Shown here: one piece after another, positions 1 through 64,000 of the stretch
Layout of the letters: every line of letters starts with the position of its first letter
How positions within the stretch are numbered: the stretch's first letter is position 1
Assembly (NCBI GenBank): GCA_027923505.1
Contig: BROI01000021.1
Span: 558,001-622,000 of the forward strand
Length of the DNA stretch: 64,000 nt
From: Mayamaea pseudoterrestris
Lineage: Eukaryota
Direction: 5' to 3'
The notes under the pieces: generated by a model
The model's database searches: none
Told to the model about the DNA's origin: nothing
Seen by the model: the letters and a program-made list of their open reading frames with translations, nothing else
Program-made: the position numbers and the translations under genes

Positions 1-849
1 ATAAAGCTTCTCCGTGAGTTCAAACACGAACATATCATTGACCTGGTCGACTGTTTCACTACACCCGATCAAGCTGTCTGTCTCGTATATGAATGTGCCT
101 ATACGGATCTTGAGAAGATCTTAAACAACAAGGCGATACCCTTGTCTATGGCAGACATCAAGCGTCACATTCTATCATTGCTCAGCGCCGTTGCTGCATG
201 CCACGAACGATTCATATTGCACCGAGATATTAAGGTAAGAACATAAACGGCTTGCCATGCTCGACACTACTTATTGCTTCATTCTCATTGATTGCTTCTC
301 ACGCTTTCTACGGTTCAGCCCGATAATATGCTTTTTCTAAAAGATGGAACGATGAAATTAGCTGATTTTGGTTTGAGTCGCATGTACGGGACACCTAAAA
401 CGCGGTTAAGCCCACAAGCGATCACTCTTTGGTATAAGCCGCCCGAATTATTGCTCGGAGCATACGAGTATTCTTCATCGGCAGACATCTGGAGTGTTGG
501 ATGCATTTTTGCAGAGTTGCTGCTCCGACGGCCGTTTCTGCAGGGCAAGAACTCGGATATCAGTCAGCTTGACACAATTTTTACCGTTTTTGGTACGCCC
601 AATCAGACAAATTGGCCTGATCACGAGACACTTCCTCTTTGTGCCAGAGGCTTGGCGTGGGACGAAACCACGCCGATACCATTTGATGAGATATTCACGG
701 CTGCTCCCAAGGATGCAATCAGTTTGTTGCGCAGCATTTTGGTGTTGGATCCAAACATGCGCTTTTCGGCATCGCAAGCACTTAGTCATCCATATTTATC
801 GAATGATCCACCACCTACAGTTAAGGAGAATCTTGTGTTGACGGCGTAG
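1..849 (+). CDS. Cyclin-dependent kinase, CDK7/CDKD (CAK)-like; 5' end lies outside the window. Exons <1-234 and 319-849
   Basis: Frame 1 reads IKLLREFKHEHIIDLVD...ILHRDIK. A GT-AG intron at 235-318 joins this to PDNML...KLADFGLSR...WYKPPELLLGA...DIWSVGCIFAELLLRRPFLQG..DISQL..IF..FGTP, a CDK7-type C-lobe. Confidence 0.8.
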
Positions 850-946
850 TACAAGAGTCGTCTGTAAGGTGCATTAAACTAGTGTGGTATGGTCAAAACA
901 ACCACACAATTATGCTTATGGTTAAGGTAGATCGAATCTGAAGTAT

Positions 947-3900
947 TTAGAAATCCGAGTCGCTTTCCATGTCGCTTGCGGAGTCCTCGTCATCCGAATC
1001 GTCTAAAGTGTACGCCTTTGGCAAGACAGCACGAGAATGGCGCGGCAAGCGAGAGGCTGGCTGCTTCCGAGACTCGTCGTCGCTGTCACCTCTAAAATCG
1101 AGATCTGAGTCCATGTGGTCATTCTTGCTTGTCGCTTCCTTCTTGCGCGCTCGTTTGACCGGTTGGACTAGTTTCGTCGACTTCGTAGTAGGCGTTAGCG
1201 ACGCCTCGACAAGCATCTCATCATCAAGCACTTCTACAGAATCTTCAGACTCTAAATCAGCCATCTTGGGTGAAGGACGCTTGTGTTTGATTGGCTTAGG
1301 CTGTAACACTTTGAGAGGCGGAGAAACTTGCACCTTCTTGATACGCTCCATGAGGCTCATAGACTTGTCAGAGACATCGCTGTCGCTGTCGATCTCAAAA
1401 GCTGCCTTCGTTGCAGCTGCAGGAGCTACTTTAGTCGTAGCCTTCGCTTTAGCAGCTGGCTTACTGGCCGTTTTGGTAGCCACAAAAGATGTCTTGCCCT
1501 TCGCAAAAGTCATTGTGCGGTCGAAGGTCGGCTTTCGCATGACTGGCATGGAAATTGACTTGTCGTCGTTAGAATCAACCTCCATCACATCGTCATCCGA
1601 TGACGTTTCCTGATGGCTGTCCCATTCGTGAAAATTTTTCTTTTTGGTAATGGGTTTCTTTTTGTCCAATTTGGCGCGGTGCTTGGCATTTTTGACTTGG
1701 GCTCGCTTTTCGCCGTCAGCAGCAGCAGCCAGAGACAAGTCGCGCTCGTCGAGGGCCTTTTCAATGGCGTCAAGGTCGTTTGACCAAAGATGGTCAGGCG
1801 ATGTCAAGCGAAGAGAATCTAATTCTGCTGTTTTCTGCACAAGCAACACTTTGAGCGCATCAACCTTTTCCATTGTCAAGCTCCAGAGTTTCATGCCCAT
1901 CAAGTACTCGTAACCCTGACTGAGCTCTGACTGAGATTGCTCCATGTCCTCGCCGTCAACCTCTGCGTCACTCTTGATGTGATCGTCCTTGCTGCTATAC
2001 ATCTCATATCCCCGCTGCTTGAGTTCAAGAAGAATGTCGTTTCGGCGCCTATTGTTGACGACAAGAATGCCCGAACATACCTCTTCGACGAAGCGTGCCT
2101 TATTGGAAAGTATATGCTGTTCGCGTTCGAGCTTGCAAATAAGAAGGTCCTTGCGCTTGTGGTAGAATTCAATACGAACGTCGTAGAAAGTTTTAAGAAT
2201 GTCGGCGGTGCTCTCGTACCTAACGAGCGATCCTTCTTTGTCAAATAAAACCATGTTAGTCTCAGACAATGAGCTGGTTAGCTTAAACTTTCCAATCAAA
2301 CCATCCTTGGACTTCTCCCACTCGTCTATTTTGGCGCGTTCAGCCGTCAAGGTGAAGGAAACAGTTGTATCAGTATGATTCTCCTTGAAATCCAACAGCT
2401 CGGGTGGTGACTTTGCGTCAGACACTAGCATCTTCTCCAGCGCTTCTTTGTAGTCCTGCGTCCACTTTCGAATCGGCAACTCAGATATCAACATTGTCGT
2501 ATCACTTAAGCGTTCGATTTTCCCTTGGACCTTATACTTTCCTTGGCCGATTGAAACAATCTAAGAGAAAATCAAGAAATGAGAATATTCTGCATTGAAA
2601 GACAAAGAAGGTCACTAGCGCAGCGAATACTTACATCACCACTGAATCCACAGTAGCTTGGGCGCATGTCTTGAACGCTACTCATTTCGCCACGTTCCAT
2701 AATCAGGGCTCGCAAATTGGCGATGATTTCACGCGGGTCATAATTGTTGACCGAGCTGGACCAACCGGTACCGATACCATCGGCGCCATTAACCAAAACC
2801 ATGGGAATGACTGGAACATAGAATTGGGGCTCGACGGAGATGCCGTCATCGTTCAAGTAGTGCAGCAGCTCGTCGTCATCGGGGTGAAAGATCGCACGGG
2901 CAATAGGCTCGAGCGACGTAAAGATGTAACGAGGACTGGCGGCATCCTTGCCGCCCATTCGACGGGTGCCAAACTGCCCTGACGGAGTCAGGACATTCAC
3001 ATTATTCGAGCCGCAGAAGTTTTGCGCCATGTTAATAATCGTTTGCTGCAAAGAGGCTTCGCCATGATGGTATACGGCATGCTCGGCGACGTATCCAGTT
3101 AGCTGCGCGACCTTAATTTCATGCTTTAATTTACGCTTGAAGCAAGCAAATAGGACCTTTCGCTGGGACGGTTTGAAGCCGTCAATGATACTGGGGATGG
3201 AACGCTCGTTGTCGTAGTGGCTGAATTGGATGTATTCCTTGTTGATGAACTCACTGTACTTGACACCCCCTTTGGCGCTCGCTTCTATGTAGTCCATAAA
3301 GTCATCTTTGGAAGTAGCATTCAACCAATCCTTGCGATCGTTTGCTCGATCCTTTTTAAAGACCATGTCAATCAAATCGGACCCTGTTGGATCAATTGAC
3401 ATACGCGCGAAGTGCACCTCATGAAGGTCCAAATTTGAAAAATATTCCTTTGCTTCCGTACTCTGGTGTGACAGAGAACAACAACGTGAGAAATCGCGAA
3501 AAGAAATTGGATCCTCTATTCGCGAATAGCCCCTTACCGTGGACGTTCCAAGTCCTTTGTAGTACTTGATGGTCCATCCCTTTCCATTGTTTCCTGTCGT
3601 CTCCATCCACTCTTCGTACTCGGGCAAGGTGAAAAAAGTTTTAGTCTGCTTGCCCTTCGAAGCCTTTACGATGGGGGTTATGAACTGCTGCATGAAGCCT
3701 GGGACATCTAACAAACCAGGCCAAAACTCTGGAGGAGAAAGGCAAGTGTGAGTGGGTGCGCTAGCCATAAACAAACTGTTGCAAGTTATACGTACTGTGA
3801 ATAAAGTTGATTACGAGTCCCTTGATGTGGGACCCATCAACGTCCTGATCGCTCATAATCATTAATTTTCCATAGCGGAGTGTCTTGATGTTACTTGAAT

Positions 3901-5691
3901 CATATTGGGTACCGAACTTTAGACCGAGAATGTCGACGAGATTCTTGATCTCTTCATTAGCCATAATTTTCTTTGTCTCTGCGTCGCGAACGTTTAAAAG
4001 CTTGCCGCGCAGAGGAAAGCATCCATAGTAATCGCGACCAACCACAGCAATTCCAGACATGGCGAGAGACTTGGCTGAGTCACCTTCCGTCAATATGAGG
4101 GTGCAATCGCTGCTTTTACACGAACCGGCGTGGTTAGCGTCATCGAGTTTCGCAATGCCGGTCAATTTAATCTTCTTTGTTCCGCCTTTCTTTTTGAGAG
4201 CCTGGTTATCACGAAAATTCATGTATGACTCGATGGTAGTTACAATGTCAGACTTTTCGACAGCTTTCAAAAACTTTTCTGAGAGCTTAAATTCTGATCC
4301 AAAGGTCTTGGGCTTGCTAGTCAAGAACTCCTTCGTCTGGCTGTCAAAAGTCGGGTTGACAATCAAACAAGAGACAAAGATGTTAAGGTGGTTTTTGATC
4401 TGGTTGGGTTTTGGCTCCGAAATTTTCTTACGACGTTTAAGGACCTTGGCAAGATGCGCCGCCACCTGATCGGCAATGTAGCTGACGTGATTGCCTCCCT
4501 TATACGTGTTGATGGCGTTGACGAAGCTTACATGGTGCTGGCTTGCATCTCGCGAAGCCGATACGCCAACTTCCCAACGTTCTCCCTTCTCATAAGCTAC
4601 AGCCGCATCCAGCCCGTCAATGTGTGCCAAAAAGTCCTTAAAAGTCTTGATGGGGAGCTTCTTCTCATTCAAAGTGACAACGAGCTTCTTCCCAGAGCTT
4701 GCAGCCATGGTTCCTGCAATATCGTAGGCCCTTTTGGAAAACAAAGCAACCGTATCTTTGTCAAGACCTGACATTCCAAAGCGAGCATAGTCGGGGTAGA
4801 ATGTGATTTTGACGTAGTCTCCCTCCTTCCTTTCCGACGCCGATATTTTAGTAACTTTCGGCTCCTCCTTGACCGTCATGTTGTTGCGGAAGACTTGCTT
4901 AAATTTAAGGCCATTTTTGACATCCAAGCATTCGACAATGAACTTGGTACTGAAAACATTAGCCAGCTTTGCTCCATATCCATTGCGTCCGCCCGTCGTC
5001 TTTTGCTCATTATCGTCAAAGTTACTTCCGGTAAGGAGCTGTCCAAAAATCATGGAAGGAACGTAGATCTTCTCATCTTTGTGCATGACGATCGGAATTC
5101 CTTTTCCGTTGTTGCGCACTGACATAAACCCCTCCTCCGCGTGCACCACTATGTCAAGCTTGTCCATATTCGGATCGCGTTGCTTGTTGTCTGCGGCGTT
5201 TACGACAATCTCGTCAAAAATCTTGAAGAGACCAGGCGTAAAGACGATCTCTTTTTCGACAATGCGATCACCGTCCAAGACAAACATGGTTTTTGTATCG
5301 CGTTCAATCGAACCGACTGTGAAGCAAAGGCAGACGACGAATGAATGAGGACGGCTCTCGCGGCTGATAAATTCACTTGCAAATACGTACTGTAAGTATC
5401 TGGACGGAGGAGAATGTGCTCCAACTGAGTCTTCTTCTGGTACATCTCCTCGACGGTCTTCGATTTCCCTTTGCTGGAGGTCGCCTTCGGAGGTGCGGAA
5501 TTCATGGCGTTTTCCTTCGAGGCGAGGACAATCTTTTTCTTTGGTTTGGTGGGAAGCTTTACCGGCGAATCATCATCGGAGCCCAAGAAGTCATCCTCCA
5601 AGCCGCTCAAGGCACTGCTTAAGTACGAGTCGCTATCGCTATCCATGCTGGTTATCTTTTTTTGAATGATCGACGAAGCTTTTGCCGTCAT
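947..5691 (-). CDS. TOP2: DNA topoisomerase II (type IIA). Introns 5317-5390, 3729-3795, 3463-3537 and 2561-2634; start ATG at 5691 or 5646
   Basis: Motifs YQKKTQLEHILLRPDTY, EIVVNAADN, GGRNGYGAKL (GHKL ATPase), TEGDSA/PLRGK/DQDVDGSHIKGL (TOPRIM), YYKGLGTS and the catalytic AASPRYIF, plus an acidic/basic C-terminal tail. Four GT-AG introns join the frames. Confidence 0.97.
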
Positions 5692-5918
5692 GGATCTGCG
5701 CAATGCAGTCACCGGCCGTTGCGAACATTTCGAATGTATGCCAAGATACCCTACCGGCCGGCTCGCAAAAACTTCCGGTCAGACCTTACCACAACACCCC
5801 GATAGCACAAGCGCAAGTAGAGTAGCTAAATATCATATAGTGACTATAAGTCGACCACGAAGCTTCCTTGCGTCGTCTATAAGTATATAGACAAAAGTGA
5901 ACCTAGAGATTAAATCCA

Positions 5919-8900
5919 TCACTTTGGTGAGTATGCTCCCAATCGCGTCTCGAACTGCAGGCGCCGCAACTTATCTGCTCTGCGTTCCGTCCTCGCTTCG
6001 ATGCGCTTGCATAATTCGTTCCAAACGAGGCAAACAAGCGGATTTACTACTGAAAATAGATAATAATACCACGGAAGTGTTGCTCTTGACACGCTATCAA
6101 CCGTGAGACTGAGATACAGAACTGAATGGGACGCGTGAGAAACGATCTCAAGACGTACAGAGCGTGTGGCTAAGTCATTTACCTGTCAATCCAATGCTGA
6201 TGAAGACTGATAGAGCCCAGACATGATTACGGCAGATGGGAAGCTGGTCGACGATCAAATGGAAGCGGTAGACGAAAGATGTAGAGCAGATGATGACACA
6301 CAACACCAAGTGCGACAAGGCAAGGTCCCCAGCATTTATGCGTGCAGGCCCCGAATAGTATTTCAAAGCCTCGCAGCGAATCACATTTGCCCACACTTCC
6401 GCGTTTGGGCACTCGCGCAATAAGAGTTCTCGCTCATGGGTCAACATGAGGGCGCCATACGCTATCAGCCACATAATTGCCGACGAGAGCGCCGGTGGAA
6501 TCGCCTTGATTACAAGCATCGTGTAAAGTATTTTGCCTTCACGTCGTCGGAAGGTAATTGACTGGTCATTCTTCGGAGGCACATGCTTCATAACGTTCGG
6601 CTCGGCATCAGTCATGCATAAGGCCAGTCCAATGATTGGTAGGACAATTTGGAGGTACAAGACCGATCCGAGTGCGGGTACAAAGGGCACGACCGTCGAT
6701 AAACTGCAAGCACAAAATAGCACAAAAAAGGAAAAAGCGAGACATCCGTTTAAAAGGAAAATACATGCCGCTGTTGTGGCAGCAAGTGCCGCCCGACCTT
6801 GCTGCATGATGTCTGACAAATGTGAAACTGACGACGCGTTGCGAAAGCGAAAAGCACACGAGTGAGCTGAAATACCTGAAGCAAACTCAATTTCCGACCC
6901 TGTCGCAATTGGAGCTCTTCCGTCTTCGGATTCATTGTCATGAGCACAATGCTCGTCGAAAATGTCGATGCCTACCGCTATATCAGCAGTGGAAAAGATT
7001 GCCTCGTTCCATGGCATAGTCGATCCGACAGAAATGACAGTGTCGCTGTATTCTTGAAAGACTTCGATCATATCTCGCGTGGTTTGCTTGGTGACATCAG
7101 TAAACAAGCTGACAAGCAATGGTACATTATCAACCTCTTCCAAATGTCTTTTTACGTCATCGACTCCATGAGGCAGCCGGGCGTTCACGTCCCAATCGGC
7201 ATAGGCGGACGTCATTCGATGAGGATCTTCATCTTCTCCCGATTCAAGCGGTCGCAAAGATATCGCAGCATTCCATGACACATCAATCGAGAGTTGTATA
7301 GCCAGCTCTTTCTGACGCCGCATATTTCGAGGCGAGAAATAAACAAAACGCACACCAGCACCAGCAAATGCTTTCAACAAGCGTTGGATCTCGCCCCTTG
7401 GCACGACGAATGAGCCGAGGACACCCAGAAAAACCTGGTTCTTGGCAAGCGACCACTCGTCAGATGGGTTCTTGCTCTTCCCAGCCCAGCTCATGTCAGT
7501 TATGCCGTCAAATAGATACAATCTGTCTTCCGTAGCGACGTCATCAATACGATTTTCTAGGGTGCGAGGTATCGGCGAATACGCAAATGCTGTGACGTCC
7601 AGATCTGCCAGCTTCCAGTCATTCGTCGTTTCTAAAATTGTCCTCCTATCGCCGGCCGCTAGTGGCAGAATTGTTGATATTTCTCCTTGCCACGCTTCGT
7701 GACAAAGCTCAATAACAACGCTTGGATCGCCTATAGTGAGCACCTGATACGCCTTGGACCTGCTATCTTGAACTATCACACTAGTAGCATCTGGACGAAC
7801 GTATCCCCACCATCGAGATTGTTCTGAACTGCGCTCGTGTGCATCAATCTCTAAACGTTCGTTGACCATAGATTTTGACAAGATATGAAGTCGAAGCTTC
7901 TCCATATAGGGACTAAGGTCACCCCTGTCACCAGATGCATTCGGCTCGCTGGAAAAACCGATGCATTGCCCAAGAGCTCGTAGTTGATTGCTCCGACGCT
8001 CGCGGCACACAAAAGGAACCAGTTTCGACCGAGCATCGGATAATCGATCAAAACGACAGTCGCCGTCTCTATTTGAAGACACAAATTCATTCTTATTCCC
8101 GTCGACAACCAACGAGGCCAGCCCGATGCACTTCAATGATGGTAAGTACTGCCACCATGTGGGATCTTCAAATTGCACTTCATAAATAGAAGACTTCTCC
8201 ACCGCCACTGTACTATTTGCGGGTGCCTCTTTGCTTCTCATTTTACCGCCTGGGAGGCGGCGAAACACACTCCCGCCCCTCAATGAGAGGAACTGAGCTT
8301 CATTGTCAGAGGAATCTGAACTACTGCTACGAGAATCGTCACTGTCATGGTCACTATCTTCGTCATGGGTTAGACACAAGTCTAGGAGCTTCAGGCCCCT
8401 AGCTGATGGAATAATAAGCTGCTGGGGAATAGCATGGGGCTCGCAGACAATTTGGTCGTCTACCACTGAAACGCAAGTTGCAACGCCAAGTTTCTCCAGA
8501 AGACACTGCGAGACAGGAGGAACCGGAAGCATATTCTCCTTTCCTAATCGGATCAGAAAGAGTGTGCCTATGATGTCGCCGCTCCAAAGAAAAAATTGCC
8601 AAAGTGAAAGTCGCGAGAGAAGTGTTGCAACAATGTATCGGAGCAACAGGCGAGAATTAAGAAAATAACGCCGCACATAATCTTCACCAGATCGTGGAGC
8701 TGCAAGATGATGGACAATTGTAAGAATTCTAGCTGTGCCAAGAATTTCGGTGATGAACAGAAACGCTGGACCAACGACTGGCAAAATGCCGATAGCCGAT
8801 AGAAGGGGCAGAGGCAAGAGGAGTGACAGGTCCCCGTTCACGGAGTCAAGCCGGACAAACGACACAAATGTCGTAAGTAGGAGACAAATCAGTGCAATGA

Positions 8901-9993
8901 CAGAAAGAAGTTTACGGATCTCGATCAACTGTCTAAAGGTTTCAGAAGGCTGTGGCAACACTGCGAAAAAAAGCAGATTGTGCCTGTTAGCGAAAAAGCA
9001 AGATTATCTGGCACATAGTAAAGTGCCGCACGCACCGGAAGGCGTTCGAAGAGACTTCTTTAAAGGTGTCTCCATGACCAGGAAAACCCGCAGACCATTG
9101 CACAAGGGCAAAAAGTGTTCAGAGTTTTTAGGAAACGTGGACCTGCCGACCGGCAACATCGTAAAATTGACATCGTCGCGCAGTGATTCAGTCGTAATTG
9201 TCTCTCCGATACGAAATGTAAGAGATATCGAAGTCTCCTCAACCAGTGTGCAATCTGCGGGAGCTAAATCTCCAATTTGCAACGCAATGATATCTCCCTG
9301 AACAAGCAAAAGGCTAGGAACTCTACTCCATGCAGCCGACGCCTGGCCGTTTTGATCACACACTCTGTACACCGGCTAGAATAGAGCGGCAAAGTGAGAA
9401 AAAGCAGAACACAACGGACCACCATATTAGATACTCACGTAATTGTCAGTCAATGAGGTACCGTGTATATTTCTCTCGTTCGATTCCATCACCACGGCAG
9501 GTACCCGATGTGAAATATCTTCGCTTTTGGCTGCGACGTTCTTTCCGCGAAGAGATTTTCGCAGAAAGTTCCTTATAATTCTTCGCTTGGCATTTTCGCT
9601 ATCATTGTACCAGAGTTTTTGTCGCGATCGAAGCATGTATAGGCTCATAGTCGCTCCGGCAAGAAGAACCAGCGATGCCGCACACTGTGTTTTATACACG
9701 GACAATGCAGCCGTTGCATTCAGAACCGTGTTGCTAATGACACCAGCCCGAGCAAGCCAAGAAATACATGAAACTACCAACAATGCAATAGTAAGCAAAA
9801 GCGAACCCGCATACAGATCGAGATCGTAGTAGATCCATTGAGAGGTTAGCGAACGTTTCACCGGGGTGCACGCCGATGTGCTCGTAGACACCGGCTTGCT
9901 TGGCTCCTCTTTCAAATAATTTTCTAGTGTCTGTCGTAGACGATGGCGAGCTTCGTGCCAAGAAAGAGGTTCAACTCGCATAATTCTGTCCAT
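5919..9993 (-). CDS. TMEM94: TMEM94/KIAA0195-like, P-type-ATPase-like membrane protein. Introns 9376-9438, 8961-9035 and 6122-6182
   Basis: Motifs VPSLLLVQGDIIAL, RFVYFS and HLEEVDNVPLLVSLFTD. A last exon missing from the ORF track (6121-5919) encodes ...RRLQFETRLGAYSPK*, matching the TMEM94-type C-terminus. Multiple TM helices. Confidence 0.82.
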
Positions 9994-10198
9994 AATAGCT
10001 GCGATATCGGTAGCTCCCGCTGGATATGTGACGACGCACCACCAAAGAAAAAAAGAGTCAAAACCGGTAAGACAGTCATAACGCGGCCGACGGGGACGAT
10101 CACATCGCGGCTAATCGCAAATCGCATCTCCTACACAAAACCTCCTACCACTTCCACTGTCTTTTACTACAACCTACATACTCACAAGCTCTATAACC

Positions 10199-10836
10199 AT
10201 GGGCGACGAAACAAAGCTGCTTGCCGGAACGATGCAAACCGATCCGCGATCGGGTCATATCAAAAGTACGGTGCAATCGGTACTCGCAGGCTGGCATTCA
10301 TCCATCAGCTCGATGGCTATCGATATATTCACGAAATCTCATGAACCAATTCTCTCTCCTTTGCAGAAAGTTCAGGCGTCAATCCATTGCCGGTCATTGC
10401 TGAAAGTGAGTTTGCGCAGGTTCAAAGGGTAATCGTCAAATTGCTGCAGCATAAGGCACTCACACATACACATCGGCCCAAACTCTATTGTTTCTCAAAA
10501 AATGTAGCATGGCAAAAGATTCGAGACAATAACAATCACGACGTGGACTGGCTCATTGCTGGCTACGACGGAAATAGCAAGACGGACATAACTGTCTTGG
10601 CTTCCGGCAACGGTGGGATTGCAGAATGCGCCAGAAACTTGCCGGTGAACGACGTTTGCTTTGGTGGTTGTCGCCGCAAGACTGGACGATTTACTAAATT
10701 CTACTATGCCGCTGAAGGAGCTAGCGTTATGAAGAAGGGTAGAGCATCAATGCATAAGAACGGAGTTCTGAACGTTATGGAAGGGTGTGACGATGAGCTT
10801 GCAATGAAGCCGGATCTCGCTGACTCGGATCTTTAG
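10199..10836 (+). CDS. Small ADF-H domain actin-binding protein (coactosin/drebrin-like). Probable introns 10266-10366 and 10406-10507
   Basis: Spliced product ...WQKIRDNNNHDVDWLIAGYDGNSKTDITVLASGNGGIAEC...KFYYAAEGASVMKKGRASMHK resembles ADF-H domains. The gtacgg and gtgagt donors are phase-compatible with cag/tag acceptors. Confidence 0.7.
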
Positions 10837-10908
10837 GCAAACCGTATGTACTAAATAGAACCTTACTTATACAGTAAATGCGCTTTAAGATGGATCGTAG
10901 TGTTGATG

Positions 10909-13900
10909 TTAACTTTGTCTATCGTGTAACAGCTTCTCGACGCTTTCGCCTGCTGCGATGCGCTCGATTAACAATTCCGGTGCCATGTCGAGTTGCTTAG
11001 CAATGGCTAAAATTCGCTTCAAATCGTCACAGATGTTCTTGCTTATCAGGGTTCCTTGCTCGCTTTCTTGACTGGCAACATCAGACAGTCCACTAATCGT
11101 CGCATCTAACTGGCCAACCGCCACATGCTGTCCTTTATGACATCTCCTTCTTTCCTCGTTTACCGATGACGAATTGTCTTCGGTTACAACCTCGCTATCG
11201 CAAGAGGGATCATACCCTGTTGAGTCACTGTACGTTGTTTGCCTTTCGTTATCATCCGAACCGGAAGAAGATGTTCCTACTAACCCTTTGAAACTTTGCA
11301 CCAGCCATTGCGCAGCTTTATCAATTGGTGCGGCCGCTTTAGTGTGCGACTTTCGAGCGGAAAGAGTGATTGACGTTGCGCGTGTAGTGCTTCCATAACT
11401 TTCGTAATCTCGTGAATTGAAACTATGGGAGACTGCACCATCTACAGAACTGTCGCATAGATGCTCGACTTCCACCGACTCGTTGTTGAAGCTTGCTTGA
11501 CGAGTTGTCGAACCATCCTCTTTGGCTGGCTGCCGCGGCGTCAAAGGCCTTCTTTTGCGAAAGAAGGATGAATTGATTGCTCCATTGGCAGGACATGTGA
11601 TGGGCATATCAACGCCAACTTGAGGGAGTTCTCGTACGGGCCGCCTCATAATGCCAAACAAGGTTCTCTTTGCTGTAACAGGAACCAGCGCTGAATGGAT
11701 ATCGCTGGAAATGTCTGGCGGAACCACTATTACCGATTCCACCTTGGTTGACACGGATGCCATCGAGGTGCCGTTATTTTTATCACCAGGCGTACCTACA
11801 TCATCTTGAATTGTATCGACACAAGTCCAAGGCTCGAGTAGCGGATTGAGGACAAAATGCCCGTATGGTTGACAAACACTTCTAGTGATGGCAGGTGATG
11901 GATGCACTGGGTGTTTTGACAGTCTTCTCCCAGTTGACATAGCACTTATGTACGTTGCGCCATCGGGCAAAGGCACCACTTCAACAGAAGTCATGTGTTC
12001 ATCCGAACAATCAAGGTCAATAATGAAGTCTTGCGGTTGTTGTAAATCATCAGAAACATCCTGATGGTGCAGTATCAAGTCATGAAGCTCAGGTTCACAC
12101 TCTTTGCTGACCAATCGAACTTCGTGCAGAATCTCCGTCTCCGGAGTAAGGTGAACTTCATCGTCGTTTGGAAAAACTATTGAATCCCTTTTTGACCGTC
12201 CAGCTGAGACGCGACATGGCGAGGACGGGTTTCGCATCGATCGCACTCGGCCCATTAGGGACGAAAATCGCTGCAGCTTGGGAGACTGAATCTTGTAGCT
12301 TGCTAAAGAACGAGCCTCTTTAATAGATAATGGCCCCGTTTCAACGACAAGACATGATCCCGAGTTCCTTGGACTCATCAGAACTTCAATTGCGCCACCT
12401 GTACCCTCTCGCTCACTAGCTTCCAGAACTGTGATCATAGTTCTTGTGTCGTCATCGTCAGACCCCGGTTGCGTGAGTGCAGAATCACGAAAGCTGGTAG
12501 CAAGACCAGACGGTTCGACGTCTTGATTACTGTCCTCCAGAAAAATCGTATTGCTTCCTCTCAACTTGAAGATGAACGGAAATAGTTGCCTTACTTTGCC
12601 CTTTCGCTTTGTTGGAGAAAAGGGTTCGATTTTCTTCGCCGATTCCTGCCCGGAGCTGCAACTTTCATGGAGCGGAGGTCTATCGCACACCTTTGGTGGA
12701 TCCGACATACACTCTTCTACATCCGAGACGTTGGATTTGACTGAAGGAATGGCCAGCATAGTTTGCTGCATATCTCTGTCAATTAAAATGTCAAGCTCAG
12801 CAAAAGGCGTTTCGTGATCGTCCAAGCCCGCATACAAAGAGTCCAGTGAAGATTTATCATCGGCATCTGTCGCAAACGTATTGAAGTCTGTCTTGCTTCG
12901 TTCTAGCAATCGATAATTCTCCTTGATTTGGTCGCCTGAGTTGGTAGATGGAAACGAAAAGAGTGACGACGAGGCCGCAATTTCAAGGTCCGGATGGTAA
13001 CTTTCCTTGTCGTAAGCAGCGGTGGCGCATGAATGTTCGAAAATACTCATCGGGAGCTCTTGCTTCTCCATAGCCGTGTCCGCGTCAGTAATGGCAGAAA
13101 AAATTGATGATCCGCCAGCTGCGTTTAGTCCATGATCTTGCGGGGATGGAAGCTCAGTCAATGTCTTATGCGGAATCATGCTGTTGCCAAAAGTCGCAAT
13201 AAAAGAAGTATAATTCCATCCTTCATTACGCTTGACGTCAATGTCGACCCCATGCGGTGGAGATCTTATTTTAACAACTCTGGGCGAACTTTTAGGTAAT
13301 GGGTGAAGATTTCTACCGGTAGACAATGACGGCACTTCTCCGTTTAATTGCTTTCCTCCTGCGAGCGATGTTACCCGGCCGATGTTGTAATCGTCAGTTT
13401 CGTGGCTTGCAAGCACTATTTCTGGCTGAGATTCAGTCTCAATTGGTTTACGGTGCCGTTGTGGAGCCTTGGGCTGATTGCGAGAGCTTTTGGGGCCTGT
13501 CGGCGTGAAAGAATCATTATTTGCTGCAACCATTTCGCACAAGTTACGACGTAATGAACCGCGGGACGAATTTGTTTCGTAAATCGATATGCGAGACGGC
13601 GCTTTTATCCGCTCACTCGACTGCTTTGGAATTAGTTTAGTAGGTTCTATTCGCGGTACGCTTTCTTTGCTCAGATCCAAACCAGTCCCTCCATGTGGCC
13701 TAAATCTCGATCTTGGACGTCCTATTTGTCCTATTTGCATGGTGCTGATTCGTCCAGTTTGACGCTCACAAGTTGTAGGTGACTGCACCGTCGAAGCGCA
13801 AGTGGTGGCAGTCCTACCTCTGCGACTAGGGCCACCTGTGATTCTGTCGGCCACTGGTGCTGACGTAGAAACCTTTGGTAATTCATTGCACTTCGACGTT

Positions 13901-14409
13901 TCCTCCATCTGGTTCTTTTCACTTCCAAACTTTTTCTGTAAGCGTTCCTTGTATTGCATCATGCGCTTTTTCTTTTCAATTATAGACTCGGTCCGTGGCT
14001 GTTTGGTATTTGGACATATGCGTCCCTCTGCTGTGTCTCTCACACGAGTATTGCTTTGGTTGCGATCATCAATAAACGCTGATGTGTTGAAATGAAGATC
14101 ATTCCCTCGCTGTGCGTTGTAAGGTGCCATCGCTTGATCAGTCGCTGCAATTATATCAGGGGTGCGATTGTTCTTTAAGAAAATAGCTTCATTGGGACGA
14201 CGAAGAGGACACGGAGGGGAATTGGTCAGCCTGGGACTGGAAGCCTTCGGCGCTTGCTCGGAATATCGACTTTTGTAAATATGAGGCTCCCTCGCATGCA
14301 CTCGTTGCTCAATCTTCGAACAGAGTTCACCACCAAGTGCCACTGCCACTGTAGGCTCGTCTTTTTGAGCAAAAGCTTGAGAACATGGGGATGCAACCTT
14401 CCGACCCAT
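10909..14409 (-). CDS. Hypothetical 1166-aa Ser/Pro/Asp-rich, probably disordered protein
   Basis: Uninterrupted 3.5-kb ORF starting with ATG; no recognisable domain. Confidence 0.7.
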   Translation of the reverse strand: MGRKVASPCSQAFAQKDEPTVAVALGGELCSKIEQRVHAREPHIYKSRYSEQAPKASSPRLTNSPPCPLRRPNEAIFLKNNRTPDIIAATDQAMAPYNAQRGNDLHFNTSAFIDDRNQSNTRVRDTAEGRICPNTKQPRTESIIEKKKRMMQYKERLQKKFGSEKNQMEETSKCNELPKVSTSAPVADRITGGPSRRGRTATTCASTVQSPTTCERQTGRISTMQIGQIGRPRSRFRPHGGTGLDLSKESVPRIEPTKLIPKQSSERIKAPSRISIYETNSSRGSLRRNLCEMVAANNDSFTPTGPKSSRNQPKAPQRHRKPIETESQPEIVLASHETDDYNIGRVTSLAGGKQLNGEVPSLSTGRNLHPLPKSSPRVVKIRSPPHGVDIDVKRNEGWNYTSFIATFGNSMIPHKTLTELPSPQDHGLNAAGGSSIFSAITDADTAMEKQELPMSIFEHSCATAAYDKESYHPDLEIAASSSLFSFPSTNSGDQIKENYRLLERSKTDFNTFATDADDKSSLDSLYAGLDDHETPFAELDILIDRDMQQTMLAIPSVKSNVSDVEECMSDPPKVCDRPPLHESCSSGQESAKKIEPFSPTKRKGKVRQLFPFIFKLRGSNTIFLEDSNQDVEPSGLATSFRDSALTQPGSDDDDTRTMITVLEASEREGTGGAIEVLMSPRNSGSCLVVETGPLSIKEARSLASYKIQSPKLQRFSSLMGRVRSMRNPSSPCRVSAGRSKRDSIVFPNDDEVHLTPETEILHEVRLVSKECEPELHDLILHHQDVSDDLQQPQDFIIDLDCSDEHMTSVEVVPLPDGATYISAMSTGRRLSKHPVHPSPAITRSVCQPYGHFVLNPLLEPWTCVDTIQDDVGTPGDKNNGTSMASVSTKVESVIVVPPDISSDIHSALVPVTAKRTLFGIMRRPVRELPQVGVDMPITCPANGAINSSFFRKRRPLTPRQPAKEDGSTTRQASFNNESVEVEHLCDSSVDGAVSHSFNSRDYESYGSTTRATSITLSARKSHTKAAAPIDKAAQWLVQSFKGLVGTSSSGSDDNERQTTYSDSTGYDPSCDSEVVTEDNSSSVNEERRRCHKGQHVAVGQLDATISGLSDVASQESEQGTLISKNICDDLKRILAIAKQLDMAPELLIERIAAGESVEKLLHDRQS

Positions 14410-14795
14410 TCTTGCTTGCCGATGGGAAAGTTAGTCGAGCGTTGGCTACGGTATGTATCGATCGATTATCGATTCCTTTGCTTCTATCGACTAATGACCT
14501 TCCATATGCCTAATTCGACGAAAGCCAAACCGGCAAGGATGACTACAGTTGACACTCGATTGCCTTGGCTGATGGATCGACAAGCGACTGCCACCGTTTC
14601 AGTCGACCAGTGGGCGAGGTGCAGAATTTAGCGAGTGGGTCGAAGGATCTGGATAAGCATGTGCTTCTTAAGTATCCAAGCCTCGGCACGCACTCAGCCT
14701 AATCGACCAGACATTTCCGAGTGTCTTTGTCCGTTCAGAGTGCAATTCGGCATGCTTTAACCGAAGGAAAGGTGCAAACCTCACTCATTCACAGT

Positions 14796-14820
14796 CACTG
14801 ACGTCAGTGCCGGTTGACGT
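14796..14820. promoter_or_regulatory. Perfect 14-bp palindrome CACTGACGTCAGTG (CRE/bZIP-type TGACGTCA core) plus a second TGACGT, in a divergent promoter
   Basis: Palindrome at 14796-14809 and TGACGT at 14815-14820, about 120-140 bp upstream of the ATG at 14936. Function is inferred only. Confidence 0.4.
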
Positions 14821-14935
14821 CGTATGGCGTATCCAAAAAATAAGCGTCACGACCATGAAGTAAGTCCGTGAGCCTTGGCAGCCAAGTTGCTTAGTAAATC
14901 ATCGTAATTGCCAAGAAGAGTGCGGGAAATCTATC

Positions 14936-15703
14936 ATGTGCACTAAAAGTACACCATCCGATAGTCGCCAATACCAGACGCTCATTCTAGACATGGATGG
15001 CGTCTTAGCGGATGTCTCGAAATCGTATCGAGCCGCCATAGTCCAAACGTGCCACCATTTTGGAGCAACGGCCGTCGACTTGAATGTAATATCTGAATGG
15101 AAGGCAAGAGGTAACGCAAATGATGACTGGAAACTGTCGCGCGATCTCATTATGAATGATCCGAACGCGCGACGAGTGACACTTGAGGAAGTGACGGAGA
15201 AGTTTGAACAGTTGTATCAAGGACACGGAGACACACCGGGCCTGTGCACGCTAGAGACATTGATTCCGTCCCGAGAAACTCTGGAGGAGTTGCATCGAAG
15301 GTCCAAACCAGGCATTGGCATTGTGACTGGTCGTCCTCGACAAGACTGCTACAAATTTCTGAAACGCTATGATCTGGAAAGACTTATTATCGCTTCCTAT
15401 TGCATGGAGGATGGGCCTAGCAAACCGGATCCCTTTCCCGTCACAAAATGTTGCGAATTGCTCGGAGTCGAACCCGGCCCGAATGTAATTCTCGTTGGCG
15501 ATACGCCCGACGACATGAAGGCTGCCAGATCCGCAAGATGTACAGGAGTTGGGGTGACGACACCTGAAGCCGCCGTGGATCAAGAGGCCAAGGGCGAGCC
15601 CCATACAATGGCGAAATTGAGCTTGGCAATGAGCCAAGCAGGGGCAGATGTCATCTTGCCTCCTGGTTTTGCAGATCTGACAAACATGTTTCCGCCGCCG
15701 TAA
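14936..15703 (+). CDS. HAD-superfamily subfamily IA hydrolase/phosphatase (TIGR01548-like)
   Basis: Motif I ILDMDGVLADVSKSYR, motif II IVTGRP, motif III KPDP and motif IV VGDTPDDM. Confidence 0.88.
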   Translation: MCTKSTPSDSRQYQTLILDMDGVLADVSKSYRAAIVQTCHHFGATAVDLNVISEWKARGNANDDWKLSRDLIMNDPNARRVTLEEVTEKFEQLYQGHGDTPGLCTLETLIPSRETLEELHRRSKPGIGIVTGRPRQDCYKFLKRYDLERLIIASYCMEDGPSKPDPFPVTKCCELLGVEPGPNVILVGDTPDDMKAARSARCTGVGVTTPEAAVDQEAKGEPHTMAKLSLAMSQAGADVILPPGFADLTNMFPPP

Positions 15704-16824
15704 AATTGACATATACAGATTCGAATAAGCGTTAGCTGAGACTATTTTCCTTTATGGTGTAGCGGGCGTCATGATATCGTCGCCAACACGCACACACCAT
15801 TAAGGTTGTAAATGGCGCTTTCACCGCATCAAGGTCATCGATCAAACCGTTTTTGCTAAGTATGCTGTTGTCTGATTGGCTCTTGTCGGGCCTGAAAGAA
15901 AGGCATCGTTTGGTCATCCTTCAAAGCTGTGAGAAAGGCATCGTCACTGTGAACATTAGGTACTCCTCCTCATCGTCACATAATTCGATCTGCATGCGAT
16001 GATAATCGTCAACGCGCCCCTGTCAGTATATACGTGCAAATCTGTTTAGCATGCGTGTATCCGTCGCGAGCGACAATCGACCCGATAAACCACCCTGTTT
16101 TTCTACGACGTTGTTGCGTTTTGACCAAAACTTCCATTGACGAAGCAATTTTTTTTGTCCACGCCGAGTCTTCGACATCTGAAAAGGCAACGTGTTGTTT
16201 TGTAGTGACGTGTGCTTGTCTAGGCGAGCTTCCACGTTGTCATTCAATGACTTTTCGACATATCTTTCTGGCTTGATCCAAGAAAACGTTGACATCTGAC
16301 AACTCAGCTCTGCAGATCATTCGTCGTGCAATGCCATCTGTATGAAGTGAGATTAAATGCCTCAGTGTAGGATCATTAATGGACAAGCAACACACGCATA
16401 CAGTACGAAATTGTTCGAACGACACTTGGTCGTTTTCTGAAGGAGAATGTTTACCGACAGAACCCAAAGCTGCTCACAAGTCGTCTCGAAGCCCTACATA
16501 CTGATGGCCAATGCGATTATGAGGGACCACCTGCCGTGAAGGGTGGAGTACTTCTACCGGTGGTTGAGTTGTTGATGGGTGCACGACGGATCTTTAGGTG
16601 CCGGTATCATTGCGACAGATTGATACAACGCCACACACTGGACGGAAGTGTACCCAATCGCGCGCGCCAGCAAGTTGAACCTCGAGTATCGCGACTTGCG
16701 TTCCACCATGAGGTTGCTCACTCGTCGATTCATGGTGCTCAGCCCACAGCCAGAATTAAAGCGCAATTCAGATTGTTTCGAGCGATAGTGCCAGGTATCG
16801 CATCCGGTATCGCATCCAACCGCA

Positions 16825-18651
16825 ATGACACTCATGCCGATCTGCCTGATTGCATTCGCCTTAATAGCAACAGCACAACTGGTCACAGCCTTTGCGCCGC
16901 CTTGCATTAGCAATACGAGACTAAAAGCAAGCCAGCATCAACAATATGAATCCCGCGTTACGGCCCTCTTTGCATCATCCAGTCCTCCGACAGTCATCGT
17001 GGTTTCTCCACCTGGAGGTATTGGTGAGGTTGCTGCTGTAAAGTCTGCCTCCATGGGATGCAAGGTGCGCTGGTTTGTCGTCTCATCACCCACCACAGAG
17101 GACGCAAGCATGCAGCAACAAGGAGGGACATCATTACAATTGTCTCCACAGGCTATGAGAAACTTTCAGGTGGGTGGCGGGACGCTGGAACTTGCTGGGT
17201 CTGACGCAGACAAGCTTTTGCTTCCAGTCGACAATCCTGAGTCAACCATCTCGGCCTTGTCGCAGTGGACTGGAAGTGTTGATGCTTTGATTTGCACGTA
17301 CGATACAGGCCTTAAGGTCTCCCCTCAAACGTCAAACAAGGAGCGTGAGATACAAAAGCAACAAACATGGGATGATGCGATCAAAGTGGCTGCACGCGAA
17401 GCGGCCCAGGCCGTCGCGCCATCTGGGAGCAAGGTTGCTATATTATCCGCTTTCGACGAAGAAGCCGGCGGTGAGTCGCCTGCAGTTCAGCCTAATGGTA
17501 GAATATCAGGTGTAATGACTGGAATTTTAAATGGCGGTAAGCCTAACATCCCTACCACGTTGACGGAAGCCTTGAACACGAATCTTCAGTCAACTCTGTA
17601 TCGCCTTCGACACGGGGCTCTTTTTGGGCTTCCTGAAAGCTCACCCGACTTTAGTCCGCTTGTTGGAGGACCTAAAAAGGATGCAGAATTATGCGAGGAA
17701 TATACCATGAGGGCAGTTCGCGTCGACCCAAGCTTGTCCATTTATGGAAATGTCATGCTTGGTAGTACGACGAGGTCTTCCCGCATTGCCGTTGGCGAAG
17801 CGGCCGTCCTTATGGCGCTTTTGCGAGTTCCTGTCGAGAGCGACATGGATGTTTGCATATCGTCGCAACGGGGAATGGAGTATGTAAGTATTGGTCAGTG
17901 GAAGGAGGAGTTTATGCGCGCACAGCAAGTGCTGTCTTCTGGGCAAGGTGCACGATTATTTACCGCCGAGTTTGCTTCCGTTCCAAACGTTAGTCGACTA
18001 GCCGATTGGCTTGCAACGAAGTGGGCGCCGGCAGTGCTTCGAACGTATGATATTGCAACAATTCGTTCAGGTGAACGACCTGTAAATGTGCGTCGTGTCG
18101 ACGAGAACAAGGTAGAGATTGTCTGGCAGCAATTGGTGGATTTCCAGTCGGCCACTGTCGGAACATTGATAATCGAAGTGAATGATACTTATCTGACTGC
18201 TATTCGAGGGTCAGGGGATGCAAGTAAAGGTTTCGGAGCTATCAGCAGCCGACCCCTGAATGGCGAAGATGTCATTGTCAGATTTCTTGCCGAAGCGGCA
18301 TCTCAAGCTGTCGAGAAGGGCCTCGCGAAACGGGTAAGTCGAAATCATGTATGCCTGGCGAACAAAAGCAATAGTATTGATTCATTCATCCGTTTTTTCT
18401 TACGCTAAACTCCACCCCTACAGGCAATTCCGAAGAAATTGACACCAAAACCACAACTACAGTCCGCCGATTTGATTCCAGTCACAACCCTACAATCGTC
18501 CGGAACTGTAACGCAAAAGGAGCCAAGTCTTTTTCCGTCTCCTCCATCTACCAGGAGCGACCAAGGACCTCGGACTGCCGGTGCACGCCGTTCGACCGAG
18601 CGTCAGCGTGGCAAGCAACGGAGAAAAAAAGACGACGACACAGTATCTTAA
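16825..18651 (+). CDS. Plastid-targeted protein of unknown function with a possible degenerate Rossmann-like N-terminal fold. Intron 18334-18423
   Basis: Signal peptide ending VTA-FAP (ASAFAP motif), then a transit peptide. VIVVSPPGGIGEVAA...GCKVRWFV resembles a dinucleotide-binding start. The CGG|gtaagt...cag|GCA intron links to the 18439 ORF in frame. Confidence 0.72.
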
Positions 18652-18686
18652 AATAATGGTTGATTTGCGTACTTAAACATTTAGTT

Positions 18687-19564
18687 TTACAGAAATTCCA
18701 TGAGCAAATCGTCAAGGTAACCTTCATCCAATACATGCTGGATGCGTTTGTCCCACGCGTTGCCAAAAGGACGAAGTAGCACATTTCTCGGAAAATTGTC
18801 TAGATCGACAAGCTCATTGTCACTTCCGCTCGAAATTGATGACTCAAAAATTGTTATTCTAACATCCAATCTCTCTTTGGGCATCTCATCACCCAGGCGC
18901 CCGGGCCATTCAATCAATGATATGCACTTAGCGAAGACGTGTGGCAGATCGAGCACCATCAAGTCCTTACTATGTCCGGAGAGACGATACAGGTCCATGT
19001 GTCGAATTCTGAAGTAGAACAACGAAATCAAAGCAGCTTAAGCGCCAATATTAAGCTTGAATAGCACACACCTTTCAAACACCCTCTCAATCCAGAGTTT
19101 CATACTTACTCAATTGTTTCCTCATTTTTTCGATCGTCCAATTCTGTTGTATATGAATTACTTAGTAAATATGTCGGAGATGTGATAGGTCGTTCCCAGT
19201 CGCCAATCGCTGCTCGAATAAAGCCTTGGCAAAAAGCAGTCTTGCCAGCCGCTAAATCACCGTCTACGCAAATAGCCGACGGAACGAATGGAACAGCATC
19301 GAAAGAAGAACAAACAGAATACAAGACAGCACCTACTTGCTGCATATCTTGGATTGTAGGGATAATCAAACGAATATCATTGTGTGTTGACGAGGAATAC
19401 TGATCGTTAGCATGAAGCCACCGATTTTGAAGCAACTGAGATCGCCGTGAGCTGCCTTGTCGAAAGACGTTCGTCGAGATTGACCAGCACAATGTACGCA
19501 TAGATATGAACAAGATAAGTAAAGGTGCGACTGTGCAATTGAACAACCGAATCATAACATGCAT
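18687..19564 (-). CDS. tsaE: tRNA threonylcarbamoyladenosine biosynthesis ATPase TsaE (YjeE), probably organelle (plastid)-targeted. Intron 19009-19109
   Basis: Motifs GDLAAGKT (Walker A), ITSPTY, HMDLYRL and LIEWP, preceded by a hydrophobic N-terminal presequence. Confidence 0.9.
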
Positions 19565-19765
19565 CAGTTATTCATCCATTGAGAAGTCGATTCGTAGCAA
19601 AGCCAAATGCCATGGTCGTCAATCGTCAACGAGTCGTGTCATCTGCAACCAATACCGGTACGCCATCGCAAGCTACTTTTTGGTTGTCTACCTCGCACCG
19701 GTTCTCGAAAACGTGGCGGATGTCGTCGCGGTTCCTTGCAAAGCTTGCAGGCGCAAAGTACAACC

Positions 19766-20608
19766 ATGACGACAATAAAGACGCTTAGTAGACTAACTCA
19801 TTTGGTATCGAAGCGGTCATTGAGCGGGTTTTCGTTTGTGGGACCTAAAAGCCTTGACGATGTTCTCAAACTTGAAAAGGTAGCTGACAAATCTACCACG
19901 GACCTTGCGGATCTCTGGTACGCGTTTCACGACGACAAACATGGAGTTTTAGGCTTGGTGTCTCATGGCCAAGACGGAAAAATGGTCATTGAACGAGCAC
20001 GAAAATGGTAATTGACGTCATGTCAGTGTGAAGCGATGAGAGGAAGAAGATGAATGAGGGAAGCGTTTCGTTCCGTTTTGTTGCTTCGCTCTCACCCTTG
20101 CACTTTCGTATATCCTTGATCGGCAGTCCCTTTTTTATCCAACCAGTATTTCGAGACGATGGTGAGTTGTTCGGATGTGACAGTAGAGATACGGAGTACA
20201 ATCTTTTGACCCACAAAACTCAATATTACCCACTCCTTCTCAGGTTTCTTCATGCTTGTCTCGCAGTACATGGATCCATCCCATTTCTGTATGGCGTATC
20301 TTGAAGATTATAAGATGGATCCACACAGCGCCACGCCTTTATTGACCTTTAGTGTGTTTAACGACTTCGCTGATATAAAAAATATCTCTTTTGTCCGCGG
20401 GGACATTTTGAATCGAGGCATTGCGGACAATGAAGGGCAACAAATTGTATTATCCATGCTAAAAAGTTACATTCAAGACCATGAAACGATCAAAAAATTC
20501 AATCAAACACCACAACAGTTTGATATTGATGACTACATAAGCAAAATGAGTGCACGTTGGAAGCAAACTGTTGATGGTTTCAAGGGCAACTACATCAATG
20601 GGGAATGA
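19766..20608 (+). CDS. ATP11: Mitochondrial F1-ATPase assembly factor ATP11/ATPAF1. Introns 20008-20126 and 20162-20243
   Basis: Mitochondrial-type presequence, then PKSLDDVLKLE...LWYAFH, CPFFIQPVFRDDGFFMLVSQ, AYLEDYK...ATPLLTFSVF, FVRGDI and FNQTPQQFD, the ATP11 family pattern. Confidence 0.85.
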
Positions 20609-20640
20609 CTGCAGTAGACGGCAGCAGCCTCGCATGCATA

Positions 20641-21600
20641 TAAGCGTCTTATTTATGTATTACTTTAGTTTTGTGCACAACTCTATACCTAATAAATCAT
20701 AAATGCGCCAAATAACAATTATAGCAAAGATAAAGTTGCAATTGTGTTCCTGCGGCATTAATTTCAACTCATGGCAAATTTAGCATGAGCTTGATTGTAG
20801 TGTAGCATGACAGCTAACACAGTTGTGGAGCAGCGAGGTGGTAGGATACATGCTTTGAAAGGGAACAACAACTTTTATGTGCTTCTGCGCCAATACCATC
20901 CATTAATGGGAGCGCTCTAGTGAATGCAACTTGCTTGAGTGAATGTGATCATATTGTAACATGCACAGTGATGATGTCAATGCATAAACAGTCTAAAGAA
21001 AGCTTGTCAACCATTCTGCAAAGGGTGAAGGTGGCAATGTTTGAGCGAGCAAAATTGAGAAGGCCTTGATATTATGCTGGTCTAAACAAATCTTGGGGGC
21101 AGCAGCAGCAGCAACACTGAAAGTGGAGGCGCCAATTTCTTGCGCTACCAGGTGATGCCTTGCCATTTGAGCAGTTGTCATTGCGATCCCATCCATGGCT
21201 CTCAGATGGGAAGTAGAGTTATAAAATGGTATCAAAAAAGCAAATTGAATGATGCACACTGAAAGCCGTTGCAAGGCAAATGCTGCGAGTTCTAGAGTGC
21301 TGCCGCTGCGCCAACTGCTGCATCAACAGTCAAGCCCCCAGTCATTCAACCCTTTGTGTGCAATCAAGATGTGGGGAATGGATGTGCGGTGACTGCGCCC
21401 ATGCTTCAAGTGGAGGACAGCTGGATACTGTAGCTTTGTGCACACCTGTTTTGTCCAACTCAGCCCAGCAGCAACCCCAGCCACAAGCCAACAGTGTGCC
21501 ATCCCAGTTGATTCAAGCCCATATAGATATCAGATGCTCCTCATACAGTGCTTAAAGCCCAATCATAGCTCACCTCCATATTATAGACATTCAAACCTCT
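20641..21600. other. CpG-depleted, TpG/CpA-rich island; probable methylation-decayed repeat, transposon or pseudogene relic
   Basis: I count only 16 CpG in 960 nt, whereas flanking DNA is CpG-rich. No credible ORF. Confidence 0.6.
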
Positions 21601-21676
21601 GGTCACGATAACTCTTACCTTTTGAATCCAAAAATCCGTTCAAATATGCAAGCTAGACGTGTCACAGTGTGATACA

Positions 21677-21749
21677 GGGAGGCTAGCTCAGTTGGTAGAG
21701 CGCGTGCTTAGCATGCACGAGGTCAGCGGTTCGATTCCGCTGCTTTCCA
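21677..21749 (+). tRNA. tRNA-Ala (anticodon AGC), intronless
   Basis: Full 73-nt cloverleaf: acceptor stem GGGAGGC/GCTTTCC with the G3:U70 Ala identity pair, D arm GCTC/GAGC, anticodon stem CGTGC/GCACG with loop TTAGCAT, T arm AGCGG-TTCGATT-CCGCT and discriminator A. Followed by T4 at 21750-21753, a Pol III terminator. Confidence 0.97.
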
Positions 21750-22168
21750 TTTTGCTGGCAAACTATCGTTAGTTAAACATCATTATGATTTCAGATATAC
21801 TAGGTGCAAGTCGATTTAAGTTTATACTCTCTGCCCTTTGGTTTGCCTTGAGGTGAGTATACTTTAACTGTACGAAACTGACCTCGCTAAACATAACATC
21901 TCGGTAACAGCAGGGCAACGTGCGGTCGCAAAATGCCGGAGTTACTATGTACCGGTATGTATAGCGGGCGAGCGACGGAGCGACGAAAGGAGTCTTTTTT
22001 ACTCGCCGCCGCGAAATGACTCGCTGGCGCTCGCTTGTACGACTCCTACGAGGATCTACGGACCCGTCGATTCTTCTTGACGCACGGCCCTTCTCAGCCT
22101 CATAATTTGAAGCAGCAGCAACATCGATCCGAAGCCTACTCCCTTCCAACACTCTTTGCAGCACTACC

Positions 22169-22903
22169 ATGGATCGTGATTCACTTGTTTACAAAGCCAA
22201 GCTCGCCGAGCAGGCTGAGCGCTTCGATGAGATGGTCTCCGACATGAAGGAGGTTGCTCGCCAGCCGCAGGAGCTCACGGTTGAGGAGCGCAATCTTTTG
22301 AGCGTTGCCTACAAGAACGTGATTGGTTCTCGCCGTGCCTCTTGGCGCGTTGTTACCAGTATCGAGCAAAAGGGAGACCCTGACAAAATGACCATTATCA
22401 AGGACTACAAGGCCAAGATTGAGAGTGAACTTGTCGACATCTGCAACGACATTCTCTCCATCATCGTTGACTCCCTCATCCCGAATAGCACGTCGGAGGA
22501 AGCCAAGGTCTTTTACTACAAGATGAAGGGTGACTACCACCGTTACCTTTCCGAGTTTCAGAGCGGAGATGTACGCAAGGAGAGCGCCGGAGCTGCCCTG
22601 GATGCCTACCAAGCCGCCAGCGGAATCGCGTCGTCGGACCTACCACCTACCCACCCGATCCGCTTGGGACTTGCCCTCAACTTCTCGGTCTTTTACTATG
22701 AAATTCTTAACTCCCCGGATAAGGCCTGCCAAATTGCCAAGCAAGCGTTCGATGATGCCATTGCTGAACTTGACACGCTTAACGAGGAATCATACAAGGA
22801 CTCGACGCTGATCATGCAGCTCTTGCGCGACAACCTTACTCTGTGGACCAGCGACCAGGCCGAAGGCGAAGAGGAGGCACCGGCCGAGGACAAGGGCGAG
22901 TAA
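22169..22903 (+). CDS. 14-3-3 protein
   Basis: Motifs [54 protein letters not shown] and [19 protein letters not shown]. Confidence 0.99.
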
Positions 22904-23158
22904 AGCAAATGACCATTACAAGCGTCGTGATCAACTTTGCGTTGCCTTACAAATATATAAAGAAAGTCTATTAAAAAGGTATTTCAAAACAGGATCATCA
23001 GCCTCTTTAAACTTGCGAGGTTTCTGTTTATAATAATCAACTATGACACGAAAGCAAGAGAGAATTAGGCTGGTCGTAACTTTTAAAACAGTAACGTAGG
23101 TCTATACGACAGTGCCATGACTGAGGGGAAGCGAGGAGACGCCGCCATCCGCCATCCC

Positions 23159-24531
23159 TTATTTTAGGCCCATGGCTTTTTCAACTCTCAGGTGCTCACG
23201 CATTTGAAGGTAGTTGATAGTGCCGTTCAATATCATGAAACTACCGACAATTTGCGCCGTGCGAATCACAACGCCTTTTGGAAACAAAGTCGCAAACGCA
23301 GTCCTGGTTATCATCCGAGCAGACAATGGCCAAGACTGCGTCATAGTGTCAACGACGGGTGGCACGCTCTTGCTTACGAACATTCTAAAAAGAGAAGAGT
23401 ACGAGCTTTGTGGCTGCATTAGCTTAAACGTTGACAGGTTGTGAGGAACATGGGATAGATACCCAGAAACAATGCCGGCTGCCAAGCTACCAGAAGCATT
23501 TGCAAGCATGGGATGACCCAAAAAGAAGGGCTGCATTCGCTCCTCAAAGTAGTCGCTCATTTGATTCAAACCAATGCCAAAGATAATTTCTCGACTTGCT
23601 CTAGGCAGAAGACCCCTTATCCATCTCGATGTCATTGGTTCTGGATTCAAATGGCCGGCGTTGGATGCCTCCAAAATGCTGGAAATGGGTGTCATGGCGA
23701 TACCTGGTGCTATAGCTGTAGCCATTCTAACAATGTTCGGATAGTTGTATTGGTCGGGGTCTACTGATCGCTCAAACATTGTGCGCAAGCCTTTAAAGCC
23801 AGTAATGTAGGCACTGACAGACGTAAACAGCAACGCGCATGGTAAGTTTTTGAGTTGAGAGATTAAACGCTTGCTACGTTCAACATCAACGAGCGCACTT
23901 ACATTCGTGTCGGAACTTGTATGTGCATGTTGGGGAACAAATCAGCCTTCACACCCGTTAGCGATGCATTCAGCATGGCATTCAATGCCGACCGATAATA
24001 GGATTCGATACCCGCGGCAATCGCCACAAAAGGAATATTAATCTCTTGCTGTTGCTGCTCCAGCAGCGGCGTCTGATATTTTCGTGTACCTGTTCGAACA
24101 GTTTCACACAATCCCATAGCAATCTCCGTGGCAATTTCTGGTTCCCTCTTCATCAGTTCTAGCAGGTCCGATCGTAGCATTTCGAAGACGCGGCATTCGT
24201 CAGATATGCACTTAACGGTAGCAAATACAGGATCCATTGAAAGAACCTTCATACTTCCGATACTCTTCGCCTTGATCGCATATTCAACGTTATGAACCTT
24301 GCCGTCACCTGACTCATAGAGCCTTCGGATCTCACCAGTGTCCAAGAGGAAGAATCGATCGGACGGTGCACCTTGCGTCAGCATGACTTGGTTTCGCCCA
24401 AAGACCTTATACTTCATGAGTCTGGATATCTCTGTCAGATGTTCATCCGACACCTTAAAAAACATTTCGCATAGCTTTAGCAGCTCCTTGCAATTGTCAT
24501 CGTCGTCGCGGTTGCTGCCATGGCCTCTCAT
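23159..24531 (-). CDS. Cyclic-nucleotide-binding-like domain fused to a degenerate mitochondrial carrier (SLC25)-like membrane domain. Intron 23814-23902; start uncertain (first in-frame ATG 24531, frame open further upstream)
   Basis: N-terminal half VFGRNQVMLTQGAPSDRFFLLDTGEI...IGSMKVL...FATVKC...VFEMLRSDLLELMKREPEIA has the cNMP/CAP fold pattern. The AT|gtaagt...cag|T intron joins it to TM repeats with RGLLPRASRE..FG, GIVSGYLSHVPH and LFPKGVVIR, which are carrier-like. Confidence 0.7.
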
Positions 24532-24935
24532 TTGCGGTCGAAAGGTCGCTGTGCTGTGCGATGCAACTGCTGTCAGAACAGATGCACCAAAGCTCGCAAA
24601 CGTGTGGTTGTTTGTGGTCGATGCCTCACTTGCTTTTCTCAGCAAGCTATTGATAGCACACTGCTACTTGTAAAGTCCAGTAAGATGGTGTTCGAGAAAT
24701 TGAAGTTGGCGTGGAGGGCATCATCCTCTTGTCGACGATTGGCGTCAAGGTCATGCTGTCATTTTCAGTTTCGCTGCGACTTCAACTAACTGTCTTTCCT
24801 TGGTCAACCGGAAGCATCCAACTCAGCACATACTGTACCGTATCATCTGTAGAGTGCTACAGTCTTTTTACCAATAACCATTAGGATATAATCAGATAAC
24901 CAACAATCTTACCACGATAGTTAATTTTACACCTC

Positions 24936-26807
<1,872 letters not shown>

Positions 26808-27076
26808 GGTCGAAAGCAAGTGAAATGTTGCAGCGGTCGATGGCGAATGGCCCAGGGAGGAAGATATCTTCGCCGTCCACGTAGAATTCTACGTAATTCG
26901 CGGTACTGGAAGGGTCGACGCGTCGCGGAGGTACTTCTACATTCCAATCCACAGTGCATCGACTGGACGACGGACGAGCATCTCGGATTGGCAGCATCTA
27001 CAAGCGATTTCTTCTCCGCAGTTTGTACCACTGCCTTTGCTTGTTCTACATTGCTTCAACCATACCCACAGCCACC
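26808..27076. promoter_or_regulatory. 269-bp bidirectional promoter region shared by ATP synthase beta and delta
   Basis: Divergent ATGs at 26807 (-) and 27077 (+). Contains the perfect palindromes ACGTAGAATTCTACGT (26879-26894) and CGACGCGTCG (26916-26925). Confidence 0.7.
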
Positions 27077-27733
27077 ATGCTATCTCGAACGACGTCGTCG
27101 ACGACATTCCGACTTGTTTTCAACAAGTCAGTCCGCCTGTTGAGCACGGAAGCATCTGCGCCGGCTTCCATGGTGAATCTAAACTTTAGCTTGCCCCACG
27201 AAACCATTTACAAGAATACACCCGTCCATAGTGTCATTCTTCCGGGATCCGAAGGAGAGTATGGAATCACTGCTAATCATGTTCCCTATGTGGCTCAGCT
27301 TAAACCTGGCGTAGTGCAAATTATTCATGCGGCTGAAGGTGGAGGTGAGGCGGAAAAATATTTTGTCTGCGGAGGCTATGCCCTTACACATCCCAACAGT
27401 ACGACGGTGAGTCATAATGGGCGCCTTTTCTACTAGTTAAGATAATCATGGCGGCCTTTGCGAAAGAGTGACGGAATTGAGCTAATATTTAACGTTTATC
27501 TTACGCTGCAACATGCGCGCTCGTTCTCGTTCCAATCACCCATGCAGGACGTTGTTTGCCCGGAAGGCGTTAAACTAGACGAGATTGACTCGGCTGCCGT
27601 TTCGGCTCACTATGAAAAGGCCAAGTCGGCCTTTGGAGCTGCGGCCGCTGGATCTGTGGAGCAAGCCGAGGCACAGATTGACATGGAAGTCAACCGAGCT
27701 ATGGGCCTTGCCATCGGACTCAATTTGAGTTAA
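27077..27733 (+). CDS. ATP16: Mitochondrial ATP synthase F1 subunit delta (homologue of bacterial epsilon). Intron 27407-27547
   Basis: Presequence MLSRTTSSTTFRL..., then LNFSLPHETIY, VILPGSEGEYGITANHVPYVAQLKPGVVQI, KYFVCGGYA and a C-terminal helical hairpin (AEAQIDMEV). Confidence 0.93.
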
Positions 27734-28012
27734 TTAAGATAAAATACTTTAACTTAAAGTACGACGGTTACTTGTATCATATGATCTTTACCGATTCTCT
27801 CGGGAAACATGGGGCGGCATGGCAAGCTAATGGGTTCCTACTACAGGTACTGAACGTCGTCGTTTGTGTCGTGGTTGAACCGCTACGACACTCATTGCGA
27901 GCGCACGAGCGCACCCTTCACCACACACGCGCGTCGCTGCATGCTCATTGTCAAACTCAACTTCTCTACTCCACACTTATATCATCAAGGAGATAGTACA
28001 AAGGTGAAAACG

Positions 28013-31000
28013 ATGTCGCTATCGCTATCCGACGGACTCCGATTTGCCTTGCTCCGGCAACACGATGCACCCGCTTCCGATTCCGCTTCAGCACCGCAAC
28101 TTGATCCAGTCCAGCCGTCTAATTTAAACTGGATGGCGATTCCTCGGGATGACCCTGGATTAGCGTATTTGTATCATGCGAACGAGTTGCAATGCATCGT
28201 AGATGGCGGTAAGGTTTTATTTCGCACGCCGCGCCCCAGTCAAAAGGCCATGGTTTTGGATATGGCAGCCTCGGGAGATGGACGCATGGTTGCCGTCGCT
28301 TGGTGGCATACGACGAGCAATCAAGAGGAGGCAATCGCGAGCGACTCCAATATATTGCTGTATTGCTACAACGTGACGAGCAACGGTGGATTTGAGGAGC
28401 GCTACACATACACGATACCCGCGACGCAAGCTACTCTTGCAGACGTCCGGGCCATGAGTTTTGGATCAAATCACACGCTCGCCTTGGTCGACAGCGATTC
28501 AAATTTGCACTTCATTCAAAACAATGGCGTTGGAAAGATCCTGCGTTCTAATGCTACTAGTGCATCATTTGCTCCAAACGGAAATTTTCTGGCAGTTGGA
28601 CTCATTGACGGGACAATTAACATCTACAATGCAGCCTTGACAATGAAGTCAGCCTCAACCATCAAGGCTGCTATCAATTCGACCTGGGACTTTCCAATGG
28701 CTGGACCTCAATGTCCATGCACTCATTTGGATTGGGTTTCTTTAGATGTCCTAGTGGCTGGATATTGCCGCGTGACGCCTGGAGATGATCCGCCCGAAGA
28801 TGCCGACATGGACGATGAGGCTGATCATGAAGCGTTTCTTTTTGTGAACGAAATGGAGCAAGATTTTTCACTGAAGGAGTGCTACGATTTGGGCGATGTT
28901 GTACCTTTCTTTAACGTTCCCAAAGGCCGTCGACACAATTTCTACACGTGCTGTTTAATTGAAAAGAAGCTCATGCTTGTCGCGACAAACCTAGGGAGCG
29001 AAATTAAAGTTGTCGCTTACGAAGATAAGGAATGGAAGATTATTGATGTTCCAGAAGGAGACGATGTACACTGTCCCACGTCCGACGACGACGAGTTTAC
29101 TTTTCCGACGGGATTAGGCATTATGATCACCGCAGGAAAACCAGTAACTGTTCTTGCGAGCACGAGTGGGTCTTTGTCATACTTTAGCGTTTTGCACGAG
29201 CAGCATTCAACGTATTTTGATCTACCATTGATGGAACCAATGCTGCCTCAAGCGGTTGTACCGTTGGACGACACACAGTCGATTGCTGTCGCGGCAGCTT
29301 GCACCCTTGTTCCGGCAAAAAACGCTGAAATTGATGTTTCATCTGCCGACCCGGCGATCACCACTCTTGAAATTACATCGTCGTCCGCTGAAACACCGGT
29401 GCTTAACCTTCAGGGAGTTGAACCTACGTTTGTGTCGATGTCATCTGGATCGGGAACGGATCTGCCCACTTTTGGGACCGGCACAGCTGCACCGACGTTC
29501 TGCTTTAGCTCTCCCGCCGGCAGTAGGTTACAAGTTGGAGCAGCTTCAGGGGCAGCTTCGGCTACAAGTATGCCTTTTAACATATTTGAAAAGCGTTATT
29601 CTGTTCCGGTTTCATCAATGGTCAAGCCATTGTTTGGAAGTAATGCAAACCAAGTCAAGCTTGCTGCGACACCCGCTGCCACGCATGAGCTATCAAGTCC
29701 TGCTGCGGAAAAGGCTGCAAGCGTTTTTGATTTATTCGATACGGAAAAAGTTGGTAGTCTTCCCCTTTCGATGTTGGAAATTATGGTCGACGAGCTCGGC
29801 GAAGGCTTTTGCGGCGATGAGTTTGACGTGCAGGTGAACCTTATTGATCAGAATGGTACTGGTACTCTGGATCGTTCTTCATTTATTAGTTGGTACCAAC
29901 AATTTGCAGAAGGCAACGAGAAAAATGCGTTCAATGACGATAATTCCATGGAGTCATTCGAGCGAGCGGAGCGGGCTGAGGAGGCCGAGAACGCTCGGAA
30001 AGCCTTTTTGGCCATCGCAAAAAAAGAAAGCGGCTCGCCAGTGATTCAATCGTCGCAATTTGAAGAACTTATGGAATCGTTGGGAACGACTTATCACGAC
30101 GAAGACCACGGACAAGCTTTGAAAAGGTTAGAAAGGCAGGATGGTTGTGTGCATCTGGATGACTTCGCGACGTGGTATGTCAAGTTTTTGTTCGATGAAG
30201 ATGGCGACTCCGACGATGGCAAAGGCAATAGAAGCGAGGTCGATGTTCTAGAGTCATCGCCCAGTCAAGTTGTCGGCGGTTGGGGAACTCTATTTAAATC
30301 AGATCCTAGCAATTGGAAGTGCGTATCGTGCATGGTTTCCAATAATCCAACAGTCAATCAATGCGCGGCGTGCCAGGTGTCACGTCCTGGGAGCCAGGAA
30401 CAAGATGTTGTTGGTGCAACTGCTGATGCCTCTGCATTTACTATTGAATCAAGTATTGGTCCCCAAGGGTTCTCTTGTGGCGGTTCGTTGGAAACATTCT
30501 CTTCTGCATTCACATTACCCTCAACGCAATTCGCAGCTCCAGCAACTGGCGGTTTTCGTTTTGGATCATCTGAACGCGAGGCAGTGACACTGGCCGCTTC
30601 ACCTGGCGCAACCAAGGGGAGCGAAGCGAGTGCAATTTTGGACAAGGCTCGGGCTGCTGTAGAATCGCGCTATCCGCCGGCCAGTTCTAGTGCACCAAAG
30701 AATTTCGATTCTTGTCATTCTGCTAACCGAACGCTGTCTACTCAAGCTACTTTGTCGGAGTCAGGGGAGCGGAAGGGATCTCTGCAGACACCTGCTGGTG
30801 ATGCACAGTCAAGCGATAATGTATACTCGCCGGACATCGGAGTTTCAGACAGTCATTCCACGCCAGGGGCCATCGAGCCAGTAACGGCGCCAGTCTTCGG
30901 TTCCGGTTCAGCAGCAGCTACACAGCCATTTATCTTTCCTTCTTCAACGGAAGTTGCGATCGAAACACGCTTAGCTCCGAGTGCTCAGATCAATATTGTT

Positions 31001-34000
31001 TCCAAGCCTATGTTGAAATCGCCATCAAGCGAAGCCGTTGAATCGCACATGGCTGCTATAGTACCATCTAGCGATGCAGCAACAACGGCAGCACTTGCGT
31101 TCGACTCGCATGACAAAGAAAAGTCTGGTCTTCTGCCGCGGTCTATGTTATTAGAATTAATTGAACAACTCGGTGAAGAATTTTCTGGCGAAGAATTGAA
31201 CAAGCAGGCGAGTATGATTGATACTAAGGGCACCGGCATGCTAAACCGTAGCTCCTTCATTAGCTGGTATCATCATTTTACTGAAATGGACGAAAGCGAC
31301 AAGGGTGATGAACTTTCCTTAAATTCAGACGATCGAGCAGAGCGAGTTGAAGAAGCGGAAAAGGCGAAGCAAATTTTTTTGACCATTGCGACTAGGAAGG
31401 AAGGTGAACCATTTGTACAGGCCTCGCAATTTGAGATTCTCATTAACTCCATGGGTGCCACATATTGTGAGGAAGAGCACGGTAAAGCTCTGAATCAATT
31501 AGCAAAGAGTGGCCAGGTATTTCTTGATGATTTTCTTAAGTGGTACATCACATACCTTTTTGACGAAGAATGCGAGTCTGATACGGAAACAAGCAAGGAC
31601 AAAAGAACTGTTGCTCCCTCGTCCAGTCAAAGTGCTAGCTGGGGAATCACTTTTAGAACGGACCCAACTAGCTGGAAGTGCAATTCGTGTTTAGTCCTTA
31701 ATCAAGGTGCTGTGTTTACCTGCGCGGCATGTGAGACGCCACGTTCCAGAAGCAAAGACGCAGGTGCTGCTGGCAATTCTGTAATTGGTGGCGTAACAGT
31801 TGCTCCAGCACTAGCGGCGGAAGGGTCAACCGGCTCATTTGCTGGAGGTTCTACGTTTGATGGGCCTGCACCAGGAAGTGATAAAGTCGGGGTTTCAAGT
31901 GACAAAGAGGAGACCGCTGCAACCTCGTGCCTACCTGCCGATTACATGGCGACAACGCTTTGCAGTGTCACAAATCCTGAGGTGGTAGCAATTAGAGAAT
32001 CGACTTCTTCCAAGTTTAAAGCCAATTTCACATCAGCACCACTTAGTTCATCGGTAGCTAGTGTTGCGAATGTTGCGAAAACCAGTGGTGGCAAGCAATC
32101 CGTGAAGGCCGCGAAGAGTTCCGATAACTTGGCATACCCACCGATAGAGTTTCAAGCACCCACGCCTTTCGACTCCATCCAGCGATCTACCGGTAGTTTG
32201 AAACCTGAAACCGTACCTGCAATGCCTATGAGTTCCAACGTTGATCAAGTTCAGCAAAGCAGCGACAGAAAGCCATCTGCTAAATCGGCGTACCCACCAA
32301 TTGATTTTCAAGCACCAAAGCCTTTCGGTTCTGACTCAAAAGTAGCACCTAGCAACCCCGGTATATCACAGAATAAGCAAAGCGGCGACAGAAAGCCATC
32401 TGCTGGATCGGCGTACCCATCAATTGATTTTCAAGCACCGAAGCCTCTCGGTTCTGACTCAAAAGTAGCACCTAGCGACCCCGGTATATCACAGAATAAG
32501 CAAAGCGGCGACAGAAAGCCATCTGCTGGATCGGCGTACCCACCGACTGATTTTCACGCGCCAAAGCCTTTCGGTTCTGACTCAAAAGTAGCACCTAGCG
32601 ATCCCTGTATATCACAGAATAAGCAAAGCGACGACAGAAAGCCATCTGCTGGATCGGCGTACCCACCAACTGATTTTCAAGCACCAAAGCCTTTCGGTTC
32701 TGACACGAAAGTAGCACCTAGCGATCCCGGTATATCACAGAATAAGCAAAGCGGCGACAAAAAGCAATCTGCTGGATCGGCGTACCCACCGACTGATTTT
32801 CAAGCACCAAAGCCTTTCGGTTCCGACACAAAAAGCAAAGCAGCGACAGAAAGCCATCTGCTAAATCGGCGTACCCACCAATTGATTTTCAAGCACCAAA
32901 GCCTTTCGGTTCTGACTCAAAAGTAGCACCTAGCAACCCCGGTATATCACAGAATAAGCAAAGCGGCGACAGAAAGCCATCTGCTGGATCGGCGTACCCA
33001 TCAATTGATTTTCAAGCACCGAAGCCTCTCGGTTCTGACTCAAAAGTAGCACCTAGCGACCCCGGTATATCACAGAATAAGCAAAGCGGCGACAGAAAGC
33101 CATCTGCTGGATCGGCGTACCCACCGACTGATTTTCACGCGCCAAAGCCTTTCGGTTCTGACTCAAAAGTAGCACCTAGCGATCCCTGTATATCACAGAA
33201 TAAGCAAAGCGACGACAGAAAGCCATCTGCTGGATCGGCGTACCCACCAACTGATTTTCAAGCACCAAAGCCTTTCGGTTCTGACACGAAAGTAGCACCT
33301 AGCGATCCCGGTATATCACAGAATAAGCAAAGCGGCGACAAAAAGCAATCTGCTGGATCGGCGTACCCACCGACTGATTTTCAAGCACCAAAGCCTTTCG
33401 GTTCCAACACAAAATTAACAGAATTTGTTTGTTCTAGCGTGTCGCAACACAAGCAAAGCAGTGAAAAGCGAACGGGGCCCACTGGATCGGTATACCCGCC
33501 ATTTGATTTTGAGAAGAAGCAAGACATTGAATCAGCAAAGATGCATTTAGCTACGCCGGCGTATCCGTCGATTGAACTATCGCCGCTGTCGTTCGATGTA
33601 TCCAACACTGCCAGTGGTACCTCATTGAACACATCAATTCCTGTCACGAAATTTGATTCCACACAAGTAACTGCCCACAACGTTGAATGTAAAGCACCAA
33701 CGCCTTCCATTGGGTCACAGAACACGGGGGCTGCAGACTCAATTACACGCTCGCAGCAGACGCTCGCTGGCCTCGCTGCAATGTCGCCTGCCGCAGCAAC
33801 GAATACAGCTTTCAAAAAAGACGATTTGTCGCAGTTAACCACGGTAACGCAAACAGAAGTAGGCGCGACGCGATCATTCGCACAAAGTTCGAATCTGGTC
33901 CCATCAGGCAACTTTGCTGGCGGTCGCAGACAGCAACAGAATCGAACGGTCATGCAGACGCATCATATTGCCAACGAGAATGTCTGCACGCTTCAGTTTG

Positions 34001-36608
34001 CATCTTTATGCGGGGCGATGCGGGAAATTCTTGCATCTTTAAGCAACTGTTCGCGGGACAACGGCGGATCCGAACTGCATTCATTGGATGTTGTAATTGC
34101 TGAACTAAACCGACTTATCTCTGCATGCCACGAGCTGACACACTCTATTCAATCGTCAAAGCGACAAATATCTCTCGTACTTGGCAAACGAAGCGAATGT
34201 CATCGTCGAGTTTCAGAGAGTCAGTTTCTGATGGAAAATGTCAGAAGTGATTATCGAAACGAGGAAGATTTCTTTCGGTGGCAGCCACTTGATTTGACAT
34301 CCGAGAAACGACGTCGTTCACTCATAAGTTCCGTTATACTTGTCGACAAATATGCCAAACTTCTTCAAGAACGATTGAGTCTGCTAATGAATTTGGAGGG
34401 ATCATCTGGGAGTTTGGGTATGTTGAGCGGCGTTAAAAATCATTTCGAAGGCTTTGAACGATCTAAGGAGGGAATTATGCTCGTGATTGGGACAGTTGAA
34501 GCGCTGACTTCCGAGTTTTATATCGAGCGACAACCCTCCGAAATGTCGTTTGGCTTGCTCTCACCAGCGAAACCAGCGGTGAAGAGCGCGGTCCTTAAGG
34601 CCAAGCATAAATGGGCCGAGGTTGAAAATCTTATGCAAGAACTGTCAGTGCCTGATGTCAAATTGCTTTCCTGCAGTAATGCGTGTATGGCGACGTTTCA
34701 GTCAACAGAGGCATCGCACAGGTCCGCGTCACGACAAAAGATTGTCCGGAAGCATGCGACGCCGTCTTTATCTCTGCAACAAGCTTTAATCCCGCGGCCT
34801 GAATGGGACGAACCAATTACGATGGACAAAGTGCAAGCGTCTCGGGTCACTTTTACGCCTCCAAGCATACTTAGTCAAACTGCTTTTAGTGATGCTGGGA
34901 ATGCAGCTTTAAAAACGTTTGGTGCGACGCGCTCAATTGCAAGGGAAACTGATTACGTTTGCCGCCATGACCCGCAAGCTTCTGTCGCTAATAAGTCTCC
35001 ACCTAGATCTTTTACAGCAAGAGAATCTATGTCAGCTCGATATCTGACAATGGAACCACGATCGACTGGTGCTTCTAGAAAGTCGTCTCGAGACGAGGAC
35101 GAGTCAGCAAAAAACCAAACTTCGGCCGATAATCACGAACCGCCGACGGTGAAGCAATTTGCCGATTTGTCTGGTATCGCTGGCTCCCTTTTTTCGCTCA
35201 GCAATGATGATTTGGCCATAGAATTTGATCAAGTTGCGCTCAAAGCGGTAGGTTCAGAGAGTCCGGCAGGTAATTCGTTTAGTGAACTCCGTCCATCTTC
35301 GATTGCCCTTGGTGAAGTAAGTGACGATAGTACACCTACAGTGGGCTCTTCGTCTTCGATGGTTGAGGATGAGCAGAAGAGACTTGACCAAACTGAATTT
35401 TACCGTCTGCTGGTAAATTTTTACCACACACACAATCCTTTGAAACTTGACGAGGTTAAGGCAACCCTTGAAAAGTATGTGGGCAAAGAAATGGAGCTTT
35501 TCGAAAAGCTGTCCAAAAAGTAAGTTCCTATTTCATGTTCTGCTCTCGTGTGTTCACCATCAGCTCAGCGTCTTTAACCAGGTATGGTGTGGAGAATCCT
35601 CTTCGTTTAAGCACGAGCAAATCTGATAATACAGGTACGGCGACGTCTCAAGCTGTTACATCCGCAGCTGCCGCTGAAAAAGTATCCCCACAGCGGCCTT
35701 TACTGTTCAATAAGCCAGCGACTGTCGCTTCTTCAACCAATTTGGCTCATGCGCCCACTCCCCCGTTTGGTTCTGCCCAATCTGCGCTACAGTCACCATT
35801 CATGCAACCTCCACCTGCTCTAGCGGAACTCCCAAAGTATAACACTACTTCCCCCTTCAACCAGACGAGTCAGAATAGCGTTGTTTCATCGACAAGTCGT
35901 TTCGCTAGTCCGTCGAATGGCGCACCTGTTCCCTTTGGGACACCAGAATTGAAGAACAACCAAGGCATTATGGGAAGCATACCGGTAGCACCTTCACAAG
36001 CGAATAAGGATCCTCGTCAGATGCTAATCGAATTTTATCAGCAACAAAATCCAAGTAAGCTAGCAGATGTCGACAAACTATTAACCAAATATCAAGGACA
36101 ACACGAATCCATGTTTCGAAATTTGGCGAAGAAGTACGAAATGGACCCTGCTGTGTTTGGCTTGTCAGGCGACGCTCTAACACCGAGCGGCTCTGTTAGT
36201 TTTGGACAAAACTCTCCACTTGGCACGACATCTAACTTTGGATGCATGAATGCCTCATCATTCAAAAGCCAACAAGGCGGGTTTGTACAAGCATCGCCCG
36301 GTGGCGCAAGCTTCGGCCAAGCCTCCGTCTTTGGCCAGACCTCGACGCCATCTTCTATGTCAGGTGTGGCTGGGTTCGGATCACCGACACCTCTCGGTGG
36401 AGGTGGACTTTTTGGCCAGTTATCACCCGTCACTGGGTTTGGCACGACTGTCTCTGGCGGATTTGGTGCGTCTGCACCTGCGGCAAGCTTTGGCGCGTTG
36501 GCAAGCAGCACACCAGGGGCGAACTTTGCTTCGCCGGGAGCAGGTTTTGGTTCCCCATTCGGGAGCGTTGGCACAAATGCGACGCCCTTTGGCGCAGCGC
36601 GTCGCTAA
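28013..36608 (+). CDS. Very large Nup214/Nup159-like FG nucleoporin: N-terminal beta-propeller, two EF-hand + RanBP2-ZnF modules, 41-aa repeats, coiled coil and FG tail. Frameshifted in this assembly by a 581-bp duplication; intron 35520-35581
   Basis: WD-like N-terminus (ASFAPNGNFLAVGLIDGTINIY), zinc fingers WKCVSC..N......CAAC and WKCNSC..N......CAAC, a helical region, and a C-terminus rich in SFGQ/GFGS/LFGQ/PFG. Removing one duplicate copy puts the 27866 and 33439 ORFs in the same frame. Confidence 0.72.
32253..33414 (+). repeat. Coding minisatellite of 123-bp (41-aa) units, arranged as two near-identical 581-bp blocks (32253-32833 and 32834-33414)
   Basis: The unit SAYPPTDFQAPKPFGSDSKVAPSDPGISQNKQSGDRKPSAG recurs every 123 nt. 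The only difference I found between the blocks is 32825 G versus 33406 A. Confidence 0.95.
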
Positions 36609-36676
36609 ACTAATTAGGTAGTTTTACGTTATGTCGTTTAACAGAATCATATCAGAGTTACAGGTACACGTGTTAA

Positions 36677-37630
36677 TTAGACTAGCGCACTGCCCTCCAA
36701 ATGCTGTCGATGAAGGCGCCCATACATAATGAAATCGGAGCGCAGATAGAAGCAAGCATCAATGCACCAAAGAGCTGACGAGAAAACATCCCATCTTGGG
36801 TCGTGTTCATCAAGCTGAAGTATTGATATAAAACCATCGACAAGACTTCCAACCAGAAAGAGCAAATCTCCAAAGTCTTCCAACCGTTCCGGATCGTCCA
36901 TGATATAAAAGCTACTCGTCTGTAGCCAAGGTCTAGTCCTCTTACCACTGCAAGAAAGTACTGCACTGAGTATATACACATTTACGGATATGGAATCAGA
37001 GGCGCTCGCCAAACGTTCATTGCGGTACTCCATTAGCACGGCAAGGAGGCCAAAGACAGCAGCGATACCAAAAGTTATGGCCGAAACAATGGTTCTTCGA
37101 TGAGCACTATGCTTTCGCAACCGCTGATACCAGACTGTGCAGCCAGAATCTCCTCCCTCTTGCCCATCTGTAGTGCATTCATCGTCGCCATCAAGAAGCA
37201 GCCTCCAGTCGTTCCACGTTTCCGTGACGGCCCTTCGCGTTCCAAGACGCTTCTTGACACGGTAGGCCCACTCAACGTCGACTATACTGTTTAACAAATA
37301 GACAAGCGGAGCCATGATATTGAGAAGGATGTAGAGAAGAGTTTGTGGCGGCTGTTGCGAAGCATCCCAGATCGCTATTATAATGTACAATCCTCCGCCA
37401 AGGATAAAGAATGAATCGCTTAAAAAGGACCAGAACAAGTCTTGCTCGGACTGCTGAATATACTGGAACACATGGGACATGGCAACATCATCCAGATCGG
37501 GCAAAGCCTTGGGGATAATTGTTGGACACGCAAGCGAGCAGCGTGATGTGCAACCGGTGCCCTGACTGCTGTCATGGCTGCTATCTTCGCTGCTTGAATC
37601 TTGGCGTCCCTCTGAAACATGCGGATCCAT
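36677..37630 (-). CDS. Hypothetical multi-pass membrane protein (YrhK-like helices)
   Basis: 317-aa ORF with about 6 hydrophobic segments, e.g. SDSFFILGGGLY, GDLLFLVGSLVD and SALWCIDACFYL. Confidence 0.7.
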   Translation of the reverse strand: MDPHVSEGRQDSSSEDSSHDSSQGTGCTSRCSLACPTIIPKALPDLDDVAMSHVFQYIQQSEQDLFWSFLSDSFFILGGGLYIIIAIWDASQQPPQTLLYILLNIMAPLVYLLNSIVDVEWAYRVKKRLGTRRAVTETWNDWRLLLDGDDECTTDGQEGGDSGCTVWYQRLRKHSAHRRTIVSAITFGIAAVFGLLAVLMEYRNERLASASDSISVNVYILSAVLSCSGKRTRPWLQTSSFYIMDDPERLEDFGDLLFLVGSLVDGFISILQLDEHDPRWDVFSSALWCIDACFYLRSDFIMYGRLHRQHLEGSALV

Positions 37631-37933
37631 TATTGCTGAAATGCAAAGAAGTTATAACGCCACTGCTTTGGAAGAACGATGTGTGAATGCGAGGGTAAGA
37701 ATTGCCATTGTTCCAAAGTCCGTGTTGCCCAAAGCTTTCAACTTTCAACCGTCGCTCGTGCGAATTCTGTGCAATCTTTCCGATTGAAAACCGCAGCGAC
37801 TCGTATTGGCGCGCTGTCGCGGCGCCGCACAATGAAGACGCAGCGACTGATGGCGCGAGCTGGCCGCAAAACGACGTGTATTGAATGTAAAAGCGCGACT
37901 TTACCTGAAGCATTTAACAAAGTGTCTTAACAT

Positions 37934-38656
37934 ATGTTTCCTTCAAAGTTGGCGACATCAACTAAAGTGATCCCGCACAGTAGACGTTCACCTCCAGCAG
38001 CTTGGAAGGAGTCGCTTCGACGAGCATGCATGGATCGAGCACGACAGCGGTTTGCAGGTCAGCCGCTGCACGAGCAACCCCAACAATATTCGGCTGAGCA
38101 AATTATCGCATCGGAATTGCACCTAAGTGAAGCATACGTCAAGGGAGAATTTCATGACAACAACGATTATGAACTCCGACGAGATTACGATCGCGAATGG
38201 CAGCGGTGCGACGAGCGCTTGTGCATGACCGAAGAAGAGTGGATCGATTTACTAGAGCAAGTAGCGTGCGAACTGGAGTTGACGAGGACGCAGCACGCAG
38301 TGGACGACCAAGACTCGTACTTGGAGCAACAGATTGCCAACTTTGAGAAGTGGCAACAAGGAAGGTCCGAGGAGGACGATGAACTAGGGACTTCATGTCC
38401 TATTTGCTACAATGGACGACTTATAACGACAGACTCAGGAGAAATTGTATGTTCCGACTCTATGGATGGCTCTTGCAATATGCGAGTGTCAATGTTTCAG
38501 CCTTCTCTGCCAAATTTCCGCGAGAAGCTGCAGCAAACAATCGAGTCTCATTCCATTTCGTGCTCCGGCACTGTTACGTTTCAAATGGGACCTGAGCGAG
38601 CTTTTCTTATTGCCGTGTGCACTGTTTGTCACGAATCACAACCTGTGCGATACTAG
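37934..38656 (+). CDS. RPAIN: RPA-interacting protein (RIP/RPAIN)-like
   Basis: N-terminal SPPAAWKESLRRACMDRAR, an acidic middle, and a C-terminal Zn-binding CPIC...C...C...H...C...CTVC. Confidence 0.75.
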   Translation: MFPSKLATSTKVIPHSRRSPPAAWKESLRRACMDRARQRFAGQPLHEQPQQYSAEQIIASELHLSEAYVKGEFHDNNDYELRRDYDREWQRCDERLCMTEEEWIDLLEQVACELELTRTQHAVDDQDSYLEQQIANFEKWQQGRSEEDDELGTSCPICYNGRLITTDSGEIVCSDSMDGSCNMRVSMFQPSLPNFREKLQQTIESHSISCSGTVTFQMGPERAFLIAVCTVCHESQPVRY

Positions 38657-39179
38657 TAGTGTTCCTGTAAACAACTGGATCTACCAGTTTGTGGTCAATG
38701 GCATGCATGAGCGCCCCAAAGGAACAATATATAATGTGTGAACGGAAGTAAATTACTATCTTGTTCATTCTTGTTAATGCACTTGTACTAGAGTAGTTTG
38801 ATAGTTTGTATCATACAAACAATACTGCTAGCATAGTAAGTAGCTGCGCCAGGATGATGACGAGACGAGGAGTTGGGCAGTCGTGCATGACGCACAGGCA
38901 TTTGCCACTATGATACTTATTGTAGTCATTTCGGAAGCCAATTTTCTATTGCCCGTCACAAATGACAGTCTATCAAAACCACCTCGTCAGTCGCTCCCAG
39001 CGAGGACGACATCGACGTGCATAGGCGACGTCGCCATCATCACAACATCAGGCTGCGTTTTCGCTTCCGAGTTTGACCTGCTACCGGTAGAAGCTACGAG
39101 TAAAACTTCTCTCTCGATTGGTAAAATTACATTTGTCGCGTCGCATACAACGCCACTGGCTGCTTCGACGAGTACTGCG

Positions 39180-39989
39180 ATGCTGACAAAACGTGATACA
39201 ACGGCAAAGTTGACAGTCATGATGATGCTGCTGACAGTCGTATCAGCATATGTGATCCAACCGACCGCAAATAGAGGACCGAAAGTCCAATCAAACTCTC
39301 GGTTTGCCCACATTAAACTCACATGGGAGGAGCAAGTCGCTGAACGAATTCTGGAGCGATTTCATGAACATTCTTCCGTATCAGACGAGCCTTTGATGGT
39401 TGCCATTGTCGGCATCCCCGGCAGTGGCAAAAGCACAAGCGTCGAAGTGCTAGCCGACATACTTAACCAAGTCATCAGCGACGACGCCTGTCTCTGTATG
39501 CCGTTTGACGGTTATCACATTCCACGAGCCCAACTCTTGACATTTCCAAAAGCAGAAGACGCTATTTGGAGACGAGGCGCTCCCGATACATTTGACGCCA
39601 AGTTACTTTGTCGTGACTTGCATCGCATACGCAACGGATGCGAAGAGCGAGTTCTCATTCCTGGCTTTTGTCACGCCGACGGCGACCCAATTTGCGACAC
39701 GCATGAGTTTCAACGACAAAATCACAAGATCGTACTTTGTGAAGGACTATATCTGCTGCACGATCAACATGGTTTCGAGCACGTCAAAGACTACTTTCAT
39801 ACGAGTTTGTTTCTTGACGCAAACTTGGAGACTTGCATGTCTCGACTTAAGGTACGCAACAAGGTGATACCGGGATATGGACCCGAAGAAATTGAATATC
39901 GAGTGGATGCCGTGGACCGCATCAATGCCCTAATTGTGCAGCAGTCCAAGGTGCGAGCAGAAATTGTTGTGCCAGTGGCAACCTGGTAA
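39180..39989 (+). CDS. P-loop kinase of the phosphoribulokinase/uridine kinase superfamily (YFH7-like), likely plastid-targeted
   Basis: Motifs VAIVGIPGSGKST, MPFDGYH, RRGAPDTFD and IVLCEGLYLL. Signal peptide ending VSA-YV. Confidence 0.85.
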   Translation: MLTKRDTTAKLTVMMMLLTVVSAYVIQPTANRGPKVQSNSRFAHIKLTWEEQVAERILERFHEHSSVSDEPLMVAIVGIPGSGKSTSVEVLADILNQVISDDACLCMPFDGYHIPRAQLLTFPKAEDAIWRRGAPDTFDAKLLCRDLHRIRNGCEERVLIPGFCHADGDPICDTHEFQRQNHKIVLCEGLYLLHDQHGFEHVKDYFHTSLFLDANLETCMSRLKVRNKVIPGYGPEEIEYRVDAVDRINALIVQQSKVRAEIVVPVATW

Positions 39990-40140
39990 ATAGGTGCACA
40001 TCCATGTCTCAGAATATATAATATCGGCATGCTTTACATGAATACTCGTATGCAGCAATCCAAGGCGCGGCATGAAATTTTAGTACCACTGGCAACTTGG
40101 TGAAGAGTTGCACATTTAGAATAGATATAAATGGCATATA
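39936..40140 (+). repeat. Diverged 114-bp tandem duplication of the kinase gene's last codons, stop and proximal 3' UTR
   Basis: VQQSKVRAEIVVPVATW-TAA (39936-39989) versus MQQSKARHEILVPLATW-TGA (40050-40103), offset exactly 114 nt. Confidence 0.85.
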
Positions 40141-40334
40141 TAACGCTTTATTACATATTAGACTGGTTGTTGCATGCATATGTACAAGCATCGTTCAAGC
40201 ATGGATCATGAACTTGGAGCATTCGGTGTTTCAATTAACGAGAGACTGACCGTCTAGTGGTAGCAACATTGCATGTAATAATAGGCATCCAGAAAAGCAA
40301 GTTATTTATTAAGAAACACGTTATTGTTAGTCCT

Positions 40335-41568
40335 TTACTTGCTCTCCTCCAGCGCCGACGCTCCCGAGATAATCTCAATGAGCTCGGTGGTAATGCGAGC
40401 TTGACGGGCACGATTGTACTTGAGCGTCAACGCATCAATCATCTCCCGCGCATTCTTAGATGCATTCTCCATGGCCGTCATGCGGGAAGACTGCTCGGCA
40501 GCAGCGCCATCCATGAACGAGTGGAAGATTTGCGACGCTAAAACAAACTCGTACAAATCCTGGACAGCTTCCGCCTTGTCTGAATCAAACTCGTAATTGC
40601 TCATACTCTCTCCCTCCTCCGTCTGGACAACAAAAGGCGTTACAACCTTGTACATTTGATTGTACGTGGCTGCGTTGACGTACGAGTTGTAAAACATGAC
40701 GATGGCATCATAATCCTTGGCCCCAGCAGCAACAATCTCAGTCGCCATGGCCGAGGCCAACGCGTAGGATCCAGGCGCAATGACATCGGTCAAAGATAGC
40801 TTGAGTTCGTCTCCAACGAATCGACGAAGCTGTGAGCGTCCCTTTTCTCCAATAACGACAACATCGGCTTCCTTTCCCTGCCTGTGCAGCTTTCGGAGAC
40901 AATCCTTGGTGGAGCGACTGATGAAGGAATTGATACCTCCGCATAGTCCCTTTTCGGACGTAAAAGGAATGATCAAAACCTTCTGCGGAACCTCCTCGTA
41001 TGTGGCATTCTCAACAAAGGCAGGCTCTCCGTTGATCGCCTTGGTCCACGAGTTAAATGGCTTGGCCACCGCGAGACGATTCTCGTCTCCCTTGAGCTTT
41101 GCAGCGGACACCATCTTCATGGAACTGGTAATTTTTTCAATATTCTTGGTAGATTGAATCTGGTTCCAAACTGCACGGAATGGATGAAAGAAGTAATTAA
41201 TGATTAATACACTTGCGTTGAAGAAAAGCGGTAAAACGATGCGAGCTTCCAACTTACTTTGCTTCTCGGTAGCCATGCCTCGCAGTTGCTGCGTCACAAC
41301 ATGTTGTTGAGAAAACCTGAAGAAGAGGAAGAAAGGATTGAATCATCAGATACGTCGCATTAAGCGTGTAATGACTGCGACTACAACCAGAAGGCTTTCG
41401 CCGTCCGCTGCTACTACCGGTCGCAAAAACAATAAATCCGACCGTTCGTCACGCGCTAATTGTAATTCTTTTTGAATAAAAGCTTAGTGAAACTTCCTTC
41501 TCATGCAAGTCTACTCACAATGCAAGCGCCCGAGGCGCTGTTTTCTGCGTAGCCAATCGAAGCGCCAT
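40335..41568 (-). CDS. ATP3: Mitochondrial ATP synthase F1 subunit gamma. Introns 41317-41518 and 41171-41257
   Basis: Presequence MALRLATQKTAPRAL...RGMAT, then NIEKITSSMKMVSAAKL, TSEKGLCGGIN, EQSSRMTAMENASKNA and YNRARQARITTELIEIISGA. Confidence 0.97.
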
Positions 41569-41789
41569 GGTGATTTGCGTGGAATTATGTTCACCCGCCA
41601 CGGCGATCTCCTCCGCAAAACAGGTTTTGAGCTTCTGTAGATGTCCGATCAATACCTTTGCGACGTGATTGAATCTCCACCGCGAAATTCACAAATCGAG
41701 CTCCTAATCACTTTTTTCAATCCTTTGCGTCCAGCACGACCAGTCGACGGGGTGTGACGCTAACCAGCCTTCCAAGTGTTTCAGCAGAA

Positions 41790-42818
41790 ATGAACAAAAC
41801 ACGTGGTTACCGGAACTACTTAACATGCCTTGCCGCTTTTTGCGGGCTTATTCCTTCCGAAGCTTTTGGGCCTCGGCCAACGCCTACAAGATTCCAAAGC
41901 TCATCGATCCGCGGCATGTCATCTCTGTCATCTGATGCAGCATCGGATAGCACTGGTGATATCTACGTCATGGTGAATGGCATGCCAGGTCCCATGGCGA
42001 CGGCAGCAGCTGAAGCATGTCTTCGAAAGAACCTCAAACTCGCTCCAACAGCCATGACGGGTCCGGATGTTCCTGCATCCACCATTACCGTTACAGATTT
42101 GGTTTCGGGAAAGTCGACAGATGTTCGCCTAGTTCCAGCCAATGACAAGGACGAACTGATTGCTAGTCTAGAAGGAATGAGAACTGCTGTTGGAGCAGAG
42201 AATCTTCTGGCCATTGACTATACTCATCCATCCGCCGTCAATGACAATGCGCGCTTTTATGTTTCGCAGTCACTTCCATTTGTCATGGGCACAACGGGCG
42301 GCGATCGCGACGCGCTTCTGCACGATGTTCACGGTCACTTTTGCGTCATTGCCCCCAATATGGGCAAGCAAATTGTTGCTATGCAAGCTGCGTTGGAAGA
42401 TTTGGCTAACAAGTATCCAGCTGCCTTCAAAGGCTACAAGCTGTCCGTTGTTGAGTCGCACCAAAAGACTAAGGCAGACACGTCCGGAACAGCTAAGGCG
42501 GTTATTGCCTCCATCAAAAAGCTAGCAGCCGACGAAGAGTTTAGTATCGAGACGGATATTGAGATGATTCGTGACGAACTAGCGGCCATGGAGTTTGGAG
42601 TGCCAGAACAAGGATTGAATGGACACGCATTTCACACATACACGCTCACGTCGCCTGATGGATCTGTTCAGTTTCAGCTACAGCACAACGTTGTGGGACG
42701 CACCGTATACGCCGAAGGAACGGCGGATGGCATCAAATTTCTGGCCAAAAAGATGCAGACGGAGAAGCCACAAGTGTACAGCATGATTAACGTCCTCGAG
42801 GAAGGTGCTCTGGAGTAA
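41790..42818 (+). CDS. dapB: 4-hydroxy-tetrahydrodipicolinate reductase (plant-type DapB), plastid-targeted
   Basis: SEA-FGP bipartite presequence; motifs VMVNGMPGPMA, IDYTHP, PFVMGTTGG, APNMGKQ, ESHQKTKADTSGTAK and GHAFHTY. Confidence 0.93.
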   Translation: MNKTRGYRNYLTCLAAFCGLIPSEAFGPRPTPTRFQSSSIRGMSSLSSDAASDSTGDIYVMVNGMPGPMATAAAEACLRKNLKLAPTAMTGPDVPASTITVTDLVSGKSTDVRLVPANDKDELIASLEGMRTAVGAENLLAIDYTHPSAVNDNARFYVSQSLPFVMGTTGGDRDALLHDVHGHFCVIAPNMGKQIVAMQAALEDLANKYPAAFKGYKLSVVESHQKTKADTSGTAKAVIASIKKLAADEEFSIETDIEMIRDELAAMEFGVPEQGLNGHAFHTYTLTSPDGSVQFQLQHNVVGRTVYAEGTADGIKFLAKKMQTEKPQVYSMINVLEEGALE

Positions 42819-42859
42819 TTGCTATAGCTTTGGATTAATTGGGTTCAATGACATGGTGT

Positions 42860-44281
42860 TTAATTTGTATTACTCATTTCTATTCGTAACCTGCACGCGG
42901 CGCATTCACAAAAGAACAAATATTTTGATACCAACTCTCGTCGCCGCTGATTTGTACTCTTTCTGCCTACACCATGTCCTGTACTGATATAGCTGATTGT
43001 CAATTCTTCGCCTCGCTGGATGTCCCGTGTGGCCACCAGATCCATGTGCGCATCACAAAAGACTTGACTCTGGATGCATGCATTTGGGGAGATGCACTCA
43101 TGGTTAATCCGAGCCGTTAGCAAAAACAGCGCCGAAATGTGCGGCGCCACCTTATCGTCGACTAGTCGATCCATTCCTCGCTGCAACACGCCGTCAGCAG
43201 AACCAAGCGCATATGCTACCTGCGTCTTGACCGCGTCATGTTGGGCCGAACCTCGTCCGCCAGTGGAGCGTAGCAAATCAGAGTAGTATGTTTTGAAGGG
43301 ACTTTGCGTCACAAGGCCAACACCGTTTCGAGCTGCCATCGACGCATGTTTGTGCAAATGGTCCAGCGATAAAACTGCCACTTCGGAAGGCACCATGGTG
43401 TAGGCATTCACGAGGCTTGCGTGTAAGGTATGGAGCGAATATGTGGATGACAGCGGATCAAAATCCCCAATTTCTAACGCAATTACATCGTTGGCGTCGC
43501 CACAGAGCCCTTGAAGCATTGAACCTTCCAAGCTGTTGGTTGCTCGATAAAGTTGAAGAGTGTAGGCGAAGAGTCTGATGACGAGAAGAATGACAGGGTC
43601 AGCTATTTGCAAAGCATCAGCAATGGATACACTTGCGCAGCATGAGCCAAGCAAAGTTTTGTAGGCCTCACTGCAAGCTTCTGTGCAAAAAAGGGACTGG
43701 CATGTCCGGCATGTTACTCGACCGAAGTCATCTATTAAAACATCGCTACGTGGCTGCTCGTGAGTGTATATGATATCAGGAATCGCCCAAAGGCTGGGTA
43801 AAGGGAGCTGGCGATCATCGGATGACACTGCGTTTGCAACTTTTAGCTTAGAAATAGGCTCCAGCGACCGAAAGCAGTGTTGACAAGCACGAACCGACAC
43901 AGCATCATGCTGTGCTGCTAAAAAGGCGCGTTCTGTGTAAATGACGGCCCCTCTGCGTATATTCGTTGTCGCAATAAGACCGTTTCCTCGATTCGGCATA
44001 GCAATAATTTGGACAGGTGGTGACAGATTTGTCGTATTGGGCGACATGCTGCATGATGAATTTTCGAATATGCTTAAAGATTCTAGAGCAGCTGATGAGC
44101 TCGTGATTTTGTGGATTGTCGGTTTGTCTACCACCATTAGCGATCCGGGGTGTGCTATTCGGTGCACCCGAGATGCGGTAAGTTTAACGTCAGTGACAGC
44201 TTCTTCCTGACATCCCCACGCCTCCTCCGACAAGCCTACAAAGGATACACCGCCCAGTAGTTCCCGAAGACAATCAGCCGG

Positions 44282-44313
<32 letters not shown>

Positions 44314-44365
44314 ACGGATCTTCCTCAAAATTCGCATCAAGGGACGACGTAGCGTCGTAAGTCAT
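42860..44365 (-). CDS. SMYD-type split SET-domain lysine methyltransferase
   Basis: Motifs NRGNGLIATTNIRRGAVIYTE, MYND-like CQHC...CRTC...FCTEAC, RINHEC.SPNA, ATRDIQRGEELTISYI and post-SET FFCECAAC. Poly-Asp N-terminus. Confidence 0.88.
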
Positions 44366-44852
44366 GCTAGCCAACGTTCTATACTGAGAGGGTTATCTTC
44401 TTCGAAAATAACTGTAGAACTACCAGTATGCAACTATAAAATCATACCACATTCTTGATTCGGTATATACAAGATCGATCATGGCGTCTTGGTTTTCGTT
44501 GGTGCACGCAGTGAGCATGCTGTCGCATCGAGACAGCCGTCGAGTACCGAAACGATCTTTGATACCGGAGCGATATAAGGCTCACTCTCAACGCCGCCAC
44601 CACCACCATGATGACTGGTGGTGGAGACATGATCTGCGTTTCGCAAGCGTTTGTATCCGCCTTTTCCATTTGCAACTCGCATTTTACCCCAAGATAGCCC
44701 GCAACGCTGTCTACCATTTGTTGTTAAAGCGACAAGCAGCGAGTTTGCGTGTGAGTCAGCAATTGAAAGAATTTGCAATTGGTGGTGGCGCTGCTGCTAC
44801 CGGTATTGTCATCGGCAGCAACAAGAGACTTAGCAAGAGTCTTCCGGCAACT

Positions 44853-45971
44853 ATGAGTCGAGCGAGGTAAGATGCATGAGATTGTGTTTGACGCATGGTA
44901 TATATTGCTTTGAGTGCCTGCTGCTCACAGGCCTTGTGATTTGTCCATTTACGGTTTATGTACTTTAGAGTCTACCCCGACGTAAATGTTCACCGCCCGC
45001 GCGAGTACTGGGACTATGAAGCGCTGACAGTTAACTGGGGCGACCAAGAGGAATATGAAGTTATTCGTAAGATTGGTCGCGGAAAATACTCTGAGGTTTT
45101 CGAAGGAATCAATGTCGTGAACAATACCAAGTGCGTCATCAAGATTCTCAAGCCGGTCAAGAAGAAGAAGATCAAGCGGGAGATTAAGATTCTTCAAAAC
45201 ATGTGCGGAGGCACCAACATTATTCAGCTCCTCGATGTTGTTCGCGATCCTCAGTCCAAAACTCCTTCACTCATTTTTGAGCATGTTAATAATACCGACT
45301 TCAAGATTCTCTACCCGACGCTTTCGGACTTTGACATCCGGTACTATATTTTTGAACTCCTCAAGGCACTTGACTATTGTCATTCAAACGGAGTCATGCA
45401 TCGCGACGTGAAACCGCACAACGTCATGATTGACCACGACAAGAGGCAGCTGCGTCTCATCGACTGGGGTCTCGCCGAGTTTTACCATCCTGGACGCGAA
45501 TACAATGTCCGCGTCGCCTCAAGATACTTCAAGGGGCCTGAACTTTTGGTTGACTTGCAGGAGTATGATTATTCGCTTGACATGTGGAGCCTAGGATGCA
45601 TGTTTGCCGGGATGATCTTTCGCAAAGAACCATTCTTTCATGGACACGACAATTACGACCAGCTGGTCAAGATTGCCAAGGTGCTTGGAACCGAGGAGCT
45701 TTTCCATTATTTGGACACGTATGACCTCGAGCTTGATCCTCACTTCGATGGCATTCTCGGACGTCATTCCAAGAAGCCTTGGCACAAATTTATCACACCG
45801 GAAAACCAGCACCTTGTTTCCGATGAGGCAATCGATTTCGTCTCCAAGCTCCTTCGGTACGATCACCAGGAAAGACTGTCGGCCAAGGAGGCCATGACGC
45901 ACGCTTATTTCGCACCGGTTCGTGAAGCTGCGGCCAGTGCCAGAGGATCTAACACTGGGTTCCAAGTCTAA
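44853..45971 (+). CDS. CKA1: Casein kinase II catalytic subunit alpha. Intron 44867-44968; in-frame upstream extension possible to 44481
   Basis: Motifs [60 protein letters not shown] and [12 protein letters not shown]. Confidence 0.98.
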
Positions 45972-46152
45972 TGGAAATGCCGGTTGAAAGTGAATATGTG
46001 GGTGTAGGATCGTTAAAATGATGCTAGAATTATTGTTGTTACTTGTTTAATTGACGCTATTCATATTGTCGTAACCAATGCCCTTCTCTGCGATGCAATT
46101 TTATACTACTTCTCATTGGCGCGATTTTAAAATATAGATGTACTATAACTTA

Positions 46153-48195
46153 CTATTGTCGATTAAGGAGTCCCCGCGCCACGAGCTGATTCATTAGTCT
46201 TGTATCTTCGTCTCCCTTGGGTCGAATCACTTCCTCTGTCATGTTTAATACATGGACTTGATCGCCAGAGCTCACGGCAATGCGTCTTCCATCGGACGAC
46301 CACCGCAACTTGTTTAAGCCACGGCCTGACATGGCATCGGGTTCGATAACTATACCCTCCGGTCCAGTCAATGGCTCTTCCAGCGACTTTGTCAAGTTCC
46401 ACAAACCAAGCGTTCCATTGCTTGAGGCAGTTGCAAACACTGATGGATGTGTCGGGCACCATTTCACATCCGACATGTAGTCATACGAGTGACTGACCAT
46501 GCTAAGCAAAGGTGTCTCACTGTAGGCGGGCGCCCACAGTTTTACCGTCCAATCGACGGAACACGAAAGAGTCAGACCACCGCTGCCTCGCAGAAAGCCC
46601 TTTGAGAGCGCAGCTACACGTATGGCAGCCCCCTTCTTTAAGGCCTTTGTCGATAGTGAATTGACCATGCCGTAATGCCCAAAGTTGTTGCCTGCAGTAT
46701 CCATCGTCTCCAGCTTGCGCACCTGTTTGCGACTTGATCGCTGATTGGTACTTTGGCTTGACGACTGAACCGTATAAAGTGAACCAAAATCGTCGCCCAC
46801 AAGTAAAACTTCCGACTCCGGCACAATGGCAAAGCAAGATACACTATCGCTTATTTGAACCGAATCAGCGGGTTCGCGCAAGTTGGCAAGAGACCAATAG
46901 TTTACACGGCCATCGGAAGAGCTGGTCACCAAGCCAAGCTAAAGAAGCACGAACAGCAATGCTTGTATGAGCGGTTATCATGTAGTCATCATCGCTATGC
47001 GTGCATTTCAAACACAGTCACGTTTTATACTTACACCGCCTTCAATGGCATCCATAAAACCTATGGGATGTGTGTGACCCTTTATAGAGGCACCCACGAC
47101 ACTCATCAATGAACTCTTCTGCACTGGCAATCGCCCAGCTCGAGTATCCCAAACGACAATCTGTCCGCTCTCGCAGCCACCAATGACCAGTGTAGGTTCC
47201 GTCGGATGAAATCTTCCGCAAGTGACTGGGCTTCCACACGTGAAAATGTGTTCCGGCCGAGATGGCATAGTCAGACTCCAAATCAAAGCTAACCCGTCCG
47301 ACTGCAATTCTCCAGTACGAGGAGTCATTGAAGAAGACGATGTTTCATTGAAAGATACCGATGAAACTGCCGTGGACCCCATGAAAGCGTTGCCACCAGT
47401 CGTGGAAGTGGGCATTTGATGGGTCGAGAGGAACAAGTCTCGATGCAGCAGTGACCAATCAATGTCCGTGACATCGCGGCCAGGTGTCCAGTTGGCGCAT
47501 TCAAAAATTTGCCGCGAAGATATGAAACGACTTTCGTCCGATGACTTCTGTTCCTTATTGCGATCAGACGCTCCAACATAATCAGCAAGCAAGTCGTCCA
47601 TCATGGGTGCTCCAAGCATGCGTTCAACTTTCTTTGACGCAGTATTAATAAAAGACACAAAAGCTTCGGAAGCCACATCCTTTCTGACGGATTCGATGGG
47701 CAAAACAACAGGCTGTCGCTCCAGTTCGTCAGCTTCTGCTGCCTCCGATGCACCATTACGCTGATCGACATGTTGCTTCTCCGAGCGCTCTACCGCTTCT
47801 TCTTCCTCAACATCTGGAATATCTATAAATTCATCAGGCACCGTTTGCGTTGATATTGTAAAAACTTCAATCTGCTTTTGGAGAGTCGCTTGCGGAGTCG
47901 TCGCAATGTTGGTTAGTTGAGGTGAAGCGTCAGCTTTTTCGCGATTCGCACTCTCAGTGGATGTAGCTCGAGGAGACGCTTGCTGAACTTGACCAGGTTC
48001 TTCACCTGACGCGGAAAGCATACCAGCAGCAGAAGCGCTCAGCAAGCCATCAATATATTCATCCAAGTTCGCTGCCGGTTTTTGTTTGCTTGTATCTTCG
48101 TCTCGTAAATTGCGCCGCTTCTTCAGATCTTCCAGTCGTCTCCTCTTTTCGTCCAGAGCGGCCGCTCGTTGCGCGCGAGTAGGAGCGTCAGCCAT
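46153..48195 (-). CDS. Cytoplasmic dynein 1 intermediate chain (WD40). Intron 46939-47034
   Basis: N-terminal coiled coil (LDEKRRRLEDLKKRR), then RDVTDIDWS, DGLALIWSL..PSRPEHIFTCGSPVT, GHTHPI, SCSVDWTVKLW and DVKWCPTHPSVFA. Confidence 0.9.
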
Positions 48196-48697
48196 TGTCT
48201 CTAACAGGAGAGTCGTAGATTTAACTCTGCTAGCTACCTACGGCATTCGAAGGATGCGCGCCGCTCGTTCATCATTGTGGTCGGCGCGATGATCCGAGCA
48301 ACTCTGGGGGGTGAGTGCTCGTGATTGAAGTGTTGAACCACGCCCCCGTACCGAAAATAGTTTATGTACTTGCAACCAAGTCAAACCCGAAGACTGAAAG
48401 GTTCTGCAACTCGTACCTGAGCTTATAATTTTTTTGTTGACAAGGTTTACAGCGACAAGAAAATGTATTTAACGCTTCAGTTACTAATGGTGTCATCTTT
48501 CTGCCCTCCAAACAACCAACACTGGCAAAGGATAGCGCAAGTAGCCGACAGCTTTTGCGCGGAGCTACAAATGTTGTTGTTCAAAAGCAAGCAACAGTCT
48601 ACGAGTCAAATGTGCACACATGGACACTGCTCAAGCACCTTTTTTGCGGAGTGGCAATCGAAACACCATCCAAACACAAGAGCATAAGTATTTGTAG

Positions 48698-49758
48698 CTA
48701 CACCATCTCCGACGCTCGCTCCCCAGCCGCAAGTAGCAGCGGATCTGAAAGAGTTTCATCGTTTGTGTCGCGTTCGTCGCCGATATGATATTGTGGCTGT
48801 TCTGCGCACATTTGAATGTTGGCATTCGCAACGCTACCTCGTCCAAATATTATAACCTTGACTGATTCCATGGCATGAACAACGCATCGCACCGTTGTCC
48901 GTCCGCAGTTGCATTGTAGTTGGGGAAAATTGACGGAACTGCGTGTCAACGTTAGACCGCTGGGCGTGGCAGCAAATTGTGGTAGGCGTGCCAACCATTG
49001 GAGGCACCGCCACTGGTCCATATTCCTGAGCGTATCCTCGCTTGGTAAAACAAGCACGTCAAATATGCCATACAACTGAAAGTGCCCAGATATCATACCC
49101 GAAAGATGCCCCAAAAGCGACAAATTGGGCATGAATAGCTGTAGAACGACGAGTCTGCGGCGAACATATAGAACACAAGAAAAGACGAATAAGATGCTAA
49201 ACCATTCACTTTTGCCGACGTCAACACATGGAATAGCAATACCATCACTCACAATACCCATGGATATAACCAAGATGGGACGTTAACGAAACCAAACAAT
49301 GTCCTGTCTCCTCCAGCTCCCACCAAACTCGTTTCCAAGACCAACATGTGGAAGAGAACACCAGAGAATCCAGCGGCCTGTTGATACATGAGGGCATTAT
49401 ATGCAAATACGTCCGATGCAATAAGTGCCACAAGCAGATATATAAGGCTGGTGAACAGAATAGCCACTAACACTGACAAAAAATGGCGTATCGTCCCGAG
49501 CTCTCGCTCCAGCAGGCTGCTTAATGCCAATGTCGACACCATGTTCATGGTAATATGCAGCAGACCCCCATGATAGAGCGCACTTGTCATGATTCTGTAG
49601 TACTCGTGCAGAACGATGACGTTGTGAGGGCACATGGTTACTCGTTGGAGTGGTGGAGCATTGGCAATCGCCTGGACGAGATACAAAACGCAGCATAGGA
49701 CGATGACACCAAACGTCGTCGGCGGTAGTCTGCTCGATATTTCGTTGAAGCGGGACAT
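48698..49758 (-). CDS. Rhomboid-family intramembrane serine protease (RHBDD1/RBL-like). Intron 49155-49252
   Basis: Motifs YYRIMTSALYHGGLLHITMNM, catalytic AGFSGVLF, YPWVL|LVVLQLFMPNLS and catalytic His in LLGHLSG. Confidence 0.9.
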
Positions 49759-49836
49759 TGTGTGCTTAAGCGAGTGGCCATGCAGTGTGTCACAAATCGT
49801 GCCGATGACTCGACACTACCAGACGAGCCTGGTCTC

Positions 49837-50091
49837 AATTAAGTGCCATCAGGCACCCACCAACAATCCGGTCCTGGTCGCTCATTGTAAGCAAAGCACT
49901 GGTGGGCCAGCTATTCGCCAAGTGAGGTGCCAAGCTCCCACCAATTCTCCGAGTGGCGGTCGCCTGATCTTCATGCTAATCTGGTTTGCTACCGTAAGTT
50001 AGGTGCCAAGCTCCCGCCAACTGTCCATGTTATTAATGCCAGTCACCGGTATATAGGTTGGTACTGTAAGGTATAGCGGCATAAGTTCCCC
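49837..50091. repeat. Degenerate tandem array (about 72-83 nt period) with a conserved ~25-nt core, in the rhomboid/cathepsin divergent promoter
   Basis: AAGTGAGGTGCCAAGCTCCCACCAA (49920-49944) and AAGTTAGGTGCCAAGCTCCCGCCAA (49996-50020) match at 23/25. Weaker copies lie at 49837-49863 and about 50061-50091. Confidence 0.75.
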
Positions 50092-50293
50092 ATGTTTATC
50101 GCGTCCGTGGCGACCATGTCTGACCGGCAATACAATAATGCGACATGACGAGAAACGTCGCGTGCGCTTCCGCATTCGGGCGCGCCAGAATTCTGCTGCC
50201 CCTCTGTCAGTTCCATCACCGCACTTTTGAAGCGTCAACTATTCCGACAATCTAATCTGCTTTTGCATATCTGTGTTTATCACGATCATAATC

Positions 50294-51793
<1,500 letters not shown>

Positions 51794-52092
51794 GGGGAGT
51801 TGCCTCTGGCATGCAATACATAATTATAACAGTTGCTTTACAGTTTTTAAGGTAGTATAGGTCAGCAGCAGTGTCTATTGTACTTTGTCATCTCTTGCTG
51901 TTGGATATTAACCGGGTAGAGACTACTGGGTGACCCCGACTCGTTGAGACATTGGATGGCCACTATAGACTCGTTGTCAGAGCGTACGGAGGCCTTGATA
52001 CACTAAACTCGTCGGGTTGCTATTTACGGACGGTGCAGAATTCACGGTCAATGACCAATTCGCTTGGCACCAGGAACTCCTGATCAATTCCA

Positions 52093-53355
52093 CTATCTCA
52101 CTGCCTGCATGGTTCGTTCATAGACGTAAACACCTCGTATACTCCAATACGCCTCCTCCAAATCTTTTGGATTCGATCTGATGTATTCGTTGCAAGCTGC
52201 TATAGGGTCGTTTTCGTCGTCGGTCGAAAGTGCTGGACAGTCCATGAGAAATCTGTTCCCAGCCACGTTTCCGCAAAATGCCAAATTAAAAATGACACGG
52301 TGATTTAGAAAGTGATCGGCGGAGCAGCCAGTATCTTTTCCAATCGCAAAATATGCGTACGGAGTGTTCCAAGTCGTTGGATCCGGCTCGACTCGTTCCG
52401 GTTCATTTATAACGCTCGTCGTCATGGCATCCTTCAAATTCGCAGGTATTTCGTCCTGCGCCCAGACCCAAGACTTGATGTAGCGGTACGCTGGATCCCA
52501 TTCCAACGCATATACACCACCACCATTCCTATTGAAACCCTCTCCAATTGTATCATTGCGTGACTCGGCCACGACACATCCTTGGTTGCCCCACTGGTGC
52601 GCCGCCATGCTCCAGCAATTGTCGGCGGGAACGCTCGTATTATCGTCCAAGACTCCTGTCCACGTGTCTGGAATTCCACTCGCACGATCCCACACTCCAG
52701 TATGAGTCCAGGTTGGTACATGGGCGTACATGCTGCAAGATTCGGATGTATGAAGGGCCGTCTTGGCCGTGGACAGTGTATTGACTCCTTCGACAATGTC
52801 AATCTCGCCATGAATAGGCCACTGACCGTTGTCATCATCCGATAGCCAAAAAGCTGGCCATACTCCGCAACCTGCTGGTATGTGGGTAACATCAAGAATA
52901 AACAGTCCTCGTTTGAAGCGTCGCTTGCCTTCAAGTCGAAGGGATTCTCTGGGTCCTTCGGCGGTGGGTGCGGATTTCATTATAACTTCATCAGTCGTTT
53001 TATTTACTTGCACCAATTCCAATTCCTGGGCGCGCCGTTGAGCGACGTAATGGTTGTATCCAGCAGAGCCCAGTGTGTCGGCGCCCTCGTAGAAGTTGTA
53101 GTGGGAGAGAAAATGATCGCCGACTTGTCGCTCAATGAGCATGTACGGTCCAGTCGGTGCTTGCTTTAAGAAGCCATTCCAGAATAATCTGTCACGGCCA
53201 TATATAGCAGTTAGTGTTACCACTGTGAATAGAAGTGCGACGACAATGACAACTGGCCGACGTTGCGCGACAAAGTGGGAAGAATCGTCGCCATCGCCGT
53301 CGCCACCGAACGAAAATCCATTCATAAGCGGAGTATCTTCTCGAGGCGGCATCAT
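52093..53355 (-). CDS. GH16 endo-beta-1,3(4)-glucanase (fungal Lam16A-like), type II membrane-anchored
   Basis: Motifs HIPAGCGVWPAFW, catalytic GEIDIVEG, GGGVYALEW and IFNLAFCG..AG. Single N-terminal TM helix. Confidence 0.92.
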   Translation of the reverse strand: MMPPREDTPLMNGFSFGGDGDGDDSSHFVAQRRPVVIVVALLFTVVTLTAIYGRDRLFWNGFLKQAPTGPYMLIERQVGDHFLSHYNFYEGADTLGSAGYNHYVAQRRAQELELVQVNKTTDEVIMKSAPTAEGPRESLRLEGKRRFKRGLFILDVTHIPAGCGVWPAFWLSDDDNGQWPIHGEIDIVEGVNTLSTAKTALHTSESCSMYAHVPTWTHTGVWDRASGIPDTWTGVLDDNTSVPADNCWSMAAHQWGNQGCVVAESRNDTIGEGFNRNGGGVYALEWDPAYRYIKSWVWAQDEIPANLKDAMTTSVINEPERVEPDPTTWNTPYAYFAIGKDTGCSADHFLNHRVIFNLAFCGNVAGNRFLMDCPALSTDDENDPIAACNEYIRSNPKDLEEAYWSIRGVYVYERTMQAVR

Positions 53356-53552
53356 TTAGAAGCCGTTGATGGTCCAGATGAGCGATTTGTAGGACCCAAA
53401 CGTCGACGACGAAGAAACGGTAATGAGGAAACGGATGATGGATGAGATGAAAACGTACGTGTCGAATCAGTAACGGTGCGATTAGGCGTGACTGCCGGTC
53501 ACACTGTCAAGACCAACCATTCCTTCAACTCGGCAACGCAGCGGCTTTCACC

Positions 53553-55337
53553 ATGGCGAGCCTCTACGGACAACGCAAGCGAAAGCGCAAGGTCGAATGT
53601 GATGTTAACATCGAGGACGAGAAACCGCCATCTTGCGAGGAAACGTTTACATTGAGTGAAATCGAAAATGCCAAGGAGAAGGAAAAGGAACAAGACGACA
53701 CGTCTCGCCAACCATCATTAGCAGGTTTAACAGAAGACATTTCGCTTCCATCCTGGGCTACTCTTGAAGATTTGGGTTTATCGTCGCCTCTGGTTGCAAT
53801 CTGTCGGCAGCTAGGATTCAAGCGACCGACTCCGGTGCAGCGAGCCATCATACCCTTTTTGCTGCAAAACGATTCGGCGCATGTACTGGCGCTAGCTGCA
53901 ACTGGCACCGGCAAAACAGCCAGTTTTGTCCTGCCCATTATTCATCGCTTGGTGACAGATCCCTACGGAATTTATGCCGTAGTGCTCACTCCAACCCGAG
54001 AACTTGCGAAACAGATCCACCAGCAAGTCATTGCGTTGGGGAGTGCCTACAACATCAAGTCTGCGTTGGTCGTTGGTGGACTCGACTCTGTCCGGCAATC
54101 CACTGAACTCGACCAGCGGCCACACTTTTGTGTCGCTACGGTTGGACGTCTGGCGCAGCTACTCAGAGGTCCGCAGCCGCCCAAACTGAGGAACGTTCGA
54201 TACATGGTACTGGACGAGGCGGACCGACTCCTTGCAACAAACAGTGGATTTGAACGAGATGTAGCCGAGCTATTGCTGCATTGTACGACGGAGCCTGTTC
54301 CTAACAATGCAACGGATGGATCAATTGTGGCGTCTGCACGAAAGAGGCGAACGAGTCAATGCCAGACGCTGTTGTTTTCGGCAACCATGACGAAAAGTTT
54401 GCAAGCGGTTGAAGAAATGGCTGGAGCTGGTCTTGGTCGATTGCCGCTACGTAAATTTGTCATTCCATTACATCATGATGTTGATGATTCGAGGAATATG
54501 AAATTATGTGTATCGACAATCACGCAAGGTGCAGAGCAGCCAGGGAACTCCGACGCTTCTTCGGACCCGACGCCAAAGATACCATCGGGTTTAAAGCAAG
54601 AGTACGTCTTCATGCCGTCGCGCGTACGCGATGCGTACCTACTCGTCGTTATCCGTACATTCATGGCTAATGCAGGAAGGCGGTTGAAACAGGAGTTCCC
54701 TCGACGCCATAAGGTTAACGATGTTAATGATGACGACGACAGTGAGGGAGGAAAAGCACGATCGGCCATTGTTTTCGTGTCAACTTGTGAGCGGGCTGGG
54801 TTCGTCTCTGGTCTTTTGAGCAATCTTGGAATTGATAATGTCGCACTTCATTCATTGCTTTCTCAAAATCGGCGAATGGCTGCTCTCGGGAAATTCAAGT
54901 CTCAAAGAGCGCGAGTTCTAGTCGCCACAGATGTTGCTTCTCGAGGTTTGGATATTCCAGCTGTAGATTTGGTCATCAACTCAGAGCTTCCTCGCTCTCC
55001 AGTTGCCTACGTGCATCGCGTGGGCCGCACTGCTCGGGCGGGACGCAGAGGAAGAGCTATAAGTCTAGTCGCCGAGTCCGACATTGGCTTGGTTCACGCT
55101 GCTGAGCGGATCTCTGGTCGAGCATTGGAAAAGTGTGCAGAAGTGACCGACGAGGCTGCGGTGAAGGTTCTCGGACCGGTCACTAAAGCAGCTCGACTGA
55201 CGCGAATTAAGTTGGACGAAGTCGGGTTCGATGAACTAGTGCATAAGTTTAAAGAGCGCAAAGCTAGAGACAAGAAGGAAAAAGAGCGTATAGAACGATG
55301 TCTTAAAAGAATGGAAAAGGCAAGTCTCGGTGACTGA
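53553..55337 (+). CDS. DDX49: DEAD-box RNA helicase DDX49/DBP8-like
   Basis: Q motif PTPVQ, AATGTGKT, DPYGIYAVVLTPTRELA, LDEAD, FSAT, VALHSLLSQNRR, ATDVASRGLDIP and YVHRVGRTARAG. Confidence 0.88.
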   Translation: MASLYGQRKRKRKVECDVNIEDEKPPSCEETFTLSEIENAKEKEKEQDDTSRQPSLAGLTEDISLPSWATLEDLGLSSPLVAICRQLGFKRPTPVQRAIIPFLLQNDSAHVLALAATGTGKTASFVLPIIHRLVTDPYGIYAVVLTPTRELAKQIHQQVIALGSAYNIKSALVVGGLDSVRQSTELDQRPHFCVATVGRLAQLLRGPQPPKLRNVRYMVLDEADRLLATNSGFERDVAELLLHCTTEPVPNNATDGSIVASARKRRTSQCQTLLFSATMTKSLQAVEEMAGAGLGRLPLRKFVIPLHHDVDDSRNMKLCVSTITQGAEQPGNSDASSDPTPKIPSGLKQEYVFMPSRVRDAYLLVVIRTFMANAGRRLKQEFPRRHKVNDVNDDDDSEGGKARSAIVFVSTCERAGFVSGLLSNLGIDNVALHSLLSQNRRMAALGKFKSQRARVLVATDVASRGLDIPAVDLVINSELPRSPVAYVHRVGRTARAGRRGRAISLVAESDIGLVHAAERISGRALEKCAEVTDEAAVKVLGPVTKAARLTRIKLDEVGFDELVHKFKERKARDKKEKERIERCLKRMEKASLGD

Positions 55338-55401
55338 CGTTCAGATGATGAAATAGAAGAAAGAATTTTCTATCTAGCGGCATTGATAAATGTCTTCAGC
55401 T

Positions 55402-57528
55402 TTATGTAGTATGTGTGCGACGTGAAACCAACGGAGTGATCTTGATGTCCAATACTCCCATACGACAATAAAGTGGGTTATTCTGTGCCGATGATTCCTG
55501 GATTGGCAAATGTGCGGGTTCTCTCGAATTAGCGCAACGAATAAAGGGTGAACCATCATTATCGTCCTCGAATTGGATCCTTCGAGAGGTAGCAACTTCC
55601 TTTGCCGAGATCTCGAGCTGTGAGCCATCAATCTTGCCCGGCGGCTCGTTCGGAATGCTAGACGCCTCCTTTTTCATAGCGCAAAAGCTTCCAATAGGCC
55701 AGCCCATCAAGCGGGCTACGTCATCACTAATCTGGATCGTAGAAGTGTGTCGGCGGAGTCTTTTACGGTGAAGTCTAGCTAGCGCATGTGGGTCGGGGCG
55801 AACAGACTGAAAGAATCCCTGTCGCTTTTTTGATGTCCTCGTTAAAGCTTTCTTAGGTGCGTCGGATTTTTCATCGCCATCCTCTTGCCCGCCAAAGATA
55901 CTTTGTAAAAACTTTTGGCGTCGACGTTGCTCCGCGTCGCCTTGTTTTGTCCGCTCCTTTTTATCTTCGGTGTAATTGGAAAAGAGCCGGGGGAGAACGT
56001 CACGAAAACGCGCATCGAACAATGCTCGCTGCTCAATAGATAAATATTCAAAGCCATCAATGTCTACGCCTTCAGCGTCTGTTACTGTGGATGAAACTTT
56101 CCAAGCAACTTCATAGCATGGCACCTGATTGCGCACAATCATTTTGTGGATTCTTTGCGGGACGGGTAGTTCTCGTGCTCTTCGATACCCGTTTGAAGAC
56201 AGCGGCACCGATACGAGAAAGAGCTCACGTCGGGAAAGAAGTCGCGCAACATTGTCAATGACAAAATTCCGACTGGCTTCAAGCGCACGTCCCTTGATAA
56301 TAATTCGCCACGAAGCAAGATCGCGGAGTCGAGGGGGCGACATTTCTAAAGTTTCCGAAGTCACTTTCATCAATGACAAAGGAAGTTGATTGTCATTCGG
56401 TCGCAAGTAGTTATGGATCGCTCGCGTCGGGTCAAATGGTGGGTCCAGTTCGAGTGCCTTCCTTCGAAGTAAGTCTCGGAATTTGTCATCAGCTGAGAGT
56501 TCAAGGCAAGGCTCCCCTGCACTTGTACCACATTCCTCACACCCGTGTTTATTATGATTGAGCCTTGTTCCATTGTGACTGCAACGGGAGCAACAGCGCT
56601 CTTCGGTCTTATTGGCTTTGCTTTGCTTATATTTACCTCCACAAACTGCCACCCGAGACCAGGACAACAATTCATTCATGGCAGCTGTCTCTGCTGAAAG
56701 CGGAAAATCGAGCTGACATTTCCGAAGAAATCGCAATGCCTTGACCGACCCGACATTGTCCATACCGCATCCAACCATATCGCTTCCGGTTAAAATTGCA
56801 AAAGTAATCAAATCATTTCGACTGAGTGGTAGCGTTAATTTGTTGCTAACCGCATCATTTCCGTTGTCGGTACTGTCAATGCTCGCGTGTAGATCTTTTG
56901 AGTCGTAGCGCATAACCTTGCCATTCTCTAGATTCTCGAGCGAGAAATTTGTATACACTGTTGTCGCTCCAAATAGCAGGCAGTCACCATCATTTGATAT
57001 CACTCCATCGACAATTCCCCTCATGTTCAGCAATGCACAAAGTGCTTCGCCTTCAGCCTTGGCTCGGACAACTGGAACTCCTAAAAGCTCCAGAAGTTGT
57101 TGACACTCACTGCATGCCTTCCAGAAGGCAGTTCCACGCCGTCGCTTATGAAACTTATCATCTTCGCCGTGATCCCCGCGTATTCGTCGCTTTCCTTCGA
57201 TGACACAGACGAGCTTGGTTCCTAGGGACAACAACTTTATCGTCCGAGAGAAAACAAGGTGCAGATGTGGATTGCTATGATTTTCCTTGATTGCATGAGA
57301 TGTCAGTGCTTCACATATCCAAATGGACAAATCTATGGCTAAAGCCATCCGTCGCTTGTTGGGAGTGTCGGAGGCTTTGATCTGTCCGACATAGCGCGAG
57401 GCCAAAGAACGCGGCGGCTGGAGTCGTTGTCCGTTGTCAAATGGAATCCACTGCGCGATTTCGTTTGCCCCAACGGCTTTTCCGCATCTTGCCTTGTCCA
57501 AAACTTTCCAAAGAGATGCGACAGTCAT
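55402..57528 (-). CDS. GEN1: XPG/Rad2-family nuclease, GEN1/Yen1-like Holliday junction resolvase
   Basis: MTVASLWKVL start, LAIDLSIWICE, GEGEALCALLN..GIVDGVISNDGDCLLFGA, H2TH LTGSD..G...VG, a Cys/His insert and a chromodomain-like VRNQVPCYEVAW. Confidence 0.85.
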   Translation of the reverse strand: MTVASLWKVLDKARCGKAVGANEIAQWIPFDNGQRLQPPRSLASRYVGQIKASDTPNKRRMALAIDLSIWICEALTSHAIKENHSNPHLHLVFSRTIKLLSLGTKLVCVIEGKRRIRGDHGEDDKFHKRRRGTAFWKACSECQQLLELLGVPVVRAKAEGEALCALLNMRGIVDGVISNDGDCLLFGATTVYTNFSLENLENGKVMRYDSKDLHASIDSTDNGNDAVSNKLTLPLSRNDLITFAILTGSDMVGCGMDNVGSVKALRFLRKCQLDFPLSAETAAMNELLSWSRVAVCGGKYKQSKANKTEERCCSRCSHNGTRLNHNKHGCEECGTSAGEPCLELSADDKFRDLLRRKALELDPPFDPTRAIHNYLRPNDNQLPLSLMKVTSETLEMSPPRLRDLASWRIIIKGRALEASRNFVIDNVARLLSRRELFLVSVPLSSNGYRRARELPVPQRIHKMIVRNQVPCYEVAWKVSSTVTDAEGVDIDGFEYLSIEQRALFDARFRDVLPRLFSNYTEDKKERTKQGDAEQRRRQKFLQSIFGGQEDGDEKSDAPKKALTRTSKKRQGFFQSVRPDPHALARLHRKRLRRHTSTIQISDDVARLMGWPIGSFCAMKKEASSIPNEPPGKIDGSQLEISAKEVATSRRIQFEDDNDGSPFIRCANSREPAHLPIQESSAQNNPLYCRMGVLDIKITPLVSRRTHTT

Positions 57529-57941
57529 GTTAATAACGGGAGAGGCTGACAAAGACAAGAAAGATCCAATCAGTACGTTGATTATGGTCACATTCGCGCG
57601 AGATGTCGGGGTCGTTTTCTCATGGCCGACTCGCTCGCCAGGCGCGCGCCCAGCCTGAGTAGCTATCCCCTACGAGCCAAAGCTGCTAATCAGAAGAAAA
57701 ATGGTGCATTGATATGAAATAAATATTGGACCACACCGATCGTAAATTTATTTGCATGATGCGTATATTGAGCGGTACGTCAGCCAGACATAAAACAACG
57801 GTGCACTATCGGCACTGATTACTTAAGAGATAAAGATGCGGTAAATTGTCGACTTCTGCAACGTAACATGCCTAACATGACACGCGATACAGCCAAGGGA
57901 CATGAACGTACAAGCTTGTTCGCATAATGTATTATAGCCAT

Positions 57942-59696
57942 TTAGAATTCCTCGTCATCATAGTATTCCTCGTCGTCGTATTCATATTCATCGGCAAGGG
58001 CAGCAGCATTTTCTTCCGCCGCAGCATCCTTTTCCACTGGTGATAGAGCAGCAGGTTTCATCGATTCTCCATCCACAAGTCTAGCGACGTCGCTCTCGTC
58101 ATTATCGACTTCCTTATCAACCACTACGCTCTCTCCTCCCCCCAAAGATGCTTCAGTCTCTGCAGTACGTTCTTCTAAATTTAATCCTTTTTCCAATACA
58201 TCTCTTGAGACCGTGGTGCCCATCCGCGAAGGTAGGAACAAGCCAAATGCATCCAACTTTGGTGACGTCTTCTTCACCATGGAGCGCGTCTGGGGAAGAA
58301 GATCATCCTTGTAGAATGCGCACCATTTCTTAAGCAGAACTGGATCCGCTCCCTTGATATCGTCTTCTTTGAGCGCGCGGTTCAGCGCTACGGCAGTGGC
58401 GCTTGTCAGGGCAATTAGATCCGACGCGACCCGCTCAACGGCAAGGGCAGTATTTTCGCACTCTTCGCCGTCCTTTAGCTGACAAGCAACGCCCGCCTTG
58501 AGCAAAATCTCTGCTGCACCCAAATGCTCTTGTCTCAAGTTGGTGGATGTGATTGGCTTGGGTGGTTTTTTCTTGTCCACCTTGGGCAGCGTTCCTATTT
58601 CATCGAACATGCCACCAAAGCACTGCGCTCGCATGATAACATAGTGTGCATACCGCGACAAGAACGCGCGAAATTTGATATTCTCTGCATTTGTGTCACC
58701 AGCAAGTAGCTGCTTGGAATTGAAATATTTGTCTTTGCGCTTTAAGTCGCGCATCCGCCTCAATTCGCGAAGCCGCGCCTTCAAGGCTGGTGCATGATCA
58801 GGTGCACCATCACTGGAAAATCTATGAAGGATATATAACGCCTTGAGTGTGGTTCGCCAATCCTTCTCCGCCATTTTTGCCCAAAGCTTTCGCAAGACGG
58901 CATCGTAAATATCGTAGCGCGAGCTTATCTGGTACGTGACGCCCACCAGCCGCTCCACATGTTTTCCCTTTACGGGCGTGTCGTCTGGACGAGTTGACTT
59001 TAGCATGACTTGTTCAAGTTCTGAGCTAGTAAGTCCTTTTATGTCTCTGTAAAGATTGGAGGATAGACTCGAGGTTGACTCCTTGGCCGTTTTGATGGAA
59101 TTGATTGCAGCCGCCTTGAGCTTTTCTGGATCTGGTAGCGAGTTACGGAGTGCAGCAATCCCTCTCGTGAAAGCTGCAGGCTGTGGAGGGCCTCTTCCGT
59201 ACGGAACGACTGCACCCGGCGGACGGCGACCGGCTTTGCCAGGAGGAACCCTACGCGCCGGAGGACCGTTTCTCGATGGTGGCTGACGATAATCCGTTTC
59301 GTAGTCGTCATACTCTTCCTCCTCGACAAACCGAGACTTTGGAGCACGTCTTTTCGATACTACAGTGTTTCGCGCTGTCCGAGATGATGGTTGCGTAGGC
59401 CGGCGGCGGCTTTTCGTGTCGACGTAATCAAGTGTATCATCGTCATCCATGATTAACTCTTCCTCGTCCTCGTCATCAGCTACTAAACTGAGACCTTCGT
59501 CCAAAAACTCCTCATTGTCCTCCTCCTCTTGCATTATTTCTCTTGATCGCCTTGAAAGTGGTCCTCTTTTAGCAGTTGCAGCTGATCCCGATGATCGACC
59601 CACTGACGTTGTTGCTCGGGTCGGGCGCCTGGGCGCCTTTGCATCAACTGTCACTACGAGCAGAACCATCAGAAACGCCGCTATAATGGACTTCAT
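57942..59696 (-). CDS. ANTH (AP180/PICALM-type) domain protein with an N-terminal signal peptide
   Basis: MLKSTRPDDTPVKGKHVERL...KDWRTTLKALYILHR and FLSRYAHYV match the ANTH pattern. N-terminus MKSIIAAFLMVLLVVTVDA-K. Confidence 0.78.
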   Translation of the reverse strand: MKSIIAAFLMVLLVVTVDAKAPRRPTRATTSVGRSSGSAATAKRGPLSRRSREIMQEEEDNEEFLDEGLSLVADDEDEEELIMDDDDTLDYVDTKSRRRPTQPSSRTARNTVVSKRRAPKSRFVEEEEYDDYETDYRQPPSRNGPPARRVPPGKAGRRPPGAVVPYGRGPPQPAAFTRGIAALRNSLPDPEKLKAAAINSIKTAKESTSSLSSNLYRDIKGLTSSELEQVMLKSTRPDDTPVKGKHVERLVGVTYQISSRYDIYDAVLRKLWAKMAEKDWRTTLKALYILHRFSSDGAPDHAPALKARLRELRRMRDLKRKDKYFNSKQLLAGDTNAENIKFRAFLSRYAHYVIMRAQCFGGMFDEIGTLPKVDKKKPPKPITSTNLRQEHLGAAEILLKAGVACQLKDGEECENTALAVERVASDLIALTSATAVALNRALKEDDIKGADPVLLKKWCAFYKDDLLPQTRSMVKKTSPKLDAFGLFLPSRMGTTVSRDVLEKGLNLEERTAETEASLGGGESVVVDKEVDNDESDVARLVDGESMKPAALSPVEKDAAAEENAAALADEYEYDDEEYYDDEEF

Positions 59697-59928
59697 TCTC
59701 AGACAAGTGATGTTTGTAGTGTCGCGTTTACTGATGCTCCAGGAAAGGACTGATTCGAGAGGCAGGTCAACCTACCGTCGACGAGGAAGGAACGAATGAT
59801 TGCTGCTCGATGGAGCGATGCGGTTTTTGCCGCGTGGACGGACACCAACCATTCCCGTCAAGTCACTGAGTCACGATTCACCATTCATCGCGATCTTGCG
59901 CCTCGCTCATTCTTTTCTACTTTCTACC

Positions 59929-60642
59929 ATGGCTGACGACGCGAGCGATAACTCCCGGAAACGACCAAATCTCCTCATTACAGGAACGCCAGGTGTTGGA
60001 AAGACAACTTTGGCGTCGGAAATCGCGGTGAGTGACTTTGAATTGGTTGGTTGATCGGCACTTGAAGCTGCTGCTTCTCGCTTGCGTCGTCGTCACCTGA
60101 CATGATGTCTCAGCAAACGTCGTCTCCTTGCCATTTGCAACAACTTTGATTATAAGGAACGGCTGCATATGAAGCATATCAACGTCGGCGCGCTCATCGA
60201 GGAGAATAAGTGCTATAGTGGCAAAGACGAGGAGCTTGATACCAAGATTCTCGACGAAGACAAACTACTGGATATAATGGAACCGCTCATTCAACAAGCA
60301 GCAGATGAAGAGATTGGACTTGTGGCTGATTTTCATGTCTGCGAAATGTTTCCGGAGCGATGGTTCGACCTTGTCTTGGTGCTACGAGCCACTACCGAAG
60401 TCTTGTTTGATCGATTGACTGCGCGTGGATACAAGGATCGAAAGCGAAACGAAAATATGGAGTCAGAAATTATGCAAGTTGTTTTGGAAGACGCGAAGGA
60501 AGCTTACGATCCAATCATTGTACACGAAATACCGTCCAATACGCTAGATGATATGGAGAGTGCCATTCGTCGTGTGCAAGAGTGGTCGACGCAGTGGCTC
60601 AACGATCACGGACAGGAAATTACAAGTCTTACGGCAACCTAA
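59929..60642 (+). CDS. AK6: Adenylate kinase 6 / Fap7 / hCINAP. Intron 60028-60156
   Basis: Motifs PNLLITGTPGVGKTT, LDEDKLLD, ADFH.CEMFPERWFDLVLVLR and ENMESEIMQVVLEDA. Confidence 0.95.
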
Positions 60643-60680
60643 ACCACACGCGTTATTTAACTAAACTGACAGCATCTGTC

Positions 60681-63516
60681 TTACTCAAAAGTAGGAAGCA
60701 AAGGAAATTGAGCCTTGACAGCTGCAATCCACATTTTCGTAGCCTGCTCAGCGCCAGACCCCAATGACTTTAGTACCGATAACGCCTCGCTACAAGTGTC
60801 AACGGAGACCCCTCTCGACTTGATGCCACAGTCGACAATTAAGGCACAAGCGTCGACGACTGAACCTGCTTTCGTTTCCACCAAAGCCTTAGCAATAGCA
60901 ACACGTAACGGAAGAGCAGTTAGCTCATCGGTCGACGCCGCTTTTGCTGCCTCCTGGATGAACACCACTAAATCTTTATCATTTAGCAAAGTTGGAGCGG
61001 CTTCATCCACAAATGCTTGAGACTGATCTGACAAATTCCCAAAAAATGGTCTTTTTACAAAGAAATCGACTGTCCGAGTGAAGAGAGCAGCATTGGCTGG
61101 ATCTATTGACCGCGCCTTGTAGAGAGACTGCAGTGACATCATCACTTTCTTTCGTCGAATTGCTACATCGTACCGAGCGATCCACGAGTCGATATTCCTT
61201 GGAGCACTATAAACGAGGACTGCAGAAAGCTTAGAAGCCTCCAAAAGTGGATCTTTTGCAAGTAAATCCTTGCCAAGCGGATCAATTTCTATAAACGACG
61301 TTGCCTCCGTTTTCGCAGAAGGTGCTTTTGCGTGATTCCCATTCGCCTCGCTGATTTCATGCACGTCAGCTTCTACCTTTACCGACGCCTTTTTCTTTTT
61401 GCGCGCAATCGCCTTGGCCTTTTTACGCTCGGCGGAAGTCATTAGGGAGTAGTCGGGTTCATCGCTTTCGGAAATGATGGGTCGGTCGTATAAAACAAGG
61501 TATATATGAATCGTCCCTAATGCAGCCTTGACGTAGTATTCTTGTCCAAAAAGGGAGTCTTCAAAGCGAAGCATGTCCACATACGAACGAAACGTCACCT
61601 TTTTCAAACAATAGCCATGGAAATCAAATTGATCGTCGCGTATATCTTCAAAGTGTTTCAAAACAGCGGCTGCACAAAACAAAACGTATGAGAAAAGAAA
61701 TTTGTCGATCGCTTGCGACTAATATCCATATTCTTACCATACTTTTTTAAACTCCGCCCCATGTCTTGTTTTTTAAAGCAGCATGCTGCCATCTCCAGCT
61801 CATACCAAGAGCATTGCATCTCAAAAAGATTTTGCTCCGAATTGCCTTCGTGCTTGGCGAACAGCGAGATGATTTTCATTGCTTCCTCTTCCATACCGGC
61901 AAGTAGCATGTAACGAGTCGTCTCGTTATTCATATATCGATCTTGTTTGTCAAGTTCGCGGCCCTTTTCGATACATTCGACAGCTCCACTACAATCTCCC
62001 GACTTGTAAAGTATTCGAGCTTTCAGAAGGTAAACATCGACTGCATCGGGTGTATGTTCTATACATTTATTTAGCAAGATCACAGCATCGACATATTCTG
62101 CCACCAATTCATGCAGTCCAGCTCGAAGATACCAAGCCCACAAGATTGTGGTCTGTGGCTCTTCGTCGGCGTCCGACTCTGCGAACTTAGATGAAGCAGC
62201 GAGCGAAGAAATGAAACCATCAACAACGTCAGTGTACACCTTATACAATGAGTGCAAACGTAAATCGACCGGATCGTTTGGCCGTAGTAAAGAATCATCC
62301 CTCTCGATCCATAAAAATGAATGTAGCTCATGACACAGCGAGGGAACACCTTGAGATAGGTGTTTTCTACAAAGCTGGTCAACCGCAAATCGAAATGCTT
62401 CGCCGTCAAGAAAAGTAATGGGAATTTGCTTCGCGGCATACGAATCGGGATATCTCACTTGTAGGTCCAACTCGTAAGCTTCTCGTAATACCTTTTTCTG
62501 GTTGCCTGTCAATGGGACCATTGACGCCAGCGTTTGAGACCCCCGCAAACCAAGCACTTTATCGCACAAGTCTGCGTCAACATCTAGAAGGATACACATG
62601 TACATAGAGTGGATGCGATAGTCTTCGGTCATTCCGCGATCAAACATGGCCATGACAGCTTCCCTTCCGCGCGCAAAGTCCCGCAACTTTATTGAATACT
62701 CTGCTTTAGAAAACAGCCAAGCCCCTCGATCGACAACAGTTTCCTCACAAACATCAAGATGATGTAGTGCCTCATCGTAGTTGTTCGGCATCTCTGCCAA
62801 TATACGGTTCTTATACATGGCAAGCTCGCTCGACTCTATACAACGACCAAGTTCTTCGGATCCCTCGTTCAGTGTTCGTAGATACGTGTCAATCACTTCA
62901 ATTGCTCCTGTCAATTCTCCCGTCTGGTGTTTGGCTAGAGCCAATGCCATCCAATGAATTTTTAAGCTCGGCCGAAGCTGTAGAATCGTCGCTCGCGTTT
63001 CTTCAAAGCCAATCAGGTCGCGCATCTGGATCTGAAGCATAGAAAGGTCTCTTAAGATATTAAGGTTACTATTGTCAATGCGAAGTGCTCGTTTGTAGGC
63101 TTTTATTGCTTCATTATAGTTGCGCTCATTTCGATGCAAGAGACCGAAGACGTGCCAACACATGTGGGAACTGTAGAGGGTTCGAGGCAATGCCATTCAA
63201 ATATGAGACTACAATACTTCAAAAAGCGCGATCCATAACCATGACATATGACTTACTTCATGTCATTCATCAGACCTTCTTTAACGCATGCTTGTGCTTC
63301 GCCTCCTTTGCCCGTGCTGCTCAAAGTCAAACCCTTCATTGCAAGTGTCTCTCCATGTTTTGGAAACTTTTTTAGTATCGCGTCAGCCTGTTTTAGTGCC
63401 TTCTTATATTGTTTCGTATCAAAGTGCTTTTGTAGAGTTCGAAACATGTCTTGCTCTTTCTTTGGTAGTGGGCGCCCAGCACCAGCCTGTGGATTGTTGT
63501 CGAGTACGGGAGCCAT
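60681..63516 (-). CDS. NAA15: NatA N-acetyltransferase auxiliary subunit NAA15/16 (TPR). Introns 63171-63256 and 61670-61737
   Basis: Motifs LPKKEQDMFR...KQYKKALKQADAILKKFPKHGETLAMKGL, SHMCWHVFGLLHR, ILRDLSMLQIQMRD, LFEMQCSWY and DDQFDFHGYCLKKVTFRSY. Confidence 0.95.
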
Positions 63517-63839
63517 GGTCTACAATGGACGGCGACCGGACAGCAAACGTCGCGGCAGTCGTATCAACGATCGTATTCAAAACAATGCAATCTATTCGCT
63601 TGGTCCCGCTAAAGTTACGACGAAAGACTGTTGCGTTGCGAGAAGGGTAGGTTACTGCACCCTGCCGTTGTCGATCCACATTTTCGCGTAGGATGGAAAA
63701 GAAAGGCGGCTTGGACGGTCGCGACATCGCAGCAAGGCGCGGTCCCGCACGTCGGAGGCCAGACGAGTACCGTTCAGACGCTAAATATATCTGACAACGA
63801 ATGAACCGCTCGCACAAAGTGATTGTAGATCAATACACT

Positions 63840-64000
63840 ATGTCGACCGCCCAAACGCGAGCGAAGGCTCTATCTTTATACAGACAGCTACTCAGAGGAG
63901 CTCAAAAGATGCCAACTCCCAATCGACGTAATTTCGTTCTCAAGAAAACGCGGACAGAGTTCAAGGCCAATTTAAACTTGACATCACCCGACGACATCGC
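63840..64000 (+). CDS. LYR-motif (Complex1_LYR) mitochondrial protein; 3' end lies outside the window; not in the ORF track
   Basis: ATG at 63840 gives MSTAQTRAKALSLYRQLLRGAQKMPTPNRRNFVLKKTRTEFKANLNLTSPDDI, containing the LYR motif and downstream EF. Confidence 0.85.
   Translation, partial: MSTAQTRAKALSLYRQLLRGAQKMPTPNRRNFVLKKTRTEFKANLNLTSPDDI

Follow-up and report, generated by a model that had tools for sequence, protein, structure and literature searches.

A head-to-head pair of mitochondrial F1 ATP synthase beta and delta genes kept across diatoms, with ATP11 and gamma as probable lineage-specific neighbours in Mayamaea pseudoterrestris

The DNA analysed here (the window) is a 64-kb stretch from Mayamaea pseudoterrestris, a raphid diatom, and carries genes for ATP11, the F1 beta chaperone, and for mitochondrial-type F1 ATP synthase beta, delta and gamma. 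The ATP11 gene lies on the plus strand at 19766..20608 (exons 19766-20007, 20127-20161 and 20244-20608), with a spliced open frame of 213 aa. The beta gene occupies 24936..26807 on the minus strand, with exons 26807-26774, 26607-26429 and 26237-24936 and an open frame of 504 aa. The delta gene, a homologue of bacterial epsilon, is on the plus strand at 27077..27733 (exons 27077-27406 and 27548-27733; 171 aa). The gamma gene is on the minus strand at 40335..41568 (predicted exons 41568-41519, 41316-41258 and 41170-40335; 314 aa). The start codons of beta and delta are 269 bp apart, and this spacer (26808..27076) is presumed to be a shared two-way promoter region. It contains a perfect 16-nt palindrome, ACGTAGAATTCTACGT, at 26879..26894, 72 nt from the beta start codon, which is a candidate shared cis-element. 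The ATP11 stop is 4,327 bp from the beta stop and the delta stop is 12,601 bp from the gamma stop, and the four F1-related genes fall inside 21.8 kb, spanning about a dozen genes.

The same four genes and their distances (269 bp, about 4.3 kb and about 12.6 kb) had been noticed in a sequence-only reading of the window, and were reproduced here to the base. As that reading had also stated, unrelated genes are found between ATP11, the beta/delta pair and gamma. No ATP synthase family matched any of the 65 other ORFs of at least 110 aa located outside positions 19000-42500 in the window.

The identity of the products was supported by Pfam and by comparison with solved structures. For ATP11, the ORF at 20210-20608, containing exon 3, matched PF06644 with an E-value of 2.7e-8 (34.4 bits, above the cut-off of 22), and the ORF at 19598-20011, containing exon 1, gave a weaker match of 20.3 bits, just under that cut-off. 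A search with exon 3 alone found no relative among solved structures. Membership of this family suggests that the product may bind unassembled F1 beta in mitochondria. The beta ORFs 24936-26360 and 26240-26659 matched PF00006 (E 2.5e-69), PF02874 and PF22919, the delta ORF 26897-27436 matched PF02823 (E 1.5e-15), and the gamma ORF 40335-41342 matched PF00231 (E 4.8e-74). Delta exon 1 shared 100% identity with MPSEU_000899400, an NCBI protein entry of M. pseudoterrestris.

Mitochondrial chains were the best solved-structure matches for beta (E 4.4e-224, versus 1.6e-194 for chloroplast chains) and for delta (3.5e-18, versus 2.7e-6 for chloroplast epsilon). The distinction between the mitochondrial and the plastid enzyme mattered most for gamma, because in Phaeodactylum tricornutum gamma is described, in the part of the source consulted, as the sole nucleus-encoded subunit of the plastid ATP synthase (10.64898/2026.07.08.737214). 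The best matches of the window gamma were mitochondrial or alphaproteobacterial gamma chains, with 6tmh_g first (3.3e-52), the top chains named as mitochondrial at 3.3e-47, and chloroplast gamma at 1e-30. Being nearer to mitochondrial or alphaproteobacterial chains than to chloroplast chains, the predicted beta, gamma and delta proteins are assigned to the mitochondrial and not to the plastid enzyme. R, S and T were abundant in the N-termini of beta and delta.

The exon models of all four genes were read from the sequence. For ATP11, beta and delta, the joints were covered by transcript-like contigs from two runs. The two ATP11 introns (119 and 82 nt) appeared as the exact predicted GT..AG joints in one such contig, the predicted joints of the beta introns (166 and 191 nt) were likewise matched exactly, and the joint of the 141-nt delta intron was present in contigs of both runs. 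The gamma introns (202 and 87 nt) are predictions from the genomic letters.

To see how the genes are arranged in relatives, 36 delta loci were fetched from metagenome contigs, and those that were diatom-like and retained 495 nt or more of sequence upstream of delta were treated as informative (n = 16). In 12 of them, tblastn placed beta upstream of delta on the opposite strand. The contigs of the four others have room only for the conserved first exon of beta, which was present, and the divergent arrangement was observed in 16 of 16 loci. Identities of delta exon 1 among loci ranged from 54% upward, forming about eight groups under 75% identity, and the informative loci represent about eight deep lineages, both pennate-like and centric-like. 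The pair occurred in both main delta groups, one having named pennates and the other centric genera as named relatives. In the beta tree, all eight locus betas that were included fell within the diatom clade, which had support of 96/90 and Triparma as its sister; one of them, L025, grouped with Leptocylindrus (83/81).

Gene numbering in named genomes, which serves as a proxy for adjacency only and carries no orientation, pointed in the same direction. Beta and delta had consecutive numbers on contigs of the same length in the Bolidophyceae Triparma retinervis (jg9478/jg9479) and T. columacea (g6610/g6611), and in the diatoms Epithemia clementina (ACA910_018614/018613) and Cyclotella atomus (ACHAXN_013397/013396). 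They were genes 16 and 15 of scaffold1398 in Cylindrotheca fusiformis. On same-length contigs, the tags were 22 apart in a second assembly of C. atomus (ACHAWO_009455/009477) and 5 apart in Discostella pseudostelligera (ACHAWU_002937/002942). These results indicate that the beta/delta arrangement is kept across diatoms and, apparently, in their sister algae, and that the origin of the pair most likely dates back at least to the ancestor shared by diatoms and Bolidophyceae. The initial statement that only beta and delta are tightly linked holds, both in the 16 diatom-like loci and in the numbering of named diatoms and two Triparma species. We found no prior report of this pair in the literature searched.

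Adjacent genes for these two subunits are also known from bacteria, where atpD (beta) and atpC (epsilon) are neighbours in atp operons. The diatom genes are their homologues, are likewise immediate neighbours and encode parts of the same F1 head, and delta matched bacterial and chloroplast epsilon besides mitochondrial delta, while beta matched atpD products. The pair could accordingly be a relic of a bacterial operon, with both genes transferred jointly from the mitochondrial ancestor. However, atpD and atpC are co-directional and share one polycistronic mRNA, whereas the diatom genes are nuclear and monocistronic, diverge in 16 of 16 loci, and each has its own start, introns and putative mitochondrial presequence. 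Five distant delta-like loci of unassigned origin had no beta in their flanks, which extended 10 kb on each side in two of them, and to our knowledge beta and delta are unlinked in model eukaryotes. A relic would have to predate the last common ancestor of eukaryotes and to have survived solely in this lineage, and we regard it as extremely improbable. A bolder version, in which the surviving atpD-atpC order moved jointly to the nucleus, turned head to head and was never separated, so that the arrival of ATP11 and gamma would show that the locus attracts F1 genes, is also very improbable.

The surroundings of the pair were not conserved. Flanking genes differed in each of six long loci, in which 67 ORFs were scanned, and the other 13 neighbour segments of the window had no match in any of the 36 loci. 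ATP11 was beside the pair in none of the five loci that reach at least 4.3 kb past the beta stop. None of the four lineage-distinct loci with 10 kb past delta had gamma within that distance, a weaker test because the window gamma sits 12.6 kb from delta, outside such flanks. The 67 flank ORFs contained no other ATP synthase family by Pfam. The comparison of gene order across relatives, which had been proposed as a check of the cluster, thus upheld the linkage of beta with delta and failed to extend it to ATP11 and gamma.

The sequence-only reading had interpreted the four genes as a co-regulated, operon-like neighbourhood, which could be, for example, one chromatin domain assembled by selection. 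ATP11 acts on F1 beta, which would fit such a unit, and spliced transcript-like contigs exist for ATP11, beta and delta. Four F1-related genes inside 21.8 kb are also improbable in a genome of 11,019 genes. When the beta/delta pair was fixed as one locus among these genes and two more were required within 5-10 genes, the chance probability was 8e-6 to 3e-5 for a set of five F1-related genes, 9e-5 to 3e-4 for a 15-gene set, and 5e-3 to 2e-2 for 120 OXPHOS genes. These figures are suggestive only, because the gene set was defined after it had been seen, in a scan of very many windows; still, such improbability in one genome makes chance an uncomfortable explanation for the nearness of ATP11 and gamma.

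Against a four-gene unit stand the zero counts for ATP11 and gamma in relatives, together with the unrelated genes that intervene in the window and recur in none of the 36 loci. In addition, neither the spacer palindrome nor TTCTACGT was found upstream of ATP11 or gamma. Each of these two genes has its own upstream region and its own divergent partner, which by Pfam search is a TsaE-like gene for ATP11 and a DapB-like gene for gamma. A co-regulated cluster of four genes is therefore unlikely. Within the reach of these data, only Mayamaea has ATP11 and gamma near the pair, and the most plausible reading of this nearness is an arrangement specific to its lineage, possibly due to chance.

We then turned to the spacer. 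In all lineages where it was measured, beta and delta formed a head-to-head pair, on opposite strands with starts facing away from each other and a spacer under about 1 kb; start-to-start distances over 10 lineages were 269-581 bp, with 269 bp in the window and 391-581 bp in the nine others. The palindrome ACGTAGAATTCTACGT occurred once in the 64 kb, even when up to 3 mismatches were allowed. A related pattern, T[CG]TACGT, was present in 8 of 13 lineage spacers (null mean 1.4), and in 7 of 13 it was located 60-200 nt from the beta start (null mean 0.5); 0 of 2000 shuffles were as high in either case. These shuffle counts are optimistic, because some of the sequences used for the test had also served to define the pattern and four of the loci are close relatives with 85-94% identity. 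The top 8-mer, ATTCTACG, was shared by 5 of 10 spacers; of 200 shuffles, one had a maximum as high as 5. The information content found by a Gibbs motif search was 14.57, compared with a null of 13.66 +/- 0.28 (maximum 14.30, n = 40). A spliced delta transcript contig begins at position 26850, leaving 42 nt to the beta start codon, although a contig end cannot fix the true transcript start.

Adjacency might also persist without regulatory meaning, since so short a spacer (269-581 bp) offers almost no harmless breakpoint. T[CG]TACGT was missing from 5 of the 13 spacers, as such neutral persistence would allow. Moreover, in 6 of the 9 lineages that were informative, delta was arranged tail to tail with a functionally unrelated ATG16-like WD40 gene, showing that short-range gene order can persist in diatoms without shared function. 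That adjacency was lost in the other 3 of 9, including the window, whereas beta and delta stayed together in 16 of 16 loci and, judging from gene numbering, in two Triparma species. Neutral persistence would also leave the recurrence of the motif at a similar distance from the beta start unaccounted for, and would make it a coincidence that the preserved pair encodes two subunits of one complex. We consider this explanation unlikely.

We conclude, with a probability of roughly 0.7, that beta and delta form an old two-gene head-to-head unit, likely with a shared two-way promoter, and that ATP11 and gamma are lineage-specific neighbours. The two genes point in opposite directions, and a shared promoter in the spacer most likely drives both. 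Their 5' portions, among them a T[CG]TACGT-type element lying 60-200 nt from the beta start, would be interleaved there, and any break between them would harm at least one gene. Such interleaving would couple the expression of beta and delta and protect their adjacency, and selection of this kind may have retained the pair since the diatom/Bolidophyceae ancestor while its surroundings were reshuffled. The complex does not, however, call for simple equal co-expression, because F1 contains three copies of beta for each delta.

The closest parallel among known systems may be the histone pairs H2A-H2B and H3-H4, which are multi-copy, needed 1:1, and divergent from one short promoter region. Like them, beta and delta are two subunits of one complex, diverge across a few hundred bp of spacer, and are kept over very long evolutionary distances. 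Unlike them, beta and delta appear as single copies in the window, both bear introns, their products are predicted to be mitochondrial, and three beta are used per delta. Head-to-head (bidirectional) pairs have been surveyed in animals (PMC1487180), and retention of microsynteny through interleaved cis-regulation has been described (PMC3514665). In the portions of these studies covered, such pairs resemble beta/delta in their short common spacer, functional association, conserved adjacency and the proposal that interleaved regulatory DNA blocks separation. Those portions concern vertebrates and metazoans and hold no diatom or ATP synthase case, and the diatom spacer is a putative promoter. The fungal nitrate assimilation cluster (PMC2040219) is a eukaryotic functional gene cluster in which, according to the part consulted, genes of one process that share no homology are neighbours in a nuclear genome, as had been proposed for the four genes here. 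What marks functional clusters of that type is that the set as a whole is conserved or transferred jointly, but just 2 of the 4 genes stay linked in relatives of Mayamaea.

Beyond yeast and animals, little is understood of how the nuclear genes encoding the parts of a single mitochondrial machine are coordinated. Beta and delta, which have stayed linked in centric and pennate diatoms and, apparently, in Parmales while the gene order around them was lost, are a natural experiment on this question. The spacer, at 269-581 bp and with a candidate palindromic element, is small and well defined enough for direct testing, and, if its putative promoter role is correct, it would be a ready-made compact two-way promoter for two transgenes in diatoms. 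The locus also gives a caution for genome scans, since a striking four-gene cluster was reduced to one old pair and two neighbours unshared by related lineages.

Introns of 119-202 nt, longer than most in the window, had been ascribed to these genes. This was true for 5 of the 7 introns of ATP11, beta, delta and gamma and not for those of 82 and 87 nt, the comparison being with just two other introns seen, of 62 and 89 nt. The first exon of beta, 34 nt in the window, measured 28-34 nt and encoded M[ILF]AAR[RK] in 9 of 10 lineages, was longer in L025, and the position of the first beta intron was kept across the other loci.

Pfam scans of stop-to-stop ORFs in 19000-42500 detected all four genes named in the sequence-only reading: ATP11 (PF06644; ORFs 19598-20011 and 20210-20608, plus strand), the alpha/beta-family ATPase gene for beta (24936-26360 and 26240-26659, minus strand), the delta/epsilon-family gene for delta (26897-27436, plus strand), and gamma (40335-41342, minus strand). 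The spacing it gave was also correct. The start codons of beta and delta lie 269 bp apart, and the gaps of about 4.3 kb between ATP11 and beta and about 12.6 kb between delta and gamma measure 4,327 and 12,601 bp from stop to stop. Unrelated genes are interspersed among them, as it had said: Pfam and transcript-like contigs identified a 14-3-3 gene, a cyclic-nucleotide-binding protein, a very large WD40/EF-hand/RanBP-finger gene, an RPA-interacting protein, and a PRK/uridine-kinase-family gene. Elsewhere in the window, 65 ORFs of 110 aa or more yielded no further ATP synthase gene.

Intron-exon models read from the sequence gave spliced open frames of 213 aa for ATP11, 504 aa for beta, 171 aa for delta, and 314 aa for gamma. 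Two of the four public runs with window DNA behaved as transcript assemblies, and these covered a 20-kb stretch with gamma outside it. In these runs, the predicted splice joints of ATP11 (introns of 119 and 82 nt), beta (166 and 191 nt), and delta (141 nt) were all exact; their contig depths give no basis for ranking genes. In a search against solved structures, beta, gamma, and delta grouped with mitochondrial rather than chloroplast chains, and ATP11 exon 3 had no match. This check weighs most for gamma, because gamma is the only nucleus-encoded plastid ATP synthase subunit in P. tricornutum according to the accessible text of 10.64898/2026.07.08.737214. Delta exon 1 was 100% identical to NCBI protein MPSEU_000899400 of Mayamaea pseudoterrestris, a raphid pennate diatom whose assembly comprises 30.63 Mb, 41 contigs, and 11,019 genes (excerpts of PMC9724779).

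Conservation of the arrangement was analyzed in 36 loci (L-numbers), obtained by retrieving metagenome-contig DNA, with 10-kb flanks, by means of an alignment of full-length delta proteins. When 19 protein segments of the window were searched against them with tblastn, 12 loci showed beta on the strand opposite to delta and upstream of it. A search for the signature of the first beta exon added four loci in which the start of beta adjoins delta and the contig ends before the main beta exons. The divergent pair was thus present in 16 of 16 diatom-like loci in which 495 nt or more precede delta. The remaining 20 consisted of nine intron-less, transcript-like contigs (length about 1-1.8 kb, 30-307 nt of it upstream of delta), six genomic contigs with less than 480 nt upstream of delta, and five distant delta-like matches (L032-L036) with no beta nearby, which were excluded as uninformative on diatoms. 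One of these, L033, had long ORFs in every one of the six reading frames in 6500-13500 and no beta within 10 kb; the open frames suggest very GC-rich DNA of another kind of organism. The delta alignment gave only three weak bacterial matches in prokaryote genome contigs, with no eukaryotic context, and no match in viral contigs.

The 16 positive loci represent more than one species, with delta exon 1 identities from 54% upward and about eight groups below 75% identity. In the beta tree, the eight loci tested were all nested within the diatom clade (96/90), with Triparma as sister, and one grouped with the centric Leptocylindrus (83/81). In the delta tree, the pair was found in both main groups, one containing named pennates and the other with centric named relatives (Chaetoceros, Helicotheca, Dactyliosolen, Coscinodiscus, Leptocylindrus, Proboscia, and Corethron). 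In named genomes, beta and delta were numbered consecutively, on contigs of equal length, in Triparma retinervis (jg9478/jg9479), Triparma columacea (g6610/g6611), Epithemia clementina (ACA910_018614/018613), Cyclotella atomus (ACHAXN_013397/013396), and Cylindrotheca fusiformis (scaffold1398 genes 16/15), gene-number adjacency being an imperfect proxy that carries no orientation information. On contigs of the same length, the tags were 22 apart in a second C. atomus assembly and 5 apart in Discostella pseudostelligera. The bacterial homologues of beta and delta, atpD and atpC, are neighbours as well. Direct descent of the pair from that operon is highly improbable, as the two diatom genes are divergent, have separate starts, and contain introns.

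We concluded that beta and delta are a real, old two-gene unit and not part of a four-gene cluster. Of the co-regulated cluster of ATP11, beta, delta, and gamma proposed earlier, the conserved part was the beta/delta unit. ATP11 was beside the pair in none of the five loci reaching at least 4.3 kb past the beta stop, and gamma was near it in none of the four lineage-distinct loci reaching 10 kb past delta; the test for gamma is the weaker one, because in the window gamma lies 12.6 kb from delta, farther than the 10-kb flanks extend. Within one genome, the nearness of ATP11 and gamma is striking. With beta and delta treated as one old locus, the chance of two more genes lying within 5-10 genes of it was 8e-6 to 3e-5 with five F1-related genes in the set, 9e-5 to 3e-4 for a 15-gene set, and 5e-3 to 2e-2 for 120 OXPHOS genes, the gene set having been chosen after the cluster was seen and from very many windows scanned. 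These values speak for a true functional cluster of all four genes, but the post hoc choice, and the fact that nothing ties ATP11 or gamma to the pair in other lineages, make such a cluster unlikely. ATP11 and a TsaE-like gene (19106-19567, minus strand) form a head-to-head pair, as do gamma and a DapB-like (dihydrodipicolinate reductase) gene (41673-42818, plus strand), so that ATP11 and gamma each have a divergent partner of unrelated function.

The flanks of the beta/delta unit were variable. Pfam annotation of 67 ORFs in six long loci revealed different neighbours in each, and no additional ATP synthase or ATP11 families. In the tblastn search of the 36 loci, no match was obtained with any other segment of the window, including the ATP11 (exon 3 query alone), gamma, 14-3-3, cNMP-binding, large WD40, RPA-interacting, PRK-like, DapB-, TsaE-, or SET-domain gene queries. 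One neighbour recurred: an ATG16-like WD40 gene was placed tail to tail with delta in six of nine informative lineages (L002:10688-12929, L022:3843-6060, L029:10641-11932, L014:1082-2467, L006:695-1390, L027:903-1353, and L009:1293-1478), and where it sits just downstream of delta, a beta/delta/ATG16-like block is formed. The gene had no match anywhere in the 64-kb window, so Mayamaea has lost this third member of the block. The persistence of the delta/ATG16-like adjacency indicates that short-range gene order can last in diatoms without shared function, which calls for caution in naming selection for co-regulation as the force that keeps the beta/delta pair intact.

The spacer between the two start codons (26808-27076) ranged from 269 to 581 bp across 10 lineages. 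In the window, it contained a perfect 16-nt palindrome, ACGTAGAATTCTACGT, at 26879-26894, 72 nt from the beta start, with no second copy in the 64 kb at a tolerance of up to three mismatches. Several other lineages had related sites, C[CT]ACG..GA[AT]TT[CG]TACGT, at a distance of 96-155 nt from the start of beta. The top 8-mer common to the spacers was ATTCTACG, present in five of 10, and a maximum of 5 was reached in one of 200 shuffles. A Gibbs motif search gave an information content of 14.57, compared with 13.66 +/- 0.28 (maximum 14.30) in 40 dinucleotide shuffles. The pattern T[CG]TACGT was found in 8 of 13 lineage spacers (null mean 1.4), and 7 of 13 had it 60-200 nt away from the start of beta (null mean 0.5), each count being reached in 0 of 2000 shuffles. 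As this pattern was derived from part of the same data that were tested and several of the lineages are related, we regard a shared spacer motif as a lead, short of proof. ATP11 and gamma lacked the motif in their upstream sequence.

A spliced delta transcript contig began at 26850, 42 nt from the beta start, which indicated that the delta leader spans most of the spacer, including the palindrome. The 5' regions of beta and delta may therefore be pictured as interlocked, an arrangement that would couple both genes and make their separation hard. When the delta 5' region (26850-27079) was folded as RNA, the palindrome formed a 6-bp hairpin, and the region as a whole was not unusually stable (z -1.48; 17 of 200 shuffles folded at least as well).

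Among known arrangements, conserved head-to-head gene pairs that share a promoter come closest; histone pairs are an example, and animal bidirectional pairs are of the same kind (accessible text of PMC1487180). In a related view, microsynteny is maintained by the interleaving of regulatory DNA (excerpts of PMC3514665). Our literature search, which had most subscription journals outside its coverage, returned no report of a beta/delta pair or an F1 cluster in diatoms, and the gene tags and the term 'ATP synthase' had no occurrence in two supplement files of the Mayamaea copper paper.

The first exon of beta (26774-26807 in the window) was found at matching places in L002, L003, L009, L016-L018, L020, L024-L026, L028, L029, and L031. 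It is 28-34 nt long in nine of 10 lineages, longer in L025, and codes for M[ILF]AAR[RK]. The first intron of beta, directly beside the shared spacer, is unusually well conserved in position, being identical in every lineage seen. The delta intron follows an NS[TV]T motif at the same place in the window and in most genomic loci, and was absent in L002 (10001-10510) and L017 (1554-1958). As L002 and L017 are more closely related to one another than to any other locus (84% identity), the absence looks like a single loss event.

The stretch after delta is occupied by the very large gene (27854-36608, plus strand), with a NUP159/214-like beta-propeller, an EF-hand pair, and a RanBP2-type zinc finger; transcript contigs showed that a 62-nt intron (35520-35581) connects its final two ORFs. 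Compared with the window, a DNA-like contig of one run (X1) showed a 6-nt insertion in beta intron 2 (window 26282) and many single-letter differences in 20888-31538, which fits the 2.97% heterogeneity given for the diploid strain in the genome paper (excerpts of PMC9724779).

Follow-up and report, generated by a model that had tools for sequence, protein, structure and literature searches.

Two EF-hand and RanBP2-type zinc-finger modules in a Nup214-type nucleoporin of the diatom Mayamaea pseudoterrestris

The gene at 28013-36605 of the window, i.e., the 64,000-nt stretch of Mayamaea pseudoterrestris DNA analyzed here, raises the question of what a combination of EF-hands and a RanBP2-type zinc finger, present twice, does in a protein resembling the nucleoporin Nup214. 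The original prediction was that of a lineage-specific nucleoporin of the cytoplasmic filaments that may couple Ca2+ sensing and Ran binding to mRNA export. Here, we consider the identity of the protein, the fold and class of its modules, the state of their calcium ligands, and their distribution in stramenopiles.

Gene structure and nucleoporin identity

The gene lies on the + strand, as do all features described below, and its product is named 'hypothetical protein' by NCBI. The NCBI model (P0002, 2819 aa) matches the query region with 100% identity. The long open reading frame (ORF) extends over 27866..32926, with the earliest plausible ATG at 28013, and a single unbroken frame of 1637 codons runs from the propeller through the two modules into the first repeats. 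Exon 1 (28013..32818) encodes aa 1-1602 of P0002, its translation being that of P0002 as far as residue 1602. Three-frame translation and exon mapping place a frame break (32819..32892) where two repeat blocks of ~575 bp meet, which the NCBI model spans with a putative 74-nt intron. By exon mapping, exon 2 (32893..35520) contains the rest of the repeats and a region without family match, while exon 3 (35583..36605), also delimited by the FG count, contains the second FYxxxNPxKL motif and the C-terminal FG-repeat region. They are separated by intron 2 (35521..35582; 62 nt, GT..AG), the cut of which may shift by up to 3 places either way.

Transcript contigs from three of the four runs (X2, X3, and X4) joined 35519 directly to 35582, so that 62 nt bounded by GT..AG are left out, and intron 2 of the NCBI model agrees with this splice. 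An X2 contig (28307-30897) runs from the propeller through the first module (M1), and an X3 contig (31047-32384) contains the second (M2), both without joints; the runs that yielded these contigs also splice the 62-nt intron downstream, and the module region is thus represented in transcript contigs of a gene that is spliced elsewhere. Among 40 of the 124 between-strain differences, 15 were synonymous and 25 nonsynonymous (5:5 in M1 and 3:5 in M2), which, at this coverage, is weak evidence of constraint.

The N-terminal part was assigned to a Nup214/Nup159-type beta-propeller (28013..29200, ~aa 1-395) by Pfam, AF2, and Foldseek. Pfam family PF16755 matched aa 101-347 of the ORF (E 2.6e-8; 34 bits, with the cut-off at 29.6), spanning only profile positions 68-304 of 366. 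The AF2 model of the propeller (pLDDT 79, pTM 0.80) has strands as far as residue 395, and a Foldseek search with it retrieved the N-terminal domain of human Nup214 at ranks 1-4 (E 1.9e-18 to 1.3e-16) and that of yeast Nup159 at ranks 5-6, with generic WD40 proteins from rank 7 on. When the propeller was compared with PDB sequences by phmmer, only generic WD40 proteins were returned. Besides, FG dipeptides occur 29 times in P0002, and the last exon accounts for 15 of these (nt 35766-36593). The Pfam score, the top six Foldseek ranks, and these C-terminal FG dipeptides bear out the Nup214-like character that had been predicted, including the match of the N-terminus to the Nup214/Nup159 propeller. 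Judging from its sequence and modeled fold, the protein is a Nup214/Nup159-type nucleoporin, the diatom orthologue, and would be located at the nuclear pore. In yeast and human, the propeller of Nup214/Nup159 is the platform for the helicase Dbp5/DDX19. Elsewhere in the window, a DEAD-box gene at 53553-55334 is closest to CshA, Dbp10, and DDX54, and not to Dbp5.

Ten copies of a 41-aa (123-bp) repeat unit, whose core reads AYPPxDFxAPKPF(G), are present at 32132..33404. TRF resolved two arrays of 4.7 copies each (93% match), and a regex search of P0002 found 10 copies of the AYPPxDFxAPKPF-type motif. No Pfam family was detected in the exon 2 region past the repeats, and aa ~1957-2478, where the coiled-coil region binding Nup88/Nup82 and Nup62/Nsp1 would be expected, matched neither a Pfam family nor a PDB sequence. 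One block of exon 2 is conserved among diatom and oomycete relatives, and a phmmer search with aa 1901-2480 matched relatives of the protein (e.g., P0004 at 5.5e-25 and P0031 at 7.3e-20). The middle and C-terminal part of the diatom Nup214 is poorly conserved.

Modules, zinc fingers, and calcium ligands

M1 (nt 29675-30397, aa 555-795) and M2 (nt 31034-31762, aa 1008-1250) comprise ~240 residues each and are 47% identical across 235 residues (BLASTP E 1e-73), confirming that one module occurs twice. Each consists of a centrin/calmodulin-like body of four EF-hands, an acidic disordered tether of ~40 residues, and one RanBP2-type zinc finger. The M1 body, with four degenerate EF-hands (29699..30193, aa 563-727), was delimited by AF2, Foldseek, and Pfam EF-hand_7, and the M2 body, likewise with four degenerate EF-hands (31073..31561, ~aa 1021-1183), by BLASTP, Pfam, and PDB sequences, its boundaries being carried over from M1 via pairwise alignment. 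EF-hand_7 matched the single modules at E 6.4e-7 (M1) and 8.5e-7 (M2), i.e., 30.1 and 29.7 bits where the cut-off is 30, and the whole ORF at 47.1 bits; in M2, the match falls at module residues 21-79.

The AF2 model of M1, of moderate confidence (pLDDT 69) and based on a 3-sequence alignment, has eight helices forming four helix-loop-helix units (module residues 9-21/31-41, 48-57/67-86, 91-114/126-135, and 142-152/161-173). Foldseek aligned ~160 columns of it to four-EF-hand proteins (centrin-2, troponin C, and calmodulin), with 233 matches at E<=0.001, the top 50 of which were all centrin, calmodulin, or troponin C. The PDB sequence matches of the M2 body were centrin-2 and calmodulin. Based on these sequence matches and on the model, the modules are predicted EF-hand folds with paired helix-loop-helix units, and the second, more degenerate EF pair noticed at the outset is real. 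The acidic linker also noticed then follows the fourth EF-hand in both modules; in M1, this D/E/S-rich tether (30194..30313) is modeled as disordered (pLDDT <50 at module residues 175-211).

The zinc fingers start exactly where they had been placed, at nt 30314 in M1 (30314..30373, aa 768-787) and at nt 31673 in M2 (31673..31732, aa 1221-1240), and both match the motif W-x-C-x2-C-x3-N-x6-C-x2-C. In PDB sequence searches, fingers of Nup358/RanBP2 and Nup153 occupied the first 21 rows for the 46-aa finger region of M1 and the first 12 rows for the M2 finger, the top-ranked matches including chains of 3gj7, 3ch5, and 7mnr. This ranking supports the original assignment to the Nup153/Nup358 kind, and by sequence we class both fingers with these, the solved Nup358 and Nup153 fingers being the nearest. 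The Pfam family Zn_ribbon_RanBP (cut-off 27) scored below its cut-off on the single modules (18.1 bits for M1 and 22.3 for M2), at 27.3 bits on the ORF, at 25.8 on the full NCBI protein, and at 52-148 bits on relatives.

The dipeptide following the second cysteine, which as L/M-V reportedly contacts Ran, is MV in M1 and LV in M2. The fingers of the family mostly have M/L/S/F-V or M-I at this place: among 237 fingers of 159 module proteins, MV was found in 111, SV in 31, LV in 29, and MI in 17. Counts in 196 fingers of 33 finger-only proteins, presumably animal Nup153/Nup358 types, were 54 for LV, 39 for MV, 29 for LI, and 26 for MI. The M1 finger ends in QVSRPG, as against the usual ETP(N/R) of the family.

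These data bear on the possibility that the fingers bind a ligand other than Ran (ubiquitin, RNA, or a coat or membrane factor), in which case the cassette would be a docking site outside the Ran cycle. RanBP2-type fingers are diverse in function, and ubiquitin-binding NZFs (TAB2/3, RNF31, and Npl4) as well as HOIL-1L appear among the lower-ranked matches (E 3e-4 to 0.2). On the other hand, the Nup358/Nup153 fingers come first for both fingers by several orders of magnitude, the RNA-binding fingers of ZRANB2 and RBM10 are reached only at E 0.43 and 0.5, and the residues after the second cysteine are of the M/L/S-V kind, whereas TF, the signature of ubiquitin binding, is outside the 15 commonest dipeptides, which account for 228 of the 237 fingers. 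We therefore consider a non-Ran ligand rather unlikely.

A second possibility, and the one put forward originally, is that the EF bodies are working Ca2+ sensors that gate the binding of Ran or the export of mRNA at the pore. They share the fold of centrin and calmodulin, and the second loop of M1 retains D1, N3, T5, G6, and D9. Asp is common at position 12, both in EF3 (30/83 full modules) and in EF4 (36/83 full modules and 93/140 short cassettes), and certain non-canonical EF-hands bind Ca2+ via backbone carbonyls. Against this, among 83 full modules the canonical ligand set (D1, [DNS]3, [DNSTG]5, and [ED]12) is complete in 0 (EF1), 1 (EF2), 0 (EF3), and 0 (EF4), and none of the 140 short cassettes has it in EF3 or EF4; Glu at position 12 was found in only 1, 0, 5, and 3 of the 83, respectively. 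Family-wide, position 12 of EF1 is mostly K, M, or R, with Pro at position 9 in 60/83; EF2 has Ala or Ser at position 12 in 63/83, and EF4 has L/I/V/M at position 1 in all 83. As the EF3 loop varies in length, its register is less secure. In M1, position 12 is occupied by M, S, Q, and D in EF1-EF4, respectively, and position 1 by K in EF3 and by L in EF4. As the loss of ligands spans the whole family, it is a conserved state and not the decay of a single species. The module EF bodies have thus probably lost calcium binding, and we regard Ca2+ sensing by them as distinctly unlikely.

Distribution in stramenopiles

A profile search with the module returned 130 representatives at E<=1e-30. Among the module-bearing proteins of at least 1500 aa, 67 of 78 also matched a propeller HMM built from this family, with the propeller preceding the module, and dozens of representative proteins combine the full module with a homologous propeller. 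The oomycete orthologues of Nup214 (PF16755 at E 1e-12 to 1e-17) carry a short cassette consisting of an EF pair and a finger. Of the relatives of one such orthologue, 45/48 have oomycete names, and 34/48 have both propeller and finger according to precomputed Pfam assignments. The short cassette is also present in brown algae, joined to an N-terminal cyclophilin domain (E ~1e-44 in three proteins) in 5/9 of the proteins scanned. In 13 of 19 multi-module proteins, the module copies of the protein group together to the exclusion of all others. Conservation within the cassette is highest in the second EF pair, which contains a G-T-T-Y-x-E-E-E-H stretch.

It is hardly credible that the architecture is an artefact, i.e., that a nucleoporin and an EF-hand/zinc-finger gene were wrongly fused in the gene model or in the assembly. 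The frame break at 32819-32892 within the repeat, where the NCBI model needs an intron, is outweighed by the single 1637-codon frame that holds the propeller, the two modules, and the initial repeats, by the one contig (28307-30897) running from the propeller into M1, and by the same order in the 67/78 long relatives and in named oomycete proteins from many independent assemblies. In the literature, we found no description of this architecture, which databases annotate automatically only.

Proposed role and comparison with known systems

Overall, the original observation of two modules with their fingers in a Nup214-like protein is confirmed. Its interpretation stands for the Nup214 type, the EF-hand folds, and the finger class, but not for Ca2+ sensing, and the architecture is lineage-specific at the level of the stramenopiles only, as oomycetes and brown algae carry the short cassette. 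Our best explanation, to which we give somewhat better than even chances, is a diatom Nup214 with a Ca2+-independent cassette scaffold presenting Ran-binding fingers on the cytoplasmic filaments. Two stramenopile-specific cassettes are placed between the propeller and the remainder of the protein, and their fingers would bind Ran as those of Nup153/Nup358 do, thereby holding Ran at the cytoplasmic entrance of the pore. This task falls to the Nup358 fingers in animals, and the diatom cassette fingers may substitute for these. Without any need for Ca2+, the EF-hand body would either act as a folded spacer or clamp a helical partner, and repeated duplication of the cassette would provide multivalency. 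The conservation of the second EF pair suggests that the EF body may also have a specific function beyond this explanation.

With Nup214/Nup159, the diatom protein shares the propeller family, the FG repeats, and the N-terminal position of the propeller; the FG repeats come last in Nup214, and the order is the same here. It differs in the two EF-hand/finger cassettes added after the propeller and in the 41-aa AYPPxDFxAPKPF array; no coiled-coil match was detected in Pfam and PDB sequences. To our knowledge, animal and yeast Nup214/Nup159 have neither EF-hands nor a RanBP2-type finger.

The fingers of Nup358/RanBP2 are the nearest solved relatives of both diatom fingers, and the presumed position on the cytoplasmic face is also alike. 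Nup358 fingers form a tandem cluster of eight, whereas the diatom protein has one finger per cassette, with EF-hand bodies between. Pfam scans of the ORF and P0002 detected no RanBP1-type Ran-binding domain (PF00638), N-terminal solenoid, E3 region, or cyclophilin domain, and the diatom protein is not an orthologue of Nup358. A cyclophilin domain is shared by Nup358, in whose domain list it appears in a reference title cited in PMC11825100, and the brown-algal cassette proteins. An excerpt of PMC2951903 reports that its screen detected Nup358 only in opisthokonts. With Nup153, the likeness is in the finger class (3gj7, 3ch5, and 2k0c are among the top matches), but Nup153 is a basket protein without propeller, while the diatom fingers are on a Nup214-type protein.

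Centrin-2/Cdc31 and calmodulin are the best matches of the module body (centrin-2 at E 3.2e-7 by sequence; 2obh at E 2.7e-6 by structure). Centrin is counted among pore-associated proteins in a passage of PMC10034585, and Cdc31 is given as part of yeast TREX-2 in one of PMC11825100. The module body differs from both in its ~20% identity, in the canonical Ca2+ ligands missing from all four loops, and in being a domain within a 2819-aa protein instead of a free small protein. Finally, NUP149 of the Trypanosoma brucei NUP76 complex also has zinc fingers on the cytoplasmic filaments. The relevant section of PMC11825100 describes these as without obvious homology to Nup153/Nup358, and trypanosomes as without a Nup214 orthologue, whereas the diatom fingers are, by sequence, clearly of the Nup153/Nup358 class and are carried by Nup214 itself.

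Host protein and module anatomy

The gene on the plus strand at 28013-36605 very probably encodes a stramenopile Nup214, a judgement that takes the identity of the protein and its anatomy together. The Nup214-like character put forward in the original prediction was confirmed: the NUP159/214 propeller family of Pfam is matched at 34 bits (cut-off 29.6), over part of the profile only, and 15 FG dipeptides lie in the last exon. Comparison of the N-terminus with PDB sequences (phmmer) gave generic WD40 proteins only, so that a fold search was needed to settle the propeller type. We modelled the first 460 residues on a 24-sequence alignment of relatives (pLDDT 79, pTM 0.80), and in Foldseek the N-terminal domain of human Nup214 took ranks 1-4 (E 1.9e-18 to 1.3e-16), followed at ranks 5-6 by that of yeast Nup159 (about 1e-14); unrelated WD40 proteins began at rank 7. 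The region where a coiled coil was expected matched no Pfam family, and the C-terminal 522 aa gave 0 matches against PDB sequences; the region holds a block common to the relatives.

The module does occur twice in the reading frame, as had been read from the DNA, and module 1 (aa 555-795) and module 2 (aa 1008-1250) share 47% identity over 235 residues (E 1e-73). Pfam recognises EF-hand_7 and Zn_ribbon_RanBP in both, the latter at a borderline level: with the cut-off at 27 bits, the open reading frame scores 27.3, the full-length protein 25.8 and the single fingers 18.1 and 22.3. Both fingers were located correctly, from nucleotides 30314 and 31673, and they fit the signature W-x-C-x2-C-x3-N-x6-C-x2-C. 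In the AlphaFold2 model of module 1, built on a three-sequence alignment (pLDDT 69), eight helices pair into four helix-loop-helix units; a disordered acidic stretch (module residues 175-211) comes next, and then the finger. The body aligns over about 160 columns with centrin-2, troponin C and calmodulin, and the top 50 of its 233 Foldseek matches at E<=0.001 are all of this kind. Each module is therefore a complete four-EF-hand body with a tethered finger, and the predicted EF-hand fold holds. Centrins are the closest matches of the body and, according to the accessible parts of two studies, are pore-associated in other lineages (PMC10034585, PMC11825100). Calmodulin and troponin C score nearly as high, so the centrin resemblance gives nothing firm.

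Gene model, transcript and repeat array

The window belongs to the nuclear genome of the diatom Mayamaea pseudoterrestris. A search with the module region retrieved, at 100% identity, the NCBI model of the gene (P0002, 2819 aa, "hypothetical protein MPSEU_000899500"), which maps back on the window as three plus-strand exons at 28013-32818, 32893-35520 and 35583-36605. The long uninterrupted frame runs over 27866..32926, with its earliest plausible ATG at 28013 and 1637 codons (P0001). Contigs of three of four public sequencing runs (X2, X3 and X4), all from one study and of a kind that is not recorded, join 35519 to 35582 at intron 2 (62 nt, GT..AG) and therefore derive from spliced RNA. Joint-free contigs of these runs extend from the propeller into module 1 (28307-30897) and from module 2 into the repeats (31047-32384); therefore, the modules belong to the transcript. 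Among the contig pieces listed, none falls in 32385-33374, the part of the repeat array that includes annotated intron 1. Relative to the window, the contigs carry in-frame insertions of 6 nt after 31003 (X1, X2) and 3 nt after 34982 (X2, X3, X4), and about 1% of bases differ, as would be expected of a different strain or allele of this organism. The count of synonymous and non-synonymous changes between the strains rests on 40 of 124 differences and is too small and incomplete for use.

A 41-aa repeat whose core reads AYPPxDFxAPKPF(G) is present ten times at 32132-33404, in two near-identical blocks of about 575 bp (2 x 4.7 copies at 93% match by TRF). A similar short motif, [YF]PP(4-6 residues)PxPF, recurs eight times in the relative P0003, so the core is conserved as a linear motif and differs from a plain FG repeat. 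At 32819-32892, exactly where the two blocks meet and next to an A5 run, the reading frame shifts, and the NCBI model spans this shift with annotated intron 1 (74 nt, GT..AG), which thus lies within a coding tandem repeat. A real intron, an assembly collapse and a homopolymer error could each account for the break. Further downstream, a motif of about 40 aa, FYxxxNPxKLxxVxxxLxKYxGxExxxFxxLxKKY, matches no Pfam family and occurs at 35401-35600, where intron 2 interrupts it, and at 36015-36152; a motif resembling it ends the alignment consensus of the relatives.

The genes for three subunits of F1 ATP synthase fall within a 16-kb stretch around the nucleoporin gene. Those for beta (24936-26656 (-); ATP-synt_ab, E 2.5e-69) and for the delta/epsilon type (26954-27733 (+); ATP-synt_DE_N, E 1.2e-15) are divergently oriented neighbours directly upstream of it, and the one for gamma is at 40335-41294 (-) (ATP-synt, E 4.4e-74). 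A type II DNA topoisomerase at 947-5287 (-) is read in three successive ORFs (gyrase B/Toprim; TOPRIM_C and DNA_topoisoIV; DNA_topoisoIV), presumably one intron-containing gene. The ORFs at 6175-8961 (-), 10909-14409 (-) and 16825-18408 (+), of 928, 1166 and 527 aa, match no Pfam family at E<=1e-5. The DEAD-box gene at 53553-55334, nearest to CshA, Dbp10 and DDX54, was considered as Dbp5 and rejected.

Distribution, calcium ligands and finger class

A profile of three modules, searched over 1.84 billion representative proteins, matched 2842 proteins at E<=0.001, of which 130 reached E<=1e-30. The working set of 193 proteins, pooled from the module, profile and oomycete-orthologue searches, contains 83 full modules with four EF-hands, 140 short cassettes (the second EF pair, EF3 and EF4, plus the finger) and 191 lone fingers; 159 of the 193 proteins have a module match of at least 100 positions. 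A propeller HMM built from the family matches 67 of the 78 module-match proteins of at least 1500 aa. The four-EF-hand form was found with the M. pseudoterrestris protein and its nearer relatives. The Nup159/214 propeller family is also matched by short-cassette proteins, namely P0029, P0031 and P0045 (E 7.8e-12 to 1.6e-17) and P0081 (E 3.8e-7), and in P0029 and P0031 the match extends to the profile end. When P0031 was used as query, 45 of 48 matches were oomycete-named (Phytophthora, Peronospora, Pythium, Aphanomyces, Albugo and others); propeller and finger are both present in the precomputed Pfam annotation of 34 of the 48, and a few bear the automatic names "Nuclear pore complex protein (Nup214)" or "Zinc finger, RanBP2-type, EF-hand domain pair".

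The second profile, built from six other short cassettes, found 26 proteins, and its taxon-named matches are 12 from brown algae (Ectocarpus, Laminaria, Sphacelaria, Hapterophycus) and one fungal finger protein. Five of nine scanned proteins (P0196, P0197, P0203, P0204 and P0043; two from Ectocarpus, one from Sphacelaria, two from EukProt) start with a cyclophilin domain, which matches Pro_isomerase at E about 1e-44 in three of them, and continue with several cassettes of EF pair and RanBP2-type finger. No Nup214 propeller was found in these five models, several of which are partial. Another group (P0009, P0063, P0066) has up to six cassettes with Ala/Gly-rich linkers and fingers ending in PNPAAPA, without a propeller match. 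The first Atlas search gave only weak leads, all below 0.9, which we do not use as evidence: EF-hand/zinc-ribbon clusters from archaea and, at 0.83, a diatom cluster with Zn_ribbon_RanBP. In one cluster of such finger proteins from this search, the label is mostly Bacillariophyta. Since the cassette is present in diatom, oomycete and brown-algal proteins, it is at least as old as the split of these groups. The predicted lineage specificity thus stands at the level of the stramenopiles and extends beyond the diatoms.

Full modules number one to four per protein. In a FastTree analysis of the 83 full modules, 13 of the 19 multi-module proteins have their copies together in a clade of their own, and the two M. 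pseudoterrestris modules group in this way with a support of 0.953; in P0003 and P0006, first copies cluster with first copies instead. The cassette is thus repeatedly duplicated, or homogenised within genes. The possession of several copies seems to matter.

Loop positions were read after aligning all modules to the profile, the register of EF3 being less sure because its loop length varies. The position-12 Glu, the bidentate ligand, is present in 1, 0, 5 and 3 of 83 modules for EF1 to EF4, respectively, and the canonical ligand set (D1, [DNS]3, [DNSTG]5, [ED]12) in 0, 1, 0 and 0 of 83; none of the 140 short cassettes has this set in EF3 or EF4. In EF1, position 9 is Pro in 60/83 modules and position 12 is mostly K, M or R, EF2 has Ala or Ser at position 12 in 63/83, and position 1 of EF4 is hydrophobic in all 83; the loops of both modules in the window agree with this family-wide pattern. 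Because the absence of ligands is conserved across the family, the sequences point to an EF-hand domain that works without Ca2+ rather than to a sensor, and the suggested calcium sensing is not upheld. The second EF pair is strongly conserved (F-x-x-L-x-E-x-L-G-x-T-Y-x-E-E-E-H ... D-F-x-x-W-Y-x-x-W-L-F, followed by an acidic Ser/Asp/Glu run), and its conservation hints at a binding surface. JGI labels two relatives "Ca2+-binding EF-hand superfamily protein" although the family is without ligands, and the database label "EF-hand" should not be taken as calcium binding.

The assignment of the fingers to the RanBP2 type is supported by PDB sequence searches with 46-residue queries around each, in which Nup358/RanBP2 and Nup153 fingers fill rows 1-21 for module 1 and rows 1-12 for module 2. 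Ubiquitin-binding fingers (TAB2/3, RNF31, HOIL-1L, Npl4, TRABID) rank later (E 3e-4 to 0.2), as do RNA-binding fingers (E 0.4-0.5). The dipeptide after the second Cys, which we take to be the Ran-contacting counterpart of Thr-Phe in ubiquitin-binding fingers and use as a lead, is MV in module 1 and LV in module 2. Structures of fingers with Ran were reportedly obtained by Partridge and Schwartz in 2009. Among 237 fingers of the 159 module proteins, the dipeptide is MV in 111, SV in 31, LV in 29, MI in 17 and FV in 11, with others making up the rest; finger-only matches, presumably animal Nup153/Nup358 types, have LV (54), MV (39), LI (29) and MI (26).

Proposed role and comparison with known systems

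Cytoplasmic-filament composition is the least conserved part of the nuclear pore, and beyond animals, fungi, plants and trypanosomes it is, to our knowledge, known only from homology screens. Our full-text literature searches returned no description of EF-hands or RanBP2-type fingers on a stramenopile Nup214. "Nup214" and "Phaeodactylum" co-occurred only in a 2010 screen (PMC2951903), which lacks the terms "EF-hand" and "zinc finger" in the full-text search; its supplementary tables give candidate Nup214 accessions for Phaeodactylum, Thalassiosira and Phytophthora, and the same genes may already have been chosen there as Nup214. In the available portion of a 2021 review of pore evolution, there is no mention of stramenopiles, diatoms or EF-hands, and a 2026 paper on Phytophthora capsici merely lists a JGI "Nup214/CAN component" in a predicted network. 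Public databases already bear the domain labels, assigned automatically. The architecture is real and conserved, and it is not a new kind of system.

Judging from its fold, the propeller presumably recruits Dbp5, like its yeast and human counterparts, and transport receptors are presumably bound by the FG repeats at the C-terminus. Through the cassettes, the cytoplasmic filaments would gain tethered fingers of the Ran-binding class (two in M. pseudoterrestris), and the EF body would be a Ca2+-independent spacer or clamp. We propose that the cassette might act as a Ran-docking device in the niche of the Nup358 fingers, because in animals such fingers sit on Nup358, found only in opisthokonts, and trypanosomes have NUP149. 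The chances that the Ran part of the role is right are about even. The accessible parts of the screen place Nup358 in opisthokonts only and Nup214 candidates in all supergroups (PMC2951903), and those of a second study describe NUP149 as a trypanosome zinc-finger nucleoporin of the cytoplasmic side with strong Ran-TurboID labelling (PMC11825100).

A wider reading is tentative and, in our estimation, rather doubtful. Stramenopiles would carry a Nup153/Nup358-class Ran-binding finger, always coupled to a Ca2+-blind EF pair, on their filaments (in diatom and oomycete Nup214 and in the brown-algal cyclophilin protein); the Ran-docking toolkit, kept on Nup358 in animals, would either have been assembled twice independently or descend from an ancestral filament module since lost in most lineages, and the strictly conserved coupling of EF pair and finger would form a new bipartite unit that binds Ran or one of its regulators.

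The cassette has sharp limits and recurs in diatoms, oomycetes and brown algae, and its role is therefore directly testable in transformable diatoms. Overall, Nup358-type fingers on Nup214 itself would suggest a way in which Ran is held at the cytoplasmic mouth of the pore where Nup358 is absent, and this would be the second case of zinc fingers on non-animal cytoplasmic filaments after trypanosome NUP149, a different zinc-finger nucleoporin that is likewise found there. In animals, fingers of the Ran-binding class are carried by Nup358, whereas in diatoms and oomycetes they are carried by Nup214; the pairing of a cyclophilin domain with Ran-type fingers in animal Nup358 is likewise seen in the brown-algal cassette proteins.

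Follow-up and report, generated by a model that had tools for sequence, protein, structure and literature searches.

A 64-kb stretch of DNA (the window) contains a gene whose product carries a signal peptide ahead of an ANTH domain, a domain of normally cytosolic proteins. The original prediction took the protein, with its clathrin-adaptor domain, to be a candidate trafficking factor of the periplastid compartment (PPC), the remnant cytosol of the engulfed red alga that surrounds the chloroplast. Is it in fact directed there, and if so, does it work with clathrin? Whether the PPC has any machinery that forms vesicles or shapes membranes has been a question ever since tubules and vesicles were observed in it, and reviews still call the matter unsettled (PMC5756292, PMC6559170).

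The gene, its transcript and its presequence

The gene encodes protein P0001. Nothing else in the genome matches PF07651, which leaves no second copy for the host; the parts of the gene are listed in Table 1. Four public sequencing runs, all from one study, contain this stretch. Contigs from three of them skip the GT..AG introns of neighbouring genes and so, judging from these spliced joints, behave as RNA, and the fourth run has the region in one piece. The RNA-like contigs cross the ANTH gene without any joint (57838-59763, 57754-59763 and 57843-59708), which means that the signal-peptide codons are transcribed and that the gene is intronless, and the only ATG on the minus strand up to position 59800 is the one at 59696. 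Confirmation of the transcript start had been called for with the original prediction; contigs alone, from one study, place the signal-peptide codons inside the transcript, but the true start and the strand lie beyond what they can give. The gene is real, expressed and strongly conserved.

Table 1. Parts of the ANTH gene and its protein P0001, in window positions
Feature	Position	Strand	Evidence
Single-exon CDS, 584 aa	57942..59696	-	ORF, RNA-like contigs
5' leader without upstream ATG	59697..59763	-	RNA-like contigs
Predicted signal peptide, residues 1-19, cleavage after Ala19	59640..59696	-	Sequence, conserved in relatives
Acid-free R/K/S/T-rich stretch, residues 20-52, transit-peptide-like, +1 Lys	59541..59639	-	
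Low-complexity linker, residues 53-170: acidic block, then basic/Pro-rich region	59187..59540	-	Low pLDDT
Residues 171-223, including long helix 190-223 ahead of the ANTH fold	59028..59186	-	
Full ANTH domain, AP180/CALM type, residues ~224-507	58176..59027	-	Pfam, model, profile
Basic motif K233-x9-K243-x-K245-H246, CALM-type phosphoinositide-lysine spacing	58959..59000	-	
Acidic disordered tail, residues 508-584, without canonical clathrin box	57945..58175	-	

An adenylate kinase-like gene (Pfam AAA_18; window 59930-60642, plus strand) lies head-to-head with the ANTH gene, the two starts being about 230 bases apart, and its 129-base intron is spliced in two of the runs. Other genes nearby encode an XPG/GEN1-type nuclease (55402-57528, minus strand), a DEAD-box helicase (53553-55337, plus), a NatA auxiliary subunit (60681-63516, minus) and a GH16-like protein (52093-53355, minus); we saw no functional link between any of these four and the ANTH gene. 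Two window ORFs, of 527 and 342 aa, have a Phe right after their signal peptide (ASA-FAP type), which fits an organism with a four-membrane plastid.

The transcribed N-terminus bears a signal peptide of n/h/c type that ends in V-D-A and is predicted to be cleavable by our own heuristic, leaving Lys20 as the +1 residue at the head of a 33-residue acid-free run whose first 25 residues hold 7 K/R and 8 S/T. The classical signal peptide of the original prediction is borne out by this layout, its V-D-A end and its likeness in relatives, and both the non-aromatic +1 residue and the R/S/T-rich, acid-free stretch were described correctly. That stretch does precede the ANTH domain, but not directly, as about 170 residues lie between the two: first an acidic block (21 D/E within residues 54-93), next a basic/Pro region, then a long helix. 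With Lys at +1, 33 acid-free residues and a domain that begins at about residue 224, the protein has the layout of a PPC-type presequence, which is necessary but not sufficient for PPC targeting.

How well is this layout conserved? The close relatives compared were the 120 best of 391 matches, from which 28 incomplete proteins were dropped to leave 92, and the 38 full-length distant relatives were drawn from 54 hand-picked ones. By our own crude hydrophobicity rule, which stood in for SignalP, 82 of the 92 close and 34 of the 38 distant relatives, which together span four clades, have a signal-like start; the chance level by the same rule is 15 of 343 internal Mets, or 5 of the 44 ORFs of at least 150 aa in the window. 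The residue before the predicted cleavage is Ala in 67 of the 82 signal-bearing close relatives and their median acid-free run is 35, and K/R at +1 in the relatives arises partly by construction, since cleavage was set at the first basic pair. The signal peptide is thus kept even at 25-35% identity. No Met occurs between residue 21 and the ANTH domain in 23 of the 92 close relatives, so a cytosolic isoform made by a leaky start cannot be general.

An ANTH fold and a family in ochrophytes

Pfam ANTH matches residues 227-412 of P0001 (E 7.6e-9; 35.4 bits, cut-off 21.5) and Pfam ENTH matches residues 225-323 (E 9.8e-6). A full-length structural model was poor (pLDDT 59.5), and a core model of residues 180-510, built from a 96-row alignment, was used in its place (pLDDT 92.8). 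With this core model the top ten Foldseek rows are all AP180 and CALM (E 4e-4), and an independent structural aligner puts AP180 first (Z 19.6, rmsd 3.9, 253 aligned, model 46-331), followed by the Sla2/HIP1R structures (PDB 5oo7 chain B and 7ost; Z 18.7 and, for HIP1R, 16.1), with ENTH and VHS domains at Z 12 or below. A family profile compared with known structures finds CALM (E 6.4e-5) and Drosophila AP180 (1.8e-4); a PDB search with the single sequence gave weak EpsinR matches only (E about 0.5) and the ESM Atlas generic ANTH clusters only. The predicted ANTH match therefore stands, being above the Pfam cut-off and closest to AP180/CALM in the core model, and as modelled the domain is a complete AP180/CALM-type fold that includes the C-terminal helices beyond the ENTH core.

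Compared with AP180/CALM (PICALM; PDB 1hx8, 1hf8, 3zyk), to which it is 13-17% identical, P0001 shares the whole ANTH fold and the spacing of the lipid motif, but it has in addition a signal peptide, about 200 residues before the domain and a 34-residue pre-domain helix, and its short acidic tail is without canonical clathrin box or NPF. That tail ends in a Tyr/Glu/Asp run that is conserved in diatoms, the last residues being EEF. Sla2/HIP1R have the same fold, whereas P0001 has no further Pfam domain and is without their long coiled coil and actin-binding C-terminus; the C-terminus of that subfamily is an I/LWEQ domain (PMC3473312).

The lysines of the CALM motif contact PtdIns(4,5)P2 (PMC8648300), and K233, K243, K245 and H246 of P0001 have the same spacing as CALM K28, K38, K40 and the following His, a register based on this spacing together with an HMM segment of low score (-3.7 bits). 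Among the best 120 of the 391 relatives, a relaxed signature of the basic site is present in 119 and a strict signature in 109; P0001 itself departs from the strict one, with Ser replacing Ala. In the pre-domain helix R217 and K220 are each retained in 95 of 96 aligned members. One structural alignment (the 1h0a row, rmsd 6.2) overlays epsin residue 1 on residue 210, and epsin helix 0 on the end of helix 190-223. A helix-0-like role for this helix stays a lead because its hydrophobic moment is modest (0.22-0.47; core mean 0.25, sd 0.11).

The search with the core gave the 391 relatives, the best 119 of which, besides the query, are 67-84% identical to it. Named close relatives among the matches listed are diatoms, save one protein with a ciliate label (P0041, 79% identical), which is taken as a candidate for prey or contamination. 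A search of cluster representatives gave 336 matches, 150 of them listed, and among the 30 clusters looked up 9 gave an organism name and 21 none; the named distant members come from Tetraparma, Pelagomonas, a second pelagophyte, Pedinella, Chattonella, Tribonema, Chrysoparadoxa and several brown algae. The family profile search scored 8000 candidates and returned 21. In a quick, unrooted tree of 149 cores (no outgroup, long branches flagged) four clades are seen with SH-aLRT values of 100, 100, 98 and 95, and Ectocarpus is present in three of them and diatoms in one. By these sequence comparisons the family is made up of about four paralogous clades whose named members, P0041 apart, are ochrophytes. 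Clades A and D have the complete basic site (its four residues are retained by 41-42 of the 42 diatom/bolidophyte-type members, by all 5 others of clade A and by all 14 of clade D), which is largely lost in clades B (K243 in 2/20, H246 in 0/20) and C (K243 in 0/15, H246 in 2/15), both of which keep the ANTH fold despite this loss. Several members have no Pfam ANTH match, and this may be why one BLAST survey saw no ANTH family members in Chromista (PMC3473312) and another survey found CALM only poorly conserved (PMC4824007). Among the best 120 of 391 and the 150 of 336 matches listed there is no canonical ANTH protein of red algae, cryptophytes, haptophytes or oomycetes. A red-algal origin of the gene is a candidate to which we give slightly less than even odds.

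Probable periplastid targeting and the clathrin question

The genome with the ANTH gene also encodes signal-bearing second copies of several proteins that have a spacer after the signal: Der1 (two), Cdc48 (two), an Hsp70, Ufd1 and a dynamin (protein names that go beyond the Pfam label are our own reading). One Der1 and the dynamin have the same basic-then-acidic spacer order as the ANTH protein. In calreticulin (+1 K) and a GRP170-like Hsp70 (+1 R) the domain begins right after the signal; because these two share K/R at +1 and have no spacer, it is the spacer and not the +1 residue that is informative. The non-aromatic +1 residue that had been offered as a PPC sign is thus present, but alone it decides nothing, and the case for PPC targeting, an indirect one, falls to the conserved presequence layout and to the published prediction for Thalassiosira pseudonana described below. 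The PPC proteins sDer1, sCdc48, sUfd1, sHsp70, sDrp and sSec14 share with the ANTH protein a signal peptide, a non-aromatic +1 residue and an S/R/K-rich spacer that is often followed by an acidic one, and in the sDer1 type, too, a normally cytosolic domain follows the spacer. They differ from it in that a host copy without presequence exists and in that they have been localised with GFP in P. tricornutum (PMC3101018), whereas the ANTH gene has no host copy and its PPC location is predicted only. By the terms of that 2011 study, a signal on a normally cytosolic protein (its third criterion) is found here, and a second copy in the host cytosol (criterion 2, for essential proteins) is not, the genome match being single (PMC3101018). 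GFP tests in the same paper confirmed 22 of 40 predicted PPC proteins and found 10 of 40 to be secretory, and its screen, in the text available, gave no PPC vesicle machinery (coat, SNARE or Rab candidates) and no kinases (PMC3101018). Import can stall in the ER when a transit peptide has a net acidic charge (PMC3017844); the acidic block of the ANTH protein lies beyond the 33 residues of the basic stretch.

Part of the PPC idea for an ANTH protein is already in print. The Cyclotella genome paper of 2016 predicted one ANTH protein to be in the PPC and suggested clathrin-type traffic; its entry reads Yes in a column 'Found in Pt PPC?', a heading that the available text leaves unexplained (PMC5124317). 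The ASAFind 2 paper of 2025 predicts the probable T. pseudonana orthologue, 21888, to be a PPC protein with a score of 0.73 (cut-off 0.49) in a class with 79% precision, and lists it as detected in whole-cell and mitochondrial fractions and not in the plastid fraction, where a baseline is absent, since three of six control IDs are in the table and none of the three was detected (PMC12136025). Both this protein and Cyclotella cryptica g12899.t1 are ANTH proteins with a signal cleaved at 21 and an R-S-S start. P0288, of the diatom clade, agrees with both in its cleavage position and in its first residues, and this match of cleavage windows, rather than of full sequences, makes the two very probably orthologous to the diatom-clade members. 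In their available text both papers give predictions only, propose clathrin-mediated traffic and leave the wider family undescribed. The available ASAFind 2 reference set of localised proteins has no ANTH, ENTH, epsin, AP180 or CALM entry (PMC12136025). Our search, in mostly open-access literature, found neither a localisation experiment on the ANTH protein nor a description of an ochrophyte-wide ANTH family; the breadth, the paralogue split and the fold evidence appear to be new. On the sequence evidence the PPC is probably where the protein is located, and we regard this as the best reading.

Near the end of five of the seven PPC-type presequences in the genome (L043, L045, L047, L055 and L042; second copies of Cdc48, Der1 and Hsp70) is a motif [LIVT]RGG. 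Of the 41 distant family N-termini, 7 have it too, where shuffling predicts 1.1, but it is missing from all 92 close relatives (expectation 2.1) and from P0001. The motif, which resembles the end of ubiquitin, may be a processing site. In the PPC set of ASAFind 2, T. pseudonana Der1-1, Sec14 and TrxH carry it as well (PMC12136025). In the literature searched, no paper names LRGG together with periplastid, though the motif may be known under another spelling.

The dynamin-family gene (L026, C21:483169-486672) has a signal peptide and a basic, then acidic spacer. It lies on the same contig as the ANTH gene, about 130 kb away, with a similar Tyr/Glu/Asp run, and in our reading of its sequence is probably a PPC dynamin of the sDrp type. 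Some loci are near-identical, namely two for PIP5K (L007 on C25, L008 on C1) and two for Ufd1 (L050 and L051, both on C24), and possibly represent haplotype or segmental duplicates in the assembly.

Is the protein a clathrin adaptor? Among the 92 close relatives a canonical clathrin box is present in none, NPF in none, DPF/DPW in 13 and FxDxF in 13; a looser D[LI][LF] occurs in 58, and in P0001 it is at residue 465, within a folded helix. Seven clathrin repeats were found in one 1738-aa frame, the sole clathrin heavy chain, with a probable first exon that has no signal; contig C1 has three shorter clathrin-repeat matches. Apart from the ANTH gene there are genes for an epsin, which is cytosolic, and for a long protein that contains ENTH. 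One locus (L003, C21:12014-15358) encodes a protein of more than 1000 aa in which an ENTH match lies internally, the Gln-rich tail bears NPF and DPF motifs, and the N-terminal part is DENN-like in our reading. None of four PIP5K loci has an evident presequence, and none of the five of seven synaptobrevin matches with first exons read has a convincing one (starts are uncertain in both cases, owing to introns). The adaptor part of the original prediction is thus doubtful: as there is no canonical clathrin box and the clathrin heavy chain has no presequence, the sequences make a clathrin-independent membrane binder more likely than a clathrin adaptor.

Competing explanations and the proposed role

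The same features might be found in a protein that never leaves the lumen of the ER or chloroplast ER, or that follows the secretory pathway, in which the basic stretch would be part of a disordered mature N-terminus and the ANTH fold a lumenal scaffold or a binder of the outer face of the periplastid membrane. The K/R at +1 of calreticulin and the GRP170-like protein, the secretory outcome of a quarter of GFP-tested PPC predictions (10/40; PMC3101018), Cys conserved in diatoms at 359, 405, 413 and 459, and the C-termini of some close relatives (last residue Leu in 37/117, KDEL-like xDEL/xEEL types in 31/117, with P0001 ending EEF) all speak for it. A universal ER-retention signal is ruled out, in that 42 of 117 end in Glu and 34 distant C-termini have no retention motif, and so is an obligate disulfide, since relatives with just one of Cys405 and Cys419 are commoner than a disulfide would allow (both in 16 of 49, one only in 30, neither in 3). 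In addition, an N-glycosylation sequon is absent from P0001 and present at least once in only 37 of 92 close relatives, and a phosphoinositide-type basic site would, on established knowledge, be hard to use in a lumen. We consider lumenal residence or a secretory route unlikely. A role in the silica wall is disfavoured by the brown algal, xanthophyte and raphidophyte members.

It is more doubtful still that the protein is in the PPC as a ubiquitin or cargo receptor tied to SELMA import and does not shape membranes. In CALM, HIP1R and Sla2 it is the C-terminal helices of the ANTH domain that bind ubiquitin and v-SNAREs (for ubiquitin and ANTH domains, PMC8648300), P0001 has a complete C-terminal half of the fold, clades B and C keep the fold and lose the lipid site, and no presequence-bearing clathrin partner was found in the genome. 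Set against this, our own approximate mapping from a profile alignment places CALM L219, F223 and D224 at L442, D446 and I447, which puts the ubiquitin patch out of register at F223/D224, and the basic site is strictly retained in the diatom clade. That the protein is instead the host's cytosolic CALM/AP180, acting in endocytosis with its N-terminal hydrophobic segment skipped, unused or serving as an anchor, is very improbable. It is the sole ANTH match in a genome that has clathrin and epsin, and in-frame Mets at 55 and 83 could yield a shorter form; but the signal peptide is transcribed unspliced and conserved at 25-35% identity, a quarter of close relatives (23/92) have no internal Met before the domain, and canonical clathrin boxes and NPF are missing from all 92. 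Host endocytosis, moreover, need not have an ANTH protein, as the survey that covered Chromista reports none there in its available text (PMC3473312).

We favour, with a probability of roughly 0.5 for the explanation as a whole, a divergent nucleus-encoded AP180/CALM-type ANTH protein that works in the PPC. It would enter the chloroplast ER co-translationally and lose its signal peptide after Ala19, the basic stretch 20-52 would lead passage of the periplastid membrane, presumably via SELMA, and with no aromatic +1 residue the protein would stop in the PPC. Given that location, a membrane-binding role is probable: K233, K243, K245 and H246, with the pre-domain helix, would bind an anionic or phosphoinositide lipid of a PPC-facing membrane, which the protein would bend or scaffold without clathrin. 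The periplastid reticulum is a candidate site, and so is the constriction at which the PPC dynamin acts. A bolder version, which we hold to be speculative and on balance improbable, is that the ochrophyte-wide family of four paralogues, derived from the endocytic machinery of the red alga, coats what was once the plasma membrane of that alga without any clathrin. Lipid-binding subunits (clades A and D) and lipid-blind ones (clades B and C) would build the periplastid reticulum with the PPC dynamin and Sec14, and in diatoms the family would have shrunk to one gene.

The PPC is a compartment without any vesicle-coat protein shown so far, and a direct handle on it comes from a diatom gene that is single-copy, intronless and highly conserved and whose product combines an intact ANTH fold with a bipartite-type presequence. 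The family would also revise the view that these algae lack ANTH proteins, and if the coat reading is true, the protein would be the first molecular component of a vesicular network between the plastid membranes.
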